Source: Candidatus Obscuribacteraceae bacterium (GTDB lineage: Bacteria; Cyanobacteriota; Vampirovibrionia; Obscuribacterales; Obscuribacteraceae). From it: a DNA stretch of 64,000 nt. The stretch covers positions 416,001 to 480,000 of the forward strand of contig JBGAHS010000001.1 of the NCBI GenBank assembly GCA_044226015.1, given 5' to 3'. The position numbers and the translations under genes are program-made. The notes under the pieces are model-generated. The model worked only from the letters and a program-made list of their open reading frames with translations. It had not been told where the DNA came from and ran no database searches. Every line of letters starts with the position of its first letter. Within the stretch, counting starts at the first letter, position 1. Shown one piece after another: positions 1 through 64,000 of this stretch.

Positions 1-3000
1 AGATTCCTTTCTGGTAGGCTTCAAGAGCTTTGCTACCAGGTTCTGAGAGTTGCTTGTTGAAACCTTCTCGCTGCCTTTCGATGACTTGATTTTTCAAGGC
101 TGGAGTCAGTCCTTCGATTTCTTTTGCATTTTGCTTGTAAAAATCAATGGCTGCTTGCTGTTCTGGGGTTGGCTTCTTACCTGCCAGCTCTTTTTCGAGC
201 CGCTGTCCTTCGAAGAGCCTGTCGGCGCGTGAACCGCTTTCAATATCATTCAGTTGTTTAGCAACGGCTCGGCCTTCCATGAAAGGACGAACCACCTTAT
301 CCTGCTGGTACGCCTCGAGCTGTTTGCGCTGGTCGCCGGTCAAATCGCTGTCTTTGATTTTTCCTGAGGCCAGGTCTTGTTGCAAGCGATAACCGGCTCC
401 GATGTCTTTGTATTGTGATTCAGGAATATTTCCGAATGCCGGTACTTTCTGCCTGAGGGCATCGAGATCGCCTTTGTCAGCAGCCTCGTTTATGGAAAGT
501 CCTTTTGCAACTTTCTCGTCAAGAAGTTTTTGTGCCTTCTCTATATACTCTCCACCGCCAAGATTCTTTTCTAGAGCGGTAGCCATTTGCTTGTGAAATT
601 CAGACGCGTACTCGCGTTTGTCTCCAGGAACACCACCTGTGATACTATTGTCCGCGCCCGCTGTACCGCGACTTCCCGCAAGCAACTGGTTAAATGTTTT
701 CTGGTCCATTGACTCAATGGCCTGGGCATTCACCTGATTGCTATTGAACCAATGTCCTCCAATTGGAGCAACTTTTGCGGCAACGTCAGTGCCACCCTTG
801 TGAAGAGTCTGGTCGATGTATTTTTCGACCTTTTTGTCAACTCCAAAATAGTGAAGTGACTTGAAAGAGTCCATCATGTCGTTATAGAACTTCAGCGCCT
901 CTTGTTCTTTTGGCGTGAACTTCGCCCGTTCTTCAGGGCTAGCTTTTGCTAGTTTCGCTCCATCAGCAAATTGAGCTCGTTTCTCTGACTTCAATCCGGC
1001 CAAAGTGTGCTCGATCACATTGTCATCATTGCTAAACACGCCTGCCGCTTTCTGAATTTGCGTATGCGGGCGTAGTGCGCCGGTCTCCGCAAAGTCGGTT
1101 GCCTGCTGCACGGCAAATTTGTCGACTTCTTCCCAGGTATTTCCTGCCTCGTCTGCTCTCGTAGTCGTGAATGCCTGCGTGATTTTTTCTTGTCCGCCGT
1201 TTTTGGTCCAGGCTTCTCTGCCGCTGTCTTTCACGAGGCTGGTAGCTTCCTGGAAGTAGTCCAATTTGCGACCACCAGACAGAGCTGCGTCGAGAATTTT
1301 TCCTTCCTCTTCGGCTGTACGAATATCTTTGCCTTTCTCTAGCGAAATGCTGAGCACGGCTTTCGTATAGGCATCGCGTTCCATGATGCCACTACCCGAG
1401 CCACCAGGCTGGAACTGCGATTTTAGATCTTTGTTGTAGATGTTATGGAATGCGTCCACATAATTCTTGCGCTCTTGCTCGGTAGCGTTCCCGAGTATAT
1501 TGCGTGTGCTTGCAGCTATTTCTGACTGGCTGCGATCTCGGTTCCAGAACCAGCGGCTTGATTCCTCGGCGTTGACAGCAAGCTGAATGGCTTTGTCTTC
1601 TCCCGCGTTACCTTTACGGTTTAAGTACCCTTGCACTTCTGCCCAGCGGTGTGTATCAGAGCCTTCGTCGAAGCGTTTGTAGAGGTCTCCCCAGAGTCCA
1701 TGTCCAGTGCGGTCTTGGTACACATGTTTCAACATGTGTGTTTGCTCTGCATCGAGGTCGGCAAGCTGAGCGCGAATGTCTTTTATTGCGTTTGAGTTGT
1801 ACCAATAATCGATTGTCTTTCTGATTTCATCGGCATTGCTGGCGATGGCTTTGTCGGTGCGCTCTACTTTTGTTCCGTCAAGTGCGTACTCAGCGACGCT
1901 GCCATAATAATGTTTGTCGGTAAGCTTGCCGGTATTCTGGTCAACAGAAGTGAATCCCTTCCACTGTTTTCCTGTACCATCTTGGGTCCAGTTGAAGCCG
2001 TCATATGTTCGGTAGGTGCTGGCTGTGGGTCCTTCGCCGTAAGTGACTTCACTCAGGCGATTTGGGCGACCAAGAAGATCTTTATTGTTTGGCAACTCAT
2101 ATTTATAGCTGCGCAGGAAGCCGTTGGCGTCTCTGGTCGAGCCTATCAGCCCATCCGGACGATATTCGATCATCGAGCCGTCGGTATTTTTAACTAACTT
2201 TGTTTTGTCCAGCCTATCTGTTAGCTCGAAGCCATTTTCTCCCTTCAATGACATGCTGCCATCTTTACCGACACTGAACATTCCTGGTCTGACGTCGTTT
2301 GTTTTATTCGGGTCTTCGTTCTTGTACATCACCTGCCCTTTGTCGAGGGCGGCTTTGTCGAGAGAGTATTTGTTGCCGTTATCGTTGAATGAAGTGACTA
2401 GGTTCGGGTATTTCTCATTTTCATAAGCAAATGATCGTTTGAAAGGACCCTTGCTTACCTCGGTTGTACGTCCTAAAGCATCTGTTTTCTGCACAGTTCC
2501 GTCAGGCGATTTTATTTCTCTGCCCGTATATTTGTTTTGGGCGTCGTACTGGTAGTTGGTCTCCGTAAAACTGCCTTTGCCGTCAGGCACCTTTTCAGAC
2601 AACTTTCTGCCATCAGCGCTGATCGTTGCAGATGAACCATCTGTGCTGGTTCGCTCGATAGTACTGGGCGACTTTTCGTTATTCTGCTTAAGCAAGTTCC
2701 CTTGCGAATCAAAACCAACTGAGAATTTTTGAGGATTTGTAGCTTTGTCCTCTGTTCCGTCAGCGTTATGCTTAGTCCAGGTTTTGTTATCAGCTGATGT
2801 CCAATACGCGCCTTTCTCTTTAGGATCTTCAAAGCGGTTAGGTTGCTTATTGTCGCCATAAGCAACTTTATATTGTTCCTCGCCTATCTTCAGGCTGGTG
2901 TATCGCCCGCCTTCGGCTTTCAGAGTGCTGCCGTCTGTCTTGCGAATCTCCTCAACCGCTTTGCCATCTACTTTCTTTTGCTCAACTAGGTCTCCATTCG

Positions 3001-5575
3001 GAGTCAAGGAGAATGTTGCGGTTTTTGTTTCAGGTGGATTCGTTCCGTCTTTAGTCCAGGTTTTGCCACCATCAGCAGTGCTAAGCTTGCCTTCCTTTCC
3101 GAGGTCGATTTTGGAGAGAACGCCCTTAGCATCATATTCGAACTTGCGAACCTGTCCGTCAGTTGTTTTAGTCTCGACGATTTGTCCGAGGTCATTTTTT
3201 GTGACAGTAGATTTGTCTGCGTTGGTTTTGCTTAGCAGTCGCTGACCGTTTTCACCTTGCGTTTCCTGCCATCCATCTCGCCGTGTGACGGTTTCTGCTG
3301 CGCCTTCGTTTTTAATTCGAAGCGTGCCTTCTTTATCAACGCTTCTGGTGCCCTCAACAATTTTGCTTGTGCCATCTTGCGCCCAGCGCTCATGAGCTTG
3401 CTTTTTGTCATCCATGCGATCGGGCAACCGGCTGAACGAGGTGCCATCAGGCATCTTCATTCCGGTGAGTCTGCTGTTCGCATCATAGGTGTAACTAGTG
3501 GTCTTTCCATCGGGTGTGGTCGTGCTGCGTACGTTCTGCTTTTCGTCTCGTTCGACCGTTGAGCCGTCCACATTGTGCACAAGTTCGCCTTTGCTGGCGC
3601 TGTCCGCAAAGTGCAGATTTCCGCTCTTGTCCATGCTGAACTCGCCTTTACGCTGAAGTCCATCATTGGAGGTCCATACATCTTCTTTGCCAGCTTCCTT
3701 ACTGCGAGTCCAGACCTGATCACCGACTCTAGCCTCGCTCACCTTTGCGGGAGCGTCTGGTTTTGCCGGATCCTTCTCCGTCTTCACCGCGAGCCTGACA
3801 CCATCAGCGGTGCTCGATTGTTCGGCTTCACCCGCTTTGTTGTAACTAACACTGGTTCCATCGTTATTTAGAACTGTTTTCTCGCCACCAGAAGAGATAG
3901 TGATTGCATCTCTCGTTCTAGTCAGTACTTTGTTCTGTGAACGAAACTCATAGTCGCCGTTTGCTTTCACAGTCGGGGTGCCGTCGATTTTAATTCCGGT
4001 TCCTGCCTGCTTGAATGTTTTTCCGCCGTCACTTGACTCGAAACTATTAGGACCGAGGCTATCATTTATTTTTGTTATGTTGCCCTTTGCGTCGCGCTCA
4101 ATGCTGACTCTCTGTCCATCGCGATCCACCTGCATAACACGATCATTATTGTCGTACTGCGCAACGGTCTTTCCATCCGCTGATCTTGTTTCTTTGCCGA
4201 GGTAATCGCCTTGCTCGTTTCTCTTAAAGGTTGTTTTCGTGCCGTCTGCATTTTCTGAACTCAATTCGGTTCCTTTGGCATCATACTGATGCTTGGTGCC
4301 TTTTGAGTCGACAAGCTCTGAGCTTCCATCAGCCTTTTTAAAGCTGATGGATTTGTTGTCTTTGTCTACGGTCACACTGTCGTATTGTTTTTTGTCGCCG
4401 TTATACCAGCCATCAGCACGTTTTTCGAGCACCGATTTATCTGGCATTGTAATTTTGCTGGGCTCGCCAGCCGGTTCGTATTTGATTCCAAACTTTTGCT
4501 TGCCTGCCGCTATTTCGCTCAGGTCGTGATTCTTATCCGTGGTGACCAGTGAGCCGTCGGTTTTGTGCTCGACTTCAGTTCCATTCTTATAAACATCAGT
4601 GACTTTACCGTCTTCGACTTTGACGGTGCCATCCCAGTTTTGCTTCGTACCATTCGGAAGCGTTTTTTCCCACTTCGTTTTGTCTGCGTCTACAGCGTCC
4701 CACTTGCCGTTGCCGTAATCAACTGAACTGGGCTGCTTCTCATCGCCTTTATAACCAAGAGTAGTCTTGCCACCTAATCTGTCTGTGATATGCTCGGGGC
4801 GATCTTGCGAGTCGTAATTAATTTTTGAGCCATCGAGTTGCCTGGACTCGTGCTCGCCGCTCTTCGCTTTGCTATGAAGTGCACCTTTTTCGTCAACCCA
4901 GCGCTCACCTTCAAAGGTTTTGCCGGTGTTTTCGTTTTTCCAGCTGCCGTCTTTTTGTTTTGACCAGCTGCCGTCGGCGTCTGTGTAAGAACTCAGCTTG
5001 CCGTTTTTATCTAACTTGTAGCTGGTCTCTTCTCCGTTTGCGCCTACGGTCTTGATAGTTTGTTTGTCAGCACTTGTGGTGATCTTCGAGCCATCGGAAT
5101 TGAAGCTTGTTTCATCAATTAACTTCTTTTTGGCATCAAGGTGCTTTTCAGTCTTGCTAATTTCCGAGCCGGGAGGGAACTCTCTTGTGCTCGTGAACGT
5201 GCCATCGCCGTGCTTTTGCAGCTTTTCAGGGTCGCTTTTCGCTTCGGCGACTTTTTCGCCTTTGGGTCCAGGTTTTGCCTCTCCAGCTTTAGTCCCGTCA
5301 CCGGGTTTAGCTTCGCCTGCTTTTGTTTTGTCGCCCTTGTCTGCCTTCTCAGTTTCTTTCTTTTTCTCTTCGTCAGTCTGCCCTTCAAGAGCTTTTTTGG
5401 GCTTTCCATTAGAGTCCACCACTGTCGTGTTCGGCAGTGTCTTGCTGGCATCTTCTTCGGGCTTTTTCGGCGCCGGCGTCTCTAACGCTTCCTTTGCAAG
5501 CGCGCTGGAGGCTGCGTCTTTAGACTTATCCTCTGGTTTGTCTTTCTCTTTTTTACTCTCGTCTACATCTGCCAT
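1..5575 (-). CDS. Giant (>1858 aa, 3' end outside window) protein: charged leader, YD/RHS-like repeat region, annexin-like helical repeats
   Basis: ATG at 5575 (MADVDESKKEKDKPEDKSKDAASSALAKEALE...). Hand translation stays open to the window edge (...FNKQLSEPGSKALEAYQKGI), which explains its absence from the ORF track. YD-like units such as TTTPDGKTTSYTYDANSRLTGMKMPDG and VRKFEYDAKGVLSKI; helical repeats such as ADEIRKTIDYWYNSNAIKDIRAQLADLDAEQTHMLKHVYQDRTGHGLWGDLYKRF. Confidence 0.85.
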   Translation of the reverse strand, partial: MADVDESKKEKDKPEDKSKDAASSALAKEALETPAPKKPEEDASKTLPNTTVVDSNGKPKKALEGQTDEEKKKETEKADKGDKTKAGEAKPGDGTKAGEAKPGPKGEKVAEAKSDPEKLQKHGDGTFTSTREFPPGSEISKTEKHLDAKKKLIDETSFNSDGSKITTSADKQTIKTVGANGEETSYKLDKNGKLSSYTDADGSWSKQKDGSWKNENTGKTFEGERWVDEKGALHSKAKSGEHESRQLDGSKINYDSQDRPEHITDRLGGKTTLGYKGDEKQPSSVDYGNGKWDAVDADKTKWEKTLPNGTKQNWDGTVKVEDGKVTDVYKNGTEVEHKTDGSLVTTDKNHDLSEIAAGKQKFGIKYEPAGEPSKITMPDKSVLEKRADGWYNGDKKQYDSVTVDKDNKSISFKKADGSSELVDSKGTKHQYDAKGTELSSENADGTKTTFKRNEQGDYLGKETRSADGKTVAQYDNNDRVMQVDRDGQRVSIERDAKGNITKINDSLGPNSFESSDGGKTFKQAGTGIKIDGTPTVKANGDYEFRSQNKVLTRTRDAITISSGGEKTVLNNDGTSVSYNKAGEAEQSSTADGVRLAVKTEKDPAKPDAPAKVSEARVGDQVWTRSKEAGKEDVWTSNDGLQRKGEFSMDKSGNLHFADSASKGELVHNVDGSTVERDEKQNVRSTTTPDGKTTSYTYDANSRLTGMKMPDGTSFSRLPDRMDDKKQAHERWAQDGTSKIVEGTRSVDKEGTLRIKNEGAAETVTRRDGWQETQGENGQRLLSKTNADKSTVTKNDLGQIVETKTTDGQVRKFEYDAKGVLSKIDLGKEGKLSTADGGKTWTKDGTNPPETKTATFSLTPNGDLVEQKKVDGKAVEEIRKTDGSTLKAEGGRYTSLKIGEEQYKVAYGDNKQPNRFEDPKEKGAYWTSADNKTWTKHNADGTEDKATNPQKFSVGFDSQGNLLKQNNEKSPSTIERTSTDGSSATISADGRKLSEKVPDGKGSFTETNYQYDAQNKYTGREIKSPDGTVQKTDALGRTTEVSKGPFKRSFAYENEKYPNLVTSFNDNGNKYSLDKAALDKGQVMYKNEDPNKTNDVRPGMFSVGKDGSMSLKGENGFELTDRLDKTKLVKNTDGSMIEYRPDGLIGSTRDANGFLRSYKYELPNNKDLLGRPNRLSEVTYGEGPTASTYRTYDGFNWTQDGTGKQWKGFTSVDQNTGKLTDKHYYGSVAEYALDGTKVERTDKAIASNADEIRKTIDYWYNSNAIKDIRAQLADLDAEQTHMLKHVYQDRTGHGLWGDLYKRFDEGSDTHRWAEVQGYLNRKGNAGEDKAIQLAVNAEESSRWFWNRDRSQSEIAASTRNILGNATEQERKNYVDAFHNIYNKDLKSQFQPGGSGSGIMERDAYTKAVLSISLEKGKDIRTAEEEGKILDAALSGGRKLDYFQEATSLVKDSGREAWTKNGGQEKITQAFTTTRADEAGNTWEEVDKFAVQQATDFAETGALRPHTQIQKAAGVFSNDDNVIEHTLAGLKSEKRAQFADGAKLAKASPEERAKFTPKEQEALKFYNDMMDSFKSLHYFGVDKKVEKYIDQTLHKGGTDVAAKVAPIGGHWFNSNQVNAQAIESMDQKTFNQLLAGSRGTAGADNSITGGVPGDKREYASEFHKQMATALEKNLGGGEYIEKAQKLLDEKVAKGLSINEAADKGDLDALRQKVPAFGNIPESQYKDIGAGYRLQQDLASGKIKDSDLTGDQRKQLEAYQQDKVVRPFMEGRAVAKQLNDIESGSRADRLFEGQRLEKELAGKKPTPEQQAAIDFYKQNAKEIEGLTPALKNQVIERQREGFNKQLSEPGSKALEAYQKGI

Positions 5576-5845
5576 CGTTTAACATCCGTCAGCGGTCTGC
5601 CAGGCCCTGGACATGGGTATACCCCGATGGGTATTCTCCTATGCCCTTGGCATTTCGTCATTAAGCGGTGTCTGCTCGACGGGGGTGTTAGAATCGTGCG
5701 ATGTTCACCGAGACCCTTATGCCCCATGGTGGGAGGGGGCGAAACCAGACCTCAAGTTAAATCCTCATGACAATTTTGAGAAATGATTTATTTGCAGGCG
5801 TTTCGGGCTTGATAGAAGTGGATTAATTTTCAGGTGGGAATTTGA

Positions 5846-6379
5846 ATGACTGAGCAATCTCTCGAGGAACTGATTAATGCTGAAACGGCTAAGCTTCGGG
5901 CGGCTTTTTTGGAACAGCTGAAATTGGAGATTGAAAAGGCTCGAGGGAACAGCACAGTAGTTGTCTGCCTTAGCTCACAGAATCCCAGTCCAGATTACTT
6001 TCCGACGCAACAAGCACAGCTCTCGATTTCTTTTGAATTGCTGGGCGTCCTGCAAGAGGCTCATGTTGACGGCGTTGCTGCTCAATGGGAATACGAAAAT
6101 ATTGGGTTCATTTGTCGGGGTCAAAACCGAAGCGATTATGCTGGGAAGGTCGACAAAGCCATCGAAATCGTTGCCGAGCGGGAATTTGGACGTATGATGC
6201 CGCAGCGAAAAATTGCAGTCAATTTTGGACTTGCCTCTTTTCCTCACGACTCAGAGCACCCTGAGCAGTTAATGCAGCAAGCTTTCCTTGCGCTGAGAGC
6301 AGCGCAGGAGGCTGGACCTAACAAAATGGGTTGTTTCTGGATGTTGAAATCAACTCCGTTTCCTCCAGTTTACCCCTAA
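5846..6379 (+). CDS. Degenerate GGDEF/nucleotide-cyclase-fold protein
   Basis: C-terminal VNFGLASFPHDSEHPEQLMQQAFLALRAAQEAGPNK matches the GGDEF tail (SxGxAxxPxD...LxxxADxALYxAKxxGxN); the GG[DE]EF site is replaced by QWEYENI. Confidence 0.65.
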   Translation: MTEQSLEELINAETAKLRAAFLEQLKLEIEKARGNSTVVVCLSSQNPSPDYFPTQQAQLSISFELLGVLQEAHVDGVAAQWEYENIGFICRGQNRSDYAGKVDKAIEIVAEREFGRMMPQRKIAVNFGLASFPHDSEHPEQLMQQAFLALRAAQEAGPNKMGCFWMLKSTPFPPVYP

Positions 6380-6571
6380 ACAAATTATTGCTTCTTGCGA
6401 TATTGTCCGGGCTGCTAATACTTCGCAGCGGTACACGATTATGCAGTGCTGCCCAGTAATCGCCGTACATTTTATTTGAATCTCGCTCATAATTTTTGAT
6501 CAACGTGATCTTACGGTGGGCTAGGCGCGTAGTTAGTCTTAACCTCTTTTTGTTGGTTGAGGGCAGTCGCA

Positions 6572-7573
6572 ATGGTCCAGGATAATTTTGGTTCGCATTC
6601 TCTTCGTACAAACAGAGAGCTTTTAAGCCCTGCTGTCGCATCTGATGAGAGTCATCAGTCGACGTGGGATGTTGTGCGTGACGGTCTCTGGCAGGGGCTT
6701 CAGGACAGAGGAAAACAAGCTCAAGAAAATTCGGTCGCGACTTCACTTGAGTTTGTCGGCTCGGCTGGTATAGCTGCAGGACTCGTTCAGGCTGCTAATG
6801 CAGGTGGGCGCTGGCGCTTCGCAGCTGAGCTTGCAGGAACTGTGTTAACGCTGGTGGCGGGTGCCGATCTGTTCAATCGAGGAATGAACATTGGCAGAGC
6901 TTACGGTGCCACCACAGACGATACCGCTGGAAACGCAATTAGAAAAGATGCCATAGCGAAGAACGCTGGAAGTGGAATTTTCGATTACGCATTGATGTTC
7001 TCGGGTGGCTCAATTGGTGCAGGCGGCGCTCTGAAAGCCTCCATCGCCAGACCTATAGAATTCACTCAGCCTGGTTCGGCAAGAATCACTTTTAGAAGTA
7101 GTGACCGAGCAGCGCTTGCCGAAGAAGGTCCCAAAAAAGGCTTAGACGTTGAAAAAGTGAGTGATGACATGGCGTACTCGCTGGACTATAACATCAGCCG
7201 CACCGCTATGGAGAAAATTTCCGAGTCTTTACAGAAGGCAAATCCTGAGGAATTCAATGGACTTTTGCGCAGGCTGGAGGAGAAAGATCGTAAGTTTCAA
7301 GGAATGGATTTACAGCTCACTAACTGGAGCGAAGTCGCCCAGCGATGGGAGTCCGCAAAGCTTCACCACACTGATGAAAACATGACCACGTATATGATTG
7401 TTCAGCGTGGTGACACCGCAGCAAGAATTGCTGAGCTTGAAACTCGCCCAATGCAGAACAGAACAGAGGACGACATTACATTTTATCGTGATGCTTTGAT
7501 TCGAAAGAATAAGATTAGCGACCCTGATAATCTCTTGTCGGGCTCAATTTTGCGCTTGCCATTCGCATCATGA
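6572..7573 (+). CDS. Hypothetical protein with Gly/Ala-rich hydrophobic helices and C-terminal LysM-like domain
   Basis: YMIVQRGDTAARIA...LIRKNKISDPDNLLSGSILRLP is LysM-like. ATG 6572 preferred over the TTG at 6557. Confidence 0.7.
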   Translation: MVQDNFGSHSLRTNRELLSPAVASDESHQSTWDVVRDGLWQGLQDRGKQAQENSVATSLEFVGSAGIAAGLVQAANAGGRWRFAAELAGTVLTLVAGADLFNRGMNIGRAYGATTDDTAGNAIRKDAIAKNAGSGIFDYALMFSGGSIGAGGALKASIARPIEFTQPGSARITFRSSDRAALAEEGPKKGLDVEKVSDDMAYSLDYNISRTAMEKISESLQKANPEEFNGLLRRLEEKDRKFQGMDLQLTNWSEVAQRWESAKLHHTDENMTTYMIVQRGDTAARIAELETRPMQNRTEDDITFYRDALIRKNKISDPDNLLSGSILRLPFAS

Positions 7574-7707
7574 GTTCTAAACCCATCTGTCTCTTCAAAG
7601 TTGTGAATCGAGGACTGCGCACTCTTCTTATTTTGAATTCAGTCTTGCATAACTTGTAATTCTTGCATCACACAGAATTGCAGGCTCGTTCTTTGGATTG
7701 GTGGCGA

Positions 7708-8322
7708 TCAACACTTGCCCCAACCTGGCAATTTCGCGGCTTGTTTTATCCATTTTGCCAGTTGCTGTTCGTCAAAATCATCTTCGTGAATATCAATCCA
7801 TCTTGCTTCTTCACTAGTTCCTCCTTCCGGAGCAGGTCTAAGGGATGTTCCTTTAAAGAAAGTTGCCTTGACGTAGTTTGTAAATACATGAAAGCTGAGA
7901 AACCACCCCTGTCCCTTGATACCATAAAACGGCGAATTCCACTTAACTGCCTTGCTTACTTCAGGAACATTCTCATCGACGAGCGCATCAATTCGTTGTC
8001 CAATGGACCGTTTCCAACCAGGCATACTAGCAATGTATTTTTGCACCGGATCATTGCCAGAAGCCTTCGCAATTTGCGGGTTTCCGCCGCTTAGAAGCTT
8101 CACTTCGTCTGTGCTCTTTGTTTTTTTACTTGTTGATTTTGCTACAGGTTTTGTGCCAGTGCTCTTGCTCTGCGCCCTCTTTGCGGTTTTCATTAATGTG
8201 GTCTCTTTTTTCGTAGATGGCTTACTTGTCGCAACTGTGTTTTTTGTTTTGCTTGATGACACTGCTTTTTCTTGAGTTGTGCTTAGTCGCGTTTTTTTGT
8301 TTGAGTTCTTTTGAGCCATCAT
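7708..8322 (-). CDS. DUF1801 (YdhG/YdeI-like) domain protein with Lys/Thr/Ser-rich N-terminal extension
   Basis: LLSGGNPQIAK...YIASMPGWKR...KAVKWNSPFYG typical of DUF1801. ATG 8322 has AAGGA upstream; the track start at 8442 is probably too long. Confidence 0.8.
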   Translation of the reverse strand: MMAQKNSNKKTRLSTTQEKAVSSSKTKNTVATSKPSTKKETTLMKTAKRAQSKSTGTKPVAKSTSKKTKSTDEVKLLSGGNPQIAKASGNDPVQKYIASMPGWKRSIGQRIDALVDENVPEVSKAVKWNSPFYGIKGQGWFLSFHVFTNYVKATFFKGTSLRPAPEGGTSEEARWIDIHEDDFDEQQLAKWIKQAAKLPGWGKC

Positions 8323-8504
8323 TTTTTTCCTTTTATTTTTTTTCTTGAGAGCTGGGCCATATCTGTTTTTCGAAACACTTAGAGCATGCACGATTAGTGG
8401 TTCAGATTCGCAAGTTTTGCGACGACTTATCTTTTCTTGCACCTTGTGTCAGGTCCAGAATTTTGCTGAGCGGGGCTCGCGCCTGCTACCTCATGCTTTT
8501 AGCC

Positions 8505-8543
8505 AAAAGAAAAGAGAGGCTCGCTTGGCAAGTCTCCCTTTTC
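8505..8543 (-). terminator. Intrinsic terminator downstream of 8564..8968
   Basis: Minus strand GAAAAGGGAGACTTGC-CAA-GCGAGCCTCTCTTTTC followed by TTTT. Confidence 0.6.
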
Positions 8544-8563
8544 AGATTTCAAAAAATAGTGAA

Positions 8564-8968
8564 TTACTCTTTGTCAGACATGCTCATTGACGCTGTGCTG
8601 AAAGGGTGTTCAACGCAGTTGTCAACTGAGTTCTTTGGTCCGTCAACCAGACCTTGTCCTGAACCCATAACAGTTCCAGTCACGATTGAGACTGGTGCCA
8701 TGAAAATTCTGGCTGCTGTATTATCTTCGCCACCAACCTTGCCTGCGAATGCCTTGTCGTGGGCTTGAATATTTTTCAGTGAATGCTTCACCATTGAAAC
8801 TGGCGTTCCAACAACTGCGCCTACTCCGAAAGCCAGTACGCGAACAGGAATCAGAACAGTATTTGTAGCCGGGTCATCGCCTGCAAAAGCTGGTGCTGCA
8901 CTTAATGACATCATAGCCAAACATGCTGAGCTAATTAGTTTTTTCATCTTGAACTCCAAGAAGACCAT
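8564..8968 (-). CDS. Small exported hypothetical protein
   Basis: Signal-peptide-like MKKLISSACLAMMSLSAAPAFA; two amphipathic PV-containing segments. Confidence 0.7.
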   Translation of the reverse strand: MVFLEFKMKKLISSACLAMMSLSAAPAFAGDDPATNTVLIPVRVLAFGVGAVVGTPVSMVKHSLKNIQAHDKAFAGKVGGEDNTAARIFMAPVSIVTGTVMGSGQGLVDGPKNSVDNCVEHPFSTASMSMSDKE

Positions 8969-9255
8969 AGTAAAAAGTCGATACTGTCCATGATATTAGC
9001 GCAGTTTTTCCTGGAGGTGAACACAAATTTACTAATGTAAGGCGATAAATCCGCGAGAGCCTTATTCAGTTTTGTTTTGCGTGTTCACTGGATCCGCAAA
9101 AGCTATTGACGATGTCTAAGAATCCCTTGCGAAATTCTGGGTTGTTGTAGTCCATGCGATTCTCTGCTCGCGACGTGACGGGTAGCGAACTCCTTAGTTC
9201 ATCATTTCATTGATTGTGAATCAATGAATCGTGTTCGGATTTTTGCAGATCAAGT

Positions 9256-10680
9256 TTATAGGAAGTGCAAAACAATAGCCGCCACAGCGAGCATTACGCT
9301 GAAGGAAATTGCCATCTTCGATGCAAATGCGGGGCTTCCAGAGGAGTAAGCTATACCCGTTTTGAACACGGCGTTCATGCATACGGCTAAGAGAACAGAG
9401 CCAACTGCTCTGTCCGGCACAATTTGTCCACCGCGAAACAAGTCTGCCGCTGACACAGCAATTGCATCCACGTCAACGAGTCCACCGATGATACTGGTCC
9501 AGATTAAGCCATTTGCCCCAAGGGTGGTGACAACAACCTTATTGATGAAAATTACAATTGCTAAGACTAATCCGCATTTTAGAGCTGGTCCGAGCGTAAG
9601 TGGGTTGCGCATTTTGAATGCTTCGGAATCTGTCAGCGATTGCACTGCTGAAATTTTCATTGTGTTGCTTTTGCGCGGAGAGAAAGCTGCGTCCGCTTTG
9701 CTTGTAGAGACCGGTGCGGCTTCCTTATTTGCCTCAGTTGTCGTAGCAAGCAGGCTCTTTTGTTCAGATTCACCTGCAGTTGCTTCAATCTGCCCGTTTT
9801 CCAAGGGAGGCGTTTTGTCAGTTTCCTTTGCCGGAATCAAGAAGGCCATAATAATTCCAGCTGCGCCTGCGGCTAATAGTGGGGCGGCAGCATCAGCGGA
9901 TATTTGCGGGCTGATGGCTGAAAGAAACGCGAACAATCGTGGAAATTGAATTGCGTTTGCCAGCGTGCCAGCTTGCCAAAAAGTGTTTAGTTTGTGCGGA
10001 TTTTCACGCGCTTCTTTCGAGAGTGAGAGCGTGGTGGCAGTAGTTGATGCAATTCCACCCAGTACGGCTTCTACCTTGAGCCCACTTGAAGAACCCATGT
10101 ATTTTTCAAGGAAGTATCCACCGAATGAAACGAAAGACACAAGAATTACAAACATCCAAATGTCACGCGGGCTGAATCCGTCGTATGGCCCATAATTACC
10201 TTCTGGCAAAATCGGATAGATTATGAAAACCAGTGCTAGAAAAAGGAGCGTGCCGGAAAATTCCTCTCGCGTTAATCCTTCGCTGAAAAATTTGCGGACC
10301 TTGTCTTTTGATTCAAGCAAGAAAGTGACAGCTACGGCAATGCCAATCACAGCAGCGCGAGCATTTTCTGATTCGCTCAAAGCGCAGATGTGGGACAAGC
10401 AAAAGACTGTAAGCATTGAGAGATCTGTTGTAAACCCTGACTCCTCGCCATTATTTCGAAATCGAAACGCAAGTAGTAAGAGAACCACCGTCACCAGAGC
10501 CACTGCTGATAAAGCTGGACTGTGTTGCAATCCGCATGCCGCAGCGGCCGCTGAGCACAGCACAAACTCTCGAATTCCTATGTTAGGCGAATTCTTTGCG
10601 TGCTCTCTCTGAGCCCCTACAAGAACGCCAATCATTATTGCTTCGGAAGCCGGCAGCCAGAATAAACGTGGATCAAGCAT
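9256..10680 (-). CDS. MgtC/SapB family membrane protein with DUF4010 domain
   Basis: IGVLVGAQRE...GIREF, GFTTD, LGGIASTTATT and GLVDVDA motifs; many TM helices. Confidence 0.85.
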   Translation of the reverse strand: MLDPRLFWLPASEAIMIGVLVGAQREHAKNSPNIGIREFVLCSAAAAACGLQHSPALSAVALVTVVLLLLAFRFRNNGEESGFTTDLSMLTVFCLSHICALSESENARAAVIGIAVAVTFLLESKDKVRKFFSEGLTREEFSGTLLFLALVFIIYPILPEGNYGPYDGFSPRDIWMFVILVSFVSFGGYFLEKYMGSSSGLKVEAVLGGIASTTATTLSLSKEARENPHKLNTFWQAGTLANAIQFPRLFAFLSAISPQISADAAAPLLAAGAAGIIMAFLIPAKETDKTPPLENGQIEATAGESEQKSLLATTTEANKEAAPVSTSKADAAFSPRKSNTMKISAVQSLTDSEAFKMRNPLTLGPALKCGLVLAIVIFINKVVVTTLGANGLIWTSIIGGLVDVDAIAVSAADLFRGGQIVPDRAVGSVLLAVCMNAVFKTGIAYSSGSPAFASKMAISFSVMLAVAAIVLHFL

Positions 10681-10869
10681 GTCTGATAAAGCGGTAAACC
10701 AAGTGTCAACAAGGCTTTTGTGCCCTTTTTTTCAAAACTCAAAGCGGGCTAAGCAGATTTGTTAGCTTAATCGTGAATCTTCAACCAGGAACTTACTCAG
10801 CTTATGTGTAAGTGCCAATCTTGAGCACTTATGCTATCCTGATTCGACCGTTTTCTGTAGGTCAAAAAA

Positions 10870-11652
10870 ATGCGCGCAGATTCTTCGACAGTGGCTCCGG
10901 CTCTGAAAGCTCTTCTTGATACATTTGTTGATTACGCTGGCATTTTTCCGCCTGCAGCGCTGACTCTGCCCATTGCCCTGGAGAATTTTCAACGATATGA
11001 AGGTGAAAGTCATGCGTGGATGTTGCGATACCTTGTAGTTAATGCAAGTAACCTTGATGACATCCCTGAGGAATATAATGGGCGACTCTCTGTGATTTCA
11101 GATCGAGATAATAATCGCGCTGCAACCATCGAGAGTAAGTCAGTATTTCTTGCTGATAGACCTGTCTACTGCGAAGTCGCTGTGAGCAATTTGCCCGAGT
11201 TGTCCAATGTGAAAAATTCTCTTTGTTACGCAAAGATTCGCACAGGTGGGCTCACTCCATCGGCGATTCCTTCGCCCAAAGAAGTTGCTGATTTCATTCT
11301 TGCTTGCGCTGAGTTGCGGCTTCCCTTCAAAGCTACTGCTGGGTTACATCACGCTTTTCGCTCGGAGCAAGCACTCACTTACGAGAAAGATTCTCCTCGG
11401 GCTGTGATGCATGGCTTTATCAATGTTTTGATGGCAGCCTCTTTTGCCTGGCATGGCGATAAGGACATTCAAGCTATCATTGAAGAGCGCGAAGCTGCAG
11501 CTTTTAGTTTTGAAAATGAAGCACGATGGAGAGATAGAGTCCTGACTGTCGAGCAAGTTCATGAAGCACGTCAGCTCTTCATTCACTCAGTTGGTTCATG
11601 TTCTTTTGAAGAACCTGTTGCTGAATTGCAGGAGTTTTGCTTAATCGATTAA
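10870..11652 (+). CDS. Conserved hypothetical protein (DYAGIFPPA / KIRTGG / FKATAGLHH family)
   Basis: Enzyme-like motifs DYAGxFPPA, KxRTGG, FKxTAGLHH, HGFxN and GSCSFxEP. Confidence 0.7.
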   Translation: MRADSSTVAPALKALLDTFVDYAGIFPPAALTLPIALENFQRYEGESHAWMLRYLVVNASNLDDIPEEYNGRLSVISDRDNNRAATIESKSVFLADRPVYCEVAVSNLPELSNVKNSLCYAKIRTGGLTPSAIPSPKEVADFILACAELRLPFKATAGLHHAFRSEQALTYEKDSPRAVMHGFINVLMAASFAWHGDKDIQAIIEEREAAAFSFENEARWRDRVLTVEQVHEARQLFIHSVGSCSFEEPVAELQEFCLID

Positions 11653-11781
11653 GCTAGCCATCCGTCGAAGAGCTGATCGTTGCGAATTCGCCCGTCTTGA
11701 GGAAACATTTGGGTCCTCACGAAGTCCTCAGATCTGTGCGATAGGATCAAAATATCCGAAATATCGGAGTTAGGGGGAAGT

Positions 11782-12336
11782 ATGAGTCACATCCTTCATC
11801 AGATTTCTGTGTCTGCTTCAGTAGCTTTATTGATGAGTACAAGTGGCTCGTTTGCTGCAAATGCAGAAAGTGATTTGCAAACGCACCCCGCTGAAATACA
11901 AGTAGATTCTTTACCAAGTGTGACTAGAACTGTTGAAGTGCAGGCTCCAATCGAAAAAGTCTGGTCAGCTATTCAGGCTAGAAGGACTTCTGACCCTACA
12001 AAGCGCAAGTTACTTTCATATGATGGAAAAACTGCCGTAATTAAGGAGCTATTCCCCTCCATGCCGGTTATTGGAAGTTCGAATTGCACTTATTCCGAGC
12101 GAGAGCACAGTGCGGACCGATCAATTGAATATAAGATGATCAATTCAGATCATTTCAAAGCATTTCAAGGAAGTTGGCACTTGCTGCCGGGAAGAAAACC
12201 CGGTACGACGCTCGTGACATTAACCTCCACTTTGGACCCTGGAGTTCGAATTCCATTTTGGATGCAGATGGCAAAAATGAATATGTCCAGGGACGTGAAG
12301 TCGAACATACAGGAAGTTGTTACGCTGGCTAAATGA
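11782..12336 (+). CDS. SRPBCC/START-fold (polyketide cyclase-like) protein with signal peptide
   Basis: VEVQAPIEKVWSAI and IEYKMINSDHFKAFQGSWHL; GGGGG RBS upstream. Confidence 0.75.
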   Translation: MSHILHQISVSASVALLMSTSGSFAANAESDLQTHPAEIQVDSLPSVTRTVEVQAPIEKVWSAIQARRTSDPTKRKLLSYDGKTAVIKELFPSMPVIGSSNCTYSEREHSADRSIEYKMINSDHFKAFQGSWHLLPGRKPGTTLVTLTSTLDPGVRIPFWMQMAKMNMSRDVKSNIQEVVTLAK

Positions 12337-12459
12337 GAAGTGCAAGTAAAGAATGGTTTGAAGCTAAACTCTGAGTTAGTTCGAACCTAATATTCCTCGG
12401 TTAGAATAGTGCTGCTTTAAGAGATATGCACGTTCGCAGCATTCATCAGAGGGATACAA

Positions 12460-12930
12460 ATGACGCAAAAAGAGCCTTGCTTACAAGTGAAATATGCTGA
12501 GAAGAGCATTTGTTTTGGCTGTGGTCCTGCAAATAAGGACGGCTTGCACATCAGCAGCTATCCTGAGGGCGAAACTCTTGTTGCCGAATGGAACCCCGAG
12601 CCTAAGTATCAAGCTTTTCCGAATTGCTTATATGGTGGATTGGTTGCAAGCCTTTTGGACTGCCACTGCAACTGGACGGCATCATGGCATTTGATGAAGC
12701 AAAATGGATTAGACAGTCCGCCCTGCACGGTTACTGCAGAACTGAACGTCAAGTTTTTGAAACCAACTCCTGCGGACAAGCCAGTGAGAATGGTGGCACG
12801 TGTCATTAAATCTAAGGAGCGCAGCGCCAGTGTTGAGGGAGAGCTTCTCTCCGGTGATGAAGTCTGCGCGACTTGTAGCGCTGTATTTGTAGCAGTCAAA
12901 GAAGGGCATCCTGCTTTTCACCGCTGGTAG
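12460..12930 (+). CDS. PaaI family (hotdog-fold) thioesterase
   Basis: CFGCGPANxxGL, YGGLVASLLDCH, VTAELNVKFLKPTP. Confidence 0.9.
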   Translation: MTQKEPCLQVKYAEKSICFGCGPANKDGLHISSYPEGETLVAEWNPEPKYQAFPNCLYGGLVASLLDCHCNWTASWHLMKQNGLDSPPCTVTAELNVKFLKPTPADKPVRMVARVIKSKERSASVEGELLSGDEVCATCSAVFVAVKEGHPAFHRW

Positions 12931-12935
12931 TGGCA

Positions 12936-13910
12936 CTAGCTGTTTGTTGAGTTTATGTGATGCTTTAACTCTTCGCGCAGCCTTTTGTTAAGGTCGTTGA
13001 TTGAAGAATAGATCAAGCATCGCTGTCCTTTCACATCAAATTTGAGCTCATCCGGATTCCGTGTCAGGAGAATTGCGGGCACTTTCGTTCCCCAAGCATA
13101 GCCGACCTCCAGATATACATTTGGATTTGAACCGGTCAAATCGGCAATAACAAACCTTGCACTTGCAATTCTTGATTTGATCCTGTCAACTATGTCACCT
13201 GTGAATAGATCCATGTCGACACGTTCGCATAAGAGTCCCGCATCCTGAACTGGACCCTGTATTCCGAAAATGTAAGTGTCTTCGAAGTCGGGGCTGAATG
13301 GCATGGCGACGAAAACGTGCGGCTTTTCAGCGGCAAGCCCCGCGCTTGCTACTGGCTCTGTCATGCTAAGAGTTGTTCGTTGTGATATTGAGGGAAAATA
13401 GTTTTCGTTCAGTATTTTTCGCAGGCGTTCTACCCTGCCAGTATTTTTTTCTACAAAAACTATTTCTTGAAGACTGGGTAGCAGTTCCTCGATAGCAAGA
13501 GCTTCCAGTACTCCTGCCAGTTGGGCAAGGAAAGACTCTTTTTCATCAAAGCCGATGTGAATGCCATGCAAGGTCATTGCTACCGTTTTTGCATTGCTGG
13601 CAGAAAGCTGCAGATGTGTCAGAGAATTTCGAGCAAATTCTCTTATGCGAGAATAGGACAACTCTCGTAGCGGTGCTACGCCTTCGAAAAGAACAAGTTT
13701 CGCGGCCAACTTGTCTTCACCAGGAACCAGCTTAAAGCTGCCTGGAGTAACGAACCCCTTAAAGTCAAAGATGTGGCCCAGTCCAAGTGCGCTGGCTACC
13801 GCGAGATCAGCTCCATGCCAAGCTTGTGCGTATTTGAGAATCAACGCGTCGCAAGAATACTTCAGTACGTTTTCGTTTACAATTCTAATTTGTAGATTTT
13901 GACGCGACAT
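12936..13910 (-). CDS. Macro-domain + TIR-like/nucleoside 2-deoxyribosyltransferase-like fusion protein
   Basis: N-terminal IRIVNENVLKYSCDALI...GADLAV...TVAMTLHG is Macro-like; C-terminal VFVAMPF...RVD...IADLTGSNPNVYLEVGYAWG...FDV is NDT/TIR-like. Confidence 0.7.
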   Translation of the reverse strand: MSRQNLQIRIVNENVLKYSCDALILKYAQAWHGADLAVASALGLGHIFDFKGFVTPGSFKLVPGEDKLAAKLVLFEGVAPLRELSYSRIREFARNSLTHLQLSASNAKTVAMTLHGIHIGFDEKESFLAQLAGVLEALAIEELLPSLQEIVFVEKNTGRVERLRKILNENYFPSISQRTTLSMTEPVASAGLAAEKPHVFVAMPFSPDFEDTYIFGIQGPVQDAGLLCERVDMDLFTGDIVDRIKSRIASARFVIADLTGSNPNVYLEVGYAWGTKVPAILLTRNPDELKFDVKGQRCLIYSSINDLNKRLREELKHHINSTNS

Positions 13911-14018
13911 TCACTGCTCCATGGTTCATGCGATGATTGACAGTGCTATTCTAATCGGTTCCAAGTTTCCAAAACAACACCCGATGACAATATTGACAAA
14001 GGCGGAGAATAGTTAGAT

Positions 14019-15161
14019 ATGCCTGTGGCTTTGATTATTGGCGGCGGAATTTGCGGATTGGCTTGCGCGCATGCTCTTATGAAGGCAGGAGTCGATTTCT
14101 TGCTATTTGAGCGAGCAAGCGAACTCAGAGAAGTTGGCGCCGGGTTGACATTATGGTCGAATGGCATTAAAGCCCTGTCTAAAATTTCGCTGGCGGAGGC
14201 AGCTATAGCCGCCGGGCAGAATTGCAAGCACTTTGAGTTTATAACTCAGCGCGGAATCAGTCTGGGTCAAGTTGATATGAACTCACTCTCCGCATTGGCT
14301 GGTCATCCCAGTATTTCTATTCATCGAATGAGACTCATGCAGGTACTGGTGAGTCAAATTGATTATTCTCGTGTACATCTGTCGCATGAATTTGAGTCGT
14401 TTGTTCGAACTGAAGATGGAATAACTGTCAATTTTACTAATGGCAGCAGTTATACAGGCGATTATATTTTGGCTTGTGATGGGTTTCATTCCAGGCTACG
14501 TCAATGGATGCATCCGCAATCGGCTCAGAAGTATGCTGGCTACACCTGTTTTCGAGGTGTGACGAGTGTGCCACCAAATCTGGTGCCGAGCGGAGCTGTC
14601 TTGCATTACCTTGGAAATGGGAGTCAGATTGGTCTGCTCGATGTGGGACAGCAACAGCTTTGTTGGTATGTTACTGCCAATGCAAAAGAAGGTAGCCAAA
14701 TCTTCGGGGAAGAGCGCAAGAATGCTGTCTTAGAGTCTGTGAAAGACTACCCTGAGGAAGTGAGGTCGGCTATAAATCTGACTAAGGCAGAAGCAATTTT
14801 GCTCAACGACATTTACGATAGAGACCCGGTGAGCAAATGGGTTTCTGACAGAGTCTTATTGATGGGAGACGCCGCTCACCCGACCACGCCAAATTTGGGG
14901 CAGGGGGCATGCATGGCGGTAGAAGATGCTGTGGTGCTTGGCGAGTGCCTCGCTTCAAACTCAAATTATTCCGATGCATTCTCAAAATTTACTAGTATGA
15001 GGCAAGCACGCACAGCAAGAATAGTGCTAAGTTCCAGGAAAATCGGGTTTGTGTCGCAATTGGAAAATCCTTTTGCACGAATGTTTCGAGATGAATCAAT
15101 CAAACTCTCTGTAAAGTTCAATGCGCTTTCTGATTTGACATACGCGCTAACTGGTTTTTGA
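14019..15161 (+). CDS. FAD-dependent monooxygenase (UbiH/salicylate hydroxylase-like)
   Basis: IIGGGICGL, DGFHS and GDAAHPTTPNLGQGACMAVEDA fingerprints. Confidence 0.92.
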   Translation: MPVALIIGGGICGLACAHALMKAGVDFLLFERASELREVGAGLTLWSNGIKALSKISLAEAAIAAGQNCKHFEFITQRGISLGQVDMNSLSALAGHPSISIHRMRLMQVLVSQIDYSRVHLSHEFESFVRTEDGITVNFTNGSSYTGDYILACDGFHSRLRQWMHPQSAQKYAGYTCFRGVTSVPPNLVPSGAVLHYLGNGSQIGLLDVGQQQLCWYVTANAKEGSQIFGEERKNAVLESVKDYPEEVRSAINLTKAEAILLNDIYDRDPVSKWVSDRVLLMGDAAHPTTPNLGQGACMAVEDAVVLGECLASNSNYSDAFSKFTSMRQARTARIVLSSRKIGFVSQLENPFARMFRDESIKLSVKFNALSDLTYALTGF

Positions 15162-15162
15162 A

Positions 15163-15441
15163 TCAACCTTTGAACTCGAATTCTTGTAGCATTCTTTCTG
15201 TCTTAGCTTCTGAAACGCGGTTTATGAGTTTCTTTGCTTCATGATTATCCCTGACTGTTTTTGAGAGCGTGAAACAAGTTCCCATGCAGAAAATGGATCC
15301 CATCGCCATATATCCCTTGACCCAAAACTCCACAGGGAGATTATAGATTCCAATAATGTTAGCGCTCACTGCGAGCCCGAAGCTGATCCAGACGAATGCC
15401 ATCCATCCTTGGCTGTTTTCGCTAAGTTGTGGTCCGTTCAT
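15163..15441 (-). CDS. YiaA/YiaB family two-helix membrane protein
   Basis: WISFGLA...GIYNLPVEFWVKGYMAMG...FTLSKTVRDNHEA. Confidence 0.85.
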   Translation of the reverse strand: MNGPQLSENSQGWMAFVWISFGLAVSANIIGIYNLPVEFWVKGYMAMGSIFCMGTCFTLSKTVRDNHEAKKLINRVSEAKTERMLQEFEFKG

Positions 15442-15564
15442 TGATTTATCCTCATAACAACGCAGGGGAGATAAAGATGATTATGCCTGGAGCAAAATTT
15501 GTGCTGGTGGTTGTCAGAACAGTTTGCCAACTGACTGCTAGAATTTAGGAGGAAGTTTGGAGCA

Positions 15565-17028
15565 ATGATGTCGCAAGCAATTTTAGTAGCACTAATTGTT
15601 GTAATCGGTTGGCTGGTCTCCGTTTGCTTCCATGAGTTTGCGCATGCATTGGTTGCATATTTTGGTGGTGACAAATCTGTAAAGAGCAAAGGATATTTGA
15701 CTTTTAATCCTTTCGTTTACACTGACATTCGACTATCGATTATTTTGCCAACTATTTTTATTTTGCTTGGTGGCGTCGGTTTGCCCGGAGCCTCCGTGAG
15801 AATACGAGATGACTTGCTGCGTTCGCGGCTGTGGATGAGTCTCGTGTCTGCTGCGGGTCCTTTTGCAACTTTCCTGTGGATAATTGGTATGGTTCTGGTT
15901 TTGAGAGCCGGAGTTTTGTCCACAACATGGGTGCTTGCTTTTGCGTATCTACTAAGTTTAGAAATTTTTGTTCTGATTTTGAATTTGCTTCCAGTGCCAG
16001 GACTCGATGGATTTGGAATCATCGAGCCGTTTTTTAGCCCTGCGTTGCGCGAGAAAGTTAAGCCATGGTACAGGTATGGATTTGCAATTCTGATTTTGAT
16101 GCTCTGGGTTATTCCTGGTCCGAACATGTTTTTATGGATTACAACCGGAGTCATAATTTCGTTGCTGGGTGTTCCTTACATGCTGGTTGATCAAGGTAGT
16201 ACTCTGTATGAGAAGGGATGCGCTCCGGTTGCTGGAGTTGCACTTGTCGCTGCTGCTGGCTTCTATTTCTTGAACAAGAAATTGAATTGGTACAACCAGG
16301 GAATGCGCTTGCTCACCCGAGGTGACTGTCTTGAGTGTATTGCTCTGACGGATAAAGTTCTCGCGAAAAAGCCTGATGCGCGTGCTTATCGATTGCAGGC
16401 TTTAGCGTATGCAGAGCTTTGCGAGAAATCGAAGTCCGACAACAATGTAGCTGATATGAGAGAGTCATTTGCGCTTAAAGCTCATGAAGCCATAGACAAG
16501 GCGATTGCAGCTTCGGAAGAGCCTCGAGAGTTTCTACTGGACAAGGCGTTCATTTGTCATCAAATTGGGATGCTTGACGAAGCTGAACTTGCTTACAAGC
16601 AGTGTTGGGAATTTAGTAAAGGAAACGTCTATTGTGCTAACAATTACTGTGAGGTTCTGAAGTCTCGTGGAGCCTTTGATGAGGCTCTCCAGGTCGTGGA
16701 AGAAGCGCTGAAGGACAACCCTTCTTCAAATGAGCTGCGCTTTCAAAAGGCAATGATTCTTGCTCAATTGCATAGATTTGAGGATTCTCTGCTTTGCGCT
16801 GAGTCCTGTTTAAAAGACGGTTTTCGCGATGCCCGAGTGCTGCAGTTCCTCATGATTGTTTTGATTCTTCTCGACAAATTTGACGAAAACAGCGACCTCT
16901 ACAAAGAGTATTTGGCTAAAGCAACACCAGAAATGAAAGAAGCTCTAAGCAAAGTTAGAGCCCCTCAGGAAGATTCAAGTGCTGAAGATCTTGCCATAGA
17001 CCTCGACAAAAAGGTAAGCGAGAAATAG
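15565..17028 (+). CDS. Site-2 protease (M50) with C-terminal TPR repeats
   Basis: HEFAH zinc motif, AAGP and NLLPVPGLDG; helical TPR-like C-terminal half. Confidence 0.9.
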   Translation: MMSQAILVALIVVIGWLVSVCFHEFAHALVAYFGGDKSVKSKGYLTFNPFVYTDIRLSIILPTIFILLGGVGLPGASVRIRDDLLRSRLWMSLVSAAGPFATFLWIIGMVLVLRAGVLSTTWVLAFAYLLSLEIFVLILNLLPVPGLDGFGIIEPFFSPALREKVKPWYRYGFAILILMLWVIPGPNMFLWITTGVIISLLGVPYMLVDQGSTLYEKGCAPVAGVALVAAAGFYFLNKKLNWYNQGMRLLTRGDCLECIALTDKVLAKKPDARAYRLQALAYAELCEKSKSDNNVADMRESFALKAHEAIDKAIAASEEPREFLLDKAFICHQIGMLDEAELAYKQCWEFSKGNVYCANNYCEVLKSRGAFDEALQVVEEALKDNPSSNELRFQKAMILAQLHRFEDSLLCAESCLKDGFRDARVLQFLMIVLILLDKFDENSDLYKEYLAKATPEMKEALSKVRAPQEDSSAEDLAIDLDKKVSEK

Positions 17029-17030
17029 CG

Positions 17031-17897
17031 CTATTTTCTATTTTGCTTCATCTCGTCAATGACAGTCTTGTCTATCGGGGTGGCTATAGATGTGAATGGA
17101 CTCGTTTCGATATCTACAACGCCAATTGCTTTTCCAGTGTTATCGAGCACCACGCCTCCAGAAAAGCCAGTTCTAACAGGTAGCGTCATTGATAAAATGG
17201 GGCGTTCTGGATCTTCGCCATCTAGCGGTTTGATTACACGATTCAGTTCCTTTCTTAGCATCACCCGATCGGCTGTTCCCTCGGCGGTGTAAACGGTATG
17301 CGAGGTGTAAGGCTGCCCAAAAGCCACAACTGGAGGATTTCCCTCAGGGTTAAGTTGGCGGTCTGCTATTGCAATTGGTTTGATGAGTTTTGTTTTTTCT
17401 CCTGTGTCAATTTCAACTAGAGCCAGGTCTCTTGAAGGGTCAGCTGCAACAACTTTTCCTTGGACAACTTCGCCATCTGAAAGAACTACTTTTGTGTCAG
17501 ACACAGAAACTTTTTTGTCCATTCCGGTGCCAGCCACAACATGATTATCTGTAACTACAAGACTTTTACCGTTTTCGGCTTCAATTATGAATCCGCTTCC
17601 GCCCCATTTCATTTCTTTGCCTGAATCGGGTCCGCTCTCTGTGTTGCCTTTCATTTGAAAGTACACTACCGAAGGTCGTGCGTCTTTGTATAACTGCAAT
17701 ACGTCGATGTTGCTGCTGGCGCCAGACGAATCTGGTCCGTAGTTTTGCAAGTCACATCCAGCGGAGAATGGTCCCCGAGTCAGAACAAGGAGTTGTTCAT
17801 CATTTGGTTGCACCTGGCATGTTTTGCCGTAGAAGTCTTTTGCTTCGTCGTTGATTGGAAGGGCTTGGTTTGCGATTGCATTATCCATTTTTGTCAA
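17031..17897 (-). CDS. Trypsin-like serine protease (S1C-like, no PDZ)
   Basis: GSGFII, TDNHVV (His), RDLAL (Asp), GFSGG (Ser). Confidence 0.88.
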   Translation of the reverse strand: MTKMDNAIANQALPINDEAKDFYGKTCQVQPNDEQLLVLTRGPFSAGCDLQNYGPDSSGASSNIDVLQLYKDARPSVVYFQMKGNTESGPDSGKEMKWGGSGFIIEAENGKSLVVTDNHVVAGTGMDKKVSVSDTKVVLSDGEVVQGKVVAADPSRDLALVEIDTGEKTKLIKPIAIADRQLNPEGNPPVVAFGQPYTSHTVYTAEGTADRVMLRKELNRVIKPLDGEDPERPILSMTLPVRTGFSGGVVLDNTGKAIGVVDIETSPFTSIATPIDKTVIDEMKQNRK

Positions 17898-19257
17898 TTC
17901 TCCTCTGTTCTTCCACGTCTTGCCATGCGGCTTCTAGCTGTTCGTCGATTTTTGTTTTTGCATCATCTTCAACAATTTTGTCTGGTGTAATTCCTTTTCC
18001 GTTTATGTCTCGACCGGCTGGAGTTAGGTATTTTAGTGCCGTAATCTTGAGAATTCCGCCCGATGGCAAATGCTCAGTTCTGTAGCCAACGCCTTTGCCG
18101 AAGGTTTGGGTACCGATGATGGTGGCGCGATGATTGTCTTGCATTGAGCCTGTAAATACCTCAGATGCACTCACGCTTGATCCATTTACCAGCACCGCCA
18201 TTTTGATGTGTTTGAGTTCTTCGACCAGCTGCCTATCAACTGCGCGATGATTTATTCGAAGTTCATCCAGCGGAACGACTTTATTGCGTTGTACTTTCAT
18301 TGCGCTGAAATTAGACGGGTCATTGGCTCGAACATAACTGGTGGCAATTTCCATGTTGTCGTCAGGCAAGAACATAGAGCTGAGATTTACTGCATTTGGA
18401 AAGTCTCCTCCGGGGTCGTTTCGAAGGTCTAAGATTAAGCCGTTGAGTCCATTCTTAGTTTGTTGCTTCAGCTCTTTAATTTTCGCGAGTAGATTTTCAA
18501 GCTTAATTTCGCCATTGAAGTCAGGCAATCTTACGTGGGCGATGTCGTCTCTTAATAGATCACCCTCAACAACAGGCTCTGGCGTTTTTGCCAGGGTTAG
18601 TTTTGTAGTGTGGACTTGTCCCTTTCGCTCATATTCGATTTCAACACCATCACCAGCTTTTCCGCTTGCTAGCCTTTTCGCTTCGATGATGCTCTGATTT
18701 TTCAACGGAACACCATTTATTGAACGAAGCAAATCTCCTTCCCGAAGTTCAGATTGTTGAGCGGGCGAAGCATAATGCATGAATTCGAGTCTGTAATCTT
18801 TGCTGAAGGGAGATAGTTCCATTCCGCTGCTGAGATTTCCCTCTGATTCAAATTGATCTTTCTCTGCTTGTTCCGCCGCTGTGGAGTACTGAGTCCACTG
18901 GTTGTGAAGGCTTTGCGCCATTAACTTTAGCGCTATGTCCATGTCTTGCATTGTACAAAGTTTTGAATCAAACTTATGCTGCCATTCGTCCCAATTTTGC
19001 AATGCTGACGGTTCTATATAACTCTTTTTGATGCTGTTCCATTCGTTTTCGTAGAACATTCTCCATTGCTCCGAAGGCTCTGAGCAACTAGAAAATTCAG
19101 GGACATCCTTGCTTTTCTCGTCGCTGAGTTTGGAGGACGGCTCGGGTGCTAGTGAGTATGCATCAGCGCGGAGGATATCATTGGTCGCCGCAGAATTTTT
19201 CTGCGATGCCAAATCAGCATTGATTTGATCCACTTTCAGCCCCCTGGGCCAACTCAC
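17881..19257 (-). CDS. S41 C-terminal processing peptidase with PDZ domain
   Basis: PDZ (SPAQQSELREGDLLRSING), LILDLRNDPGG, SVSASE, TFGKG, YLTPAGRDINGKGITPD. Confidence 0.92.
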   Translation of the reverse strand: MSWPRGLKVDQINADLASQKNSAATNDILRADAYSLAPEPSSKLSDEKSKDVPEFSSCSEPSEQWRMFYENEWNSIKKSYIEPSALQNWDEWQHKFDSKLCTMQDMDIALKLMAQSLHNQWTQYSTAAEQAEKDQFESEGNLSSGMELSPFSKDYRLEFMHYASPAQQSELREGDLLRSINGVPLKNQSIIEAKRLASGKAGDGVEIEYERKGQVHTTKLTLAKTPEPVVEGDLLRDDIAHVRLPDFNGEIKLENLLAKIKELKQQTKNGLNGLILDLRNDPGGDFPNAVNLSSMFLPDDNMEIATSYVRANDPSNFSAMKVQRNKVVPLDELRINHRAVDRQLVEELKHIKMAVLVNGSSVSASEVFTGSMQDNHRATIIGTQTFGKGVGYRTEHLPSGGILKITALKYLTPAGRDINGKGITPDKIVEDDAKTKIDEQLEAAWQDVEEQRRIDKNG

Positions 19258-19737
19258 GACTACTCGCCGCTGACCGCTATCTCGAACTGTTCAACCCGCT
19301 ATGAACATAGTAATTCGATGATTTAGTAAATTACGTGCGAATGCTGTGCAAGTGTAATGGGACAAACCTCAATCGAGGCATCATGAGTCTGTGCTCGTGA
19401 TGGCAGGACTCGTTTGTGGTATTGGCTTCCTTTGACTTAAGGGGGAATCTTCCCATCTTGATTACTTGTTCGTAATCTTGGGAGTTACGTGAAGGCTTGA
19501 ATAGCAATCTTTTCCAGCGCCTTGCTTTATTAATGAAATCACATTTTTGTAGGCGTCAATTTTCATTTGTAGCTGTATACAGACAGATGGGGTTAGGCAC
19601 GGATTCAAACACGACAGCAAGCTCAGGCGGGGCGGCTGAAGGCATCAAACTAACAGAGCTATTGGATTTATTTCTGACATCACCGGGTTTATTCAGAGTC
19701 CAATAGGGTGCGATGCCAAACGAGAGGTAAACTTGTC

Positions 19738-21153
19738 ATGCCATCAGATCATTCTGATGTCCCTGGGAACAGGGTCGTAAATCGAGTCTCGGACGATAGC
19801 AGCGAAGCGCTGTTCACTTCCACTTTGCCAGCAGATGGTATTTTTGGAAACAGACCAAGCAGTCCTTGGAATACTCAAATTTCCAGTCCAAGCAGTCCGT
19901 TTCAAAATATGGATATGAAGGTAAGCAGCCCTTTCCAAAATGGTGATAGGCGGGCTAGTGCTCCTCTCACTGACACCACTAATGGTGAGGCGTGGAGGGC
20001 GAGCTTTCAAAATACAGGTTTTGTAAAGCCTCATATTGTACCGAGACCAAACCCATGGGGGACGCCTTCGGATAGACCTTCACCGCAGCCGGCTCCGCTG
20101 CCACCTGCTGACAGAATGCCTCCTGCAAGACCGCAGCCAGCGCCATCAAATGAACCGTGGGATAAGGCTCCTAACGGACCGTGGAGTAAGCCAGCTGAGC
20201 CAAGTGGTGGACCCTGGGATAAGGGTCCGTGGGGCAAAGATGGTGCTAGCTCGAAGCCTGGGGCTCCTGCAAATGACGGCAGTGCAGTTGCAGCCTTCCA
20301 GCGTGATCAGGTTTCGCGTACCTCATATACTTTTAGAGAATGCGTTGAGAAGGAAAAGGCGCTGGGTAAAGAAAACGAAGTTGCGCTTGAGAAACAAATG
20401 CGCGACTGGCTCGGCAAGCAAAAGGACATGAATCCGATTGTTCATATGCGCGGAACGGCATCTCTTGCCTGCGCTTTAGGTGAATTTCGTTTGGAAGAAG
20501 GAAGCCGCATTGATCTGACTTCACATCAAAATGAAAAGCCTCGTATTTTGAAAGGGCACGATTATGATTTTGGTGGTGAAGCGAATACCTGGTTAAGAAT
20601 GTCGGCGGGTTCGCTTGTTGCCGCGCAGCAATATGTTGTTGGGCACAAGGGGCTGACCATCGAAGGGCAGTCTATGGATGATGCTTATCTGCAGCAATTA
20701 AAAGGTTTGCAAACAGACGTAGAGCGAAAACTTGACGTGATCTATGGTCCGCATGATCTTGAGTCTGTTTACAGCGTTGTTCGCGATCAGGTGCGCACCA
20801 AAAGTGGTGACTGGCAGCAAGGGCTTGTGCGTCTAAAGTATCAATTGGATGACCTTAAGTCTTCTGACAATCGCTTCATAGCAAAATCCGCGCGTGATGT
20901 CGCATTGGGTTTTCTGGCTGAAGCTGATTACATGAGCTCCAGAGATAATGGTGAAGAAGCCAAAATCATGTACCAGTCTGCAAATCAATATCTTGCAATG
21001 TCTCAGCGATATGACAGCAGTGCTCCGGACAACCTTGCGCTTGCGAAAATCTCAGAACGCTTGAAACCGCAAATTCTAAAATCCATCGATAATCAGTGGA
21101 GCGATCCTTTCAGTAACCCATTTGAAATACCGAAACCGGCCGCAATGGTCTAG
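19738..21153 (+). CDS. Hypothetical protein, Pro-rich N-terminal half with xPW repeats and helical C-terminal half
   Basis: Long ORF; ATG 19738 preceded by GAGG. Track start is GTG 19708. Confidence 0.75.
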   Translation: MPSDHSDVPGNRVVNRVSDDSSEALFTSTLPADGIFGNRPSSPWNTQISSPSSPFQNMDMKVSSPFQNGDRRASAPLTDTTNGEAWRASFQNTGFVKPHIVPRPNPWGTPSDRPSPQPAPLPPADRMPPARPQPAPSNEPWDKAPNGPWSKPAEPSGGPWDKGPWGKDGASSKPGAPANDGSAVAAFQRDQVSRTSYTFRECVEKEKALGKENEVALEKQMRDWLGKQKDMNPIVHMRGTASLACALGEFRLEEGSRIDLTSHQNEKPRILKGHDYDFGGEANTWLRMSAGSLVAAQQYVVGHKGLTIEGQSMDDAYLQQLKGLQTDVERKLDVIYGPHDLESVYSVVRDQVRTKSGDWQQGLVRLKYQLDDLKSSDNRFIAKSARDVALGFLAEADYMSSRDNGEEAKIMYQSANQYLAMSQRYDSSAPDNLALAKISERLKPQILKSIDNQWSDPFSNPFEIPKPAAMV

Positions 21154-21258
21154 CTGAAATCTGGATTGATTGAGCTAAGAAAGGTGTGTCCTCTCGACTC
21201 TTTGATTGAGGCTAAAACTGCCGTGGAGTAATGTCACGTATCCACTACCAGGTCTTAC

Positions 21259-21321
21259 GTGTTTGAAGTAGGTTCAATCTTCAACGACGATTACAAAATC
21301 GATGCCTTGCTGGGTAAGTGA
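21259..21321 (+). pseudogene. Possible remnant of a Ser/Thr kinase N-terminus
   Basis: VFEVGSIFNDDYKIDALLGK-stop resembles LIGKTIAAKYQILSLLGEGGM of the kinase at 38992. Confidence 0.4.
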
Positions 21322-21410
21322 TCTCACTGCATGTTTTACTTTTGGCTTAGTTTTTGCTGTGGCACGACGCTTTTTTTTCATCAATTCTTCAAAACCTCAA
21401 GGTCAGAACC

Positions 21411-21908
21411 CTAACCTGCAGAGCCAGAACGGGACTCTCTCATCTCCTTCATCTGTACTCCAAGTTCGATATCGTCGTTGATGTAACTAGTCAAATATTC
21501 CAAAAACGATTTTCCAACGAGCAAAGGCGCTTCGTCCGCGACTATGTCCAGGCGGTAGACAGGCGGATCTTGCTCTCTAGTGTCAAAAAACATGAATACA
21601 TCATCGCGTATCAGATAAACAAAATGGAATGGAAGTAAATCGAAGTTTTTTTCAGCTGCATATCTTTCAGCCCTTGTCCGGCAGAATTTCACAAGCCCTG
21701 GATAGGTCATGATTACATCATTAGCCCAGTCTCCCGTCGCCTTACCCATGGTTCTCAAAAACTCTTTATAGGAACTCGGGAGCTTGATGCTGAAATGTTT
21801 TTCAATACCAGCGATTTCTTCATCAGAACATGCCACGATAGTTTCAGGAGTCGCGATCCCAGCGTCGATCAGCATCTTTGCCAGTTCTTGTGGTGTCTTA
21901 GCTTCCAT
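21411..21908 (-). CDS. SMI1/KNR4 (SUKH) family immunity protein
   Basis: CSDEEIAGIEKHFSIKLPSSYKEFL...DPPVY...SFLEYL; ATG overlaps the toxin stop codon (TAATG). Confidence 0.9.
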   Translation of the reverse strand: MEAKTPQELAKMLIDAGIATPETIVACSDEEIAGIEKHFSIKLPSSYKEFLRTMGKATGDWANDVIMTYPGLVKFCRTRAERYAAEKNFDLLPFHFVYLIRDDVFMFFDTREQDPPVYRLDIVADEAPLLVGKSFLEYLTSYINDDIELGVQMKEMRESRSGSAG

Positions 21909-23689
21909 TATTTATACCTATCCATCAATCCTTGATCTTTCGCATTTAGATTCTTGTAACTCCAAGTGACCTCAGGAAATTTTATTGAATCTCCACGGTT
22001 CTTGAACAGTTTCTTGAAATCTTCGATAACCTTTTCGCATGAACGCACACACGGCTTTTGTTCTGAATAGAGCATTATCTCAGCATTTACTTTGCCTGAT
22101 TGTTCTTCAAAACGTTTTGCTATTTCGTTAAGGATCTTGAACTCAGAGTCGCGGTCTCTAAGCAATGCACCGCTGTGATATGGGTGGAGCCTTGGTTGCT
22201 CGGGAACCGGCAGTCCTGGAACCTCGCGACTGGTCCCGTTTATTGCCCACAGAATTTCTTGCTTGCCTTGATTTTTCACGAGAGCAACTGCAATATTCTT
22301 TTCGTCGATATGAGGACATGTTTCTCGAACAGACTCGCGAATTATGTCTGTGACTCGATGGCCGTCCTTGGGATCAAGTCGACCAGTTCTAGCTGTACGC
22401 TCAAGAACCTCACGAACTATGGGATGCTCAGCCAGTTTTTCAAGGCTTATTGGTTTTGGTCCATCTACCTTTTCTTGCAATTCCGGCTTTGTTTCTCTTG
22501 ATTCTTTTGATCGTTCGCTCTTGCCACAAGGCTTTTCATCCGGATGTTTGCCCATTCGCAATATGCCATCATCATGCGCTCTGTTAGAAGGTCCCAAGCT
22601 TGGTCCATTTGCAGCAAGTTTCGGACCGAAGTTTGGTAAGCTTGCATCAAGATATTGGTTCATTTGCAACATTTTTTCCGAGCGAGGAAGCTCTTTCAAC
22701 TTTGTGGCAAATGTTTGCATGTCTGAGCTGATCTGTGACAACATCTTGCTGTCTTTGGCTAAGTGACCAGCTTTGGTCAATGCCATTCCACCTGTCTCAG
22801 CAAAGGTATAAATGTCTAGAAACAGTTCAGTAGACTTTGCTGCTTTGGCCTCTGTGTCCAGATTTTTGAACTTGCTGATTTCGTCTTTCAGTTTCTCAGG
22901 CATTGTTTGAGCGAGCCTTTCAGCTACTAGCCTGCCCTCCGGATCAAAGTCTTTGCCGAAAAATGGCGAATCTTTGTTTAGAGTTGTGCTGAACTGCAGC
23001 AAAACCCGAGAGCCCATTGCCAGGGACTGGCAGGTATCATGCAGTTTTCTCGTTGCTTCAGGATCTGTGTCTGGTTCCAATGACCTATTTGGATCAAATT
23101 TACGCTGGGCCGCATCGAGCATACGGACAGTATCACCAACCGATACGATGGTATTAACAGCGAAATTAGTTGCTCCATGAAGATGCCCCAGCCCCGTCAT
23201 TACAGCTTCGTGAACAGCAGTTCTATCAGGCCCGATTTGTGCAATCAGATCATCTGGGCGTCGGGGCATACCATCTGCATAGAGGGTTCCCAGGCGAAAT
23301 AGATTTGCTGCGGCGTCCCTGGCGGAGGTTTCGGTGCCCGGCTGTTGCACCAACGCGTCGGGTTGATTCTGGTGTAATGGCGCTTCAATGGCTTTGCCAC
23401 CTGCCCCAAGCATATCGCCGCGTTCAGAGATGGTTTTCAATTCAGTCAGGACTTTCTCTTGATCAGCTTTACTGCTAAGCGTCTTGCCATTATCTGTCAA
23501 TGCAAACTTCGATTTTCCATCTGGACTTACGGTATCTGTGCGATTTGGATTAGCTGCAAGAACGGCTCGATAAGTTTTGGCATCAGCTTCCGGAGAAGCC
23601 TTAAAGAGCTTCTCACTTGCCTTTTCAGGCGATTTATCTCCTTGGCGCTCGTGGCTGCTGTCGCCTGGTTTATTTGCGTCCGAACTCAT
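21908..23689 (-). CDS. Polymorphic toxin with C-terminal deaminase domain (Toxin-deaminase/BURPS668_1122-like)
   Basis: NIAVA...AING...RDRDSEFKIL...LYSEQKPCVRSC (RxxDxExK plus PCxxC); followed by a SUKH immunity gene. Confidence 0.8.
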   Translation of the reverse strand: MSSDANKPGDSSHERQGDKSPEKASEKLFKASPEADAKTYRAVLAANPNRTDTVSPDGKSKFALTDNGKTLSSKADQEKVLTELKTISERGDMLGAGGKAIEAPLHQNQPDALVQQPGTETSARDAAANLFRLGTLYADGMPRRPDDLIAQIGPDRTAVHEAVMTGLGHLHGATNFAVNTIVSVGDTVRMLDAAQRKFDPNRSLEPDTDPEATRKLHDTCQSLAMGSRVLLQFSTTLNKDSPFFGKDFDPEGRLVAERLAQTMPEKLKDEISKFKNLDTEAKAAKSTELFLDIYTFAETGGMALTKAGHLAKDSKMLSQISSDMQTFATKLKELPRSEKMLQMNQYLDASLPNFGPKLAANGPSLGPSNRAHDDGILRMGKHPDEKPCGKSERSKESRETKPELQEKVDGPKPISLEKLAEHPIVREVLERTARTGRLDPKDGHRVTDIIRESVRETCPHIDEKNIAVALVKNQGKQEILWAINGTSREVPGLPVPEQPRLHPYHSGALLRDRDSEFKILNEIAKRFEEQSGKVNAEIMLYSEQKPCVRSCEKVIEDFKKLFKNRGDSIKFPEVTWSYKNLNAKDQGLMDRYK

Positions 23690-23718
23690 AAAAGCAGAAC
23701 CCAGAGCAGGTCAACAAG

Positions 23719-24012
23719 CTATATATTCCCGTCCGAGCCTGTTTGATTCACCTTACCAAAAATAGTCCTATTTTTTTTGTGCTTTACTTCTATCTTTATA
23801 GATATCGTTGTGCTCTTCTTATGCTTTTTTGCTGCGCTGATTGCTTCGTTAACCCTCTTGGTGACTTCGACTAGGATGAAAGCCGTGTTGTCTCCCTCGG
23901 GAGAATATTTATCATTTGGAATATGTGCATGATATTCCTGATCTTTACTCCCTGGCGATGAAACCGTCACTAAGAGTTCCTCAATTTGAATATTCAATTG
24001 CAGTTGGAGCAA
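23719..24012 (-). CDS. Small hypothetical ORF upstream of toxin
   Basis: 97-codon ORF on the same strand as the toxin; start uncertain, no recognised motif. Confidence 0.35.
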   Translation of the reverse strand: MLQLQLNIQIEELLVTVSSPGSKDQEYHAHIPNDKYSPEGDNTAFILVEVTKRVNEAISAAKKHKKSTTISIKIEVKHKKNRTIFGKVNQTGSDGNI

Positions 24013-24047
24013 TAGAAAACAAAACTGCCCGATGCCGGGCAGTTTTG
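24012..24047 (-). terminator. Intrinsic terminator after S53 gene
   Basis: Perfect 12-bp stem CAAAACTGCCCG/CGGGCAGTTTTG with 4-nt loop, then TTTTCT on the minus strand. Confidence 0.75.
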
Positions 24048-24076
24048 CGGGATTGTCGAGTAAACTTTCTTGTGAA

Positions 24077-25771
24077 TCAAGCTTGTCTTGGAAGTCTGTT
24101 TAAATCAACGCGCATTGCTTCAAGCAATTTTGTACCGTTCAAAACTCCCCAGCCTGTTGCGGCATCCCAGCCGGGTCCTGCCTCGTAACCACCATTGTTT
24201 CCTGTGGTCATATCACGAAATATATCGCTGCCACCGTTCTTATAGAGAAAGGGATTCAAATATCCTACTCTTTGACCGAGGCTCTGGTTCATTCGAAGCA
24301 CTAGTCCGGCGTAGAGGGGAGAGACAGCGCTCGTCCCGGCCATGCGGCTTTCGACACCATGAACTCTTATCATGTAACCTGTTGCCGGATTGGCGTTGCC
24401 CGCAACATCTGGAACACCTCGACCAGTTTTTTCATTCTTATTGGCGTTGGCAGGTAGTTTTACCTCTTTCTGAAACTCAGGAATCGGATTGCTTTCACTT
24501 ATGCCACCACCGCTATCAGCCCAGGTTTTCTCGCTTTCAATTTTTCCATCAGGCTTCAGTGTGAGTTCTGTTCCACCAGTGGCCAGCACCATTGAGTCAG
24601 ACGCGGGATAGTCTGCTGTAAAACGATCAGTACCGTTTTTAGCACCATTGTCGCCTGTTGCTGCAAAAACAGTAATACCCTTTAAAGCCGCCTTTTTGAA
24701 TGCGATGTGCATGTTTTCCATAGCTTGCTGCGACCACATCGACTCCGGTGCACCCCAACTTATGCTGATTGCAGAGTTGCTCTGTTCTCCTGGTTTGGCG
24801 AATGTTGCTCGTGTTATTGCATCTAGAAAGCCCTGTTCAGAATTGGGAGCAAAAATGACTGTTTGCTTTGCTTCTGGCGCTACCGAGCCTAAAACTTGTG
24901 TGTCTAGAGCCACCTCATCGTCAGCGCTTTGCCCTGATTTCATTTTTGCACCGTCTACGGTGACAATTTCTATTTCTGGCATTTTCATGCCACGTTGCTG
25001 AAAGTACGCTGCCGTGTCCTTGAGGTCTAAGCCGCCACCAAACTGAAGTATGGCTACGCCTTGTCCTTTGCCAGTGGTTTCGCTGGGAAAACTGTAGGCA
25101 TTTGCAGCATCGACCGGAGTGATGCCACCATTGATTCGTGGGTGAAATGGACCAGGAGGTTTGTACCTTACGACATCTGCATGTGCGAATGGTCGGTCTT
25201 CCAGACCTAGCACTCCCAACACATCGGTCGCAATATTTCTCGGAACTGATATGTTTCCGAATCGCTCTCGGCATACTCCAAGAGGACCTTTGAAGTCATC
25301 CAGTTGAACTTTGAACGCTTCGTTAAAGTCTTTAACTTTACCTCTAAGTAAAACCTTTCCTGAGTCGAGGTCTGATTCTTCAACTTTCAACCCGTAGTCT
25401 TCAGCGAATTTTTTGACCCGTTTCATTGCTTCTGGGTCTGCGCCAAAACGGTCGTTAAACTCCTCATCAGTCAAAGGCTTGATTTCGCGATTTTGAATTC
25501 TCGCGAGTGTTAGGTCCATTTCTTGTTCGGAACCTTTTGATTTCACAACAATAGTTGCTGTGATTTCCTTGTTTGGATCGCTAGGACCAATTTTTTCTTT
25601 CTTTGTTTCATTACTGGTTTGTTCTGCTCGCGTACTTAACAGTTCTGCGCGTTCACCTACGAACTTCAGTCGTGGCGAGCTCAGTTCTTGTGCGGCTTCT
25701 GATTGTAATGTAGTGCTGTTGTCGCTAGGCGCTAACGATCTTGCTTCTGCAAGGTCCCTGAATTCGTGCAT
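24077..25771 (-). CDS. S53 family (sedolisin/kumamolisin) serine-carboxyl peptidase with pro-domain
   Basis: EVALD (ExxLD), SISWG, ATGDNG, RGVPDVAGNA, GTSAVSP, GWDAATGWG. ATG 25771 has GGAGGG RBS; track start is 25819. Confidence 0.95.
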   Translation of the reverse strand: MHEFRDLAEARSLAPSDNSTTLQSEAAQELSSPRLKFVGERAELLSTRAEQTSNETKKEKIGPSDPNKEITATIVVKSKGSEQEMDLTLARIQNREIKPLTDEEFNDRFGADPEAMKRVKKFAEDYGLKVEESDLDSGKVLLRGKVKDFNEAFKVQLDDFKGPLGVCRERFGNISVPRNIATDVLGVLGLEDRPFAHADVVRYKPPGPFHPRINGGITPVDAANAYSFPSETTGKGQGVAILQFGGGLDLKDTAAYFQQRGMKMPEIEIVTVDGAKMKSGQSADDEVALDTQVLGSVAPEAKQTVIFAPNSEQGFLDAITRATFAKPGEQSNSAISISWGAPESMWSQQAMENMHIAFKKAALKGITVFAATGDNGAKNGTDRFTADYPASDSMVLATGGTELTLKPDGKIESEKTWADSGGGISESNPIPEFQKEVKLPANANKNEKTGRGVPDVAGNANPATGYMIRVHGVESRMAGTSAVSPLYAGLVLRMNQSLGQRVGYLNPFLYKNGGSDIFRDMTTGNNGGYEAGPGWDAATGWGVLNGTKLLEAMRVDLNRLPRQA

Positions 25772-25948
25772 AGTCAAGCCCTCCGAAACTCCCCTAAGCT
25801 GGCTTTGCTGCCATCGCATTTGGTGCTCAATTTTTTTTTTGTTGCACCTTGAGCTGCATTTTTCAAATTCTTTGAACAGCTTGCGCTAGAGCAGCTTGCT
25901 TTGCGTCAAAGCTCGTTCCCGACAAAGAGCTATCGACGCATAATGATG

Positions 25949-25972
25949 GCGCTACGGCAAGCGCCGTAGCGC
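25949..25972. terminator. GC-rich hairpin downstream of 25987..26574
   Basis: Perfect 10-bp stem GCGCTACGGC-AAGC-GCCGTAGCGC; no clear U-tract. Confidence 0.45.
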
Positions 25973-25986
25973 GCATGCGATTCCAA

Positions 25987-26574
25987 CTATGCTTCTTTGA
26001 AGTGCTTGATCAAGTCTTTCATGTCAGAAATTAGTGCCCGTCCCTGTGGGCTCATTGCTATTTGAGCAAGGTCTTTTCCCACGGTGATAACGTCTTTTAT
26101 TACAAGTGGGTTTGTGAACTTGCGAAGCAAGGTCTGATAGATTCCCGAAATGCGTGGGTCCACCAGTCCAGCCTCTTCGTCTGCGCTCTGAGCTTTCTCG
26201 GCCGCAGGCTTGCTTTGATCTTGTCCCTTTGCCTGCTCTGAAGCCGCCGCTGTTAGTGCGGGCATTTTTATGCCTGACTCTGCCAGTGAACTGGCAAGAT
26301 TCAAGGTTTCTTCCACCACTTTAGGGTCCATTCCCTTTGTGGCTTCAAGCAATTGCCGATAGGCCTCCTTCACCTCTGGAGTTTCATTCGCTCTTGCTCT
26401 CTGCTGAAGTAGGTCGTCGCCGCTGTTGTCACTGCTGGCGGTGCGACTGTCACTTGAAGCAAAGTTTCTTCTGGACATCGAATCTAGTGCTTCTGTTGTT
26501 AGTGCATTTCTGCTGTTGTCTTTTTCATCAATAACTGATCGTATATCTCTCACTTCTAACGTTCTCGGATCCAT
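25987..26574 (-). CDS. Hypothetical helical protein
   Basis: 195-aa ORF with G-rich RBS (GGGGGAAGG) upstream. Confidence 0.75.
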   Translation of the reverse strand: MDPRTLEVRDIRSVIDEKDNSRNALTTEALDSMSRRNFASSDSRTASSDNSGDDLLQQRARANETPEVKEAYRQLLEATKGMDPKVVEETLNLASSLAESGIKMPALTAAASEQAKGQDQSKPAAEKAQSADEEAGLVDPRISGIYQTLLRKFTNPLVIKDVITVGKDLAQIAMSPQGRALISDMKDLIKHFKEA

Positions 26575-26972
26575 ATACCTTCCCCCCTTGGGCGTAAATG
26601 AATTTAGTCACCATATTTTCCGAGCAAGCTTTTTCGCAATTCCCCAGTGGTTAAAAGCCTGAAGAAAACTTTGTGATCGAGTCCCTGCATCAACTCTCAT
26701 TTAGTTTTCTTTTCACCTTGGAACCGTCTATATCCTTCGAAACGCCAAATTTGACGCGCCTTTTCTTGAATATCCTTAAGAAAGATCTTCTTGGCAATCG
26801 CCTGTGACGACCTTCTAAAGTCCCTATTTGTAATGGTTTTGTCGGAGTTTATTAACTAAATGGCGTATGTGAAAAATGATTAGCTGCATTAAATAATTTG
26901 ATGTTTTCGGTGAGATTTTATGTGTGTTGCAGAGTTTCTTGAGTTTGCTGAAACAAGCTTGTGACAATCTTT

Positions 26973-27335
26973 TCGCCGTGGCGCTACCGTATGTGGTGCA
27001 AGTGTTGGTGTCCGCTGGGGCTTACGACTAGTGCTTTGTGGCGGTGTTGCATTGAATGTTTGTGCTTAAGCACCGTGCATACAGTCTGCATTATCAGGCA
27101 ACTGTTACAGCTTCTGGACCAGGTGGCAGACTGCTGGCTAGCGGTGTATCCGCCTCTAGATAGCGGGCTTCCACCTGTGTGTCGAGCTCAGTGCAGGTGT
27201 CTTGGATACCTGTATGCGGGTATTGGACTGCCGTATCCACTCCGTAAATGTGCTGCCTCGGGGCTCTATACTGATAGTGCGCCGAGTCGGTGTCCGTGCT
27301 GACTGGGCTTCAGGCGCAGGGACCACGAAATGGCT
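26973..27335 (+). ncRNA. Candidate structured non-coding RNA (family unrecognised)
   Basis: Consecutive stems, e.g. CAGGTGG/CCACCTG (27120/27177), ATACCTG/CGGGTAT, TGCGCC/GGCGCA and AGTGTTGGT/ACTAGTGCT; non-WC pairs are mostly G-U on the + strand. Confidence 0.4.
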
Positions 27336-27374
27336 TTGTTCATCACAGGCGTACGCGTTCAGATCAGTGAGTAA

Positions 27375-28061
27375 TTATTTTGCTGCTGATTCCGATTCGA
27401 TAATGTAACCGTATCCAGCCAGAGTTTTGATGACACACTCTTTGCCATCTTCGGTGATCTTTTTCCTCAGTGAACGCATACAAGAGCGCACTGTGTCTTC
27501 CGACAGTGCCGAATCCAGTGGCCAAACCGAATCCAATAATGCTTTTGAATTATAAGCATGGTTCGGATGGCGCATCAAGAATTCCAATAAGGAAAATTCT
27601 CTAGGAGTGAGTGGAATGTTCTTAGTTCCTATTTCGACGCTGTGTGTGTCAGTGTGCAAGGCGAGTCCCTGTACTTGCAGCACATTGCTGAGCATCGCTG
27701 CTGGACGCCTCAGTAGAGACTTCAGGCGTGCGCCGAGTTCTCGAAATTCGAAGGGCTTAGACAAGTAATCATCAGCACCTGTTTCAAGCCCTGCAACTTT
27801 TGAGTTTAGATCTGATTTGCCAGTTAAGAACAAGATGGGTGTTGTTCCGCCTTTCTTGCGGAACGTATCGCATATTGAAATTCCTGGTATGCCAGGCAAT
27901 TCCCAGTCTAAAATCAACAAATCATAGCTGAAGCTTGCCAGAAGTTGCAGCGCATCTTCCCCGTTGTATACAGTGTCAATCACATAATTTTGTGATTGCA
28001 GCCAGGTTGAAAGAATACCTGCGAACTCTTCATCATCTTCGACAATCAATATCTTTGCCAT
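27375..28061 (-). CDS. OmpR/PhoB family response regulator
   Basis: ILIVEDD, LILDWELPG, GADDYLSKPF, wHTH LTPREFSLLEFL...GYGY. Confidence 0.95.
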   Translation of the reverse strand: MAKILIVEDDEEFAGILSTWLQSQNYVIDTVYNGEDALQLLASFSYDLLILDWELPGIPGISICDTFRKKGGTTPILFLTGKSDLNSKVAGLETGADDYLSKPFEFRELGARLKSLLRRPAAMLSNVLQVQGLALHTDTHSVEIGTKNIPLTPREFSLLEFLMRHPNHAYNSKALLDSVWPLDSALSEDTVRSCMRSLRKKITEDGKECVIKTLAGYGYIIESESAAK

Positions 28062-28127
28062 TTGCTTGAACTCGATTCCTTGTTGTTCTAGTTGTTCTTT
28101 GCCTGATCTTTTATTCCAAGTTTTACA

Positions 28128-29948
28128 TCAATCCACACTTGAGGCGCTTTTCGGCAAGGTGAACCAGAAGCTGCTTCCTTCGCTCAAAATGCTGTCCACG
28201 CCTATTTCGCCTTTGTGCTCGTGCACAATCGCCTGGCAGATTGCGAGCCCCAAGCCTGTTCCACCTTTTTTCTTTGCGTCTGATATTTCGACTTGTTCGA
28301 ATTGACTAAACACTTTGGAGATTTTGTCAGCCGGAATTCCGCGTCCCTGGTCTTGCACAATGATTTTGACGAATTCTTGCTTATCTGTAATTGTTTCACC
28401 AGCACTTAAGGAAATGGTCTGATTCTCTTCTGAATATTTGATTGCATTAGAAACCAGATTAACTAGAACCTGGACGATTCTGTCTTCATCTGCCCAGCAA
28501 GTCAGTTCTGGAACGTCCACGGCAAAACTTAGTTTCTTTGCTTCTGCCAGTGGCAGCATGTTTTCCATTGCTTGTTCTACTGCTTGCTGTACCGACATAT
28601 CTTTTAGCTCTAACGAGAATTTGCCCGCGTGGATTTTTTCCAAATCAAGCATGTCATTTATTAGTCGAAGCAGGCGATTACAAGTTGCTCTAACTCTGCC
28701 GATGGTGCGTTCACCTTGCGCTGTAAGTTGCCCGATTATGCCTTCCTCAAGCAAAGTCAAAATTCCAACTACTGAGCCAAGCGGCGTCCTGATATCGTGA
28801 GTTACCATCGCAATGAACTCACGTTTCAGTTGCTCTAGTTCTTGCTCTTTCGTTTTGTCGAGAAACACATAGATGTTCTTTTCTGTTCCAGCAAATTCCA
28901 GTTTGTTCTCAGAAAAATCCACAGGAAATTGTGTGCCATCAAGCCGATGGGCAGTTGCAATTACTCTTTCATCGATGCTGCCGTCGGCCTGCGATGAATA
29001 ATCGATGGCGTGTTTGTCGCGAACGAGAATATTCGCAGACTTTCCTAGAAGATCTCCCTTACCCGCGAGCAACATTCTGGAAGCGGCACTGTTAGCGAAT
29101 TCTACGGTATTGTCTTTGGCGACTATCATCACTCCTGCTGGCAAACCTTCAAGAGTCAATCGCAATTGTGCTTCGCTTTCTTTCACCAATTCTTCTGCTT
29201 TTTTTCTTTCGGTAATATCGTGAACGATGCAGAATAGTCCTCCGTCTGAGGCTGACCAATGTCCTGTCCAAACCACATCGAGCAATTCGCCATTTTTTTT
29301 GCGTAACTTGCATTCAAAAACAATTTTATCGATGCTCTTTGCTGAACCAAGTATTGAGTTCAGGATGCTGTTTGCGTCATCGCTGACTATCACGTCCATC
29401 AGCGAGCGCTTTTCTAGCTCTTGCGGCGTGTATCCCCACGCGCTCATACAGGCTTTGCTGACAGATACAAAACGTGACTCTATGTCCGTTATGCAAATCA
29501 CGTCCACGGCTCGCTCAATAACGGCTCGCTCTCGTTTTCTAGCTTCAGACACCTCAATGTTGAGCCGGCTGATCGAGTCTCTCAGGCGCTTCATAGCTTC
29601 GCCTGGTTGATCTTGAACGGTTTTTTGATGATTGCCGTCAAGCAAGCTCGCGAGCTCAGCGAGGTCATTTGAAGAGTCTGCTAGCTCGGCTTTGCTCGCA
29701 AGACTCTGAGCGCTCAATAGAGTCAGGACTGCACTGCCACCCAACAAGCCCAGCCCGAAGAGAAGCAATGGAGAGCTGAGTTTTCCCATGGCATCCTGAA
29801 ATCTCTTCCCTTGCGAGCCATGGTCAGACGTGTATTCGTAGATTTTTCCGTTCATCTGCTGCAGCAAGAAAATCGTGCTGCAGCCCATGATGAAACAAAC
29901 GACTGCAAATGCTATTGAAAATTTAGCCAGATTTTGTGACTTGGGCAT
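28128..29948 (-). CDS. Membrane PAS-PAS sensor histidine kinase
   Basis: Two TM helices, two PAS domains, H-box THDIRTPL, N-box NLVSNAIKYS, DQGRGI and GGTGLGL. Confidence 0.95.
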   Translation of the reverse strand: MPKSQNLAKFSIAFAVVCFIMGCSTIFLLQQMNGKIYEYTSDHGSQGKRFQDAMGKLSSPLLLFGLGLLGGSAVLTLLSAQSLASKAELADSSNDLAELASLLDGNHQKTVQDQPGEAMKRLRDSISRLNIEVSEARKRERAVIERAVDVICITDIESRFVSVSKACMSAWGYTPQELEKRSLMDVIVSDDANSILNSILGSAKSIDKIVFECKLRKKNGELLDVVWTGHWSASDGGLFCIVHDITERKKAEELVKESEAQLRLTLEGLPAGVMIVAKDNTVEFANSAASRMLLAGKGDLLGKSANILVRDKHAIDYSSQADGSIDERVIATAHRLDGTQFPVDFSENKLEFAGTEKNIYVFLDKTKEQELEQLKREFIAMVTHDIRTPLGSVVGILTLLEEGIIGQLTAQGERTIGRVRATCNRLLRLINDMLDLEKIHAGKFSLELKDMSVQQAVEQAMENMLPLAEAKKLSFAVDVPELTCWADEDRIVQVLVNLVSNAIKYSEENQTISLSAGETITDKQEFVKIIVQDQGRGIPADKISKVFSQFEQVEISDAKKKGGTGLGLAICQAIVHEHKGEIGVDSILSEGSSFWFTLPKSASSVD

Positions 29949-30236
29949 CAGAACTGTAACGGTTCCTAACTGTCTGATTCTACGACAAAATCGGCTTCTT
30001 GGCGTACTTGGAAACCGTTGCTCTGCTGCTATTTCAGCGGGTTCAGGCGCGCGGTCTCTCTGGAGAAGCGGCTCACTGGAGAAGCTGCTCTCGCCGAACG
30101 GGACTTTCCTCGCGCCTTCGAATCACCGTAAAGACTGAAAAAGTAGTCGTGATAATTGTTTCTTAGAAATTTTCAAAGCGCTATTTCAAGCTTTGCGTGA
30201 GAATGACACAGGTTGTAGAAGTGGGAGCCCCCCTAT

Positions 30237-30647
30237 ATGCGTCAATTGGCGTCCGTATATTCGTCTGTTCTTGTTTCGCTCGTTTTGTTGCTCCCTGTTG
30301 CGGCGAAGTCGGTTCAGCAGAATGATTCAGACCGAAAGTCTTCTCCGTTTTCGGGTCTGGCTGACTATTACCATCACAAGTTTTATGGCAGAAAGACTGC
30401 TTCGGGAGAGCTTCTCCAGAAAGAAAAGTACACAGCCGCCCACAGAACTTTGCCTTTTGGTACGAAAGTAAAAGTAACAAACAAGAGATCTGGAAAGTCT
30501 TGTGTGGTTACAATTAATGATCGTGGTCCTTACACGCCAGGCAAAGTTATCGATTTGTCACATGCAGCAGCTTCTCATTTAGGTGTATTGTCTGCTGGAA
30601 CCGCTCTTGTGGCTTGTGAAGTCGTTGCCGAGGAAGCGGAGGACTAG
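30237..30647 (+). CDS. rlpA: RlpA family septal lytic transglycosylase (DPBB domain)
   Basis: GLADYY...GRKTASGE...TAAHRTLPFGTKVKVTN...INDRGPY...IDLS. Confidence 0.9.
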   Translation: MRQLASVYSSVLVSLVLLLPVAAKSVQQNDSDRKSSPFSGLADYYHHKFYGRKTASGELLQKEKYTAAHRTLPFGTKVKVTNKRSGKSCVVTINDRGPYTPGKVIDLSHAAASHLGVLSAGTALVACEVVAEEAED

Positions 30648-30668
30648 TCCTTTCTTCGGGATTCTAAA

Positions 30669-32426
30669 ATGTTGCGCTTAGAACATGTATCGAAAGTTTT
30701 TCCTAATGGTGAAGCGCTAAAAGACGTTTCATGGGAAGTGAAAGCCGGCGATAGGCTTGGTCTGGTCGGTGCAAACGGTACTGGCAAAACTACTCAATTC
30801 AAAATCATCACCGGAGAACTTGAGCCAACTACTGGTGATGTTTACCGGCAGTCAGGAATTAGAATTGCCTATCTCAGTCAGGAGTTCGATATTATTCCTG
30901 AGAATTCCGTTCACGAAGAATTGCTTCGCGCTTTCACTGAGATACATGTGCTGAAACAAGAAATTCACAAGGTGCAGGTTGCGCTGGAAACTGTTTCTGA
31001 CGCAGATATGACTCGATTGCTGAACAAACTAGATCGCTTGCAGCGTGATTTTGAAGCCAGAGATGGCTATGGCATTGAACTTCGTGTTGACAAAATTTTG
31101 CCAGAGATAGGATTTACTCCTGAAGATGCTGAACGTAAGGTTAGTGAGTTTAGCGGCGGTTGGCAAATGCGAATTGGCATTGGCAAAGTCATGCTGCAAG
31201 ACCCTCATGTTTTGCTGTTGGACGAGCCTACGAACCACATTGACCTTGAAACCATTGAATGGCTTGAGAATTATTTGCGCGGGTTATCGACTCCGATGGT
31301 GATAGTTTCTCACGACAGATTTTTTCTCGACCGAATCTGCACAAGCATCGTAGAAGTTGAACGGGGCATTTCTAGCACCTATCTCGGAAATTATTCTGCG
31401 TATCAGGAGCAGAAGAAAATGAATCGCGAGGCGCAGGAAGCAACTTATGAGCGCCAACAAAGAGAGCTTGAGCGTCAGCAAGAGTTCATCGACAAATTTC
31501 GTGCCAGCGCCACTCGCAGTACTCAAGCAAAAAGCCGTGAAAAGCAAGTAGAAAAATGGGACATCGTTGATGCTCCAGATTCTGACGAGCGAACACTAAA
31601 GTTCCGCTTTCCTCCCTGCGTCAGAAGTGGGCGTGAAGTGGCGATGGTCAAAGAATTGAGTCACGAGTATGGCGCGAAAACAATATTTCTCGGAGCCAAT
31701 TTGTTAATTGAGCGCGGAGATCGAATAGCCTTGCTGGGTCCAAATGGCTGTGGCAAATCTACTCTGCTGCGTCTGATTGCAGGCGCCGAGCCGCCGTCCG
31801 ATGGAGTTGTGGAACTCGGACAGCACAATATCGTTCCAGCTTATTTCGAGCAAAATCAAGCTGAGGCACTCGACTTGACCAAGACAGTTTTAGAGACTGT
31901 TGCTGAGCTAGTACCGCAATGGAAAGATGCCGAGATAAGGGGACTTCTTGGGCGCTTTCTTTTTAGTGACGATACAGTTTTCAAAAAAGTGGGTGCCTTG
32001 AGTGGTGGTGAAAAAGCCCGTTTGGCACTGGCAAAAATGATGACTCAGTCTGCTAATTTTTTGTTGCTTGATGAGCCGACTAACCATCTCGATATTCCTG
32101 CCAAGGAAATGATTGAAGAGGCGTTGAACGAGTACGAAGGCACTGTGGTCATGGTTTCTCACGACAGGCATTTCATCTCAAAAGTCGCAACCAAGATTGT
32201 GGAAATTGTCGATGGAGAGCTAAAGGTAACTTCAGGAAATTACGAGTACTTTCTTGAGTTGAAAGCCCGGCAGAAACAGCAGTTGCTGGAAGAAAAAGAG
32301 GCTCGGGAACGTGAAGCTTCGCTTGTCGCTAAAAGAGCCAAAGCGAAGGAAAAAGAGAAGCTCAAGAAAGAAAAGCTCAAACAGTCGAAGTTAAAGAGCG
32401 ATGAGGAAGACGCCGACGAAGAGTAG
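30669..32426 (+). CDS. ABC-F family ATP-binding protein
   Basis: Two ABC domains (GANGTGKT, FSGGW, LLLDEPTNH; GPNGCGKS, LSGGEK), interdomain linker, no TM segments. Confidence 0.95.
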   Translation: MLRLEHVSKVFPNGEALKDVSWEVKAGDRLGLVGANGTGKTTQFKIITGELEPTTGDVYRQSGIRIAYLSQEFDIIPENSVHEELLRAFTEIHVLKQEIHKVQVALETVSDADMTRLLNKLDRLQRDFEARDGYGIELRVDKILPEIGFTPEDAERKVSEFSGGWQMRIGIGKVMLQDPHVLLLDEPTNHIDLETIEWLENYLRGLSTPMVIVSHDRFFLDRICTSIVEVERGISSTYLGNYSAYQEQKKMNREAQEATYERQQRELERQQEFIDKFRASATRSTQAKSREKQVEKWDIVDAPDSDERTLKFRFPPCVRSGREVAMVKELSHEYGAKTIFLGANLLIERGDRIALLGPNGCGKSTLLRLIAGAEPPSDGVVELGQHNIVPAYFEQNQAEALDLTKTVLETVAELVPQWKDAEIRGLLGRFLFSDDTVFKKVGALSGGEKARLALAKMMTQSANFLLLDEPTNHLDIPAKEMIEEALNEYEGTVVMVSHDRHFISKVATKIVEIVDGELKVTSGNYEYFLELKARQKQQLLEEKEAREREASLVAKRAKAKEKEKLKKEKLKQSKLKSDEEDADEE

Positions 32427-32561
32427 TCGGTTGCAGTGGGGAAAGCACCATGACGGAAGCTGACAAGTTTCTCATTCGAGAAGGCTGTCGTGTTTTACGA
32501 ATTCCCGAGAACCCTGTCGAGCCATAAGATCCGATCAGGTGTCCTTGTTGGTGAGACACGA

Positions 32562-34154
32562 GTGGAACTTAAAGAGAAAGTACTTTCAGCGATCAAAGAG
32601 CTCGGGCATAAGGTGTCTGCGAGTGATGTTGCCGCTCGAACAGGGTTGCCTCTTTCGCAGTGTCGGCAATTGCTCAATAAGATAGCCTTTGAGACTCGCG
32701 CTGTAATGGAAGTTTCTCCGAGAGGTGAGATTGCCTACAAATTCTTTTCTGATCTAGATTCAGTCTACAAACTAGTCGGTTTGCGAAAGATTCTTCAGCA
32801 GGTATTTGAACTTAGTTACCGCGCAGGATTCTTCTGTTTGCGTGTGTCTTTCGGTTTGCTGCTAATCGCATCGATGATTACAATCGCTGTTGTTTTCGCG
32901 ATTGCTTTGATATTCATTCTATTTGGAATCGGCGCAGCTGATGCTGGTGACGGTGATATGGACTTCGATGGCGACTTCGGTCTCGACATGGATTTTTACG
33001 ACTGGGACATGCTCGCTGTCTTCTTCTCCTGGAGTATTCTTACAGGTGGTGAAACGCCAACTAGCGATGGCGATGACGAATACATGGGCGTCAAAATTGA
33101 TACTCCCGACAAAGGCTTCTTCAACAATTGTTTTGGCTTCTTGTTTGGTGAGGGAAACCCGAATCGTTTGGCTGAACAGAAGCAGTGGACAGTTGTGGCT
33201 GACGTTATCAGAAGAAACCATGGAGTTGTCACCGCCGAGCAGATAGCTCCTTACTTAGTGAAGGCAAAGGCGGATTCTGCCGCGATGCTTGCGACGATGG
33301 TGCGATATGACGGAACTCCTGAAGTGACAGCTAAGGGAAACATTGTGTATGTGTTTCCATCTATGCAAGTCACTGCGGGTGGTGTCGCCTCCCTGCAAGC
33401 TTTGCCGGAGAAATTAGAAGAGAAGGAATGGAAGTTTTCGAAGATTCCCATCGAGCGCTTACATTGGGTATTCTTTTTTGCCGGGGCAAACCTCTGCGGT
33501 GCCTACGCTCTAAGCACGCATGCAGCTTGGTTTGAACCCTTGCTTCCCTATCAGGAATTGATCAATTGGATATTGCTCTATGCCACATTCTTTATGGGAT
33601 TTCCAATTCTCCGCGAAATAGCAAATTGTGCATTAAATGCGGTCGTAGAATACCGAAATAATGTTCGTGGTAAAGCTGCGGAATCTTTAAGCTCACCCGA
33701 AAACAGGTTTAAGGTTGACGAGGCACAGCAATTTGCTGTTCAAGTTTCAAACCTCTCTTTGCAAGAGCAGGTCTACACTACAGCAGAGAACATATTGGAT
33801 CAGGACACTGATGGATTGGCGGCGAAGTTCGGTCAGATTGAGACTCGTGGCGGGGTGCCCAATGGTGTGTACCCTGCGGCACTCCCAACCGCGATGAGCA
33901 ACCAAGTAGCAGCGCAACCGAACCAGTACGCGGCAGCTCCGAACCAGTACGCGGCAACTCCGAACCATCACGTGGCTGCTCCGAATCAGTATGCGGCAGC
34001 TCCGAATCAGTACGCAACAGCACAGAATCAGTATGCGGTAGCTCCGAATCAGTACGCTGCAGCTCCGAACCAGTACGCTGCAGCCCAAACAAGCGATCCC
34101 ATTCGGCTGGCAACTCCCCGCCCTGCACAACAAACTATGACAAATAGGGACTAA
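32562..34154 (+). CDS. At5g03900-like membrane protein with C-terminal heptapeptide repeats
   Basis: VSASDVAARTGL...MEVSPRGEIAYKF, FLFGEGNPN, GVVTAEQIAPYL and RYDGTPEVTAKGNIVYVFPSMQ recall the cyanobacterial/chloroplast At5g03900 family. Start uncertain (track 32490; GTG 32562 plausible). Confidence 0.7.
   Translation: MELKEKVLSAIKELGHKVSASDVAARTGLPLSQCRQLLNKIAFETRAVMEVSPRGEIAYKFFSDLDSVYKLVGLRKILQQVFELSYRAGFFCLRVSFGLLLIASMITIAVVFAIALIFILFGIGAADAGDGDMDFDGDFGLDMDFYDWDMLAVFFSWSILTGGETPTSDGDDEYMGVKIDTPDKGFFNNCFGFLFGEGNPNRLAEQKQWTVVADVIRRNHGVVTAEQIAPYLVKAKADSAAMLATMVRYDGTPEVTAKGNIVYVFPSMQVTAGGVASLQALPEKLEEKEWKFSKIPIERLHWVFFFAGANLCGAYALSTHAAWFEPLLPYQELINWILLYATFFMGFPILREIANCALNAVVEYRNNVRGKAAESLSSPENRFKVDEAQQFAVQVSNLSLQEQVYTTAENILDQDTDGLAAKFGQIETRGGVPNGVYPAALPTAMSNQVAAQPNQYAAAPNQYAATPNHHVAAPNQYAAAPNQYATAQNQYAVAPNQYAAAPNQYAAAQTSDPIRLATPRPAQQTMTNRD
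33918..34085 (+). repeat. Coding tandem repeat, 8 x 21 bp (PNQYAAA)
   Basis: Consensus CCGAA(C/T)CAGTA(C/T)GCNGCAGCT repeated with synonymous variation. Confidence 0.95.
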
Positions 34155-34313
34155 CCGACTCGCTGCCATTTGGTTCACCTTCTACGCGTGTTTCCTCTTT
34201 AATCTATAAAAAGATGGAGATCTACGGAACAAATTAGCCTCAAAGGCGCCACAAGCCCTGATTGAATATTGAATAATAAGTGCGAAAATGGGGTTCTTCT
34301 TTCCTGAGGTTTT

Positions 34314-36248
34314 TTGATTCGTATGGCTCACTTCGAGATTCCAAGATTGGCTCGCCTTGGCACCCCACTAATTCTCCTTTCAATTTGCGTGCAGATTGCA
34401 GTGGTGCCTGCGGAAGCTGGTGGGCTGCGTAAAGCACTCAAGAAAATTACTGGAAGCAGTACTACAAAAAATGTTGCTAACCCAACTAGTACTGCGCCTG
34501 TTGATGCTAAGCGGGCTCCTATTTTCAGTGTGGTTACAGGCAATTCGGTTGTAGTGCCAAACGCTGTTCCTTCTGCTCCGCCAGTGATACCCACGACATT
34601 GACGCCGGTAAAAAGTGAAGACCTGAAGAAGGATGAGAAACGACAGGAAAAAGAATCCAAACAGGCTCAAAAAGAAGAGGCAAAGCAAGACAAAAAGCAG
34701 TCTGACGAAAAGGCAAAAAGCGATGATGAGCGAGAAAAGGGAAAAGTGCGAGGCGATGCCCCCTGCCTTTCCTGGGTAAAGTTTGGTCAACCTGTGAAAG
34801 CTGTTCTCTTGTGTGTTCACGGCTTAGGACTGAATAGCTCGAGCTTTACGAAGTTTGGTCAGGATATGTCACAACAGGGAATAGCGACGTATGCCATTGA
34901 CGTGAGAGGTTTTGGCTCGTGGATGGAAGCTAAGGGGCACAAGAAAGTCGATTTCGACGATTGCATCGAAGATGTGCGAAAGACCCTGGAGTGGCTTCAG
35001 AAGGCAAACCCAGGTAAGCCAGTTTTCCTGATGGGCGAATCAATGGGGGGAGCAATCGTTCTGCATGCTGCCGCCAAGTATCCGGATCTTATGAATGGTG
35101 TAATTTCAGCTTGTTCGTCTGGCGATAGATTTAAGCAAAAACGCACTGACCTGAAAATATTCTTGCACGCTTTGACGGGACCAACACGTCAAATGAATAT
35201 CGGCAAGCAAGTAGTTGAGCAAGCCGCAGGTGATAATGAGAGGCTAAAAGCCTCGTGGGAAGGGGATGAGCTTGATCGCATGAAGTTATCTCCGATGGAA
35301 TTGCTAAGCTTTCAGAGCTTCATGAATGACACTCATGACCAGGTCGTGAATATCAAAAATCTTCCAGTCCTGATGGTGCAAGGAACGGCCGACCAGCTTG
35401 TAAAGCCAGAAGGAACACAGGAGCTTTATGATGAGCTTGCTACTCGTGACAAACAGATCATGATGGTGCAAGACGCGCAGCACCTTATTTTTGAAAATCA
35501 ACAATGTCCACCAGCGACTTTAAGCGCCGTGGTGAAATGGATAAGCAATCGCTGTCCGAAGGTAGATTTGTATGAGCAAGCGCGTACCGCATTTGATAAT
35601 GGTCGTTATCAGATTTGCTTGCAAATGCTAAAAGAAGTTCTACAAACAAATCCTCAAAATGCCAACGCCCATTTATTGATGGGGCAAGTGCAAATCAAAC
35701 TCAATCATCCTTTGCTTGCACGTCAGCACCTGGTGTTAGCGAGCCGATTGGGTAAAGGAACTTCGATTCCCTCCGAATCAAATCGCTTGATGATGACCTT
35801 ACCCCAGGGCTTCGTTGGTCCTCGCCTTGCCTCATCGCACAATCAGAGTAAGCAGTTTAGCAAACCAACGGCTCTTGTTTTTAACGCTACATGGTGCCGT
35901 CCGTGCAATGACATGACCGACATCGTTGAAAAGGCTAAAACGCGTCTTGCTAATACGGTAGAGTTCAAGATTATCGACGTAGATGACCCGGCAAACGAGA
36001 CTCTAGTTGAAGAGTATTCCATTGGTCCTGTGCCTACGACTGTCTTTGTAAGTCCTGATGGGCAGGTCGCTGCTTATCAGGTTGGTTATGATGATGGCAT
36101 TGATGGTTTGATGAGAGGAATTGCAAAAATTCTTCCACGCCCAGCCGCTACCGTTGTCGCAGCTTCGAAGCAGCCACCAAGGGCGGTGGCGCGGCAGAAG
36201 CTGAAGCAAGCTGTAAGGGCAGCTAACGCACAAAAGAAAAAGCCCTGA
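34314..36248 (+). CDS. Exported alpha/beta hydrolase (lysophospholipase-like) fused to TPR and thioredoxin domains
   Basis: Signal-like N-terminus, VHGLG, DVRGFG, GESMGG, QGTADQLV, AQHLI; TPR-like helices; WCRPC thioredoxin. Confidence 0.85.
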   Translation: MIRMAHFEIPRLARLGTPLILLSICVQIAVVPAEAGGLRKALKKITGSSTTKNVANPTSTAPVDAKRAPIFSVVTGNSVVVPNAVPSAPPVIPTTLTPVKSEDLKKDEKRQEKESKQAQKEEAKQDKKQSDEKAKSDDEREKGKVRGDAPCLSWVKFGQPVKAVLLCVHGLGLNSSSFTKFGQDMSQQGIATYAIDVRGFGSWMEAKGHKKVDFDDCIEDVRKTLEWLQKANPGKPVFLMGESMGGAIVLHAAAKYPDLMNGVISACSSGDRFKQKRTDLKIFLHALTGPTRQMNIGKQVVEQAAGDNERLKASWEGDELDRMKLSPMELLSFQSFMNDTHDQVVNIKNLPVLMVQGTADQLVKPEGTQELYDELATRDKQIMMVQDAQHLIFENQQCPPATLSAVVKWISNRCPKVDLYEQARTAFDNGRYQICLQMLKEVLQTNPQNANAHLLMGQVQIKLNHPLLARQHLVLASRLGKGTSIPSESNRLMMTLPQGFVGPRLASSHNQSKQFSKPTALVFNATWCRPCNDMTDIVEKAKTRLANTVEFKIIDVDDPANETLVEEYSIGPVPTTVFVSPDGQVAAYQVGYDDGIDGLMRGIAKILPRPAATVVAASKQPPRAVARQKLKQAVRAANAQKKKP

Positions 36249-36348
36249 GCTCAGGGCTTGCGAAGTGACGAAAAACAAGAAAAAGCAGAAGCAGCTACGC
36301 CCTTTGTAAATTAGCTCTTAAGAGAGTTCTAGCTCGGTGTAGCTGCTT
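36240..36348. terminator. Palindromes/hairpins between convergent genes
   Basis: Perfect palindrome AAGCCCTGAGCTCAGGGCTT (36240-36259) and inverted repeat AAGCAGCTACGCC/GGTGTAGCTGCTT (36289-36348). Confidence 0.5.
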
Positions 36349-36489
36349 ATCTGTGAACTTTTGAAGTTTGTTGGAATCGTTTTATTCTTTCTTATCCCTC
36401 ACTTCTGATGCTTTTATTTTACGCTTGCGAAATTTGGATGCCATCAACCATTTGGATTTTTTATATCATCCGAGTGGATGATTGCTATT

Positions 36490-36990
36490 TTAGTTTAGTT
36501 TCCATGGTTCGGGATCGCTGTCTCGAAATCCATCAGCACGGTAGCCTGCATGCACCAGTTCTTCCGAGAACCCTGAGGGGTTGTTGGCAGCATCTATCAT
36601 TATTTTTGCCACCGTATTTATTGCTTCAGTCCATGTGTTCTTGAGTTCATCGCTCCACTCGCCTTCCTTCGAAAGATGTTCTCCGAGCACGGCCAGAAGA
36701 TTCTCACCAACGGCCTCATAATGGGCATTCTCTGTTTTGTATTTCAGATGGCGAATTCCCATTGCATGGAGGTAGGGCGCCAACTGGGTGGGTTTGTCCA
36801 CTGCTGCCACAATTGCCCCAAGTGAGGCCATCAACTTTTTGTGTTGTTCTTCGGGTGGAGTATTAAACAGCGGTCTAACGGATGGATACTTTTCGAAAAG
36901 GCGGTGATAAAAGCTCAGTCCCAAAGTGGTTAAACCGCCATTCTCTTTCTTCGCTCGCTCAAGACTCGCCCTCAGTAGGTCAATGTTCAT
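36490..36990 (-). CDS. Single-domain bacterial globin (Vgb/flavohemoglobin globin-like)
   Basis: FYHRLFEKYPSVRPLF, QHKKL, GIRH...HYEAVGENLL; ATG 36990 with GGGAG RBS. Confidence 0.88.
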   Translation of the reverse strand: MNIDLLRASLERAKKENGGLTTLGLSFYHRLFEKYPSVRPLFNTPPEEQHKKLMASLGAIVAAVDKPTQLAPYLHAMGIRHLKYKTENAHYEAVGENLLAVLGEHLSKEGEWSDELKNTWTEAINTVAKIMIDAANNPSGFSEELVHAGYRADGFRDSDPEPWKLN

Positions 36991-37447
36991 TATTCGTTGC
37001 TCCCTGGTTACTTTTGGAACTATAGGAGAAGCGACCACTCAATGTAATCAATCTTTCGAGGGAAAAAAAAGAGGTATTGAAAATTTCAAGACCTCCTAAT
37101 TCTCTAGGCTGTAGCGTATGAAATACAGATTCAGCGGACAAACAAATGTTAAATTCGGGAACATCACATATGCCTTGTCGTCGCTGAATTCATGTACTGA
37201 GTTCGGGCGGTGCGCAGTTAATCAAAACAGCATCCGCCAAATGAACGAGTAGTAGCTTAAATTGATACCGGATATAGTTTTTAAAGCGAGTTCGGTAAGG
37301 ACAATGAAGACGCCATTGTGGGTGGTGGCATTCGTTTGCCTGCGTTTAAGCATGACTTTGCTGTTTGCTGGGAGTTGATGGTTACAGCTTTGATGTGATG
37401 TCAAGACAAATGTCTAAGTTAAAGTGCAAATTGGGAGATTAGAGCAA

Positions 37448-37624
37448 ATGACTGTTTTTAGCGAGTGGATCAAAAAAGTATTTGAAGCAGTAATGCCCAG
37501 TCAGGGAGGGCACGCATGGGACGAATTAAAGCGTGTCAGGCAATTAAAATTGCAACAGTCTGAAACTGTCGAAATGCAGGCATCTCCTATGAGAGAGCGC
37601 GTGCGTGTTCATAGATTTCGTTAA
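37448..37624 (+). CDS. Small hypothetical protein (58 aa)
   Basis: ATG 37448 with GGGAG upstream; followed by a terminator at 37690. Confidence 0.5.
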   Translation: MTVFSEWIKKVFEAVMPSQGGHAWDELKRVRQLKLQQSETVEMQASPMRERVRVHRFR

Positions 37625-37689
37625 ATCTTAGTATTGCAATCTCAAGAATAAAAGGTTTCAGCTCCGAAAACTTCGGAGAGACAAGGGGA

Positions 37690-37726
37690 GAGGGGAGCAG
37701 AGTAAAGTCTGCTCCTCTCAATTTTT
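37690..37726 (+). terminator. Intrinsic terminator
   Basis: GAGGGGAGCAGA-GTAAAG-TCTGCTCCTCTC then AATTTTT. Confidence 0.65.
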
Positions 37727-37797
37727 GGAGCAATACAAGCTTCTAATGATTATTTATCCAATTGCAAATACAATACATATAAAGGAGACTCAATCCG

Positions 37798-38898
37798 TTG
37801 GCGCTTCCGGGCAGAAATTTAGTCGTTAAAATGAGCTCAAAGTCTGTCACGACAGGCTTTATGGCTGCCACATCTATTCTCGTCATTTTGTTGGCGGGAA
37901 TGTTTGGGCTAGGGCAAGGGCAGAGCGCGCTAGCAAGAGAAATTGAGACAGGTATTACTGACAACTTGAGCGCTGAACTGGGGTTTCCAGTGTACACCTG
38001 GTCGCCTCTCGATACTGCACCACAGGCGGTGGTAGTTGCAATTCATGGTGCTACTCTTCACGGGCGTTCTTACACAACTATTGCTAAACAACTGTCCAAA
38101 AAAGGTTATGTGGTGCTAGCGCCTGATATGCGCGGTTATGGTGCCTGGTACCACAACAGTGAAAAAGATGATGAGCTGGCAAAACACGTTCTCTTCAAAC
38201 AAACAGAATCGGATATTCTTAGCCTACTAAAGAAGGCACATCAGCTTTATCCTGGCAAGCCAGTTTTTGTGATGGGCGAAAGCGTGGGTGCAAATATGGC
38301 GATTAAACTGCTTGCGGATCAAGCAGACTGCGCCGATGGCATCATTCTCTCTTCTCCCGCAATTAAGCAGCGATATTTCTTTGGACCAACAGTGATGAAA
38401 CAACTTCTCACTGTGTTTTTATGGCATCCAAGCGCGCAGTTGGATATCACTCCATTTTTGCGTTCGCGCGTTTCAGATGATGACCGAATCACTGACGAAC
38501 GTGTTAATGACCCGCTTGGGCGCACCAAATTGAACGCTGGAGAGCTATTTAAGACTCGTTGGTTTAACAAGGATTCACTCAGGCTTGTGCCTATGTTGCC
38601 TGAAAAGCTAAGTGTGCTCGTCATTGAGGGCAGTGATGACAGACTGTTCCGCGCTGATTTGATTGAGCAAGATTTGATGGCTCAGATGCCTTGTTCTGAT
38701 AAAACGCTGTATTTGCTGAAAGGCAAGGGACACATCCACCTGGAGACCCAATACTTAAAGGAAGAAGTTGAGAAGAAAGTTGCAGAATGGTTGGCCGAGA
38801 AAACTTCAAAGTATGGGCAAAAACCAAATGGAACAGCGGTCTCGTCTATAGCACCAGGCACAAACGCCTCCGCAGATTCGGTTTCATCCAAAAACTAA
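37798..38898 (+). CDS. Exported alpha/beta hydrolase (lysophospholipase-like), paralog of 34314
   Basis: IHGAT, DMRGYG, PGKPVFVMGESVG, EGSDD, KGHI; start may be ATG 37831. Confidence 0.85.
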   Translation: MALPGRNLVVKMSSKSVTTGFMAATSILVILLAGMFGLGQGQSALAREIETGITDNLSAELGFPVYTWSPLDTAPQAVVVAIHGATLHGRSYTTIAKQLSKKGYVVLAPDMRGYGAWYHNSEKDDELAKHVLFKQTESDILSLLKKAHQLYPGKPVFVMGESVGANMAIKLLADQADCADGIILSSPAIKQRYFFGPTVMKQLLTVFLWHPSAQLDITPFLRSRVSDDDRITDERVNDPLGRTKLNAGELFKTRWFNKDSLRLVPMLPEKLSVLVIEGSDDRLFRADLIEQDLMAQMPCSDKTLYLLKGKGHIHLETQYLKEEVEKKVAEWLAEKTSKYGQKPNGTAVSSIAPGTNASADSVSSKN

Positions 38899-38991
38899 GC
38901 TCAGAGCGTGATGCTTTTAATCTGGAATTGGGCATAACGATCAGGGATTTTTCCTGTGTTCGGTCAGTCCACAGAGTGTTAAAGTGTTGGC

Positions 38992-41310
38992 ATGGACAAC
39001 TTTGTGATGGGAGCAGAAGCTGAGGGACTTGGAGCTAAATCCTCCAGCGATCCATTAATTGGCAAAACCATCGCTGCTAAATATCAGATACTATCTTTGC
39101 TTGGCGAAGGTGGCATGAGCGCCGTTTATAAAGCTCGCCAACTTCCAATCAACAAAATCGTAGCAGTGAAAGTTTTGCTCGCTCATTTATCTAACGATGA
39201 TAACAGCAAGCATCGTTTCATTCGAGAAGCGAAAGCTGCTGGTCAGTTTTCGCATCCAAACGTCGTTTCCGTTTTTGATTTTGGTTTTGAAAACAAATAT
39301 CCATTCCTGGTAATGGACTATTTGGAAGGAAAAAACCTTGATGAAATATTGAGAGAGCGCGGTTTCTTGCCGTATGAAGAAGCCCTACCATTGTTTGGTC
39401 AGATTTGTGATGGGCTGAGTGCTGCGCACAAGAATGGAGTCATACATCGCGATATAAAGCCAAGCAATATTGTTATTCAAAATGAGTCGAACGGTGAAAC
39501 CAGAGTGCGAATCGTTGATTTTGGCATTGCAAAAATGGTCGATGCTGAATCGCAGCATCTCACGAAAACTGGCGAAATTTTTGGCAGCCCTTTATACATG
39601 AGTCCAGAGCAATGCGAGGGCGTGCAGCTTGATCAGCGTTCGGACATATACTCTCTTGGCGTTGTTTTCTATGAGACTTTGAGCGGAAAGCGTCCTTTTG
39701 TTGGACAGAGTGCTCTTGAAACTATGTGGCAGCATGTTGAGCAGATGCCAGCTTCGCTTCAAAAATTGACGAATGGTGCGCGAATTCCGCTTGCTCTAGA
39801 AAACATAGTTTTCAAAATGATGGCAAAAGATCGAGATAAGCGCTATGCGACTGTCGAAGCGCTGCGAAAAGACCTTGAGACATTTGCCGCTTGCGAAAGC
39901 ACAGCTCTGTCAGGCAATCTTTTATATGTAAGTCGTGAATTATCGCGAAAATCGAAAATAATTTTCGCCTGTGCTGCAACTCTCACTGTTGCTGCTGGAA
40001 TCGTATTATTTTCTTACAATCCTGTGCTTAGCTTTTTAGCCAACAGCGAATACGAACAAGGTAAGGCTGCTATTGGTGCCGGAAATCCAGATGCCGTTGC
40101 CCATTTGCAGAAGGCTGTGCAGTCCTACCGAGCTTGTGGTGAAAAGGGCAAAGAGACTAAGGCGCTTGCTCTGTTAATTGATGCCTGTAAAGGCAATTCA
40201 AATTACGACTCATTGCGCGAGAGTTCTCGCAAGCGTCGACAAGAACTGGTTATAGAAGTTCTGGAGAATTTTGACCTGGGTTCCGCTTCAATAGATTCAA
40301 CGTTAAGCCAACTTAGTGATTCTCACAAGCAACTCGCAATTGAGGAAGGTGCTCCTGAAGGCACAGCTTTAGCAACAAGTTCGACCAAGCGAGAACGCCG
40401 CGATTCTTCGCCTGCGTCAAAGCAAAAAAAAGGCATTCAGGCAGTTGTTAGTTCCTCTCCTTCCTCCCTTTCTGGAGAATTAGATGCAGGCGATGGAAAT
40501 GAGGGTGTGTCAGTTGGGAATGGATTCGGGGCTACATTCAATAGTTCGGCTGGCAAACTTCAGGGAGGTACAGGCGCTGGTTGTTCGCGAACACGGAATA
40601 AAATTTCCATGGCGCTGCCTTATGCTATGCCGATGCCCCATCTTGTTCGCCAGGACCCCGCTATAACCAACGGTCCGCCTGGTCACCCACCTTACCCTGT
40701 TGCGCCCAGGCGTTCACTGAAGTCTTATGGTGCGTTAGACAAGAATGTACCAATTGTTGCCGACGCGCGTACTGCTGGAAGTGGCGGCGGGTTCAGTGGA
40801 CCTGGTGCTTTGAAAGATCAAGCTTCCTATGGAGCTTCCATTTTATCTGGTGTAGAACTAAAGGTTGTGTCACCAAAACAGACCTTTGACCAGGGTATAG
40901 TTGATGACCTGAATGCTGTTCGAGTTGTTGCGCTCAGAAAGCACCTTTTTGGCAAGGTAATTGATGCTTCAAATCGCATCATCAAAGTATGCGAGCATGA
41001 TTCGTCTATGGCGAGCAGAGAGGAACAAGCATCTGCTTACACAGCAATCGCCTTTTCGCAACTTATGCTGGGTGATATGGAGAGTGTCAAGCTATCGCTT
41101 GAATCTGCTACCGAAAATGCCAGCTATTTGTCGTTTGAGAGTAAGTCTCGCCTGCAGATAAATGCTGAGATTACATGCGTTAGAGCCGCTGCTGCTGCCA
41201 AACGCGGATTGACTGCCCAAGCGCAGGATTTCATGGGGGACCTTTCCCCTGCTACTTTTGAAAGAAATGAACTAATTGATCAGGCGTCCACAGTCGTGAA
41301 TTCAAAGTAA
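38992..41310 (+). CDS. Hanks-type Ser/Thr protein kinase with TM helix and TPR-like C-terminus
   Basis: LGEGGMSAVY, VAVK, HRDIKPSN, DFG, GSPLYMSPEQ, SDIYSLG. Confidence 0.95.
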   Translation: MDNFVMGAEAEGLGAKSSSDPLIGKTIAAKYQILSLLGEGGMSAVYKARQLPINKIVAVKVLLAHLSNDDNSKHRFIREAKAAGQFSHPNVVSVFDFGFENKYPFLVMDYLEGKNLDEILRERGFLPYEEALPLFGQICDGLSAAHKNGVIHRDIKPSNIVIQNESNGETRVRIVDFGIAKMVDAESQHLTKTGEIFGSPLYMSPEQCEGVQLDQRSDIYSLGVVFYETLSGKRPFVGQSALETMWQHVEQMPASLQKLTNGARIPLALENIVFKMMAKDRDKRYATVEALRKDLETFAACESTALSGNLLYVSRELSRKSKIIFACAATLTVAAGIVLFSYNPVLSFLANSEYEQGKAAIGAGNPDAVAHLQKAVQSYRACGEKGKETKALALLIDACKGNSNYDSLRESSRKRRQELVIEVLENFDLGSASIDSTLSQLSDSHKQLAIEEGAPEGTALATSSTKRERRDSSPASKQKKGIQAVVSSSPSSLSGELDAGDGNEGVSVGNGFGATFNSSAGKLQGGTGAGCSRTRNKISMALPYAMPMPHLVRQDPAITNGPPGHPPYPVAPRRSLKSYGALDKNVPIVADARTAGSGGGFSGPGALKDQASYGASILSGVELKVVSPKQTFDQGIVDDLNAVRVVALRKHLFGKVIDASNRIIKVCEHDSSMASREEQASAYTAIAFSQLMLGDMESVKLSLESATENASYLSFESKSRLQINAEITCVRAAAAAKRGLTAQAQDFMGDLSPATFERNELIDQASTVVNSK

Positions 41311-41324
41311 TTGTCGCTGGAAAT

Positions 41325-41930
41325 TCACTTGGTTTTTTCAAGCATCTTGTTCGCTTTTTCCAGGTCTTCTGCGATTAATTTCTTCACTGCCAAAGTAGTC
41401 GTGAGTCCTGAGGCTGCAAGCAAAACAGTTTTGGCTTCTTGTGGTCGATTTGTTGCTATGTAAACTTCACTCAGGTTTGTCATAGCTAATACATAGCCTG
41501 GGTCAACACGCAATGCGTTTTTGCAAGCTATTTCTGCATCTAGAAATTTTTTCTGATGCATAAGAGCATCCGCCATATTGCTGTACGCAGCAGCAAAGTC
41601 TGGAGAAATTTTTACAGCCTTTCTGTATTGTTCAACTGCTTCATCAAAACGATGCAAATCAGAATAGGCATTCCCCAAGTTCGAAAATGTAACTGAATAA
41701 TATGGATAAACCTCTATTGCCTTTTTGTATAACTCGACGGCTTCTCTTGTCTTCCCGCTGTCCGCCAGGCTGATTCCCTTGAGGTTATACTCACAAGCTT
41801 TGCCGAATGCCTCTCGTTTTCCTCTTCCAGGAAACTTTTCTGATTCGAATGCGCTAGCACTTGAATCAGCCAGTATCGTTGCCACCATAGTTAATACCGC
41901 AACCAGTCGAAGAGACTGCTTCGATTGCAT
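41325..41930 (-). CDS. Exported TPR protein
   Basis: Signal peptide; canonical TPRs (NLGNAYSDLHRFDEAVEQYRKAVKISPDF). Confidence 0.9.
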   Translation of the reverse strand: MQSKQSLRLVAVLTMVATILADSSASAFESEKFPGRGKREAFGKACEYNLKGISLADSGKTREAVELYKKAIEVYPYYSVTFSNLGNAYSDLHRFDEAVEQYRKAVKISPDFAAAYSNMADALMHQKKFLDAEIACKNALRVDPGYVLAMTNLSEVYIATNRPQEAKTVLLAASGLTTTLAVKKLIAEDLEKANKMLEKTK

Positions 41931-41940
41931 TCTTGTTTCC

Positions 41941-43128
41941 TCAATTAGCTAGCTTCTTCATGCAATTTGCGTACGCATCCCTAATGCGGTTCAACTCCGC
42001 AGAGCCGGGCTCAAGCTGTTGCTCAATGGCTATTGCCTGTTTGTACGCCTCTGCTGCTTGGGAAATATCGTCCTCTTGCTCGTACAGCGATGCCAGTGAA
42101 ATTATTGCTTGCGCTACTTCGGGTCTGTAGGGATTTTTGTCCGTTTTCAATAAAGAGTCAACCAACTTTTTGTTGTACACTCTTTCGCTTTTAACACTCA
42201 GCAGGTAGAGGGGATGCTGCGGTTTGAATTTTACGCGAATGATTTTGGATGCCCTATCTAACAACCTTTTGGCTGAATCTAGTTTGTTCATCTCGCAATA
42301 AAGTCCGCCAGCATTCAATAGTATTTTTGCTAGCTCTTCGCTGTCACCGTTGGCACCGTCGAGCTTTTGCTGAGTGGCAACTGCTTTTGCAAAAAATTGT
42401 TCGGCATCTTTGTAGTTTTTGAGTTGACGAAGCGTGTTTGCATGATTTGATAAGGCGATAGCGTAATCGTGTGTGTTCTCCTTATGCAAAGACTGGTAGA
42501 TATCCAGTGCTTCCTTCTCCATTGTTTCCGCTGATTGCAAATCTCCTGTGCGGGCATAGGCCTGTGCCAGATTATCCAGGCTGTTGGCACTGCTTGAGCT
42601 TTTGAATCCAGGTATCTTCCGCTTCAGTTTCAGCCCTTCTTCCATTAAGGTTTTTGCTTTTTCGTATTTTTTCAAATACAAATATTGCTCACCCAATTTC
42701 AAGAAAGCCTCAGTCTTGTTTCCGTCTGCTTTTAGTCTCTCCGCCGCGCCTAATCCTAATTCTAATCGGTCGAATGATTCTTCTATTTTTCCATCGGCAT
42801 AAAGCTTTTGTGACTCAGCCAGGTATTCATGCCACTCTTTTTCGTTTTCTTTTTGCTCTGCGTCACTCGATGATTTTGAGGCGTCTCCAGATTTATGATC
42901 TACTGTGGAAACCTTTTTCTCGTTACTTTTTGGTTCTGATTTAGTCTTGGTGTCTACTTTCTCACTGCCTTTGCTTTGCTGACCCCTTTTATCAGAATCA
43001 GAACCATTTCTTTGCTGATTCGCTTCTGCTGCTTGTCCAGAGGCTGTCAGAGAAAAATGCAAGAACAGGCTGATGTTGACTAAGACAGTTATTGTGCGGA
43101 ACTTCATTGTAATCTCACGTCTAAGCAT
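41941..43128 (-). CDS. Exported TPR protein (42-aa kinesin-light-chain-type repeats)
   Basis: SLDNLAQAY...EALDI and ALSNHANTL...KAVA repeats; signal peptide. Confidence 0.88.
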   Translation of the reverse strand: MLRREITMKFRTITVLVNISLFLHFSLTASGQAAEANQQRNGSDSDKRGQQSKGSEKVDTKTKSEPKSNEKKVSTVDHKSGDASKSSSDAEQKENEKEWHEYLAESQKLYADGKIEESFDRLELGLGAAERLKADGNKTEAFLKLGEQYLYLKKYEKAKTLMEEGLKLKRKIPGFKSSSSANSLDNLAQAYARTGDLQSAETMEKEALDIYQSLHKENTHDYAIALSNHANTLRQLKNYKDAEQFFAKAVATQQKLDGANGDSEELAKILLNAGGLYCEMNKLDSAKRLLDRASKIIRVKFKPQHPLYLLSVKSERVYNKKLVDSLLKTDKNPYRPEVAQAIISLASLYEQEDDISQAAEAYKQAIAIEQQLEPGSAELNRIRDAYANCMKKLAN

Positions 43129-43373
43129 CTTAATTTTGACAGAAACCCGGCGGCTTTGAATGAACTATTAAGTAGAGCTCTGTAGACTATGTTTGACTGT
43201 TGAAGGGATGGCTGCAATTTTTACTCCTTGGCTACTTTAAGGAAAGAAAGGTTTATCCGGCGGAAATTCAACTGGCTCAAGAGGTTTTCTGAGAATTTGG
43301 GGGAATCTACGAAATCTGAGTTGAAGAGCTGAACACCCGGCCATATACTTGGCTAACTAGAAGAGGAAGATTA

Positions 43374-43967
43374 ATGAAACGGACTGCCATGGTAATGCTT
43401 GCGATTTCAGCAATTCTGCTGAGCGGTAACGCAGTCAATGCAGACGATAATTTACCCCCTGTCGCACCCCAAGTGCAGTCGTTAGATGCAGCAATCAACC
43501 AACTGCAGCAGGCTCAGTCTGCTCCAGTTACTGCGCTGTCTCCGGCTCAGGCTCCTTCTGAGCAGCCAGCGACTCCCATGAATGAGGCTGTAGCCACTCC
43601 AGCGCAAGCAGATGCTTCGCAAGCGCCCGAGACACAGTCCAAATTCTCCTCTCCAGTTGTTTTTGTTTATGAGTTTGGTGCCAGCTGGTGTCCAAGCTGC
43701 AGGAAGTTGGCTCCATTAGTTGAAGAAGCGGCTCAAAAATATGACGGTTTCGCTCAGTATATTCCAGTCAACGTTGATAAAAATCAGGAATTGGTAAAGC
43801 AGCTGAATATTGCTCAGATTCCTACTGTCATGGTTGTAGATAAGCGCGGTAGAATGCTGAATCGACTCGTCGGTTTCCAGCAAGGTGTCCAGCTTGAACA
43901 AATTCTGCAGCACTACAGAGCTCAAACAATTGCTTCGCTTTCCCGCAAGCAACAACAAGTTCATTAA
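43374..43967 (+). CDS. Exported thioredoxin-family protein
   Basis: Signal peptide, Ala/Pro/Gln linker, FGASWCPSC and IPT cis-Pro. Confidence 0.9.
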   Translation: MKRTAMVMLAISAILLSGNAVNADDNLPPVAPQVQSLDAAINQLQQAQSAPVTALSPAQAPSEQPATPMNEAVATPAQADASQAPETQSKFSSPVVFVYEFGASWCPSCRKLAPLVEEAAQKYDGFAQYIPVNVDKNQELVKQLNIAQIPTVMVVDKRGRMLNRLVGFQQGVQLEQILQHYRAQTIASLSRKQQQVH

Positions 43968-44652
43968 TTCAATATCCGTTCTACATATTTGTGGCGTACT
44001 GGTTTTCTGTGCAATCTCACAGCTGTGCCTTGTTGCAGCCAATTCCGCGGAATTGAAGCTAAGCACTGCTGCACCTCCTCGTGGCAAATCTGCTCGAATT
44101 GTTATTGATCGAAAATTACGGCACCTCACTGTCTCTGATGCTTCCGGCCAGAAACTTTATGATACCGATATTGGTATCGGCAGAGGTGGGCTGGGAAAAA
44201 AGAAAACCATGGAAGATTGCATCACTCCATCTGGAGTGTTCAAAGTAGACCTGGTGCTTTATAGACCACCACTGAATGCTATAGATCCCTCTCTTCTCAA
44301 ACGATATGACAGCGATTCTCGGGCGTCTGAGTACTTAAAAACAAGTGACGCTTTGCAAAAGCTTTTCAGTAATATGAACTCGATCGATTTTAATGGTGAT
44401 TCGAAGCCTGATACTGCATATGGTGTCGCCTATGTTGGGCTCACTTCACCGTCAGCAGTTACGGGGCCAAAACTCAGCAGTTTTAATGGTATTACTTACT
44501 GGTTTTCCATTGCATTGCACGGAACGTCAAATGAAAAACGTAATATTGGTTTTGCGAATTCTGGTGGCTGCTTGCAAATCCCAGAATCTGTTCTTAAACC
44601 AATGATAGAAAAGCGTATTTTGCGCATTGGAAGCGAAGTCATCATAAATTAG
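43885..44652 (+). CDS. L,D-transpeptidase (YkuD) family protein
   Basis: IVIDRKLRHL, IGIGR, TPSGVF, IALHGT...GFANSGGC. Start uncertain (in-frame TTG at 43930 possible). Confidence 0.8.
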   Translation: MSSLNKFCSTTELKQLLRFPASNNKFINSISVLHICGVLVFCAISQLCLVAANSAELKLSTAAPPRGKSARIVIDRKLRHLTVSDASGQKLYDTDIGIGRGGLGKKKTMEDCITPSGVFKVDLVLYRPPLNAIDPSLLKRYDSDSRASEYLKTSDALQKLFSNMNSIDFNGDSKPDTAYGVAYVGLTSPSAVTGPKLSSFNGITYWFSIALHGTSNEKRNIGFANSGGCLQIPESVLKPMIEKRILRIGSEVIIN

Positions 44653-44704
44653 CAATCGAATATCTGATCCAGCGCAGTGCGATTCGTTTCCGTATCGATG
44701 GCAG

Positions 44705-44740
44705 AAAAAGAGAGGAGCAAGCTTGCTTACTCCTCTTTCT
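44705..44740 (-). terminator. Intrinsic terminator after 44761..46416
   Basis: Minus strand AGAGGAGTAAG-CAAG-CTTGCTCCTCT followed by CTTTTT. Confidence 0.65.
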
Positions 44741-44760
44741 TAGGCATAAACAGTTCCTGC

Positions 44761-46416
44761 TTATGCTGGTGTAGATTCCTTAGCTGGCGCTTGCTTCAAA
44801 TTCTTGTCGTGAGCTATTTTTAGCCCAGATTGAACCGCGTTTATAAGCTGACTATCTTTACTTTGACTGGCTTTTCTGCCCATGAAGTGCAGGTCACCAT
44901 AACTTACACCGCTGTTTTCAGGTCCAAATTCGTCGTTAACGCTTTTTTCTGCGGCACGGTAGTTTTCGATCAAGAAGTTCACCGAATCTGCATCGGCAGG
45001 TGTCAGGTTGCCTTGCATCATTGCATTTTTGAGTTCGTTCATGCTCAATCTTCTGTTCCCGTCTTGGTCAATCATTTCGAATAGCTGGGGGTTTGCAAAT
45101 GAGTTGTTCAGCTTGTTCAGCTCATCTTGCAGTCTGGCAACATTCCTTTCTACTACTTCGAATTTAGCAAGGTCGAGGAGTGAAACACCTTTCTTTGCAC
45201 CAGACTGCTCGTCGCTTAGTTTGCTCAACTGTGGTTCTAGCGCACTCATTGTTGCTGCAAGTTCTCTTTCGCGATCAGTCAGGCTCTTATTTTGTTCTGC
45301 TAGACCCAGTTCTTGTTTATCAATGAAGCCATTGTGGTCCAGATCAAGTTTCGGAAATGCCATCATAGCTTCTCGTCCGAATTCTGCTGCTGTCATAGCT
45401 GCTTTCGGGCTTTCTTTAGTTGGTTCGGGATTTGGGGTTGGTTTAGGCGGCTCGACCGGTATAGGTCTGTCCAATTTTTCTTCAATTCTGCCGCTGAGAT
45501 CCTTCCTCATCGCATTGTGAATTGCAGCCATCGGTCCCTTCTCTGGTGCGAAATCGCCGTACACATCCAGTGCATCTGTTTTATGTTTAGCGTCATAGTC
45601 ATTCATAACCTGGTCACGCAAACGCAGTTTCTGCTCTTTGTCGAGCACCTGGAAATGCTCTCCAGTGTGCAGCTGCCGTCCGCCGTTCAGTTTCTTTGTA
45701 TCAGCTGCAAGATGAACCAAATCCGATTCATTCATCGAAGGGTACATGCGTTTGAGAACCTGGTAATATCCTTCACCTTTTTGCACTGCTGGGCTCATGC
45801 TAGCCGCATCAATGAGTTTGCTGGCGGCTGCTTCATAGTGTTGTCGTCCTAATTTTTCCGCGCCTTCTTTCAATTTTTCAGCCAGTTCAGATTTCGTCTT
45901 TTCGGAAGATTTGTCGATGGTGCCAGCTTGCTCGGTTGTTTTCTCAGAAGATTTTTCGGTGCTGCTATTCTTAGCTTCGCCTTCTTTTGACTTATCCGAA
46001 TCGTTCTTTGGACGGGTGTTTTCGTCGCGGCGATCGGGTCTGCTCTCCACCGGTTCAGTTGGTCTCGTTTGAGTAAGCACATGGTCTTTTCCATCATTGC
46101 CATGGAATACGATTTCAACAGGACGTAGCGGTCGTCCGGAATCGGCTTGCTCTTGAGTTTGATCCTCTATTCTTTTTTGACCTATTGCCGGAGTCTTTTC
46201 CGCTGCTCGTCTCGATTGCGTAAGTACATGGTCTTTGCCATCATTGCTATGGAATACAATTTCTGTCGGCTGAAGCTCTCTCGATGATGGCGCAGACTGG
46301 GCTTTCAGATCTTCGTTTCGGCAAGCCATTAGTTCGTCAAAGACCCCCTGGGAGACCGCAGAGTCACTATTGCGTCTACCGGTGCTTGTTTCGTTAAATT
46401 GATTATCTCTTTCCAT
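44761..46416 (-). CDS. Hypothetical protein with duplicated 24-aa motif, LysM-like segment and EF-hand motifs
   Basis: EIVFH[SG]NDGKDHVLTQ twice; VQKGEGYYQVLKRM...NGGRQLHTGEHF; EF loops DLDHNGFIDKQEL and DQDGNRRLSMNEL. Confidence 0.8.
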   Translation of the reverse strand: MERDNQFNETSTGRRNSDSAVSQGVFDELMACRNEDLKAQSAPSSRELQPTEIVFHSNDGKDHVLTQSRRAAEKTPAIGQKRIEDQTQEQADSGRPLRPVEIVFHGNDGKDHVLTQTRPTEPVESRPDRRDENTRPKNDSDKSKEGEAKNSSTEKSSEKTTEQAGTIDKSSEKTKSELAEKLKEGAEKLGRQHYEAAASKLIDAASMSPAVQKGEGYYQVLKRMYPSMNESDLVHLAADTKKLNGGRQLHTGEHFQVLDKEQKLRLRDQVMNDYDAKHKTDALDVYGDFAPEKGPMAAIHNAMRKDLSGRIEEKLDRPIPVEPPKPTPNPEPTKESPKAAMTAAEFGREAMMAFPKLDLDHNGFIDKQELGLAEQNKSLTDRERELAATMSALEPQLSKLSDEQSGAKKGVSLLDLAKFEVVERNVARLQDELNKLNNSFANPQLFEMIDQDGNRRLSMNELKNAMMQGNLTPADADSVNFLIENYRAAEKSVNDEFGPENSGVSYGDLHFMGRKASQSKDSQLINAVQSGLKIAHDKNLKQAPAKESTPA

Positions 46417-46614
46417 TTGCGGATTGCCTCACTGCTGCTCGATGCAGAAAAAATAACAGCGAGTTCTGAAAAGATTTTGAATTGACTTATTCGGAAACTA
46501 GGAAAGGCTTTCTAAGGTATTCGGTTTCATTAATCCCATTGTGGAATTCCCCAGTGACAAGTATATAAATCTGGTATATAACTTCGTATAGGTAACCCGA
46601 GCGGAGAATCTGAG

Positions 46615-46788
46615 ATGTCCGAACAGTATGACAAGGCGGTAGCGGAATCAATTTGGTGGTTGGTCAATAGAGTCTACGCTGAGCCAGCAAAAGCTGAACC
46701 GGAACAGCCCGTATGCAAGTTGAATGATTTCAATGAATGGGAAACGTATCAGATGATGCAAGCTGCTGATAGCGAAGACCACATCTAA
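46615..46788 (+). CDS. Small acidic protein (57 aa), below the ORF-track cutoff
   Basis: GGAG RBS, ATG 46615, MSEQYDKAVAESIWWLVNRVYAEPAKAEPEQPVCKLNDFNEWETYQMMQAADSEDHI, own terminator. Confidence 0.65.
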   Translation: MSEQYDKAVAESIWWLVNRVYAEPAKAEPEQPVCKLNDFNEWETYQMMQAADSEDHI

Positions 46789-46811
46789 CGGACAAGTTAC
46801 ACTGTTAAGCC

Positions 46812-46839
46812 AAGCCCGGACTCAGGTTCGGGCTTTTTT
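46812..46839 (+). terminator. Intrinsic terminator
   Basis: AAGCCCGGAC-TCAG-GTTCGGGCTT followed by TTTT. Confidence 0.8.
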
Positions 46840-46867
46840 GTTGAGCGGATACTGCTCTGTAAGTGTT

Positions 46868-46972
46868 GAGTGAATCATAGAGCGCCGCATTCTTGGCGGC
46901 ATTGGGATCTTACTCGCGGAGGAAATTGTCGAGTGAATCCGGGGGGCGCCGCCATCTTGGCGGCATCGGATC
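46868..46972. repeat. Two imperfect direct copies of a REP-like palindromic element
   Basis: GAGTGAATC...GCGCCGC(AT/CA)TCTTGGCGGCAT...GGATC at 46868 and 46931 (63-bp period). Confidence 0.65.
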
Positions 46973-46988
46973 CTGATTGGACCGTCAG

Positions 46989-48215
46989 CTAATATCTGGC
47001 GAGTGATGGCGCGAAGGCATCGTTCATGTACACGTGCTGAACCATGCGCTCGAAATCAAGCGTCAACTTATCCTCGGCGAACTTATCCTGAACGTTTTGC
47101 TTCAATTCGGCAAGTTGTGCGCTGCTAGGTGGTGTCTTGCGCCACTCCTCTAACCTTGCTGCCAGTGCTCCATCGGCGTTCATGTCCACCATCCAGTGCT
47201 CATCTTCCAAAATGTACTTTGCGCCACCGTGTGGATGGCACAAGACTGGAAGTCCCGAAATGGCGGCTTCAATAATCACTGCGCCCAGACCTTCGTAGAG
47301 ACTGCACAGAGCAAAGACATCTGCCAGGCGCATCATGTCTTGAACCTGCTTTTCCGGCACGGTGACAAATCTGACTCTATCCCCAAGCTTTTCTTTTCCC
47401 AGTTTTTGGAGCTGTTCGCCTTCTGGCTCTGGCTGTCCGCAGATAAGCAGGTGGCAGCGCTTGTCCTGAATCTTCGCTACTTCATTTATAAGGTGGTCAA
47501 TTCGTTTGTGGTGGCTGTTCCATGCAGAAACACAAATTACGATCCAATCATCAGCTGCATAACCATGTTCAGCACGCAGGTCCGCTTTGCTACGGGTTGA
47601 TATCATATGCGGTACTATGTTGGGAAGCACCGTCATTTTTGAGGCAGGAATTCCAAACCTCAGTGCTTCTTCGTAAGCATCAGTGTGCAGATGTTGGATG
47701 TAGTCAAATTGTTGGTAAGTTTGAGGGCGGAAGCCGCCGCCATTTGCAAAAATAATCTTGTATGGGTTGCCAGTAATTTTTCTGAACTCATAAAGAACAT
47801 GTGCCAGCGGCACTTCTTTTGTCCAAACGACTTCGGGCTGCCATTTCTCTTTTGACTCTTTGATCAAGCCGAAAGAGTAACTGGTTTGCTCAAGAGCATA
47901 AGCTATTCTCCAGAGCTTTTCTTTCTCAACAAAGCTCAGCATATTGAGCGGAAATTTGAGCCAATCATTCCGATTGATGCAGCTTATCTTCTTTGCGCCC
48001 GGGTATTCCGCGCCTGCGAAGAGTTTTACGTCCAGGTCTTGTTTATTTTGAGAGGTGACAGCGTTGAAGAATCGAGCAGTTGATATTTCAAAACCCCGAT
48101 TGATAGCTCCCAGACCGCTGCTGAACATTGCCAGCCGAATAGGGCGGGCAGTATCAAATGAACTGCGAGACAGGTCGTTCCTTTCTGCATTCGAGCCGCT
48201 AAATTCTTGCACCAT
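46989..48215 (-). CDS. Glycosyltransferase family 4 (GT-B)
   Basis: LPN, KRIDHLI, ADVFALCSLYEGLGAVIIEAAISGLPV (Ex7E motif); start at ATG 48215 or track TTG 48230. Confidence 0.9.
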   Translation of the reverse strand: MVQEFSGSNAERNDLSRSSFDTARPIRLAMFSSGLGAINRGFEISTARFFNAVTSQNKQDLDVKLFAGAEYPGAKKISCINRNDWLKFPLNMLSFVEKEKLWRIAYALEQTSYSFGLIKESKEKWQPEVVWTKEVPLAHVLYEFRKITGNPYKIIFANGGGFRPQTYQQFDYIQHLHTDAYEEALRFGIPASKMTVLPNIVPHMISTRSKADLRAEHGYAADDWIVICVSAWNSHHKRIDHLINEVAKIQDKRCHLLICGQPEPEGEQLQKLGKEKLGDRVRFVTVPEKQVQDMMRLADVFALCSLYEGLGAVIIEAAISGLPVLCHPHGGAKYILEDEHWMVDMNADGALAARLEEWRKTPPSSAQLAELKQNVQDKFAEDKLTLDFERMVQHVYMNDAFAPSLARY

Positions 48216-48317
48216 AATTGCGAATTCCAAAAATAATTCGAACGGGACGAGTTACCGGCAAAATTGGTTGAGCTAAATCAAGCAGAATACCTAATGTTAT
48301 TTTATCCAACATGTCGC

Positions 48318-51300
48318 TCAATCTAACCCTTGGAAATTGCGAACATAAGCAATACAGATTCTTCTACTTTCATCAACGAGGACCGGACAGGTGTAGACTG
48401 AACCAATCCCTCCGGAGTTCCCGTCATTTGGGATTTTTGCTTTGACTTGCAAAACATCTTGAAAGCCATGCTGAGCAATGACTTCGAAGAATTTGGGGTT
48501 CCCTTGAAATCCAGTGCCGTGAGATTTTGCTGCAGCTTCTTTAGCTGTCCAAATTACGGCTATGGCTCTGGCTTGCTCTGAAACAGCTAGCTTGTTGACC
48601 CAGGCGAGTTCATCTTTATTGAAGGCTAAATCAATGAAGCCATTCTCTCGTTCTTTGATCTCCTCCACGTCAATTCCCGCAAATCTTTGAGGCTCAGGGG
48701 CTTCAGCGATAGCAACGGCTGTACTATCGCTGTGCGATATCGAAATTTGGGGAAGCAATTTCGTGTCAACAGAGATGTGGGCGCGGAATTTCGCCTCTGC
48801 GTTTCCAGCCAGAGCGGTTCGAATTTCAATGTCAGCCGGTTTCAATTTTAATCCGTGGTAGTTTCTAAGATAAAAACGTACCGCGTCCTTAGCGGCAATT
48901 CGTCCGCATATCCAATCAAGGCGACGCTTTTCAGCCTTACCAATTCGTTTCCATTCGCTTTGTTCAGCCGGTGTAAGGATATAGTCGCTTAACCAATCAA
49001 GCGTGGTTTCGTCGGAAGGCAATTCGCTCTTATTAATGATGGAAACGGCAAGATTTTTTTCTTTCTTATCGATTTCGTATTCGGAGCAAATGAAATGCGC
49101 GGGGTCGTGAATGAAATTTTCTAGCTTTTCTGAAAGGAGAATGGCGCGGCTACTCACATCATTGACTCTGGCCAGCACCTGTCCATCCCAATTAGACAAC
49201 TCAATTCTTGCTTCAGTTCCTCGTTGAGTCATTGAACGCAGATTTGCCTGTGCATGCAATCTTTTACCTGTGTAATGACCATCATAGCCTTCGAAAAATT
49301 CGATGCTATCGATATGGAATGGTAATAGCGCTATAGCCGGAATGTTATGTTCGTACATCTGGTATAGGACGAATTGGCTTGAGTTGTCTAACAAGAGCGG
49401 GTCTAACACCATCTTCGCCTTGTCGACACTCTGTGATGTAAACCAATCATCGGCTGTACGGCAATCGACAGTTCCTTCGATGCTGCGGCGTGAAACTCTG
49501 TCAATGCTGCTGACTGATTGCATGCGTGGTCCATGGAACATGCTTCCTTGCTTGTACAAGCTATGAGGCGAAAGCTTTGAAGATCTGGCTTCGTCAAAAC
49601 TGAATTCCGATTTAGTTGGACCTGCTGCTAGCGATTCGTCAAATTCCACAACGCAAGAAGCTAGAATGTTGTTTTCATCTTCTTCTGCATCGGAAGTACA
49701 GATTCTTGCCTCCACTGTATTCTCTTTTGATGAACGCAGTTCCAAATTCAATGTCAGCGTTTCTTGTTCGCAGCGAATTCTTTTGTAAGCTCGAATATCT
49801 CGCAGTCGTATAACAACTTGCTCGGGGTAAATCAAACTGGCGCCTTCCGCCATTATTTCAAGCGCCACCATGAGTGGTAGCAGATGAACTCTGCTTGAAT
49901 GCTCTGTGCTGCATACATTGCCGCCTATGGCATGGTCCAATAAAAATTTGTGCTCGTTAGTATCAAGTTGAACTTGCAACACGAAGGCATCGTTGCTTGA
50001 CTGTAAGGCTGGAGATGGAATAAACGCAAATGATCCCGGCAAGGAAATAGATTCGTATTGCCGCATGAAGTCTTCCTCCTGGCTCGCTTGCATGTAGGCG
50101 AGCATCAGGTTTTCTTGCGTGTTCAAAAGTGATTGTTGAAACTCTTGCATGGTCGAGAGGTAAGTTAGCATCACATCACCAGGCAAGCCGATATCTCCGA
50201 CGAAGGGGTCGAGATCCTGGTCGATTTCATTTGCTAGCTCCGCGATAGTGGGGTCTGACAGATCAACCAATGATGGTAGATCGTTATCAGCCCATTGCAT
50301 GAACTGGTAAATCGCGTTGCTGACCTGAAGGCTCTCAAGCTGAAATTTGTCTCTGTCTACGCGGCGATGATAGAGCGGCATCAAGTTGACGTGAATACCG
50401 TTTGCGATCAGCTTTGCCAGAAGAACGTGGAATTGGTCTATTCCTCGTCGAGTTTGAAGATCGGCAGCAAGCGCAATATGTTCTTTGCCTTTTAGTACTT
50501 CCGAAATGAAAGGAATCAAGCCACCTTTTGGACCTGCCTCTACATATATTCTGCTGCCCTCGAGGTAAGTTTTTTCGATGGTTTGTCTCAGGCAAATCGT
50601 TTTTTCAAACAAGTCGGTCGAAATCTTTCTGATTTCAGCGCCGGACTCTGGATATTTTGACGCTAGAGAGCAAGACCATGATTCTATTGATGGTGCATTC
50701 ATGGTCAACATTTGCACTTCATCACTCTCATGGCTGACTTTGCCCGCGACCAGGGGCGTGTGATATGGCACCGCTACAGGCAGAGGCAGAAACTCGATGG
50801 ATTCTGCCTTTAGCTTCGAAGACAGCAAATCGATACTATCTCTGGTGCCTGAAATCAGAACACAGGTCTCACTTAAATCCGCACCGACATAAACTGGGGT
50901 TGCCATAGAATCCAGAACTGTTTTCAGTTTCCCATCAGTGGAAGCTGCAACCCTAATGGTTTTCAAATTGGCCAGTTGTGAAACTGACACCGAGCGAGAG
51001 ACTTGCGTGCTCAGGTGGTAAAAAGTCTGGGCTGCTTGAAACAGGTTGACCATTTCAGCCATGCACATCACAGTGAACTCGCCTGTGCTGCAGCCAATTA
51101 ATACATCTGCGTTGACATCTAGCTTCTTAAGTAGCGCGTAAATGGCGTATTGAGCAAGAATCAAGGTGATGACTGCGGAGTCCATTGTTGCCAGCATTGC
51201 GGGGCTGCTTCCTTGTTTCGAGCCTGCCACGGGAAAAATTGCTCTGCTGGGAACAGTTTTATCACCGGCCCTGAGCGCCAGCCTTTCGATGAAATCAAAG

Positions 51301-52811
51301 ACCTGTCGAATTTCTGGAAAATAGAAACAAAGGTCCTCCAGCATATTTGGGTATGCTGCGCCGAGACCCGCCAGAACAAAGGCAAGTTTGCCTGGTTTCG
51401 ATGCTGCTTCGCCAGAATAATAAATGCCTGTATGCCCGCTTCCGGTTGGAATGGATTTCGTAGCTGAGTTAGCCAGATGTTCAATGGCAAGAGCCAGAAA
51501 ATCACAGAACTCTTCGAATGTTCCAGCAATGATGCTCAAAGCAAACTTGCTTTCATTACTTCGCTGTACGCAATTAGTTAAGTAGGCTGATTCCCAGAGG
51601 GGAAGCTGCGCCAACATGGACAAATTATTTTGTGCTTTTAGGAGTTCTTGAAGAAGTTCTTCTCTGCTACCAGCAGAGTAAACGAAAAGTTCGCTTGATT
51701 GCTTCAGTAATTTGTTGACTGTGATCTCATCTATGTCATTTCCCCTTTCGCTCAGGAGAATGCCCTGTCTTTCCAGGCTTATGTAAGCACGCCGAGGATG
51801 CGCAGGTTCGGCGGGAGATACCGGATGCACCCAGGGGCGGGCTGCTTGGGTTTGCAAAATTGTATCCGGTAGTTTTTCGTTGTCGAGCTGCAACTTGTAA
51901 GATTCGAATTTCGAAGATGGTATCACTCGTTGGTGCAGAGCAAGGCATGACGATATCACTGCCATAAGCGGCGTGATTAACTTACTAGTGTGTGACAACG
52001 CCATGGCGAGGGATGAGGCAAAGCAAATTTGATCGTGTTTTGTCCATACGGCATCTTTCTGTGGCATTTCGGCCGAAGCGCGAGAACAATAGTTTCTCAA
52101 TTGCTTAAATGCGCTGGATAATTTCGCTGACTCTAACCAACGAGCGTCGCAAGTTTCTATAAAAGAGACTGCGCTCACTTCTACGTTCAAGTCAGCAAAT
52201 CGACTTAGTTCGGTTTGAAGTGAAAACAAGCAGGCGTCGTCCTGATCTTCTGCGGAATCCTCCTGCACGCTAGCTATTTGTGCAAGAGCAGGATGCTCAG
52301 CATTGCCATATGAATGCTGTACGTTAGCGTAAGAATTCAGCTTATTAGCTTTGTTAGCGGTTGCAAGCAAAACGGCAGCTGCGCAATCTGCGCCCTCCAT
52401 TTTGTCAAATGAGCAGTCCAGGGCAAAATCACATTCGCCTCTGTCTAGCCAATTCAGCGCTTCTGCCAGGCTGTCTTCGCTGCTGTCATATAGCATGATT
52501 GTGAGGTCGCGCGAATAATTTGACTGGAAGTGCTCTTGCAATGCAAATGCAATTTGTCCATCATTTAAATAGTCTTCGGATAAGCTCACAAAAATTGCAG
52601 TGTTTTGCGGAATCTGTTTTAGCCCCGCGTCAGCGAATGCTTCAACGCAAACCGCGATTAAAGTCTCATCTGAACTCAGTGCTGCTTCCCGATTTTGCTC
52701 CACCCCTGTGCGAAGAGGTGAATAATAGGCTTGCACCAAATCATGGACTGAGTTAATCGTTTTCAGTCTGCACGCAAGTCCTATTGCAACATGTGGAAGA
52801 GCTGGTCTCAT
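48318..52811 (-). CDS. PKS partner protein: inactive KS-like - AT - DH - 4'-phosphopantetheinyl transferase
   Basis: KS remnant (RPWVHP...HPRRAYIS, no catalytic DxAC or HGTGT); AT GCSTG and VPYHTP; DH FLLDHAIGG...LLP and DNSSQ; PPTase GRIAAKDA, ISISHS, GIDVE, WTAKEAAAK. Confidence 0.85.
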   Translation of the reverse strand: MRPALPHVAIGLACRLKTINSVHDLVQAYYSPLRTGVEQNREAALSSDETLIAVCVEAFADAGLKQIPQNTAIFVSLSEDYLNDGQIAFALQEHFQSNYSRDLTIMLYDSSEDSLAEALNWLDRGECDFALDCSFDKMEGADCAAAVLLATANKANKLNSYANVQHSYGNAEHPALAQIASVQEDSAEDQDDACLFSLQTELSRFADLNVEVSAVSFIETCDARWLESAKLSSAFKQLRNYCSRASAEMPQKDAVWTKHDQICFASSLAMALSHTSKLITPLMAVISSCLALHQRVIPSSKFESYKLQLDNEKLPDTILQTQAARPWVHPVSPAEPAHPRRAYISLERQGILLSERGNDIDEITVNKLLKQSSELFVYSAGSREELLQELLKAQNNLSMLAQLPLWESAYLTNCVQRSNESKFALSIIAGTFEEFCDFLALAIEHLANSATKSIPTGSGHTGIYYSGEAASKPGKLAFVLAGLGAAYPNMLEDLCFYFPEIRQVFDFIERLALRAGDKTVPSRAIFPVAGSKQGSSPAMLATMDSAVITLILAQYAIYALLKKLDVNADVLIGCSTGEFTVMCMAEMVNLFQAAQTFYHLSTQVSRSVSVSQLANLKTIRVAASTDGKLKTVLDSMATPVYVGADLSETCVLISGTRDSIDLLSSKLKAESIEFLPLPVAVPYHTPLVAGKVSHESDEVQMLTMNAPSIESWSCSLASKYPESGAEIRKISTDLFEKTICLRQTIEKTYLEGSRIYVEAGPKGGLIPFISEVLKGKEHIALAADLQTRRGIDQFHVLLAKLIANGIHVNLMPLYHRRVDRDKFQLESLQVSNAIYQFMQWADNDLPSLVDLSDPTIAELANEIDQDLDPFVGDIGLPGDVMLTYLSTMQEFQQSLLNTQENLMLAYMQASQEEDFMRQYESISLPGSFAFIPSPALQSSNDAFVLQVQLDTNEHKFLLDHAIGGNVCSTEHSSRVHLLPLMVALEIMAEGASLIYPEQVVIRLRDIRAYKRIRCEQETLTLNLELRSSKENTVEARICTSDAEEDENNILASCVVEFDESLAAGPTKSEFSFDEARSSKLSPHSLYKQGSMFHGPRMQSVSSIDRVSRRSIEGTVDCRTADDWFTSQSVDKAKMVLDPLLLDNSSQFVLYQMYEHNIPAIALLPFHIDSIEFFEGYDGHYTGKRLHAQANLRSMTQRGTEARIELSNWDGQVLARVNDVSSRAILLSEKLENFIHDPAHFICSEYEIDKKEKNLAVSIINKSELPSDETTLDWLSDYILTPAEQSEWKRIGKAEKRRLDWICGRIAAKDAVRFYLRNYHGLKLKPADIEIRTALAGNAEAKFRAHISVDTKLLPQISISHSDSTAVAIAEAPEPQRFAGIDVEEIKERENGFIDLAFNKDELAWVNKLAVSEQARAIAVIWTAKEAAAKSHGTGFQGNPKFFEVIAQHGFQDVLQVKAKIPNDGNSGGIGSVYTCPVLVDESRRICIAYVRNFQGLD

Positions 52812-55800
52812 TTGCTATTTTCGTTTTTTGATTTCGCCAGTCGATTTAGAGACTTACTGCCTGTGCCGCCCAAGCCTTCGATAAGCATAATAAGTCTGCC
52901 TACTTCGTCATAAACTGCCAGGTCACAAAGCAATTCACCATTTTTGCTTTCATTAGGAACTTTCACTGTTGCATTGAAGTTCTTTCCAACAGGAGAGCTG
53001 AAAAGGTGAAGCGTCTTGAAACCTACTGGTAACACTGTGATGTCCATGTAATGGCGCGCCCAAATGCCTGCCAGCTGCATGGCACTGTCCATCAATAGCG
53101 GGTCGATGAGCCAGGATTCTTTTCCTGATTCTTTCAATGCTTGATTAATCGGAGTAGATTTCAGCTTGCCACTAATACCATTTTTGCCGAGAGCGTGAAT
53201 GTTGCTTATGCCCTGGAAGAGTGGTCCGTGGAACATCCAATTATCATAAATGAAATCAACCGTAGGAAGATCGCTCTCTTCATCGATGAAAACACTGGGC
53301 ACAAACTCAGTTGTGAAAAGTGAATCTGCCGGTAATTTTGCCGGAACGTCTCGGCGTGATAAGACGGCGCGGGCGATGAAGTTCTTGCGGCTCTGGTTTG
53401 TGCCAGTACTTAGCGACACGTTCACGGTTATGTCAGAATCAGTTCTTGATTCCTCTTGCAGTGAAATGTAGAGATCTTTAGCACCACTCTCAATTACGAT
53501 GCCCTGTGGAATGTCGAGTCGTACGAGTTTACGAAATTCGAATTCTGAGTATTTGAATTGGGCAGCTTCTGCTAATAATTCCGTTGCCACTGCCATCGGT
53601 AGCACCGGCATGCCGTTGAATGTATGGTCATTGAGGTAAGTGTCAATGTTAGTGTCAATACGCAGTCTTAGCAACATCGAACCTGCGCTGTCCTGTACGA
53701 CTTCAGCTCGATGAAGTCGTGCACCACGCGCCTTTATGTTTTGAGACGCATGTGCACCATTGCCGCCTATGTGAGCCGCTGTGCCGTTGGCTCCATTGCT
53801 GTCATCGTGCTTTTGGGGCAGCATTCCCACAAGAAGAACTTCGGCGTCGGCTTTCTTTCCGCTGCTCAGTTCCTGGTAGAAGTTTTTGCGTCCGTCCATT
53901 GCTTCAATCATTGACCAGCCAAAGCGGGCGAACACTGACTCAAGCTCTGCTTGTGCCATGCCACCTCTCCAGGGACCCCAACCGATGCTCAGCACACGAG
54001 CGTTAGAGCGATTATTTAGCTGTATTGCCAACTTGTTCAATACTTCGTTGGCAGCCACATAGTCTATTTGTCCAGCATTGCCAGTTCTGCCTACAACGGA
54101 GGAAAAGAGAACTAAGTACTTCAAAGAATCAAGATCAAGCCTGCTTGCTAGCGTGAGTGCTGCATCTATCTTCGTACTGAAAACTCTGTCGAATGATTCC
54201 AGCGATTTGTCTTTCAAGAATGCGTCTTCGATTACTCCAGCACCTTGAATTACAACGTCAATTTTGCCGAAGCTATCGTAGAGCTTATCTAACAAATTAG
54301 AGAATGCTGCGTGATCTCTCACATCTAATGAATAGTAGTGAACCTTTGCGCCTGTTGCTTCAATCTTCGCAAGATTGTTGCGAATTTCTCTATCTTTAAT
54401 CAGCTGCTGGTACACATGTTCTATTGCGGGAACAGACAGCGTCTTTCCTTCTTTTCGCAATCTATCCATGATTGCTGCTTTCAATTCTTTGACCGTGGAC
54501 AATCCTTTGTATTGGGGATCTTCCTGAGCCACAGGACGTGCTCCGCGTCCGATGATTACGAAGTGTGGTTTATGCTGTTCTGCGATTTCCAGGCAGAGCT
54601 CAGCGGTTATTCCACGTGCTCCACCTGTCACGAGCACGACTGAACTGCTGTCGAGATCAAGTTCTGCGCTTTCAGCGTCTTGAATTGGTGATGGAACCGC
54701 GACCGGTGTGAATCGTTTGCCATCTTTATAAGCAACTTCAACCTGACTCTTATCGGTATTTCCAAGCTCTGTAAGAACTGCCTGGGCAATCACGAATTTA
54801 TCATCAAGCTCTTCAAAGTCCAGGCATCGCGAGAGCGATGATGGAAATTCTCTTGAAATAGATTTGATCATTCCGGCGCTTGCTGCTTGAATCGGATTAA
54901 CTGGGTACTTTGATTCCAACCCGAAGCTGCCACCAAGGCTAGTGGCTGCAATTAATTTGAATCCTTCATTAGACTTCGCCAGAGGAACCAGAAGTTCCTT
55001 CACCGTGGTGAAAAGGCTTCTCGGTATCAAGTAGCCCTGTTCTTTTTCTTCACGTGACGGCGTAACTTGTTGACGTGCTGCTAGCGGAAGCAGGTGGATT
55101 AACCCAGCAATTCGCATTTGTTGCTTGCTAACAGCTGTGTTGAGGGCTTCAACTGCATGCTGACTGCAGAGATCTATTTCGAGTTTGCTTGAACTTGGCG
55201 AGATAGAAACTGCCACACCGGAATTGGGTTTGTGTTTGAGAATAAGTGTCTTGGCTCCGGCTGTTTTCAGCTTCGTTGCCACCATTTCTGCCAGCCCATC
55301 TTCAGAGTCGCTAATCAGATACAACCCAGTAAGGCTAATTGGAGATTTAGCCAGAGCCGGAAGTTCTTGCATTTTGACTAGAGCACGACCAATCAGGCTC
55401 TCTGTTTTCTTTGTTTGCGCTGCTCGCGTTTCTACCTTTGCAGAGCTGGCATTCGGGCGAGCTCTGCTTGGGTGCACCAGTTCGAGCACTTCAGGACGTG
55501 CGCCCTTAGCGAGGTCGGCCAGGTCACTGCGAATCCAATCGGTAATGCCAGAGAGCGTGCGCGTACCAGCTAACTTCTCGATACTTCCTTCAAGTTCATT
55601 TTGAATCTCTTCAGGTAACAGTTTTCGGAAGTTATTCAAAATTTCAACTCGTTTAATTGAGTCGATTCCAAGGTCAGCTTCCAGGTCGAGGCTTGGGTCT
55701 AGCATATCTGCGGGATAACCAGTGCGTTCTGAGACAATTTCGATAAGCTGAATGATCAACTTTTCGCTGTCTATCCCATGGCTGCCATTACCATTGCCGT

Positions 55801-58800
55801 TGCCACCATTGCCATTGCTCTTTGCTCCATTGGTACCAGCTGCGGTGTCATGGTGTATGTCGGAGCCGCCATCCTGGCGGCGATCCCCGGATCCGTTTCC
55901 GGATGCAGCTCCAGCTTGGGTAGTGGGTTGTGCTGTCGGATGTGTACCATTACCCGGTGTGTATGTTGCCGTCTGGGGCTTTGGCGTTTGCTGATTTGCA
56001 TTTTGCAAATCATTTGAATTCGCAGGCATGTGTTTTGTCTGCGCTGATTGCTGTGCTTGCAACGCAGAATTGTTAGCCATCAGGTTTTGAGCGTTGGCGC
56101 CGTTTTGCCCACCTCGTTGGAGGTAGCTCATCATTACCTTCTCTTGCGTTTGGAGGAATGAGTTCGTCATTTCAAGCATCGAACGCTGAAATTCCATCAT
56201 GACCTGAGCTTTAGGAGTGCCAGCCACTGCTGGCGAAGGCGGCTGCGAAATGGATTGAGCGCCTGAGCTAGTGTTTGGACGAAGTTCCGGTTGTGTAGAG
56301 CCATTCTTATGCGGTGGCGATACTTGTTGCGAGCCTGTTGCTGAATACGAACTCGCTTTCGGCGCGATGGATCCTTGCACTTGCGATGCTTTTGCAGCTG
56401 TCGAACTCGATGAAACTACGGGCTTTGCGGCTGGCGTTTGAGTTGTAATCTCTCTGGCATTGCTTTGGTTGTTGTCTGCGGCAAGTCTTGCGTGACGAAC
56501 TGCTTCCTCTGCTGGACGGTTCGCTGCCAGAGTGTTTTTGCCGTCAAATCGTTTGACATGCGATCCATTAATAAGGTACATGAGTTTTGGCTTTGATTTT
56601 TGAAGCGCCGATTTTTCAGGAAGAATATTCTCAACTCTGTGCTTATACAGCTTGGATTGATCCGCATCTACACCAGCTATTAACGCTTGCGCAATCAAAT
56701 GCTGCAGCTGAGTGATACCATGTTTTCCGTTTCTTTCCAGCGACAAAGTTAGGTGCTCTTTGCCATCAAGTATGTCAGAGACAAGTCCAGTGAGAACGGT
56801 GCCAGGACCGCACTCGACAAATATACGAGCACCAGCTTCGTACATTTGTTCAACCATCTGCTGAAACTCAACGGGTTTCACTAAATGATCGCAAAGCAAT
56901 GATGCAATTTGCTCTGGCTTACTTGGGTAAGGGTTAGCCAGCGTGTTTGAATACACTGGTATTTCAGGAGCATGAAGAGTCACATCAACAATGGCTTTTG
57001 ATAAGGCTTTGAGAGCTGGTTCCATAAGAGGTGAGTGGAAAGCAGCGGACACAGCAATGGGTTTTGACTTGACCTTGTTTTCATCAAGAACGCGGCTAGC
57101 TTCATCAAGCGCTGAAACTTCGCCCGAAATGATGCATTGCTTTGGAGAGTTTAAATTTGCAAGTGTGACATCCTTCAAATGTGCAATAAGACGTCGTACT
57201 TCGTTGCCGTTAGCCGCTACAGCTGCCATACTTCCCGACTTCTTCCCATTTGTCGATTTGAGAATATGACCTCTCGCTTCTGAAACTCTGAAGAGGTCAT
57301 CGGTATTCATTGTTCCGGCAGCGCATAGTGCTACGTATTCACCAAAACTATGACCAGCACACATGTCTGGTTTAATTCCGAGGTCTTCCATAAGGGAATA
57401 TGCAGCGATATCGGCCGCAGCAATAGCAGGTTGTGCTACGTGCGTGTCGGTCAGCATCGCTCTTTGTTGTTTACGACCGGTCTCGTTGAAGACCGGAGTT
57501 GGGAAGACAAATCGGCTCAGTTTCTGTGTGAACTTCTCTGCAAGAACGCGGTCTGCTGTTTCGAAAGTCTCTCTTACGCAGGCAAATGAGAGACTCAGAT
57601 CACCAAGCATGTTCAGTTGCTGCGAACCCTGGCCGGGAAATAAGAACGCAACTTTTCCAAAAGCTTCGTGAAGGCGCTCTTCGAAAAACACACCTCGTGG
57701 ATCTTTCAGGCTCTTCTTGCTTTCATCTTTAATCACAGATTTTGCAAGTTCCAATTTCTTGAGCAAGTCCTCGCCACTGCTTGCGATAACAGCAAGCGTG
57801 TGGTGATGGTGCTTAGTGTTTGCACAAGGGGGCATCGAACTTTGAACCAGATGGTGTCTGTAAGCCAACTCGAAAAGGCTGGCGATATCATGGTTACCTG
57901 ATGGTCCTCTGTGTTGGCTTGCGTTTTCCAACATCTTCTTGCAGTTATTTTCCAACGACTCAATTTGCTTTTCGAGTTGTGTTCTGCTTGCTGTACGCAG
58001 TGTAAATAGTTCAGTTGGGAAATCTCGCACTGCAGATTCTTGTCGGTAGTGCTTTTGACCTTCATATTCTTCCAGTACTGTGTGGAAGTTCGTGCCACCG
58101 AAGCCGAATGCACTAACACCAGCTCTGCGTGGATGCTGCAACTCTTGCTTGTTGTGAATCCAGGGGCGCACTTCAGTGTTAATAAAGAATGGCGAACTTT
58201 CAAAGTTGCATGCTGGGTTCGGATTCTCCACACCCATAGTTGGAGGAAGAACTTTATGGTAGAGAGCCCGAGCCACTTTAATTACAGAAGCAAGACCTGC
58301 GGCGCACTTCGTATGCCCAATCATTGTTTTTACTGAACCAAGGGCACATACCTGTTGTGCTGCTTCGTGTTCTTCAAAAACTCGGCGTAATGCTTCGAAC
58401 TCGGCTTTGTCACCAGCCACGGTGCCTGTGCCGTGAGCTTCTACGAGTCCGACGGTAGATGGTGAAACGCCAGCGTCATCGTAAGCGCGCTCGAGCGCGA
58501 CCATCTGCCCTGCTGGTCGCGGAGCTGTAAGGCTGAGATCTCTGCCATCGGATGAACCGCCGATGCCGCGAACAAGTGCGTAAATTCTGTCGCCATCTCT
58601 TTCAGCATCTGACAATCGTTTCAACACGAGTACAGCCATTCCCTCGCTGATGACGATGCCGTCTGCGCTGGCGTCAAATGTTCGGCAACGACCACGAGGC
58701 GAGAGTGCATGCGTCTTGCTGAAACTCAGGAAGTCGCCCGGTTGATTATGGGTGTCTGTCGCAGCTAGAAGCACCATGTCGCTAGAACCGGCTCTCAACT

Positions 58801-61585
58801 CTTTCATGCCGATGTACAGAGCCGCAAGTGATGACGCGCAGGCTGCATCGACGCAGAAATTGATGCCGCCTAAATCGAATCTATTTGCCACGCGCCCTGC
58901 CACTACGTTCCCCAAATATCCAGGGAAAGAGTCTTCAGTCCATTCTGGCAAGCGGGCTTCGAGCTTCTTCCTATATTCGGGATCAAGGTCACTAAGAGTC
59001 CAGTCGAGCATCGCCCTTATGCCGTAGAAAGAAGTAATCGGTCCATGTCCTGCGTTTGCTAAAACTATTGAAGTTCGCTCTTTGGGAAATGCTCGTTTTT
59101 GATAGCCGGCATCCTGAAGAGCTGCTCGCGTTACTTCCAAAATGAGCAACTGCATTGGGTCTACTGATGCAAGGCTTGCAGGAGGAATTCCGTAGCTTGA
59201 TGGGTCGAAGGGAATATCCTTAAGGAAACCTCCCCACTTAGAGTAGATTTTGTCTTTCTCTAGCGGGTTTTCGTTGTACATCTTGGTCCAGTCCCACTGA
59301 TCAATCGGGACTTCCTCGATGGTATCAACCTTGTTCAAAATGTTCTGCCAGTAGGTTTCCAGATCATTCGCTTTGGGAAACAGGCATGACATTCCAACTA
59401 TGGCGATCGGCTCGTGCTGAGGCTCGTATGATTTTTTAGACGGGGCACTCTTCTTTTCGCCAACAGACTGAAGGTACATATCGGCCTGGTTTGAGACAGA
59501 CTCGTGCAAATCCTTGATACTAGTGACCTTGTTGTGCATTGAGGCAACCTGGCCGATCATGTACATGCCATCAGCCCATTGCTTCTCATTGGCGACTTTC
59601 ACCAACTTACTGCCACCAGAACCGGCTTCGCCTCTTGCCAGACCTTTGCTGGCGACTCGCAAGCGACCCAGGTTCATAAGCTCAAGTTCTTGACGCAGTT
59701 CATTTTTTCCCATGCCCTCAGATTCAAGTTTCTTACGCTTGTCGTCGAACACTCTTTTGTATGGCGAATCGATGCATCGAATTGCGTGACCTGGTCCAGT
59801 TTCAAGCAATACTGTATCTTCGCACTTCAGAGCTGCTTCCTGGAATTTTTCTACGATGGCTCCTGCACTGACAGCTTCTTTTGTGAAGAGATAAGCCGTT
59901 CCCATCAGCACGCCGATGCAAATGCCTCGCTCGACTAGCGGTGCCGCCAATGCTGCAACCATGGCACTAGATATGGTGTCATGAATACCGCCTGCGAAGA
60001 CTATGTGATATTCGCTAGGGTTAGCCTTTGGTGGAATCGAAGTGAGTAGAACATCAATCATGCTTTCCCAGAGCACGAAGCTTGAGCGAGGTCCGACGTG
60101 ACCCCCGCACTCTTTACCTTCGAAAATGAATCTCTTGGCACCTAACTCTATGAATGACTCCAACAGGACAGGCGATGGTACGTGCAAGTAGGTTTTAATT
60201 CCTAGTGCCTCGAGTTCTTTGGCCTGGTCAGGGCGTCCACCAGCTATCAAGGCGCAAGGTGGTTTGTGTTTTAGAACCACTTGAAGCTGTTCTTGACGTA
60301 ATTCTGGGGGAACGAATCCCAACAATCCAACTCCCCATGTGCCGCCGGCCAGATCTTTTGAGCATTGCTCAAGCAATGGTTCAATCTCTGATTTGCGCAT
60401 CAAGGACAGTGCCAGGAAAGGCAAGCCGCCGCCTTTTTGTACTTCGTAGGCAAATTCGGCCGTATCAGAAACGCGCGTCATCGCACCCTGCAATACAGGG
60501 TACTTGCAGCCATGTGAAGCCGCCAGGGGGCTGTCTTCTGCAAGGGCATGTTGAGCTTTCGCCAGCTCGAGATTGGTCTTCGCGTGGGCGCGAATAGCTG
60601 CAATCACAGAAGCGACGCTCTGATACTTGCGAGCGAGCGCTGCCGCAAACGCGATGTCTTGACCAAGCGGGCAATGCGATGGCAACTGGCTCTTTGCTAT
60701 CTGAGCCGAGTGCTGTAGAAAATGTCGAAGCAGTCCTGGTAGTGCATTGGCTTCGGGGGCAAACTGAAGATTTCTTGTATTATCAAGCTCACCTTTGTGA
60801 GTGGATGATGACTTTAGAATCTGGCTCTGACGCTTAGATAGCGCCATCTTCAATGAATCATCTCCGGGACGATTCCAGACGCGGAACTGTTCCTGTCCAT
60901 TGCTGATTATCTCAGTTTCGGTTCCATCAAAATTGGAGAGCTTCTCCTTTTGCTCGATTGTCAGCGGAGATTCTCTTGTTAGTAAAAGTTGTGAATGCAA
61001 AACTACGCCGCTGCCACCACCAGCTAGTACTGCTGCTGCGGTGTTGATGCCTACGCCACCTTGAATCCAGATAGGCAGCTTCACGGCTGGACGCAATCTT
61101 TGCAATAGAACATAACTTGTTTCTTCGCCGACTCGGCCGCTTGCTTCGTGACCTTTTGCGATCAACGCATCTGCATCAGCAGCTTCTGCAAGTTTTGCCT
61201 CTGTTAGACTGACGCACTCTACAAAGACTTTGAAATGAAGTTTATGGAATTCTGCAATGACGGCGCTCAGGCTCTTCTGTTCGAATTGTCTGTCCCTGAC
61301 GCAAAGGATAACAACTCGCTCTGTGCATTGACTCTCGCTAATTTTCTTGATTTGCGGTTTTAGATGCTCTATTTGTTCGGCACCGCATCTGATACCAACA
61401 CTGCTGCCGCATGCCAGCAAGTCATCGATGCATTTCGATAAGTCATCGCTTTCTTCGAAATACTCCAAGTCCATGATGCCAATTGCTCCAGCTCTTGCTG
61501 CTGCAATAGCAATTCCTGGATAAGCATCTTTTACTGCCCATGCTTGCGGTGTTAGCGCGATGATTCCTAGTTCTGGCGTCTTCAC
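52808..61585 (-). CDS. Iterative type I PKS/FAS, Pfa-like: ER(NMO/FabK-like) x2 - KS - AT - ACP - KR - DH
   Basis: KGHEASGRVG and EGKECGGHVG (flavin TIM-barrel ER); KS DAACASS/EAHGTGT/IGHTK; AT GHSFG/AAFHS; ACP DLGIDSIKRVEI; KR TGGARGI and YVAAN; DH LNDHTFNGMPVLP/DSAMQ. GTG 61585 has AGGAG RBS; track start is TTG 61627. Confidence 0.93.
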   Translation of the reverse strand: MKTPELGIIALTPQAWAVKDAYPGIAIAAARAGAIGIMDLEYFEESDDLSKCIDDLLACGSSVGIRCGAEQIEHLKPQIKKISESQCTERVVILCVRDRQFEQKSLSAVIAEFHKLHFKVFVECVSLTEAKLAEAADADALIAKGHEASGRVGEETSYVLLQRLRPAVKLPIWIQGGVGINTAAAVLAGGGSGVVLHSQLLLTRESPLTIEQKEKLSNFDGTETEIISNGQEQFRVWNRPGDDSLKMALSKRQSQILKSSSTHKGELDNTRNLQFAPEANALPGLLRHFLQHSAQIAKSQLPSHCPLGQDIAFAAALARKYQSVASVIAAIRAHAKTNLELAKAQHALAEDSPLAASHGCKYPVLQGAMTRVSDTAEFAYEVQKGGGLPFLALSLMRKSEIEPLLEQCSKDLAGGTWGVGLLGFVPPELRQEQLQVVLKHKPPCALIAGGRPDQAKELEALGIKTYLHVPSPVLLESFIELGAKRFIFEGKECGGHVGPRSSFVLWESMIDVLLTSIPPKANPSEYHIVFAGGIHDTISSAMVAALAAPLVERGICIGVLMGTAYLFTKEAVSAGAIVEKFQEAALKCEDTVLLETGPGHAIRCIDSPYKRVFDDKRKKLESEGMGKNELRQELELMNLGRLRVASKGLARGEAGSGGSKLVKVANEKQWADGMYMIGQVASMHNKVTSIKDLHESVSNQADMYLQSVGEKKSAPSKKSYEPQHEPIAIVGMSCLFPKANDLETYWQNILNKVDTIEEVPIDQWDWTKMYNENPLEKDKIYSKWGGFLKDIPFDPSSYGIPPASLASVDPMQLLILEVTRAALQDAGYQKRAFPKERTSIVLANAGHGPITSFYGIRAMLDWTLSDLDPEYRKKLEARLPEWTEDSFPGYLGNVVAGRVANRFDLGGINFCVDAACASSLAALYIGMKELRAGSSDMVLLAATDTHNQPGDFLSFSKTHALSPRGRCRTFDASADGIVISEGMAVLVLKRLSDAERDGDRIYALVRGIGGSSDGRDLSLTAPRPAGQMVALERAYDDAGVSPSTVGLVEAHGTGTVAGDKAEFEALRRVFEEHEAAQQVCALGSVKTMIGHTKCAAGLASVIKVARALYHKVLPPTMGVENPNPACNFESSPFFINTEVRPWIHNKQELQHPRRAGVSAFGFGGTNFHTVLEEYEGQKHYRQESAVRDFPTELFTLRTASRTQLEKQIESLENNCKKMLENASQHRGPSGNHDIASLFELAYRHHLVQSSMPPCANTKHHHHTLAVIASSGEDLLKKLELAKSVIKDESKKSLKDPRGVFFEERLHEAFGKVAFLFPGQGSQQLNMLGDLSLSFACVRETFETADRVLAEKFTQKLSRFVFPTPVFNETGRKQQRAMLTDTHVAQPAIAAADIAAYSLMEDLGIKPDMCAGHSFGEYVALCAAGTMNTDDLFRVSEARGHILKSTNGKKSGSMAAVAANGNEVRRLIAHLKDVTLANLNSPKQCIISGEVSALDEASRVLDENKVKSKPIAVSAAFHSPLMEPALKALSKAIVDVTLHAPEIPVYSNTLANPYPSKPEQIASLLCDHLVKPVEFQQMVEQMYEAGARIFVECGPGTVLTGLVSDILDGKEHLTLSLERNGKHGITQLQHLIAQALIAGVDADQSKLYKHRVENILPEKSALQKSKPKLMYLINGSHVKRFDGKNTLAANRPAEEAVRHARLAADNNQSNAREITTQTPAAKPVVSSSSTAAKASQVQGSIAPKASSYSATGSQQVSPPHKNGSTQPELRPNTSSGAQSISQPPSPAVAGTPKAQVMMEFQRSMLEMTNSFLQTQEKVMMSYLQRGGQNGANAQNLMANNSALQAQQSAQTKHMPANSNDLQNANQQTPKPQTATYTPGNGTHPTAQPTTQAGAASGNGSGDRRQDGGSDIHHDTAAGTNGAKSNGNGGNGNGNGSHGIDSEKLIIQLIEIVSERTGYPADMLDPSLDLEADLGIDSIKRVEILNNFRKLLPEEIQNELEGSIEKLAGTRTLSGITDWIRSDLADLAKGARPEVLELVHPSRARPNASSAKVETRAAQTKKTESLIGRALVKMQELPALAKSPISLTGLYLISDSEDGLAEMVATKLKTAGAKTLILKHKPNSGVAVSISPSSSKLEIDLCSQHAVEALNTAVSKQQMRIAGLIHLLPLAARQQVTPSREEKEQGYLIPRSLFTTVKELLVPLAKSNEGFKLIAATSLGGSFGLESKYPVNPIQAASAGMIKSISREFPSSLSRCLDFEELDDKFVIAQAVLTELGNTDKSQVEVAYKDGKRFTPVAVPSPIQDAESAELDLDSSSVVLVTGGARGITAELCLEIAEQHKPHFVIIGRGARPVAQEDPQYKGLSTVKELKAAIMDRLRKEGKTLSVPAIEHVYQQLIKDREIRNNLAKIEATGAKVHYYSLDVRDHAAFSNLLDKLYDSFGKIDVVIQGAGVIEDAFLKDKSLESFDRVFSTKIDAALTLASRLDLDSLKYLVLFSSVVGRTGNAGQIDYVAANEVLNKLAIQLNNRSNARVLSIGWGPWRGGMAQAELESVFARFGWSMIEAMDGRKNFYQELSSGKKADAEVLLVGMLPQKHDDSNGANGTAAHIGGNGAHASQNIKARGARLHRAEVVQDSAGSMLLRLRIDTNIDTYLNDHTFNGMPVLPMAVATELLAEAAQFKYSEFEFRKLVRLDIPQGIVIESGAKDLYISLQEESRTDSDITVNVSLSTGTNQSRKNFIARAVLSRRDVPAKLPADSLFTTEFVPSVFIDEESDLPTVDFIYDNWMFHGPLFQGISNIHALGKNGISGKLKSTPINQALKESGKESWLIDPLLMDSAMQLAGIWARHYMDITVLPVGFKTLHLFSSPVGKNFNATVKVPNESKNGELLCDLAVYDEVGRLIMLIEGLGGTGSKSLNRLAKSKNENSK

Positions 61586-61804
61586 GAACCCGGTATCTCC
61601 TGTAGGTCGTCGCTTCGTGCTCAGCAATCGCTCATGACTGGTGCAACACGAAGACAGCTCTTCGCTCGCTTAAAAAAGCGCAATTAATTATATAAAGCCT
61701 GACTGTATCTGCCATTTGATAGCTTTTAATTAGGACTTCGCTGGGATGTCAGGGGTGTCAAAAATCCGCTAGTTTTGGTGTGAAAGTTGACCCTTTCTTC
61801 CCTT

Positions 61805-63010
61805 CTAAATCACCACAATCTCACTCGGGCTGCGCAATTCGTAGGTGACACCGCGCCATTGAATTCTATTTGTCGTGAGCGAATATAGCGTCATCCACGG
61901 TAAAGCAAGGTGGGCCAGGGGTAGCGCCATTACGAATCTCCAGGCGGAATTTTGCAGTTCGCTCTCTCGGTCGCGAAGCACGCTTTGCCAAAGGTCTTGC
62001 CCCTTTAACAGGAAATAAACTTCAATCGGCAAAACTGTTAGTCCAGCCAGCAATGAATAGAAATATATTGGGGACGAGTTGCTTATACAGACTGCTAAAG
62101 TCCACAAAATGCTCAGCAACCAGGTTGCCATGATGCCAGCTCTAAAAATGCCTCGACGCCACAAAGCCGGATAATAAACCTTGGTTAAGATTAGTTGTCG
62201 ATTTGTCCATTCAATTACTTCTGGCCAATCGCCATCGCCGTGGCTGGCTACGAGGCATTGTGGAACGAACTTCACTTTGAGCCCAAGCTCTTTAACAGCC
62301 GTTGTCAGCGATAAATCGTCATCTGCAGCTTGATCCCAGTGAGACAAAACGTCCGCCTTTTCGAATATCTCTCGCTTTATTGCCATGGCGCCGCCCCAGG
62401 CGAAACAGTATTTGGGGCTCGCCATCTCCCAGGCAGAAACGCGATTCCAAATACTTCGTAGCATCGAAGCCGCATCACCACGATGAGGGATATAGAAGCG
62501 ATATCCTGTTGTGGCACCGACCCCAGGCTCTTCCAATCGTCCAACGAGCTGAGTGAGAAAATCCTGTCTTGCAATCACATCTGAGTCAACGAACGCGATT
62601 GCTTCTATGTCAGGGGAAAGCAGCTTTAGCGCCTCTAATTGGTTGTTCAATTTTTGCGCTCGTTTATTGTTGATGCCTGCAACAACCACTCTGCTTTTAA
62701 CATGTGGAAATTCGTCTGCCACCGCTTTAAGTGCGGGAAACGCGGGGTCGTTTTCTGTTGCTACTGCAAAAATAATTTCGAAATGAGGCAGTCCATCCTT
62801 TTTGTAATCTTGCTCAAGCAGCTTGCGCATATTGTCGTGGAAGCCTGGGTCTAAACCTTTGCAGGGCAGTACGACAGCCAATTTCGGGCGATAGCTTGGC
62901 TCTGGTTTTCCCATTTCTTCGGCAACATATTTGTACATGCGATTGAACGCATAAGCCTGTGAAATAGTTACCGCAACGGTGATAAAGCTCAGAACGCAAA
63001 GGAAAAACAT
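61805..63010 (-). CDS. Membrane GT2/GT21-like glycosyltransferase (ceramide/hopanoid glucosyltransferase-like)
   Basis: N-terminal TM, VVLPCKGLD, KLNN, FVDSD, WGGAMA, DDD, EWTNRQ, C-terminal TMs and IQWRGVTY; ATG 63010 likely (track GTG 63094). Confidence 0.85.
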   Translation of the reverse strand: MFFLCVLSFITVAVTISQAYAFNRMYKYVAEEMGKPEPSYRPKLAVVLPCKGLDPGFHDNMRKLLEQDYKKDGLPHFEIIFAVATENDPAFPALKAVADEFPHVKSRVVVAGINNKRAQKLNNQLEALKLLSPDIEAIAFVDSDVIARQDFLTQLVGRLEEPGVGATTGYRFYIPHRGDAASMLRSIWNRVSAWEMASPKYCFAWGGAMAIKREIFEKADVLSHWDQAADDDLSLTTAVKELGLKVKFVPQCLVASHGDGDWPEVIEWTNRQLILTKVYYPALWRRGIFRAGIMATWLLSILWTLAVCISNSSPIYFYSLLAGLTVLPIEVYFLLKGQDLWQSVLRDRESELQNSAWRFVMALPLAHLALPWMTLYSLTTNRIQWRGVTYELRSPSEIVVI

Positions 63011-63234
63011 CGAATTAGGCTTGGCTGAATGATTGTCTGAATAATTTGGCTGTTTCGGAGCTAGAGTATAATGCCATCTGCCTTTGCCTTCCACTGAAAT
63101 GCATTCATTTCTATTGAAGCCATAGTGCTCGTCAGCTGAAGCAGCCGACCTTCATGGTCAGAGAATCCTCTCTTGCTAAGGCTTGCGCTCCGCTTGACTT
63201 GTTCGGCTTCAGAATCATAACTCAACTAAAGATA

Positions 63235-64000
63235 ATGTCTTTAATTCGAAAACTCGTATACCAGGTCTTCCGCCGCATGGCCGGCAAAGAGATGTCTAGC
63301 CTGGAAGCTGACTGTAAGAATCCACGGCTTGCACAGCTGCGGAAATTGCGCGAAATAGTTTCACTAAACAAGGCTAGCGCATACGGCGTTGACCATCGCT
63401 TTTCCGAGTTCGCTGACTTAAGTGACTCTGAATTGATGCTTTCACAGTTTCGAGATAATGTGCCTATCGCTGATTATGAGGCTCACCGCCCTTATATCAA
63501 TCGTATCTGGAATGGTGAGAGTAATGTATTGAGTCCTGAACAACCTTTTATGTTTGCTACCACCAGTGGTACCATGGCCGAACCTAAGTACATTCCTGTG
63601 ACAGATTCTTACATCAGGGAATTCCGTCATGCTTCGGTCGCATCCGGCTATTTCATGTTGGAAAAGTTTCCGGGAATTTCAAATGGTATTACTTTGTCAG
63701 TATTTTCTCCGGCTCAAGAAGGGCAGAGTCCGGGGGGCATACCTTTTGGCGCTATCTCGGGTGGGCTCTACACAAGAGAGCCCTGGTTGGTCAAAAAGTT
63801 CATCGCCCCAATTCCCTACGAGGTTTACCTCTGTAAGGACTATGAAACAAAGTACTATTCATTATTACGTTCTGCGCTTGTTCTGCCGGTGGCGAACTTT
63901 TACACGCTGAACCCCAGCACTATAGTTGTGTTACTAAAACGACTCGATAAGTATGCTGCCCAGCTAGTGCAAGATGTTGAAGATGGAACATTTAATCCTC
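63235..64000 (+). CDS. GH3 family acyl-adenylate/amido synthetase (3' end outside window)
   Basis: Hand translation from ATG 63235: AQLRKLREIV...SAYG...FRDNVPIADYE...PYINRIWNGESNVL...FATTSGTMAEPKYIPVT...GIPFGAISG; open to the window edge. Confidence 0.88.
   Translation, partial: MSLIRKLVYQVFRRMAGKEMSSLEADCKNPRLAQLRKLREIVSLNKASAYGVDHRFSEFADLSDSELMLSQFRDNVPIADYEAHRPYINRIWNGESNVLSPEQPFMFATTSGTMAEPKYIPVTDSYIREFRHASVASGYFMLEKFPGISNGITLSVFSPAQEGQSPGGIPFGAISGGLYTREPWLVKKFIAPIPYEVYLCKDYETKYYSLLRSALVLPVANFYTLNPSTIVVLLKRLDKYAAQLVQDVEDGTFNP

Follow-up and report, generated by a model that had tools for sequence, protein, structure and literature searches.

A candidate five-gene pathway for a glycosylated long-chain fatty amide in most Candidatus Obscuribacterales

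The polyketide synthase-like locus at positions 46989-63010 of the window (the whole stretch of 64,000 nucleotides analysed, from genome G000) raises two questions: which genes make up its pathway, and what does that pathway produce? A sequence-only reading had described a self-contained set of four co-oriented genes for a sugar-decorated long-chain lipid. All four minus-strand ORFs were found: a GT4 glycosyltransferase (46989-48230; PF00534), synthase B (48318-52811; 1497 aa), synthase A (52808-61585; 2925 aa from a GTG start with AGGAG upstream), and a GT21, ceramide-glucosyltransferase-like membrane glycosyltransferase (61805-63010; 401 aa from ATG 63010; PF13506). The ATGA overlap joining the two synthase genes is real, and the domain orders proposed for both proteins were borne out by domain searches. 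Synthase A has an alternative TTG start at 61627 (2939 aa), and the 2925-aa form equals the length of database entry P0001; for GT21, a further in-frame GTG lies upstream at 63094. The locus is not self-contained in four genes. A fifth gene, encoding a GH3-family acyl-adenylate amido synthetase, is the most constant partner of the synthase, and a B-type KS is located elsewhere on the contig. The GH3 gene occupies 63154-64000 on the plus strand and continues beyond the window to G000:C11:480956; its product has 600 aa (573 aa if translation starts at ATG 63235). The gene is divergent from GT21, an arrangement conserved among the locus regions compared, and the intergenic sequence between the two starts (63011-63153) is a putative shared promoter region; a promoter scan 3' of synthase B gave no match. 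The expectation of a non-photosynthetic relative of cyanobacteria as host agreed with the close homologues, which were named Ca. Obscuribacterales or Melainabacteria. As to the product, we regard it as just about probable, judging from sequence, that the five genes, kept in most Obscuribacterales, form one pathway, whose product would be a long-chain fatty amide that carries sugars and belongs to the cell envelope.

Synthase A is ordered as pseudo-ER, FabK-like ER, KS, malonyl-type AT, ACP, KR, and hot-dog DH. The KS Cys-His-His, ACP Ser, KR Tyr, and DH His/Asp residues, as well as the AT motif GHS with Arg at Ser+25, are intact in 23/23 full-length orthologues. The full reductive set claimed earlier holds in that ER, KR, and DH are all present, but the two ERs are not equal: xExGGH, the ER catalytic motif (PMC13311796), occurs in the second ER only (23/23 orthologues), and the first one carries Arg (20/23), Leu (2/23), or His (1/23) at the position of the motif His. 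Both ERs match FabK/NMO structures, not PfaD. A single ACP motif was confirmed in all 23 orthologues; tandem ACPs, a Pfa trait, were found in none of them.

The description of the synthase as PfaA-like was only partly right. Synthase A passes the PfaA model TIGR02813 (1197 bits against a cut-off of 1010), but its KS lies outside the PfaA/Hgl-like clade (three references) and inside an ER-first clade with ArsA (FastTree support 94 and 89, not starred). Residues 22-2045 share 40% identity with the Beijerinckia Type P synthase, and by sequence ArsA/ArsD (Type P) come closest among characterised systems, ahead of PfaA and HglE. ArsA/ArsD is the 'Type P' type I fatty acid synthase of Azotobacter vinelandii, represented on the Beijerinckia indica plasmid NC_010578.1, and makes C22-C26 chains (PMC3098273, PMC4824345, PMC6274091); the assignment to a long-chain lipid synthase stands, and the type is that of secondary lipids. 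Both systems have an ER-ER-KS-AT-ACP-KR large subunit and a DH-PPTase partner protein. Unlike Ars, which is described as passing its chain to type III PKSs, the window locus has none; in addition, its synthase A carries its own DH, synthase B has an extra KS and AT, and GH3, GT21, and GT4 accompany the pair. With the Pfa/Hgl systems the window synthase shares the iterative KS-MAT family, a flavin TIM-barrel ER, and a second non-malonyl AT (PfaB), whereas its single ACP, its FabK-like ERs fused into the protein, and its DHs of PKS type set it apart, as do the lack of KS-CLF and of a terminal reductase. Only PS-DH/PKS_DH_N domains were detected as DHs in A and B; FabA-type DH/isomerase, KS-CLF, and PfaD-type ER were not. 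The Hgl pathway ends with the terminal thioester reductase HglB/HetM. No such reductase was found in A, B, or the conserved neighbours, and neither a thioesterase nor a terminal reductase domain was detected in the two synthases, as had been supposed.

This kinship raises the alternative that the locus makes either PUFAs or Type P phenolic lipids (alkylresorcinols), the GTs glycosylating the phenol. Among named homologues, the Beijerinckia Type P synthase is indeed the closest; a GT4 is present in its cluster too, and the PfaA model is passed. Nevertheless, type III PKS (PF02797) was found neither in G000 nor in the loci compared and was absent from 3/5 relatives, being unlinked to the locus in the other two; the single ACP and the missing FabA-type DH/isomerase speak against PUFA synthesis, and BLAST at E 1e-3 did not match the window GT4 to the GT of the Beijerinckia cluster. 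We consider this alternative very improbable.

Synthase B comprises a decayed KS, a non-malonyl AT (GCSTG, PYH), a second DH, and a C-terminal PPTase, so that the claim of a built-in PPTase was correct. Its DH-PPTase half shows 24% identity (E 7e-33) to a Beijerinckia ArsD-like protein. The KS, earlier labelled 'KS0', is dead in the window copy, but its triad is intact in 15/30 orthologues, the loss being a derived state of the window's lineage. A second B-type KS, predicted to be active, lies about 0.5 Mb off on the same contig, in an ACP-KS module at G000:C11:996108-998905. In the AT, the motif G[CVF]STG with its catalytic Ser is present in 30/30 orthologues and Arg at Ser+25 in 0/30. Like PfaB-type ATs, it keeps the GxSxG Ser without the malonyl-specific His/Arg; however, the motifs differ from those of PfaB (Tyr before Ser; [NT]A[IM]H), and in an AT tree with two references, from which five long-branch or partial AT groups were left out, synthase B ATs stand apart from PfaB, although a joint clade was not rejected (AU p 0.545). 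Thioesterase activity is described for a PfaB-type AT (PMC8003026), and PfaB is presented elsewhere as the terminal AT, the bacterial enzyme being also an acyltransferase and not a hydrolase alone (PMC12895367).

Similar two-gene synthases, which the earlier reading had thought possible in other phyla, were found with the same design and other partners. The ER-ER-KS-AT-ACP(n)-KR(-DH) plus KS-AT-DH-PPTase pair occurs in Fischerella, other cyanobacteria, Nevskiales, Acidobacteria, Entotheonella, and Streptomyces; the KS-B and AT-B of these synthases group with the Obscuribacterales ones, and the set probably overlaps Shulse & Allen types M-O. Downstream, their loci contain a phosphodiesterase-family protein (53/80), an alpha/beta hydrolase (39/80), and a free ACP (about 58/80, a count that includes ACP-linked larger proteins), and also show sulfotransferases or TauD. 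GH3, GT21, and GT4 were found in 0/80 of them, the flanks covered being mostly without DNA upstream of A. The window locus, in turn, lacks genes for a free ACP, a type III PKS, a thioesterase, and a reductase. Off-take enzymes of this sort are found with distant relatives of the synthase, and the difference counts for a route through GH3.

Co-occurrence was analysed in 80 Ca. Obscuribacterales genomes, all of them MAGs and none less than 85% complete (G000, 92% complete). The synthase was present in 66/80, as a single copy and in both families. GH3 accompanied it in 63/66 genomes at the strict threshold, or 65/66 when the split copies of G004 and G016 are counted, and was present in 0/14 synthase-negative genomes. 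The sequence-only reading had made its case depend on the GTs being conserved together with the synthase, and so they are: GT21 occurs in 63/66 synthase-positive and 0/14 synthase-negative genomes, GT4 in 57/66 and 1/14. Nine synthase-positive genomes lack GT4, and G494 has GT4 without the rest of the pathway. The pathway is a near-core trait of the order, not a sporadic cluster. All four components (synthase, GH3, GT21, and GT4) are absent from 6/6 genomes of genus g18. Starred branches of an RpoB tree (built without the frameshifted G032, four outgroups, and G008, G010, G014, G025, and G036, which had no usable canonical RpoB) force at least four separate losses, giving four independent contrasts (sign test, p 0.125). 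Genomes G498 and G499 (94% complete) retain GH3 next to the synthase but lack both GTs, a nested pattern that fits GH3 acting ahead of the sugar steps.

GT21 matches PF13506 (E 7e-15), with ceramide glucosyltransferase as its best PDB match (E 2.7e-12), conserved DxD and DD motifs, and three hydrophobic segments; it shares with UGCG and HpnI (GT21) both the PF13506 domain and the N- and C-terminal membrane segments, but scores 103.5 bits against the HpnI model TIGR03472 (cut-off 310). It lies immediately upstream of synthase A in 28 locus regions compared. For GT4, no NCBIfam equivalog model scored above its cut-off. Its position is 3' of synthase B in the window's genus; elsewhere it adjoins GH3 or GT21, or is unlinked (7 of the genomes examined), and in G012 and G021 it adjoins a relocated GT21 at a distant site. 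Three of the pathway genes are usually adjacent, yet GTs kept at distant sites indicate that the joint losses are more than the deletion of one block.

That distribution bears on a quite improbable alternative, in which locus and regulation are shared but the products are separate, the synthase delivering acyl groups of very long chain to a different pathway, and ordinary lipids, e.g., diacylglycerol, being the substrates of GH3 and the GTs. The FAS II genes fabD, fabH, plsX, and fabF-like, as well as lpxC, are present in the genome, G498 and G499 do without GTs, and the GH3 within the Legionella legionellol cluster is reported as dispensable, its knock-out being without effect (PMC5640695). 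On the other hand, even unlinked GT21 and GT4 track the synthase, and a second GH3 paralogue is retained in 36/36 genomes of the family, whereas the window-type GH3 is lost together with the synthase. It might also be supposed that the glycosylated fatty amide is an exported surfactant, signal, or antagonist and not a structural envelope lipid. We judge this improbable: the MFS transporter adjoining GT4 in several genomes, the repeated losses, and the additional GH3 copies in two genera would suit such a product, but single-copy retention in 66/80 genomes of both families looks housekeeping, and the compared loci show no exporter that consistently accompanies the core genes, the window locus having none at all.

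In the fatty amide reading, the amide step falls to GH3. The gene has the Pfam domains GH3, GH3_M, and GH3_C and adjoins the synthase in 25 of the 27 regions where a gene is visible 5' of synthase A or GT21. All three nucleotide-binding motifs, as given for GH3 enzymes in PMC12493201, are intact in 22/22 aligned orthologues. The same source describes the GH3 enzyme OlsH as converting free fatty acid and ATP to N-acyl-ornithine. OlsH/OlsI of Singulisphaera acidiphila and the window GH3 have the same fold and three intact nucleotide motifs, and amide formation from fatty acid, ATP, and amine is proposed for the window GH3 as well; in contrast, the window GH3 would receive its acid from a dedicated megasynthase and pass its product to glycosyltransferases, and it has no specific OlsI-like partner. 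Its score against the OlsH model NF052613 (97.9 bits) is far below the cut-off of 620, which counts against the fatty amide reading, as does the dispensable GH3 of the legionellol cluster. Single-sequence structure prediction of GH3 was unusable (pLDDT 32).

The lipid accepted by GT21 was approached through the genome background. No squalene-hopene cyclase (PF13243) was found in G000 or 5 relatives, and none of the 10 PF00155 hits scanned, of 26 in the 92% complete G000, passed an SPT cut-off, the best being Kbl and BioF-like; neither known GT21 acceptor pathway is thus evident. On this gene content, the acceptor is probably a lipid other than a hopanoid or sphingolipid. Hopanoid, sphingolipid, and alkylresorcinol routes were all set aside, their marker genes not being found in G000 (SPT, among the 10 hits scanned).

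The route proposed for the fatty amide is read from what is established here, namely which genes are present and lost together, how they are ordered, and which catalytic motifs are intact. It would begin with activation of the ACP of A by the PPTase of B. Synthase A would then run repeated KS-AT-KR-DH-ER cycles with malonyl-CoA and build a long, fully reduced chain, as ArsA/ArsD does, its first ER likely serving as a non-catalytic partner of the second. The B-type KS appears optional (in cis, in trans, or absent) and, with the second DH, may tune chain length or oxidation. The AT of B, without the malonyl-binding Arg, likely removes the finished chain from the ACP as a free acid, as PfaB-type ATs do; GH3 would adenylate this acid and couple it to an amine, for which an amino acid is the probable candidate. 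Membrane GT21 would place the first sugar on a hydroxyl of the amide lipid and GT4 would add the second. The long-chain lipid with sugars proposed at the outset agrees with the co-conservation of synthase and GTs but was incomplete, the GH3 gene having been overlooked. A fully reduced chain has no hydroxyl, which leaves the sugar acceptor group unexplained by this route.

A different chemistry for the same five genes is one that we hold to be rather unlikely: GH3 could prime the synthase by adenylating a starter acid for the ACP, or form an ester, and the GTs could act directly on a hydroxy-acyl chain. The outcome would be an O-glycoside lipid comparable to heterocyst glycolipids and free of any amino acid. 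The co-occurrence data fit it equally, the variable second KS and DH could leave a hydroxyl, and AT-B, found in other phyla beside a free ACP and a phosphodiesterase-family protein, may be a transacylase. However, the KS and AT of ArsA-like systems are not known to need an external primer, and a terminal reductase occurs in none of the compared loci. Moreover, the characterised GH3s described in PMC12493201 and PMC12971839 make amides from free acids.

A bolder form of the fatty amide reading, offered tentatively and with more doubt than confidence, is a glycosphingolipid-like signature membrane lipid of Obscuribacterales formed independently of SPT, with a very long chain from a Type P-like megasynthase, AT-B release, a GH3 amide, and GT21 and GT4 sugars, one genus using a duplicated trans ACP-KS module for KS-B elongation. 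If this is true, the lipid would represent a new class, the glyco-amidolipids, and could serve as a biomarker for a lineage near Cyanobacteria. Taken singly, synthases of this class, GH3 amide ligases, and GT21 enzymes are already known; the combination of synthase, GH3, and GT21 was not found in the open-access literature searched, nor a glycosylated or polyketide-derived amino lipid in the main text of the review PMC12971839. The pathway, present in about four-fifths of the genomes from an uncultured order with an essentially unstudied lipid chemistry, provides a concrete, expressible set of five genes for a probable lineage-defining lipid, suggests an off-loading mode for thioesterase-less Type P-like synthases without type III PKS, and offers a test of convergent bacterial origin of a glucosylceramide-like lipid. 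The GH3 had no match to viral contigs, and its matches on plasmids reached only 24-28% identity. The alpha/beta hydrolase gene at 37798-38898, considered as an OlsI-like or thioesterase partner, was rejected as a member of a multi-copy family present in 4/5 sampled synthase-negative genomes. In some genomes, an alpha/beta hydrolase gene lies near the synthase locus.

The four minus-strand ORFs named in the sequence-only reading were borne out by the window sequence. Searches against Pfam and NCBIfam identified a GT21 glycosyltransferase (PF13506), the synthases A (ER(NMO)-ER(NMO)-KS-AT-ACP-KR-DH) and B (AT-DH-PPTase), and a GT4 glycosyltransferase; the stop codon of A and the start codon of B overlap (ATGA). 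The most likely start of A, judging from the sequence, is a GTG at 61585 with AGGAG ahead, giving 2925 aa, equal to P0001. A complete GH3-family (amide ligase) gene lies on the opposite strand to GT21, 143 bases from start to start. The close homologues of A and GH3 that carry names come from Ca. Obscuribacterales or Melainabacteria, and the GC content of the locus is the same as in the remainder of the window. Just downstream of GT4 lie two direct repeats, imperfect and 63-64 bases apart (window 46861-46969), together with a GC-rich hairpin that has a T run (window 46812-46835, plus strand); a 12-base core occurs six times in the genome.

The synthase belongs to a known, partly characterised class, and its partner set is the special feature here, since the A+B design is widespread and GH3, GT21 and GT4 were not seen in the distant A+B loci sampled. 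Among annotated proteins, A was best matched by the synthase of Beijerinckia indica (46% across 90% of ER-ER-KS-AT), which Shulse and Allen grouped with Azotobacter ArsA as Type P in a passage of PMC3098273; the Beijerinckia cluster encodes two type III PKSs along with a DH-PPTase, a GT4 and an ABC exporter. In a FastTree phylogeny, the KS of A clustered with Beijerinckia and further synthases of the ER-first type, whose clade excluded three PfaA/Hgl-like references; the closest kinship suggested earlier, to PfaA, was not supported. According to the same source (PMC3098273), the C22-C26 chain of ArsA goes straight to the type III PKSs ArsB and ArsC, whereas type III PKSs are absent from the source genome (G000). 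The two-gene design, suspected earlier in other phyla, does occur in uncharacterised synthases of Fischerella and other cyanobacteria, Nevskiales, Acidobacteria and Entotheonella. Relatives of the AT of B (AT-B) numbered 236 in GTDB, and the neighbourhoods of 80 were retrieved (L184-L263): downstream of A and B lie a free ACP, a phosphodiesterase-family protein (53/80) and a hydrolase (39/80), with 4-5 ACPs in Nevskiales and sulfotransferases in some cyanobacteria. GH3, GT21 and GT4 were found in none of these 80 loci, whose coverage mostly excludes DNA upstream of A. Four cyanobacterial genomes examined whole lacked orthologues of GT21 and GT4, and the GH3s found in them were all distant. Among the matches listed from the open-access literature, none described the cluster.

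In a first sample, 35 of 40 Obscuribacterales genomes contained the synthase (as fragments in some), as opposed to none of the 21 genomes that represented the class's other orders; the G060 PKS is of a different, KS-first type. A phylum sample of 400 genomes gave only four further matches. The full profile included all 80 order genomes with completeness of at least 85%; these are MAGs, and single absences may represent assembly gaps. The synthase ER2 was present in 66 genomes and the GH3 orthologue in 63 (E 1e-122), all synthase-positive, with split copies in G004 and G016 and a locus cut by the contig edge in G037. The proposed association of both glycosyltransferases with the PKS held: GT21 was found in 63 genomes, all synthase-positive, and GT4 in 58, of which 57 were synthase-positive. 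All four were absent from the six genomes of genus g18. An RpoB tree built from 34 genomes needs four changes, forced by the starred branches, to account for the five that are synthase-negative, and GT4 changes in the same way as the synthase in three to four of four independent pairs, a number too small to reach significance (p 0.125). A second, divergent rpoB paralogue (G000:C11:705006-707501, above the TIGR02013 cut-off; canonical rpoB at C11:1301372-1304497) is carried by almost every Obscuribacterales genome searched but by none of four from the class's other orders.

The survey of gene order covered 36 genomes, with 41 regions in all. GT21 is the gene immediately upstream of A in 28 regions, and GH3 is a divergent neighbour of either the synthase or GT21 in 25 of the 27 showing that position. 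GT4 is inside the locus in 11 of the 41 and unlinked to it in seven genomes; the remaining neighbours are variable. In G012 and G021, GT21 is away from the locus and adjoined by GT4; in G498 and G499, both glycosyltransferases are absent and GH3 adjoins A directly. About 8-12 kb from the cluster, the window encodes two alpha/beta hydrolases of the Hydrolase_4 family, one of which carries a fused thioredoxin domain (window 34314-36248 and 37798-38898, plus strand). Such genes lie near the cluster in several of the genus's genomes and show no co-distribution with it; a role as pathway partner was not supported for the hydrolase at 37798-38898.

In all 23 full-length A orthologues, the KS Cys-His-His, AT GHS, ACP Ser, KR Tyr and DH His/Asp residues are retained, with a single ACP per protein. 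Both ERs match FabK/NMO chains. The TIM-barrel ER motif, given as xEAGGH in a passage of PMC13311796, is intact in 23/23 ER2 domains and its His is kept in only 1/23 ER1 domains; ER1 is therefore probably structural. Among 30 B orthologues, AT-B retains its Ser, the preceding His is replaced by C, V or F, and Arg at Ser+25 never occurs (23/23 in the AT of A). AT-B would thus not be a malonyl transferase, judging from the AT family at large and from PMC12895367. The DH of B is missing in G008, G011, G012, G021, G498 and G499. All three GH3 nucleotide motifs are intact in 22/22 orthologues.

The KS triad of B is intact in 15 of 30 orthologues; in the other 15, the window copy among them, it has decayed. 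A second G000 site (C11:996108-998905; L109:6108-8905), converging on fabD-fabH-plsX, encodes a duplicated A linker-ACP together with a stand-alone KS, which has its triad intact and nests inside the KS-B clade (support 100). Such a trans copy, in some cases with a DH alongside, was found in seven of the 15 genomes with decayed KS-B (G000, G002-G006 and G025) and not in the other eight; the second KS thus appears optional, and may act in trans in the genus of G000.

Some means of chain off-take from the ACP is present in every relative, and the constant candidates at window-type loci are AT-B and GH3. AT-B would release the finished chain as a free acid, perhaps in the manner of PfaB-type ATs, for which PMC8003026 describes a thioesterase activity. 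GH3 would convert the acid to an amide, as OlsH (also GH3) forms an N-acyl amide from free fatty acid, ATP and ornithine (a passage of PMC12493201). GT21, whose best solved relative is a ceramide glucosyltransferase, and then GT4 would glycosylate the amide on a putative hydroxyl, giving a mono- and then a di-glycoside. The nested profile of synthase, GH3, GT21 and GT4 fits this order of action. Based on these constancies, precedents and kinships, the acid-amide-glycoside route is favoured at barely better than even odds, and we infer its every chemical step. No hopanoid cyclase was found in G000 or five relatives, and no SPT among the 10 of 26 G000 candidates scanned. Against this route, kinship of AT-B to PfaB is no more than possible, a GH3 of the legionellol cluster was dispensable, according to a passage of PMC5640695, and the GH3 of the window locus was not an OlsH in a model score test. 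Since G000 carries FAS II genes and lpxC, there is no obvious reason to regard the synthase as the primary supplier of fatty acids, nor any indication that LPS is replaced.

All 36 family genomes keep another GH3 paralogue (36% identity), which lies in a separate operon (G000:C1:57021-64171; L110:2021-9171) with an alpha/beta-hydrolase-like ORF, an enolase-superfamily enzyme and three NAD-dependent epimerase/reductases, possibly a second amide-lipid pathway. Two genera carry additional cluster-type GH3 copies (L290:8365-10074 in G471; L291:8453-10138 in G474) next to an unknown gene of about 500 aa, an RDD protein, LptF/G and Lnt, and in G474 also a PMT-like membrane glycosyltransferase. Elsewhere in the window, an RHS-repeat protein extending past its edge (2-5575, minus strand) and a protein of 593 aa whose C-terminus is a deaminase domain of the BURPS668_1122 family (21908-23689, minus strand) resemble interbacterial polymorphic toxins.
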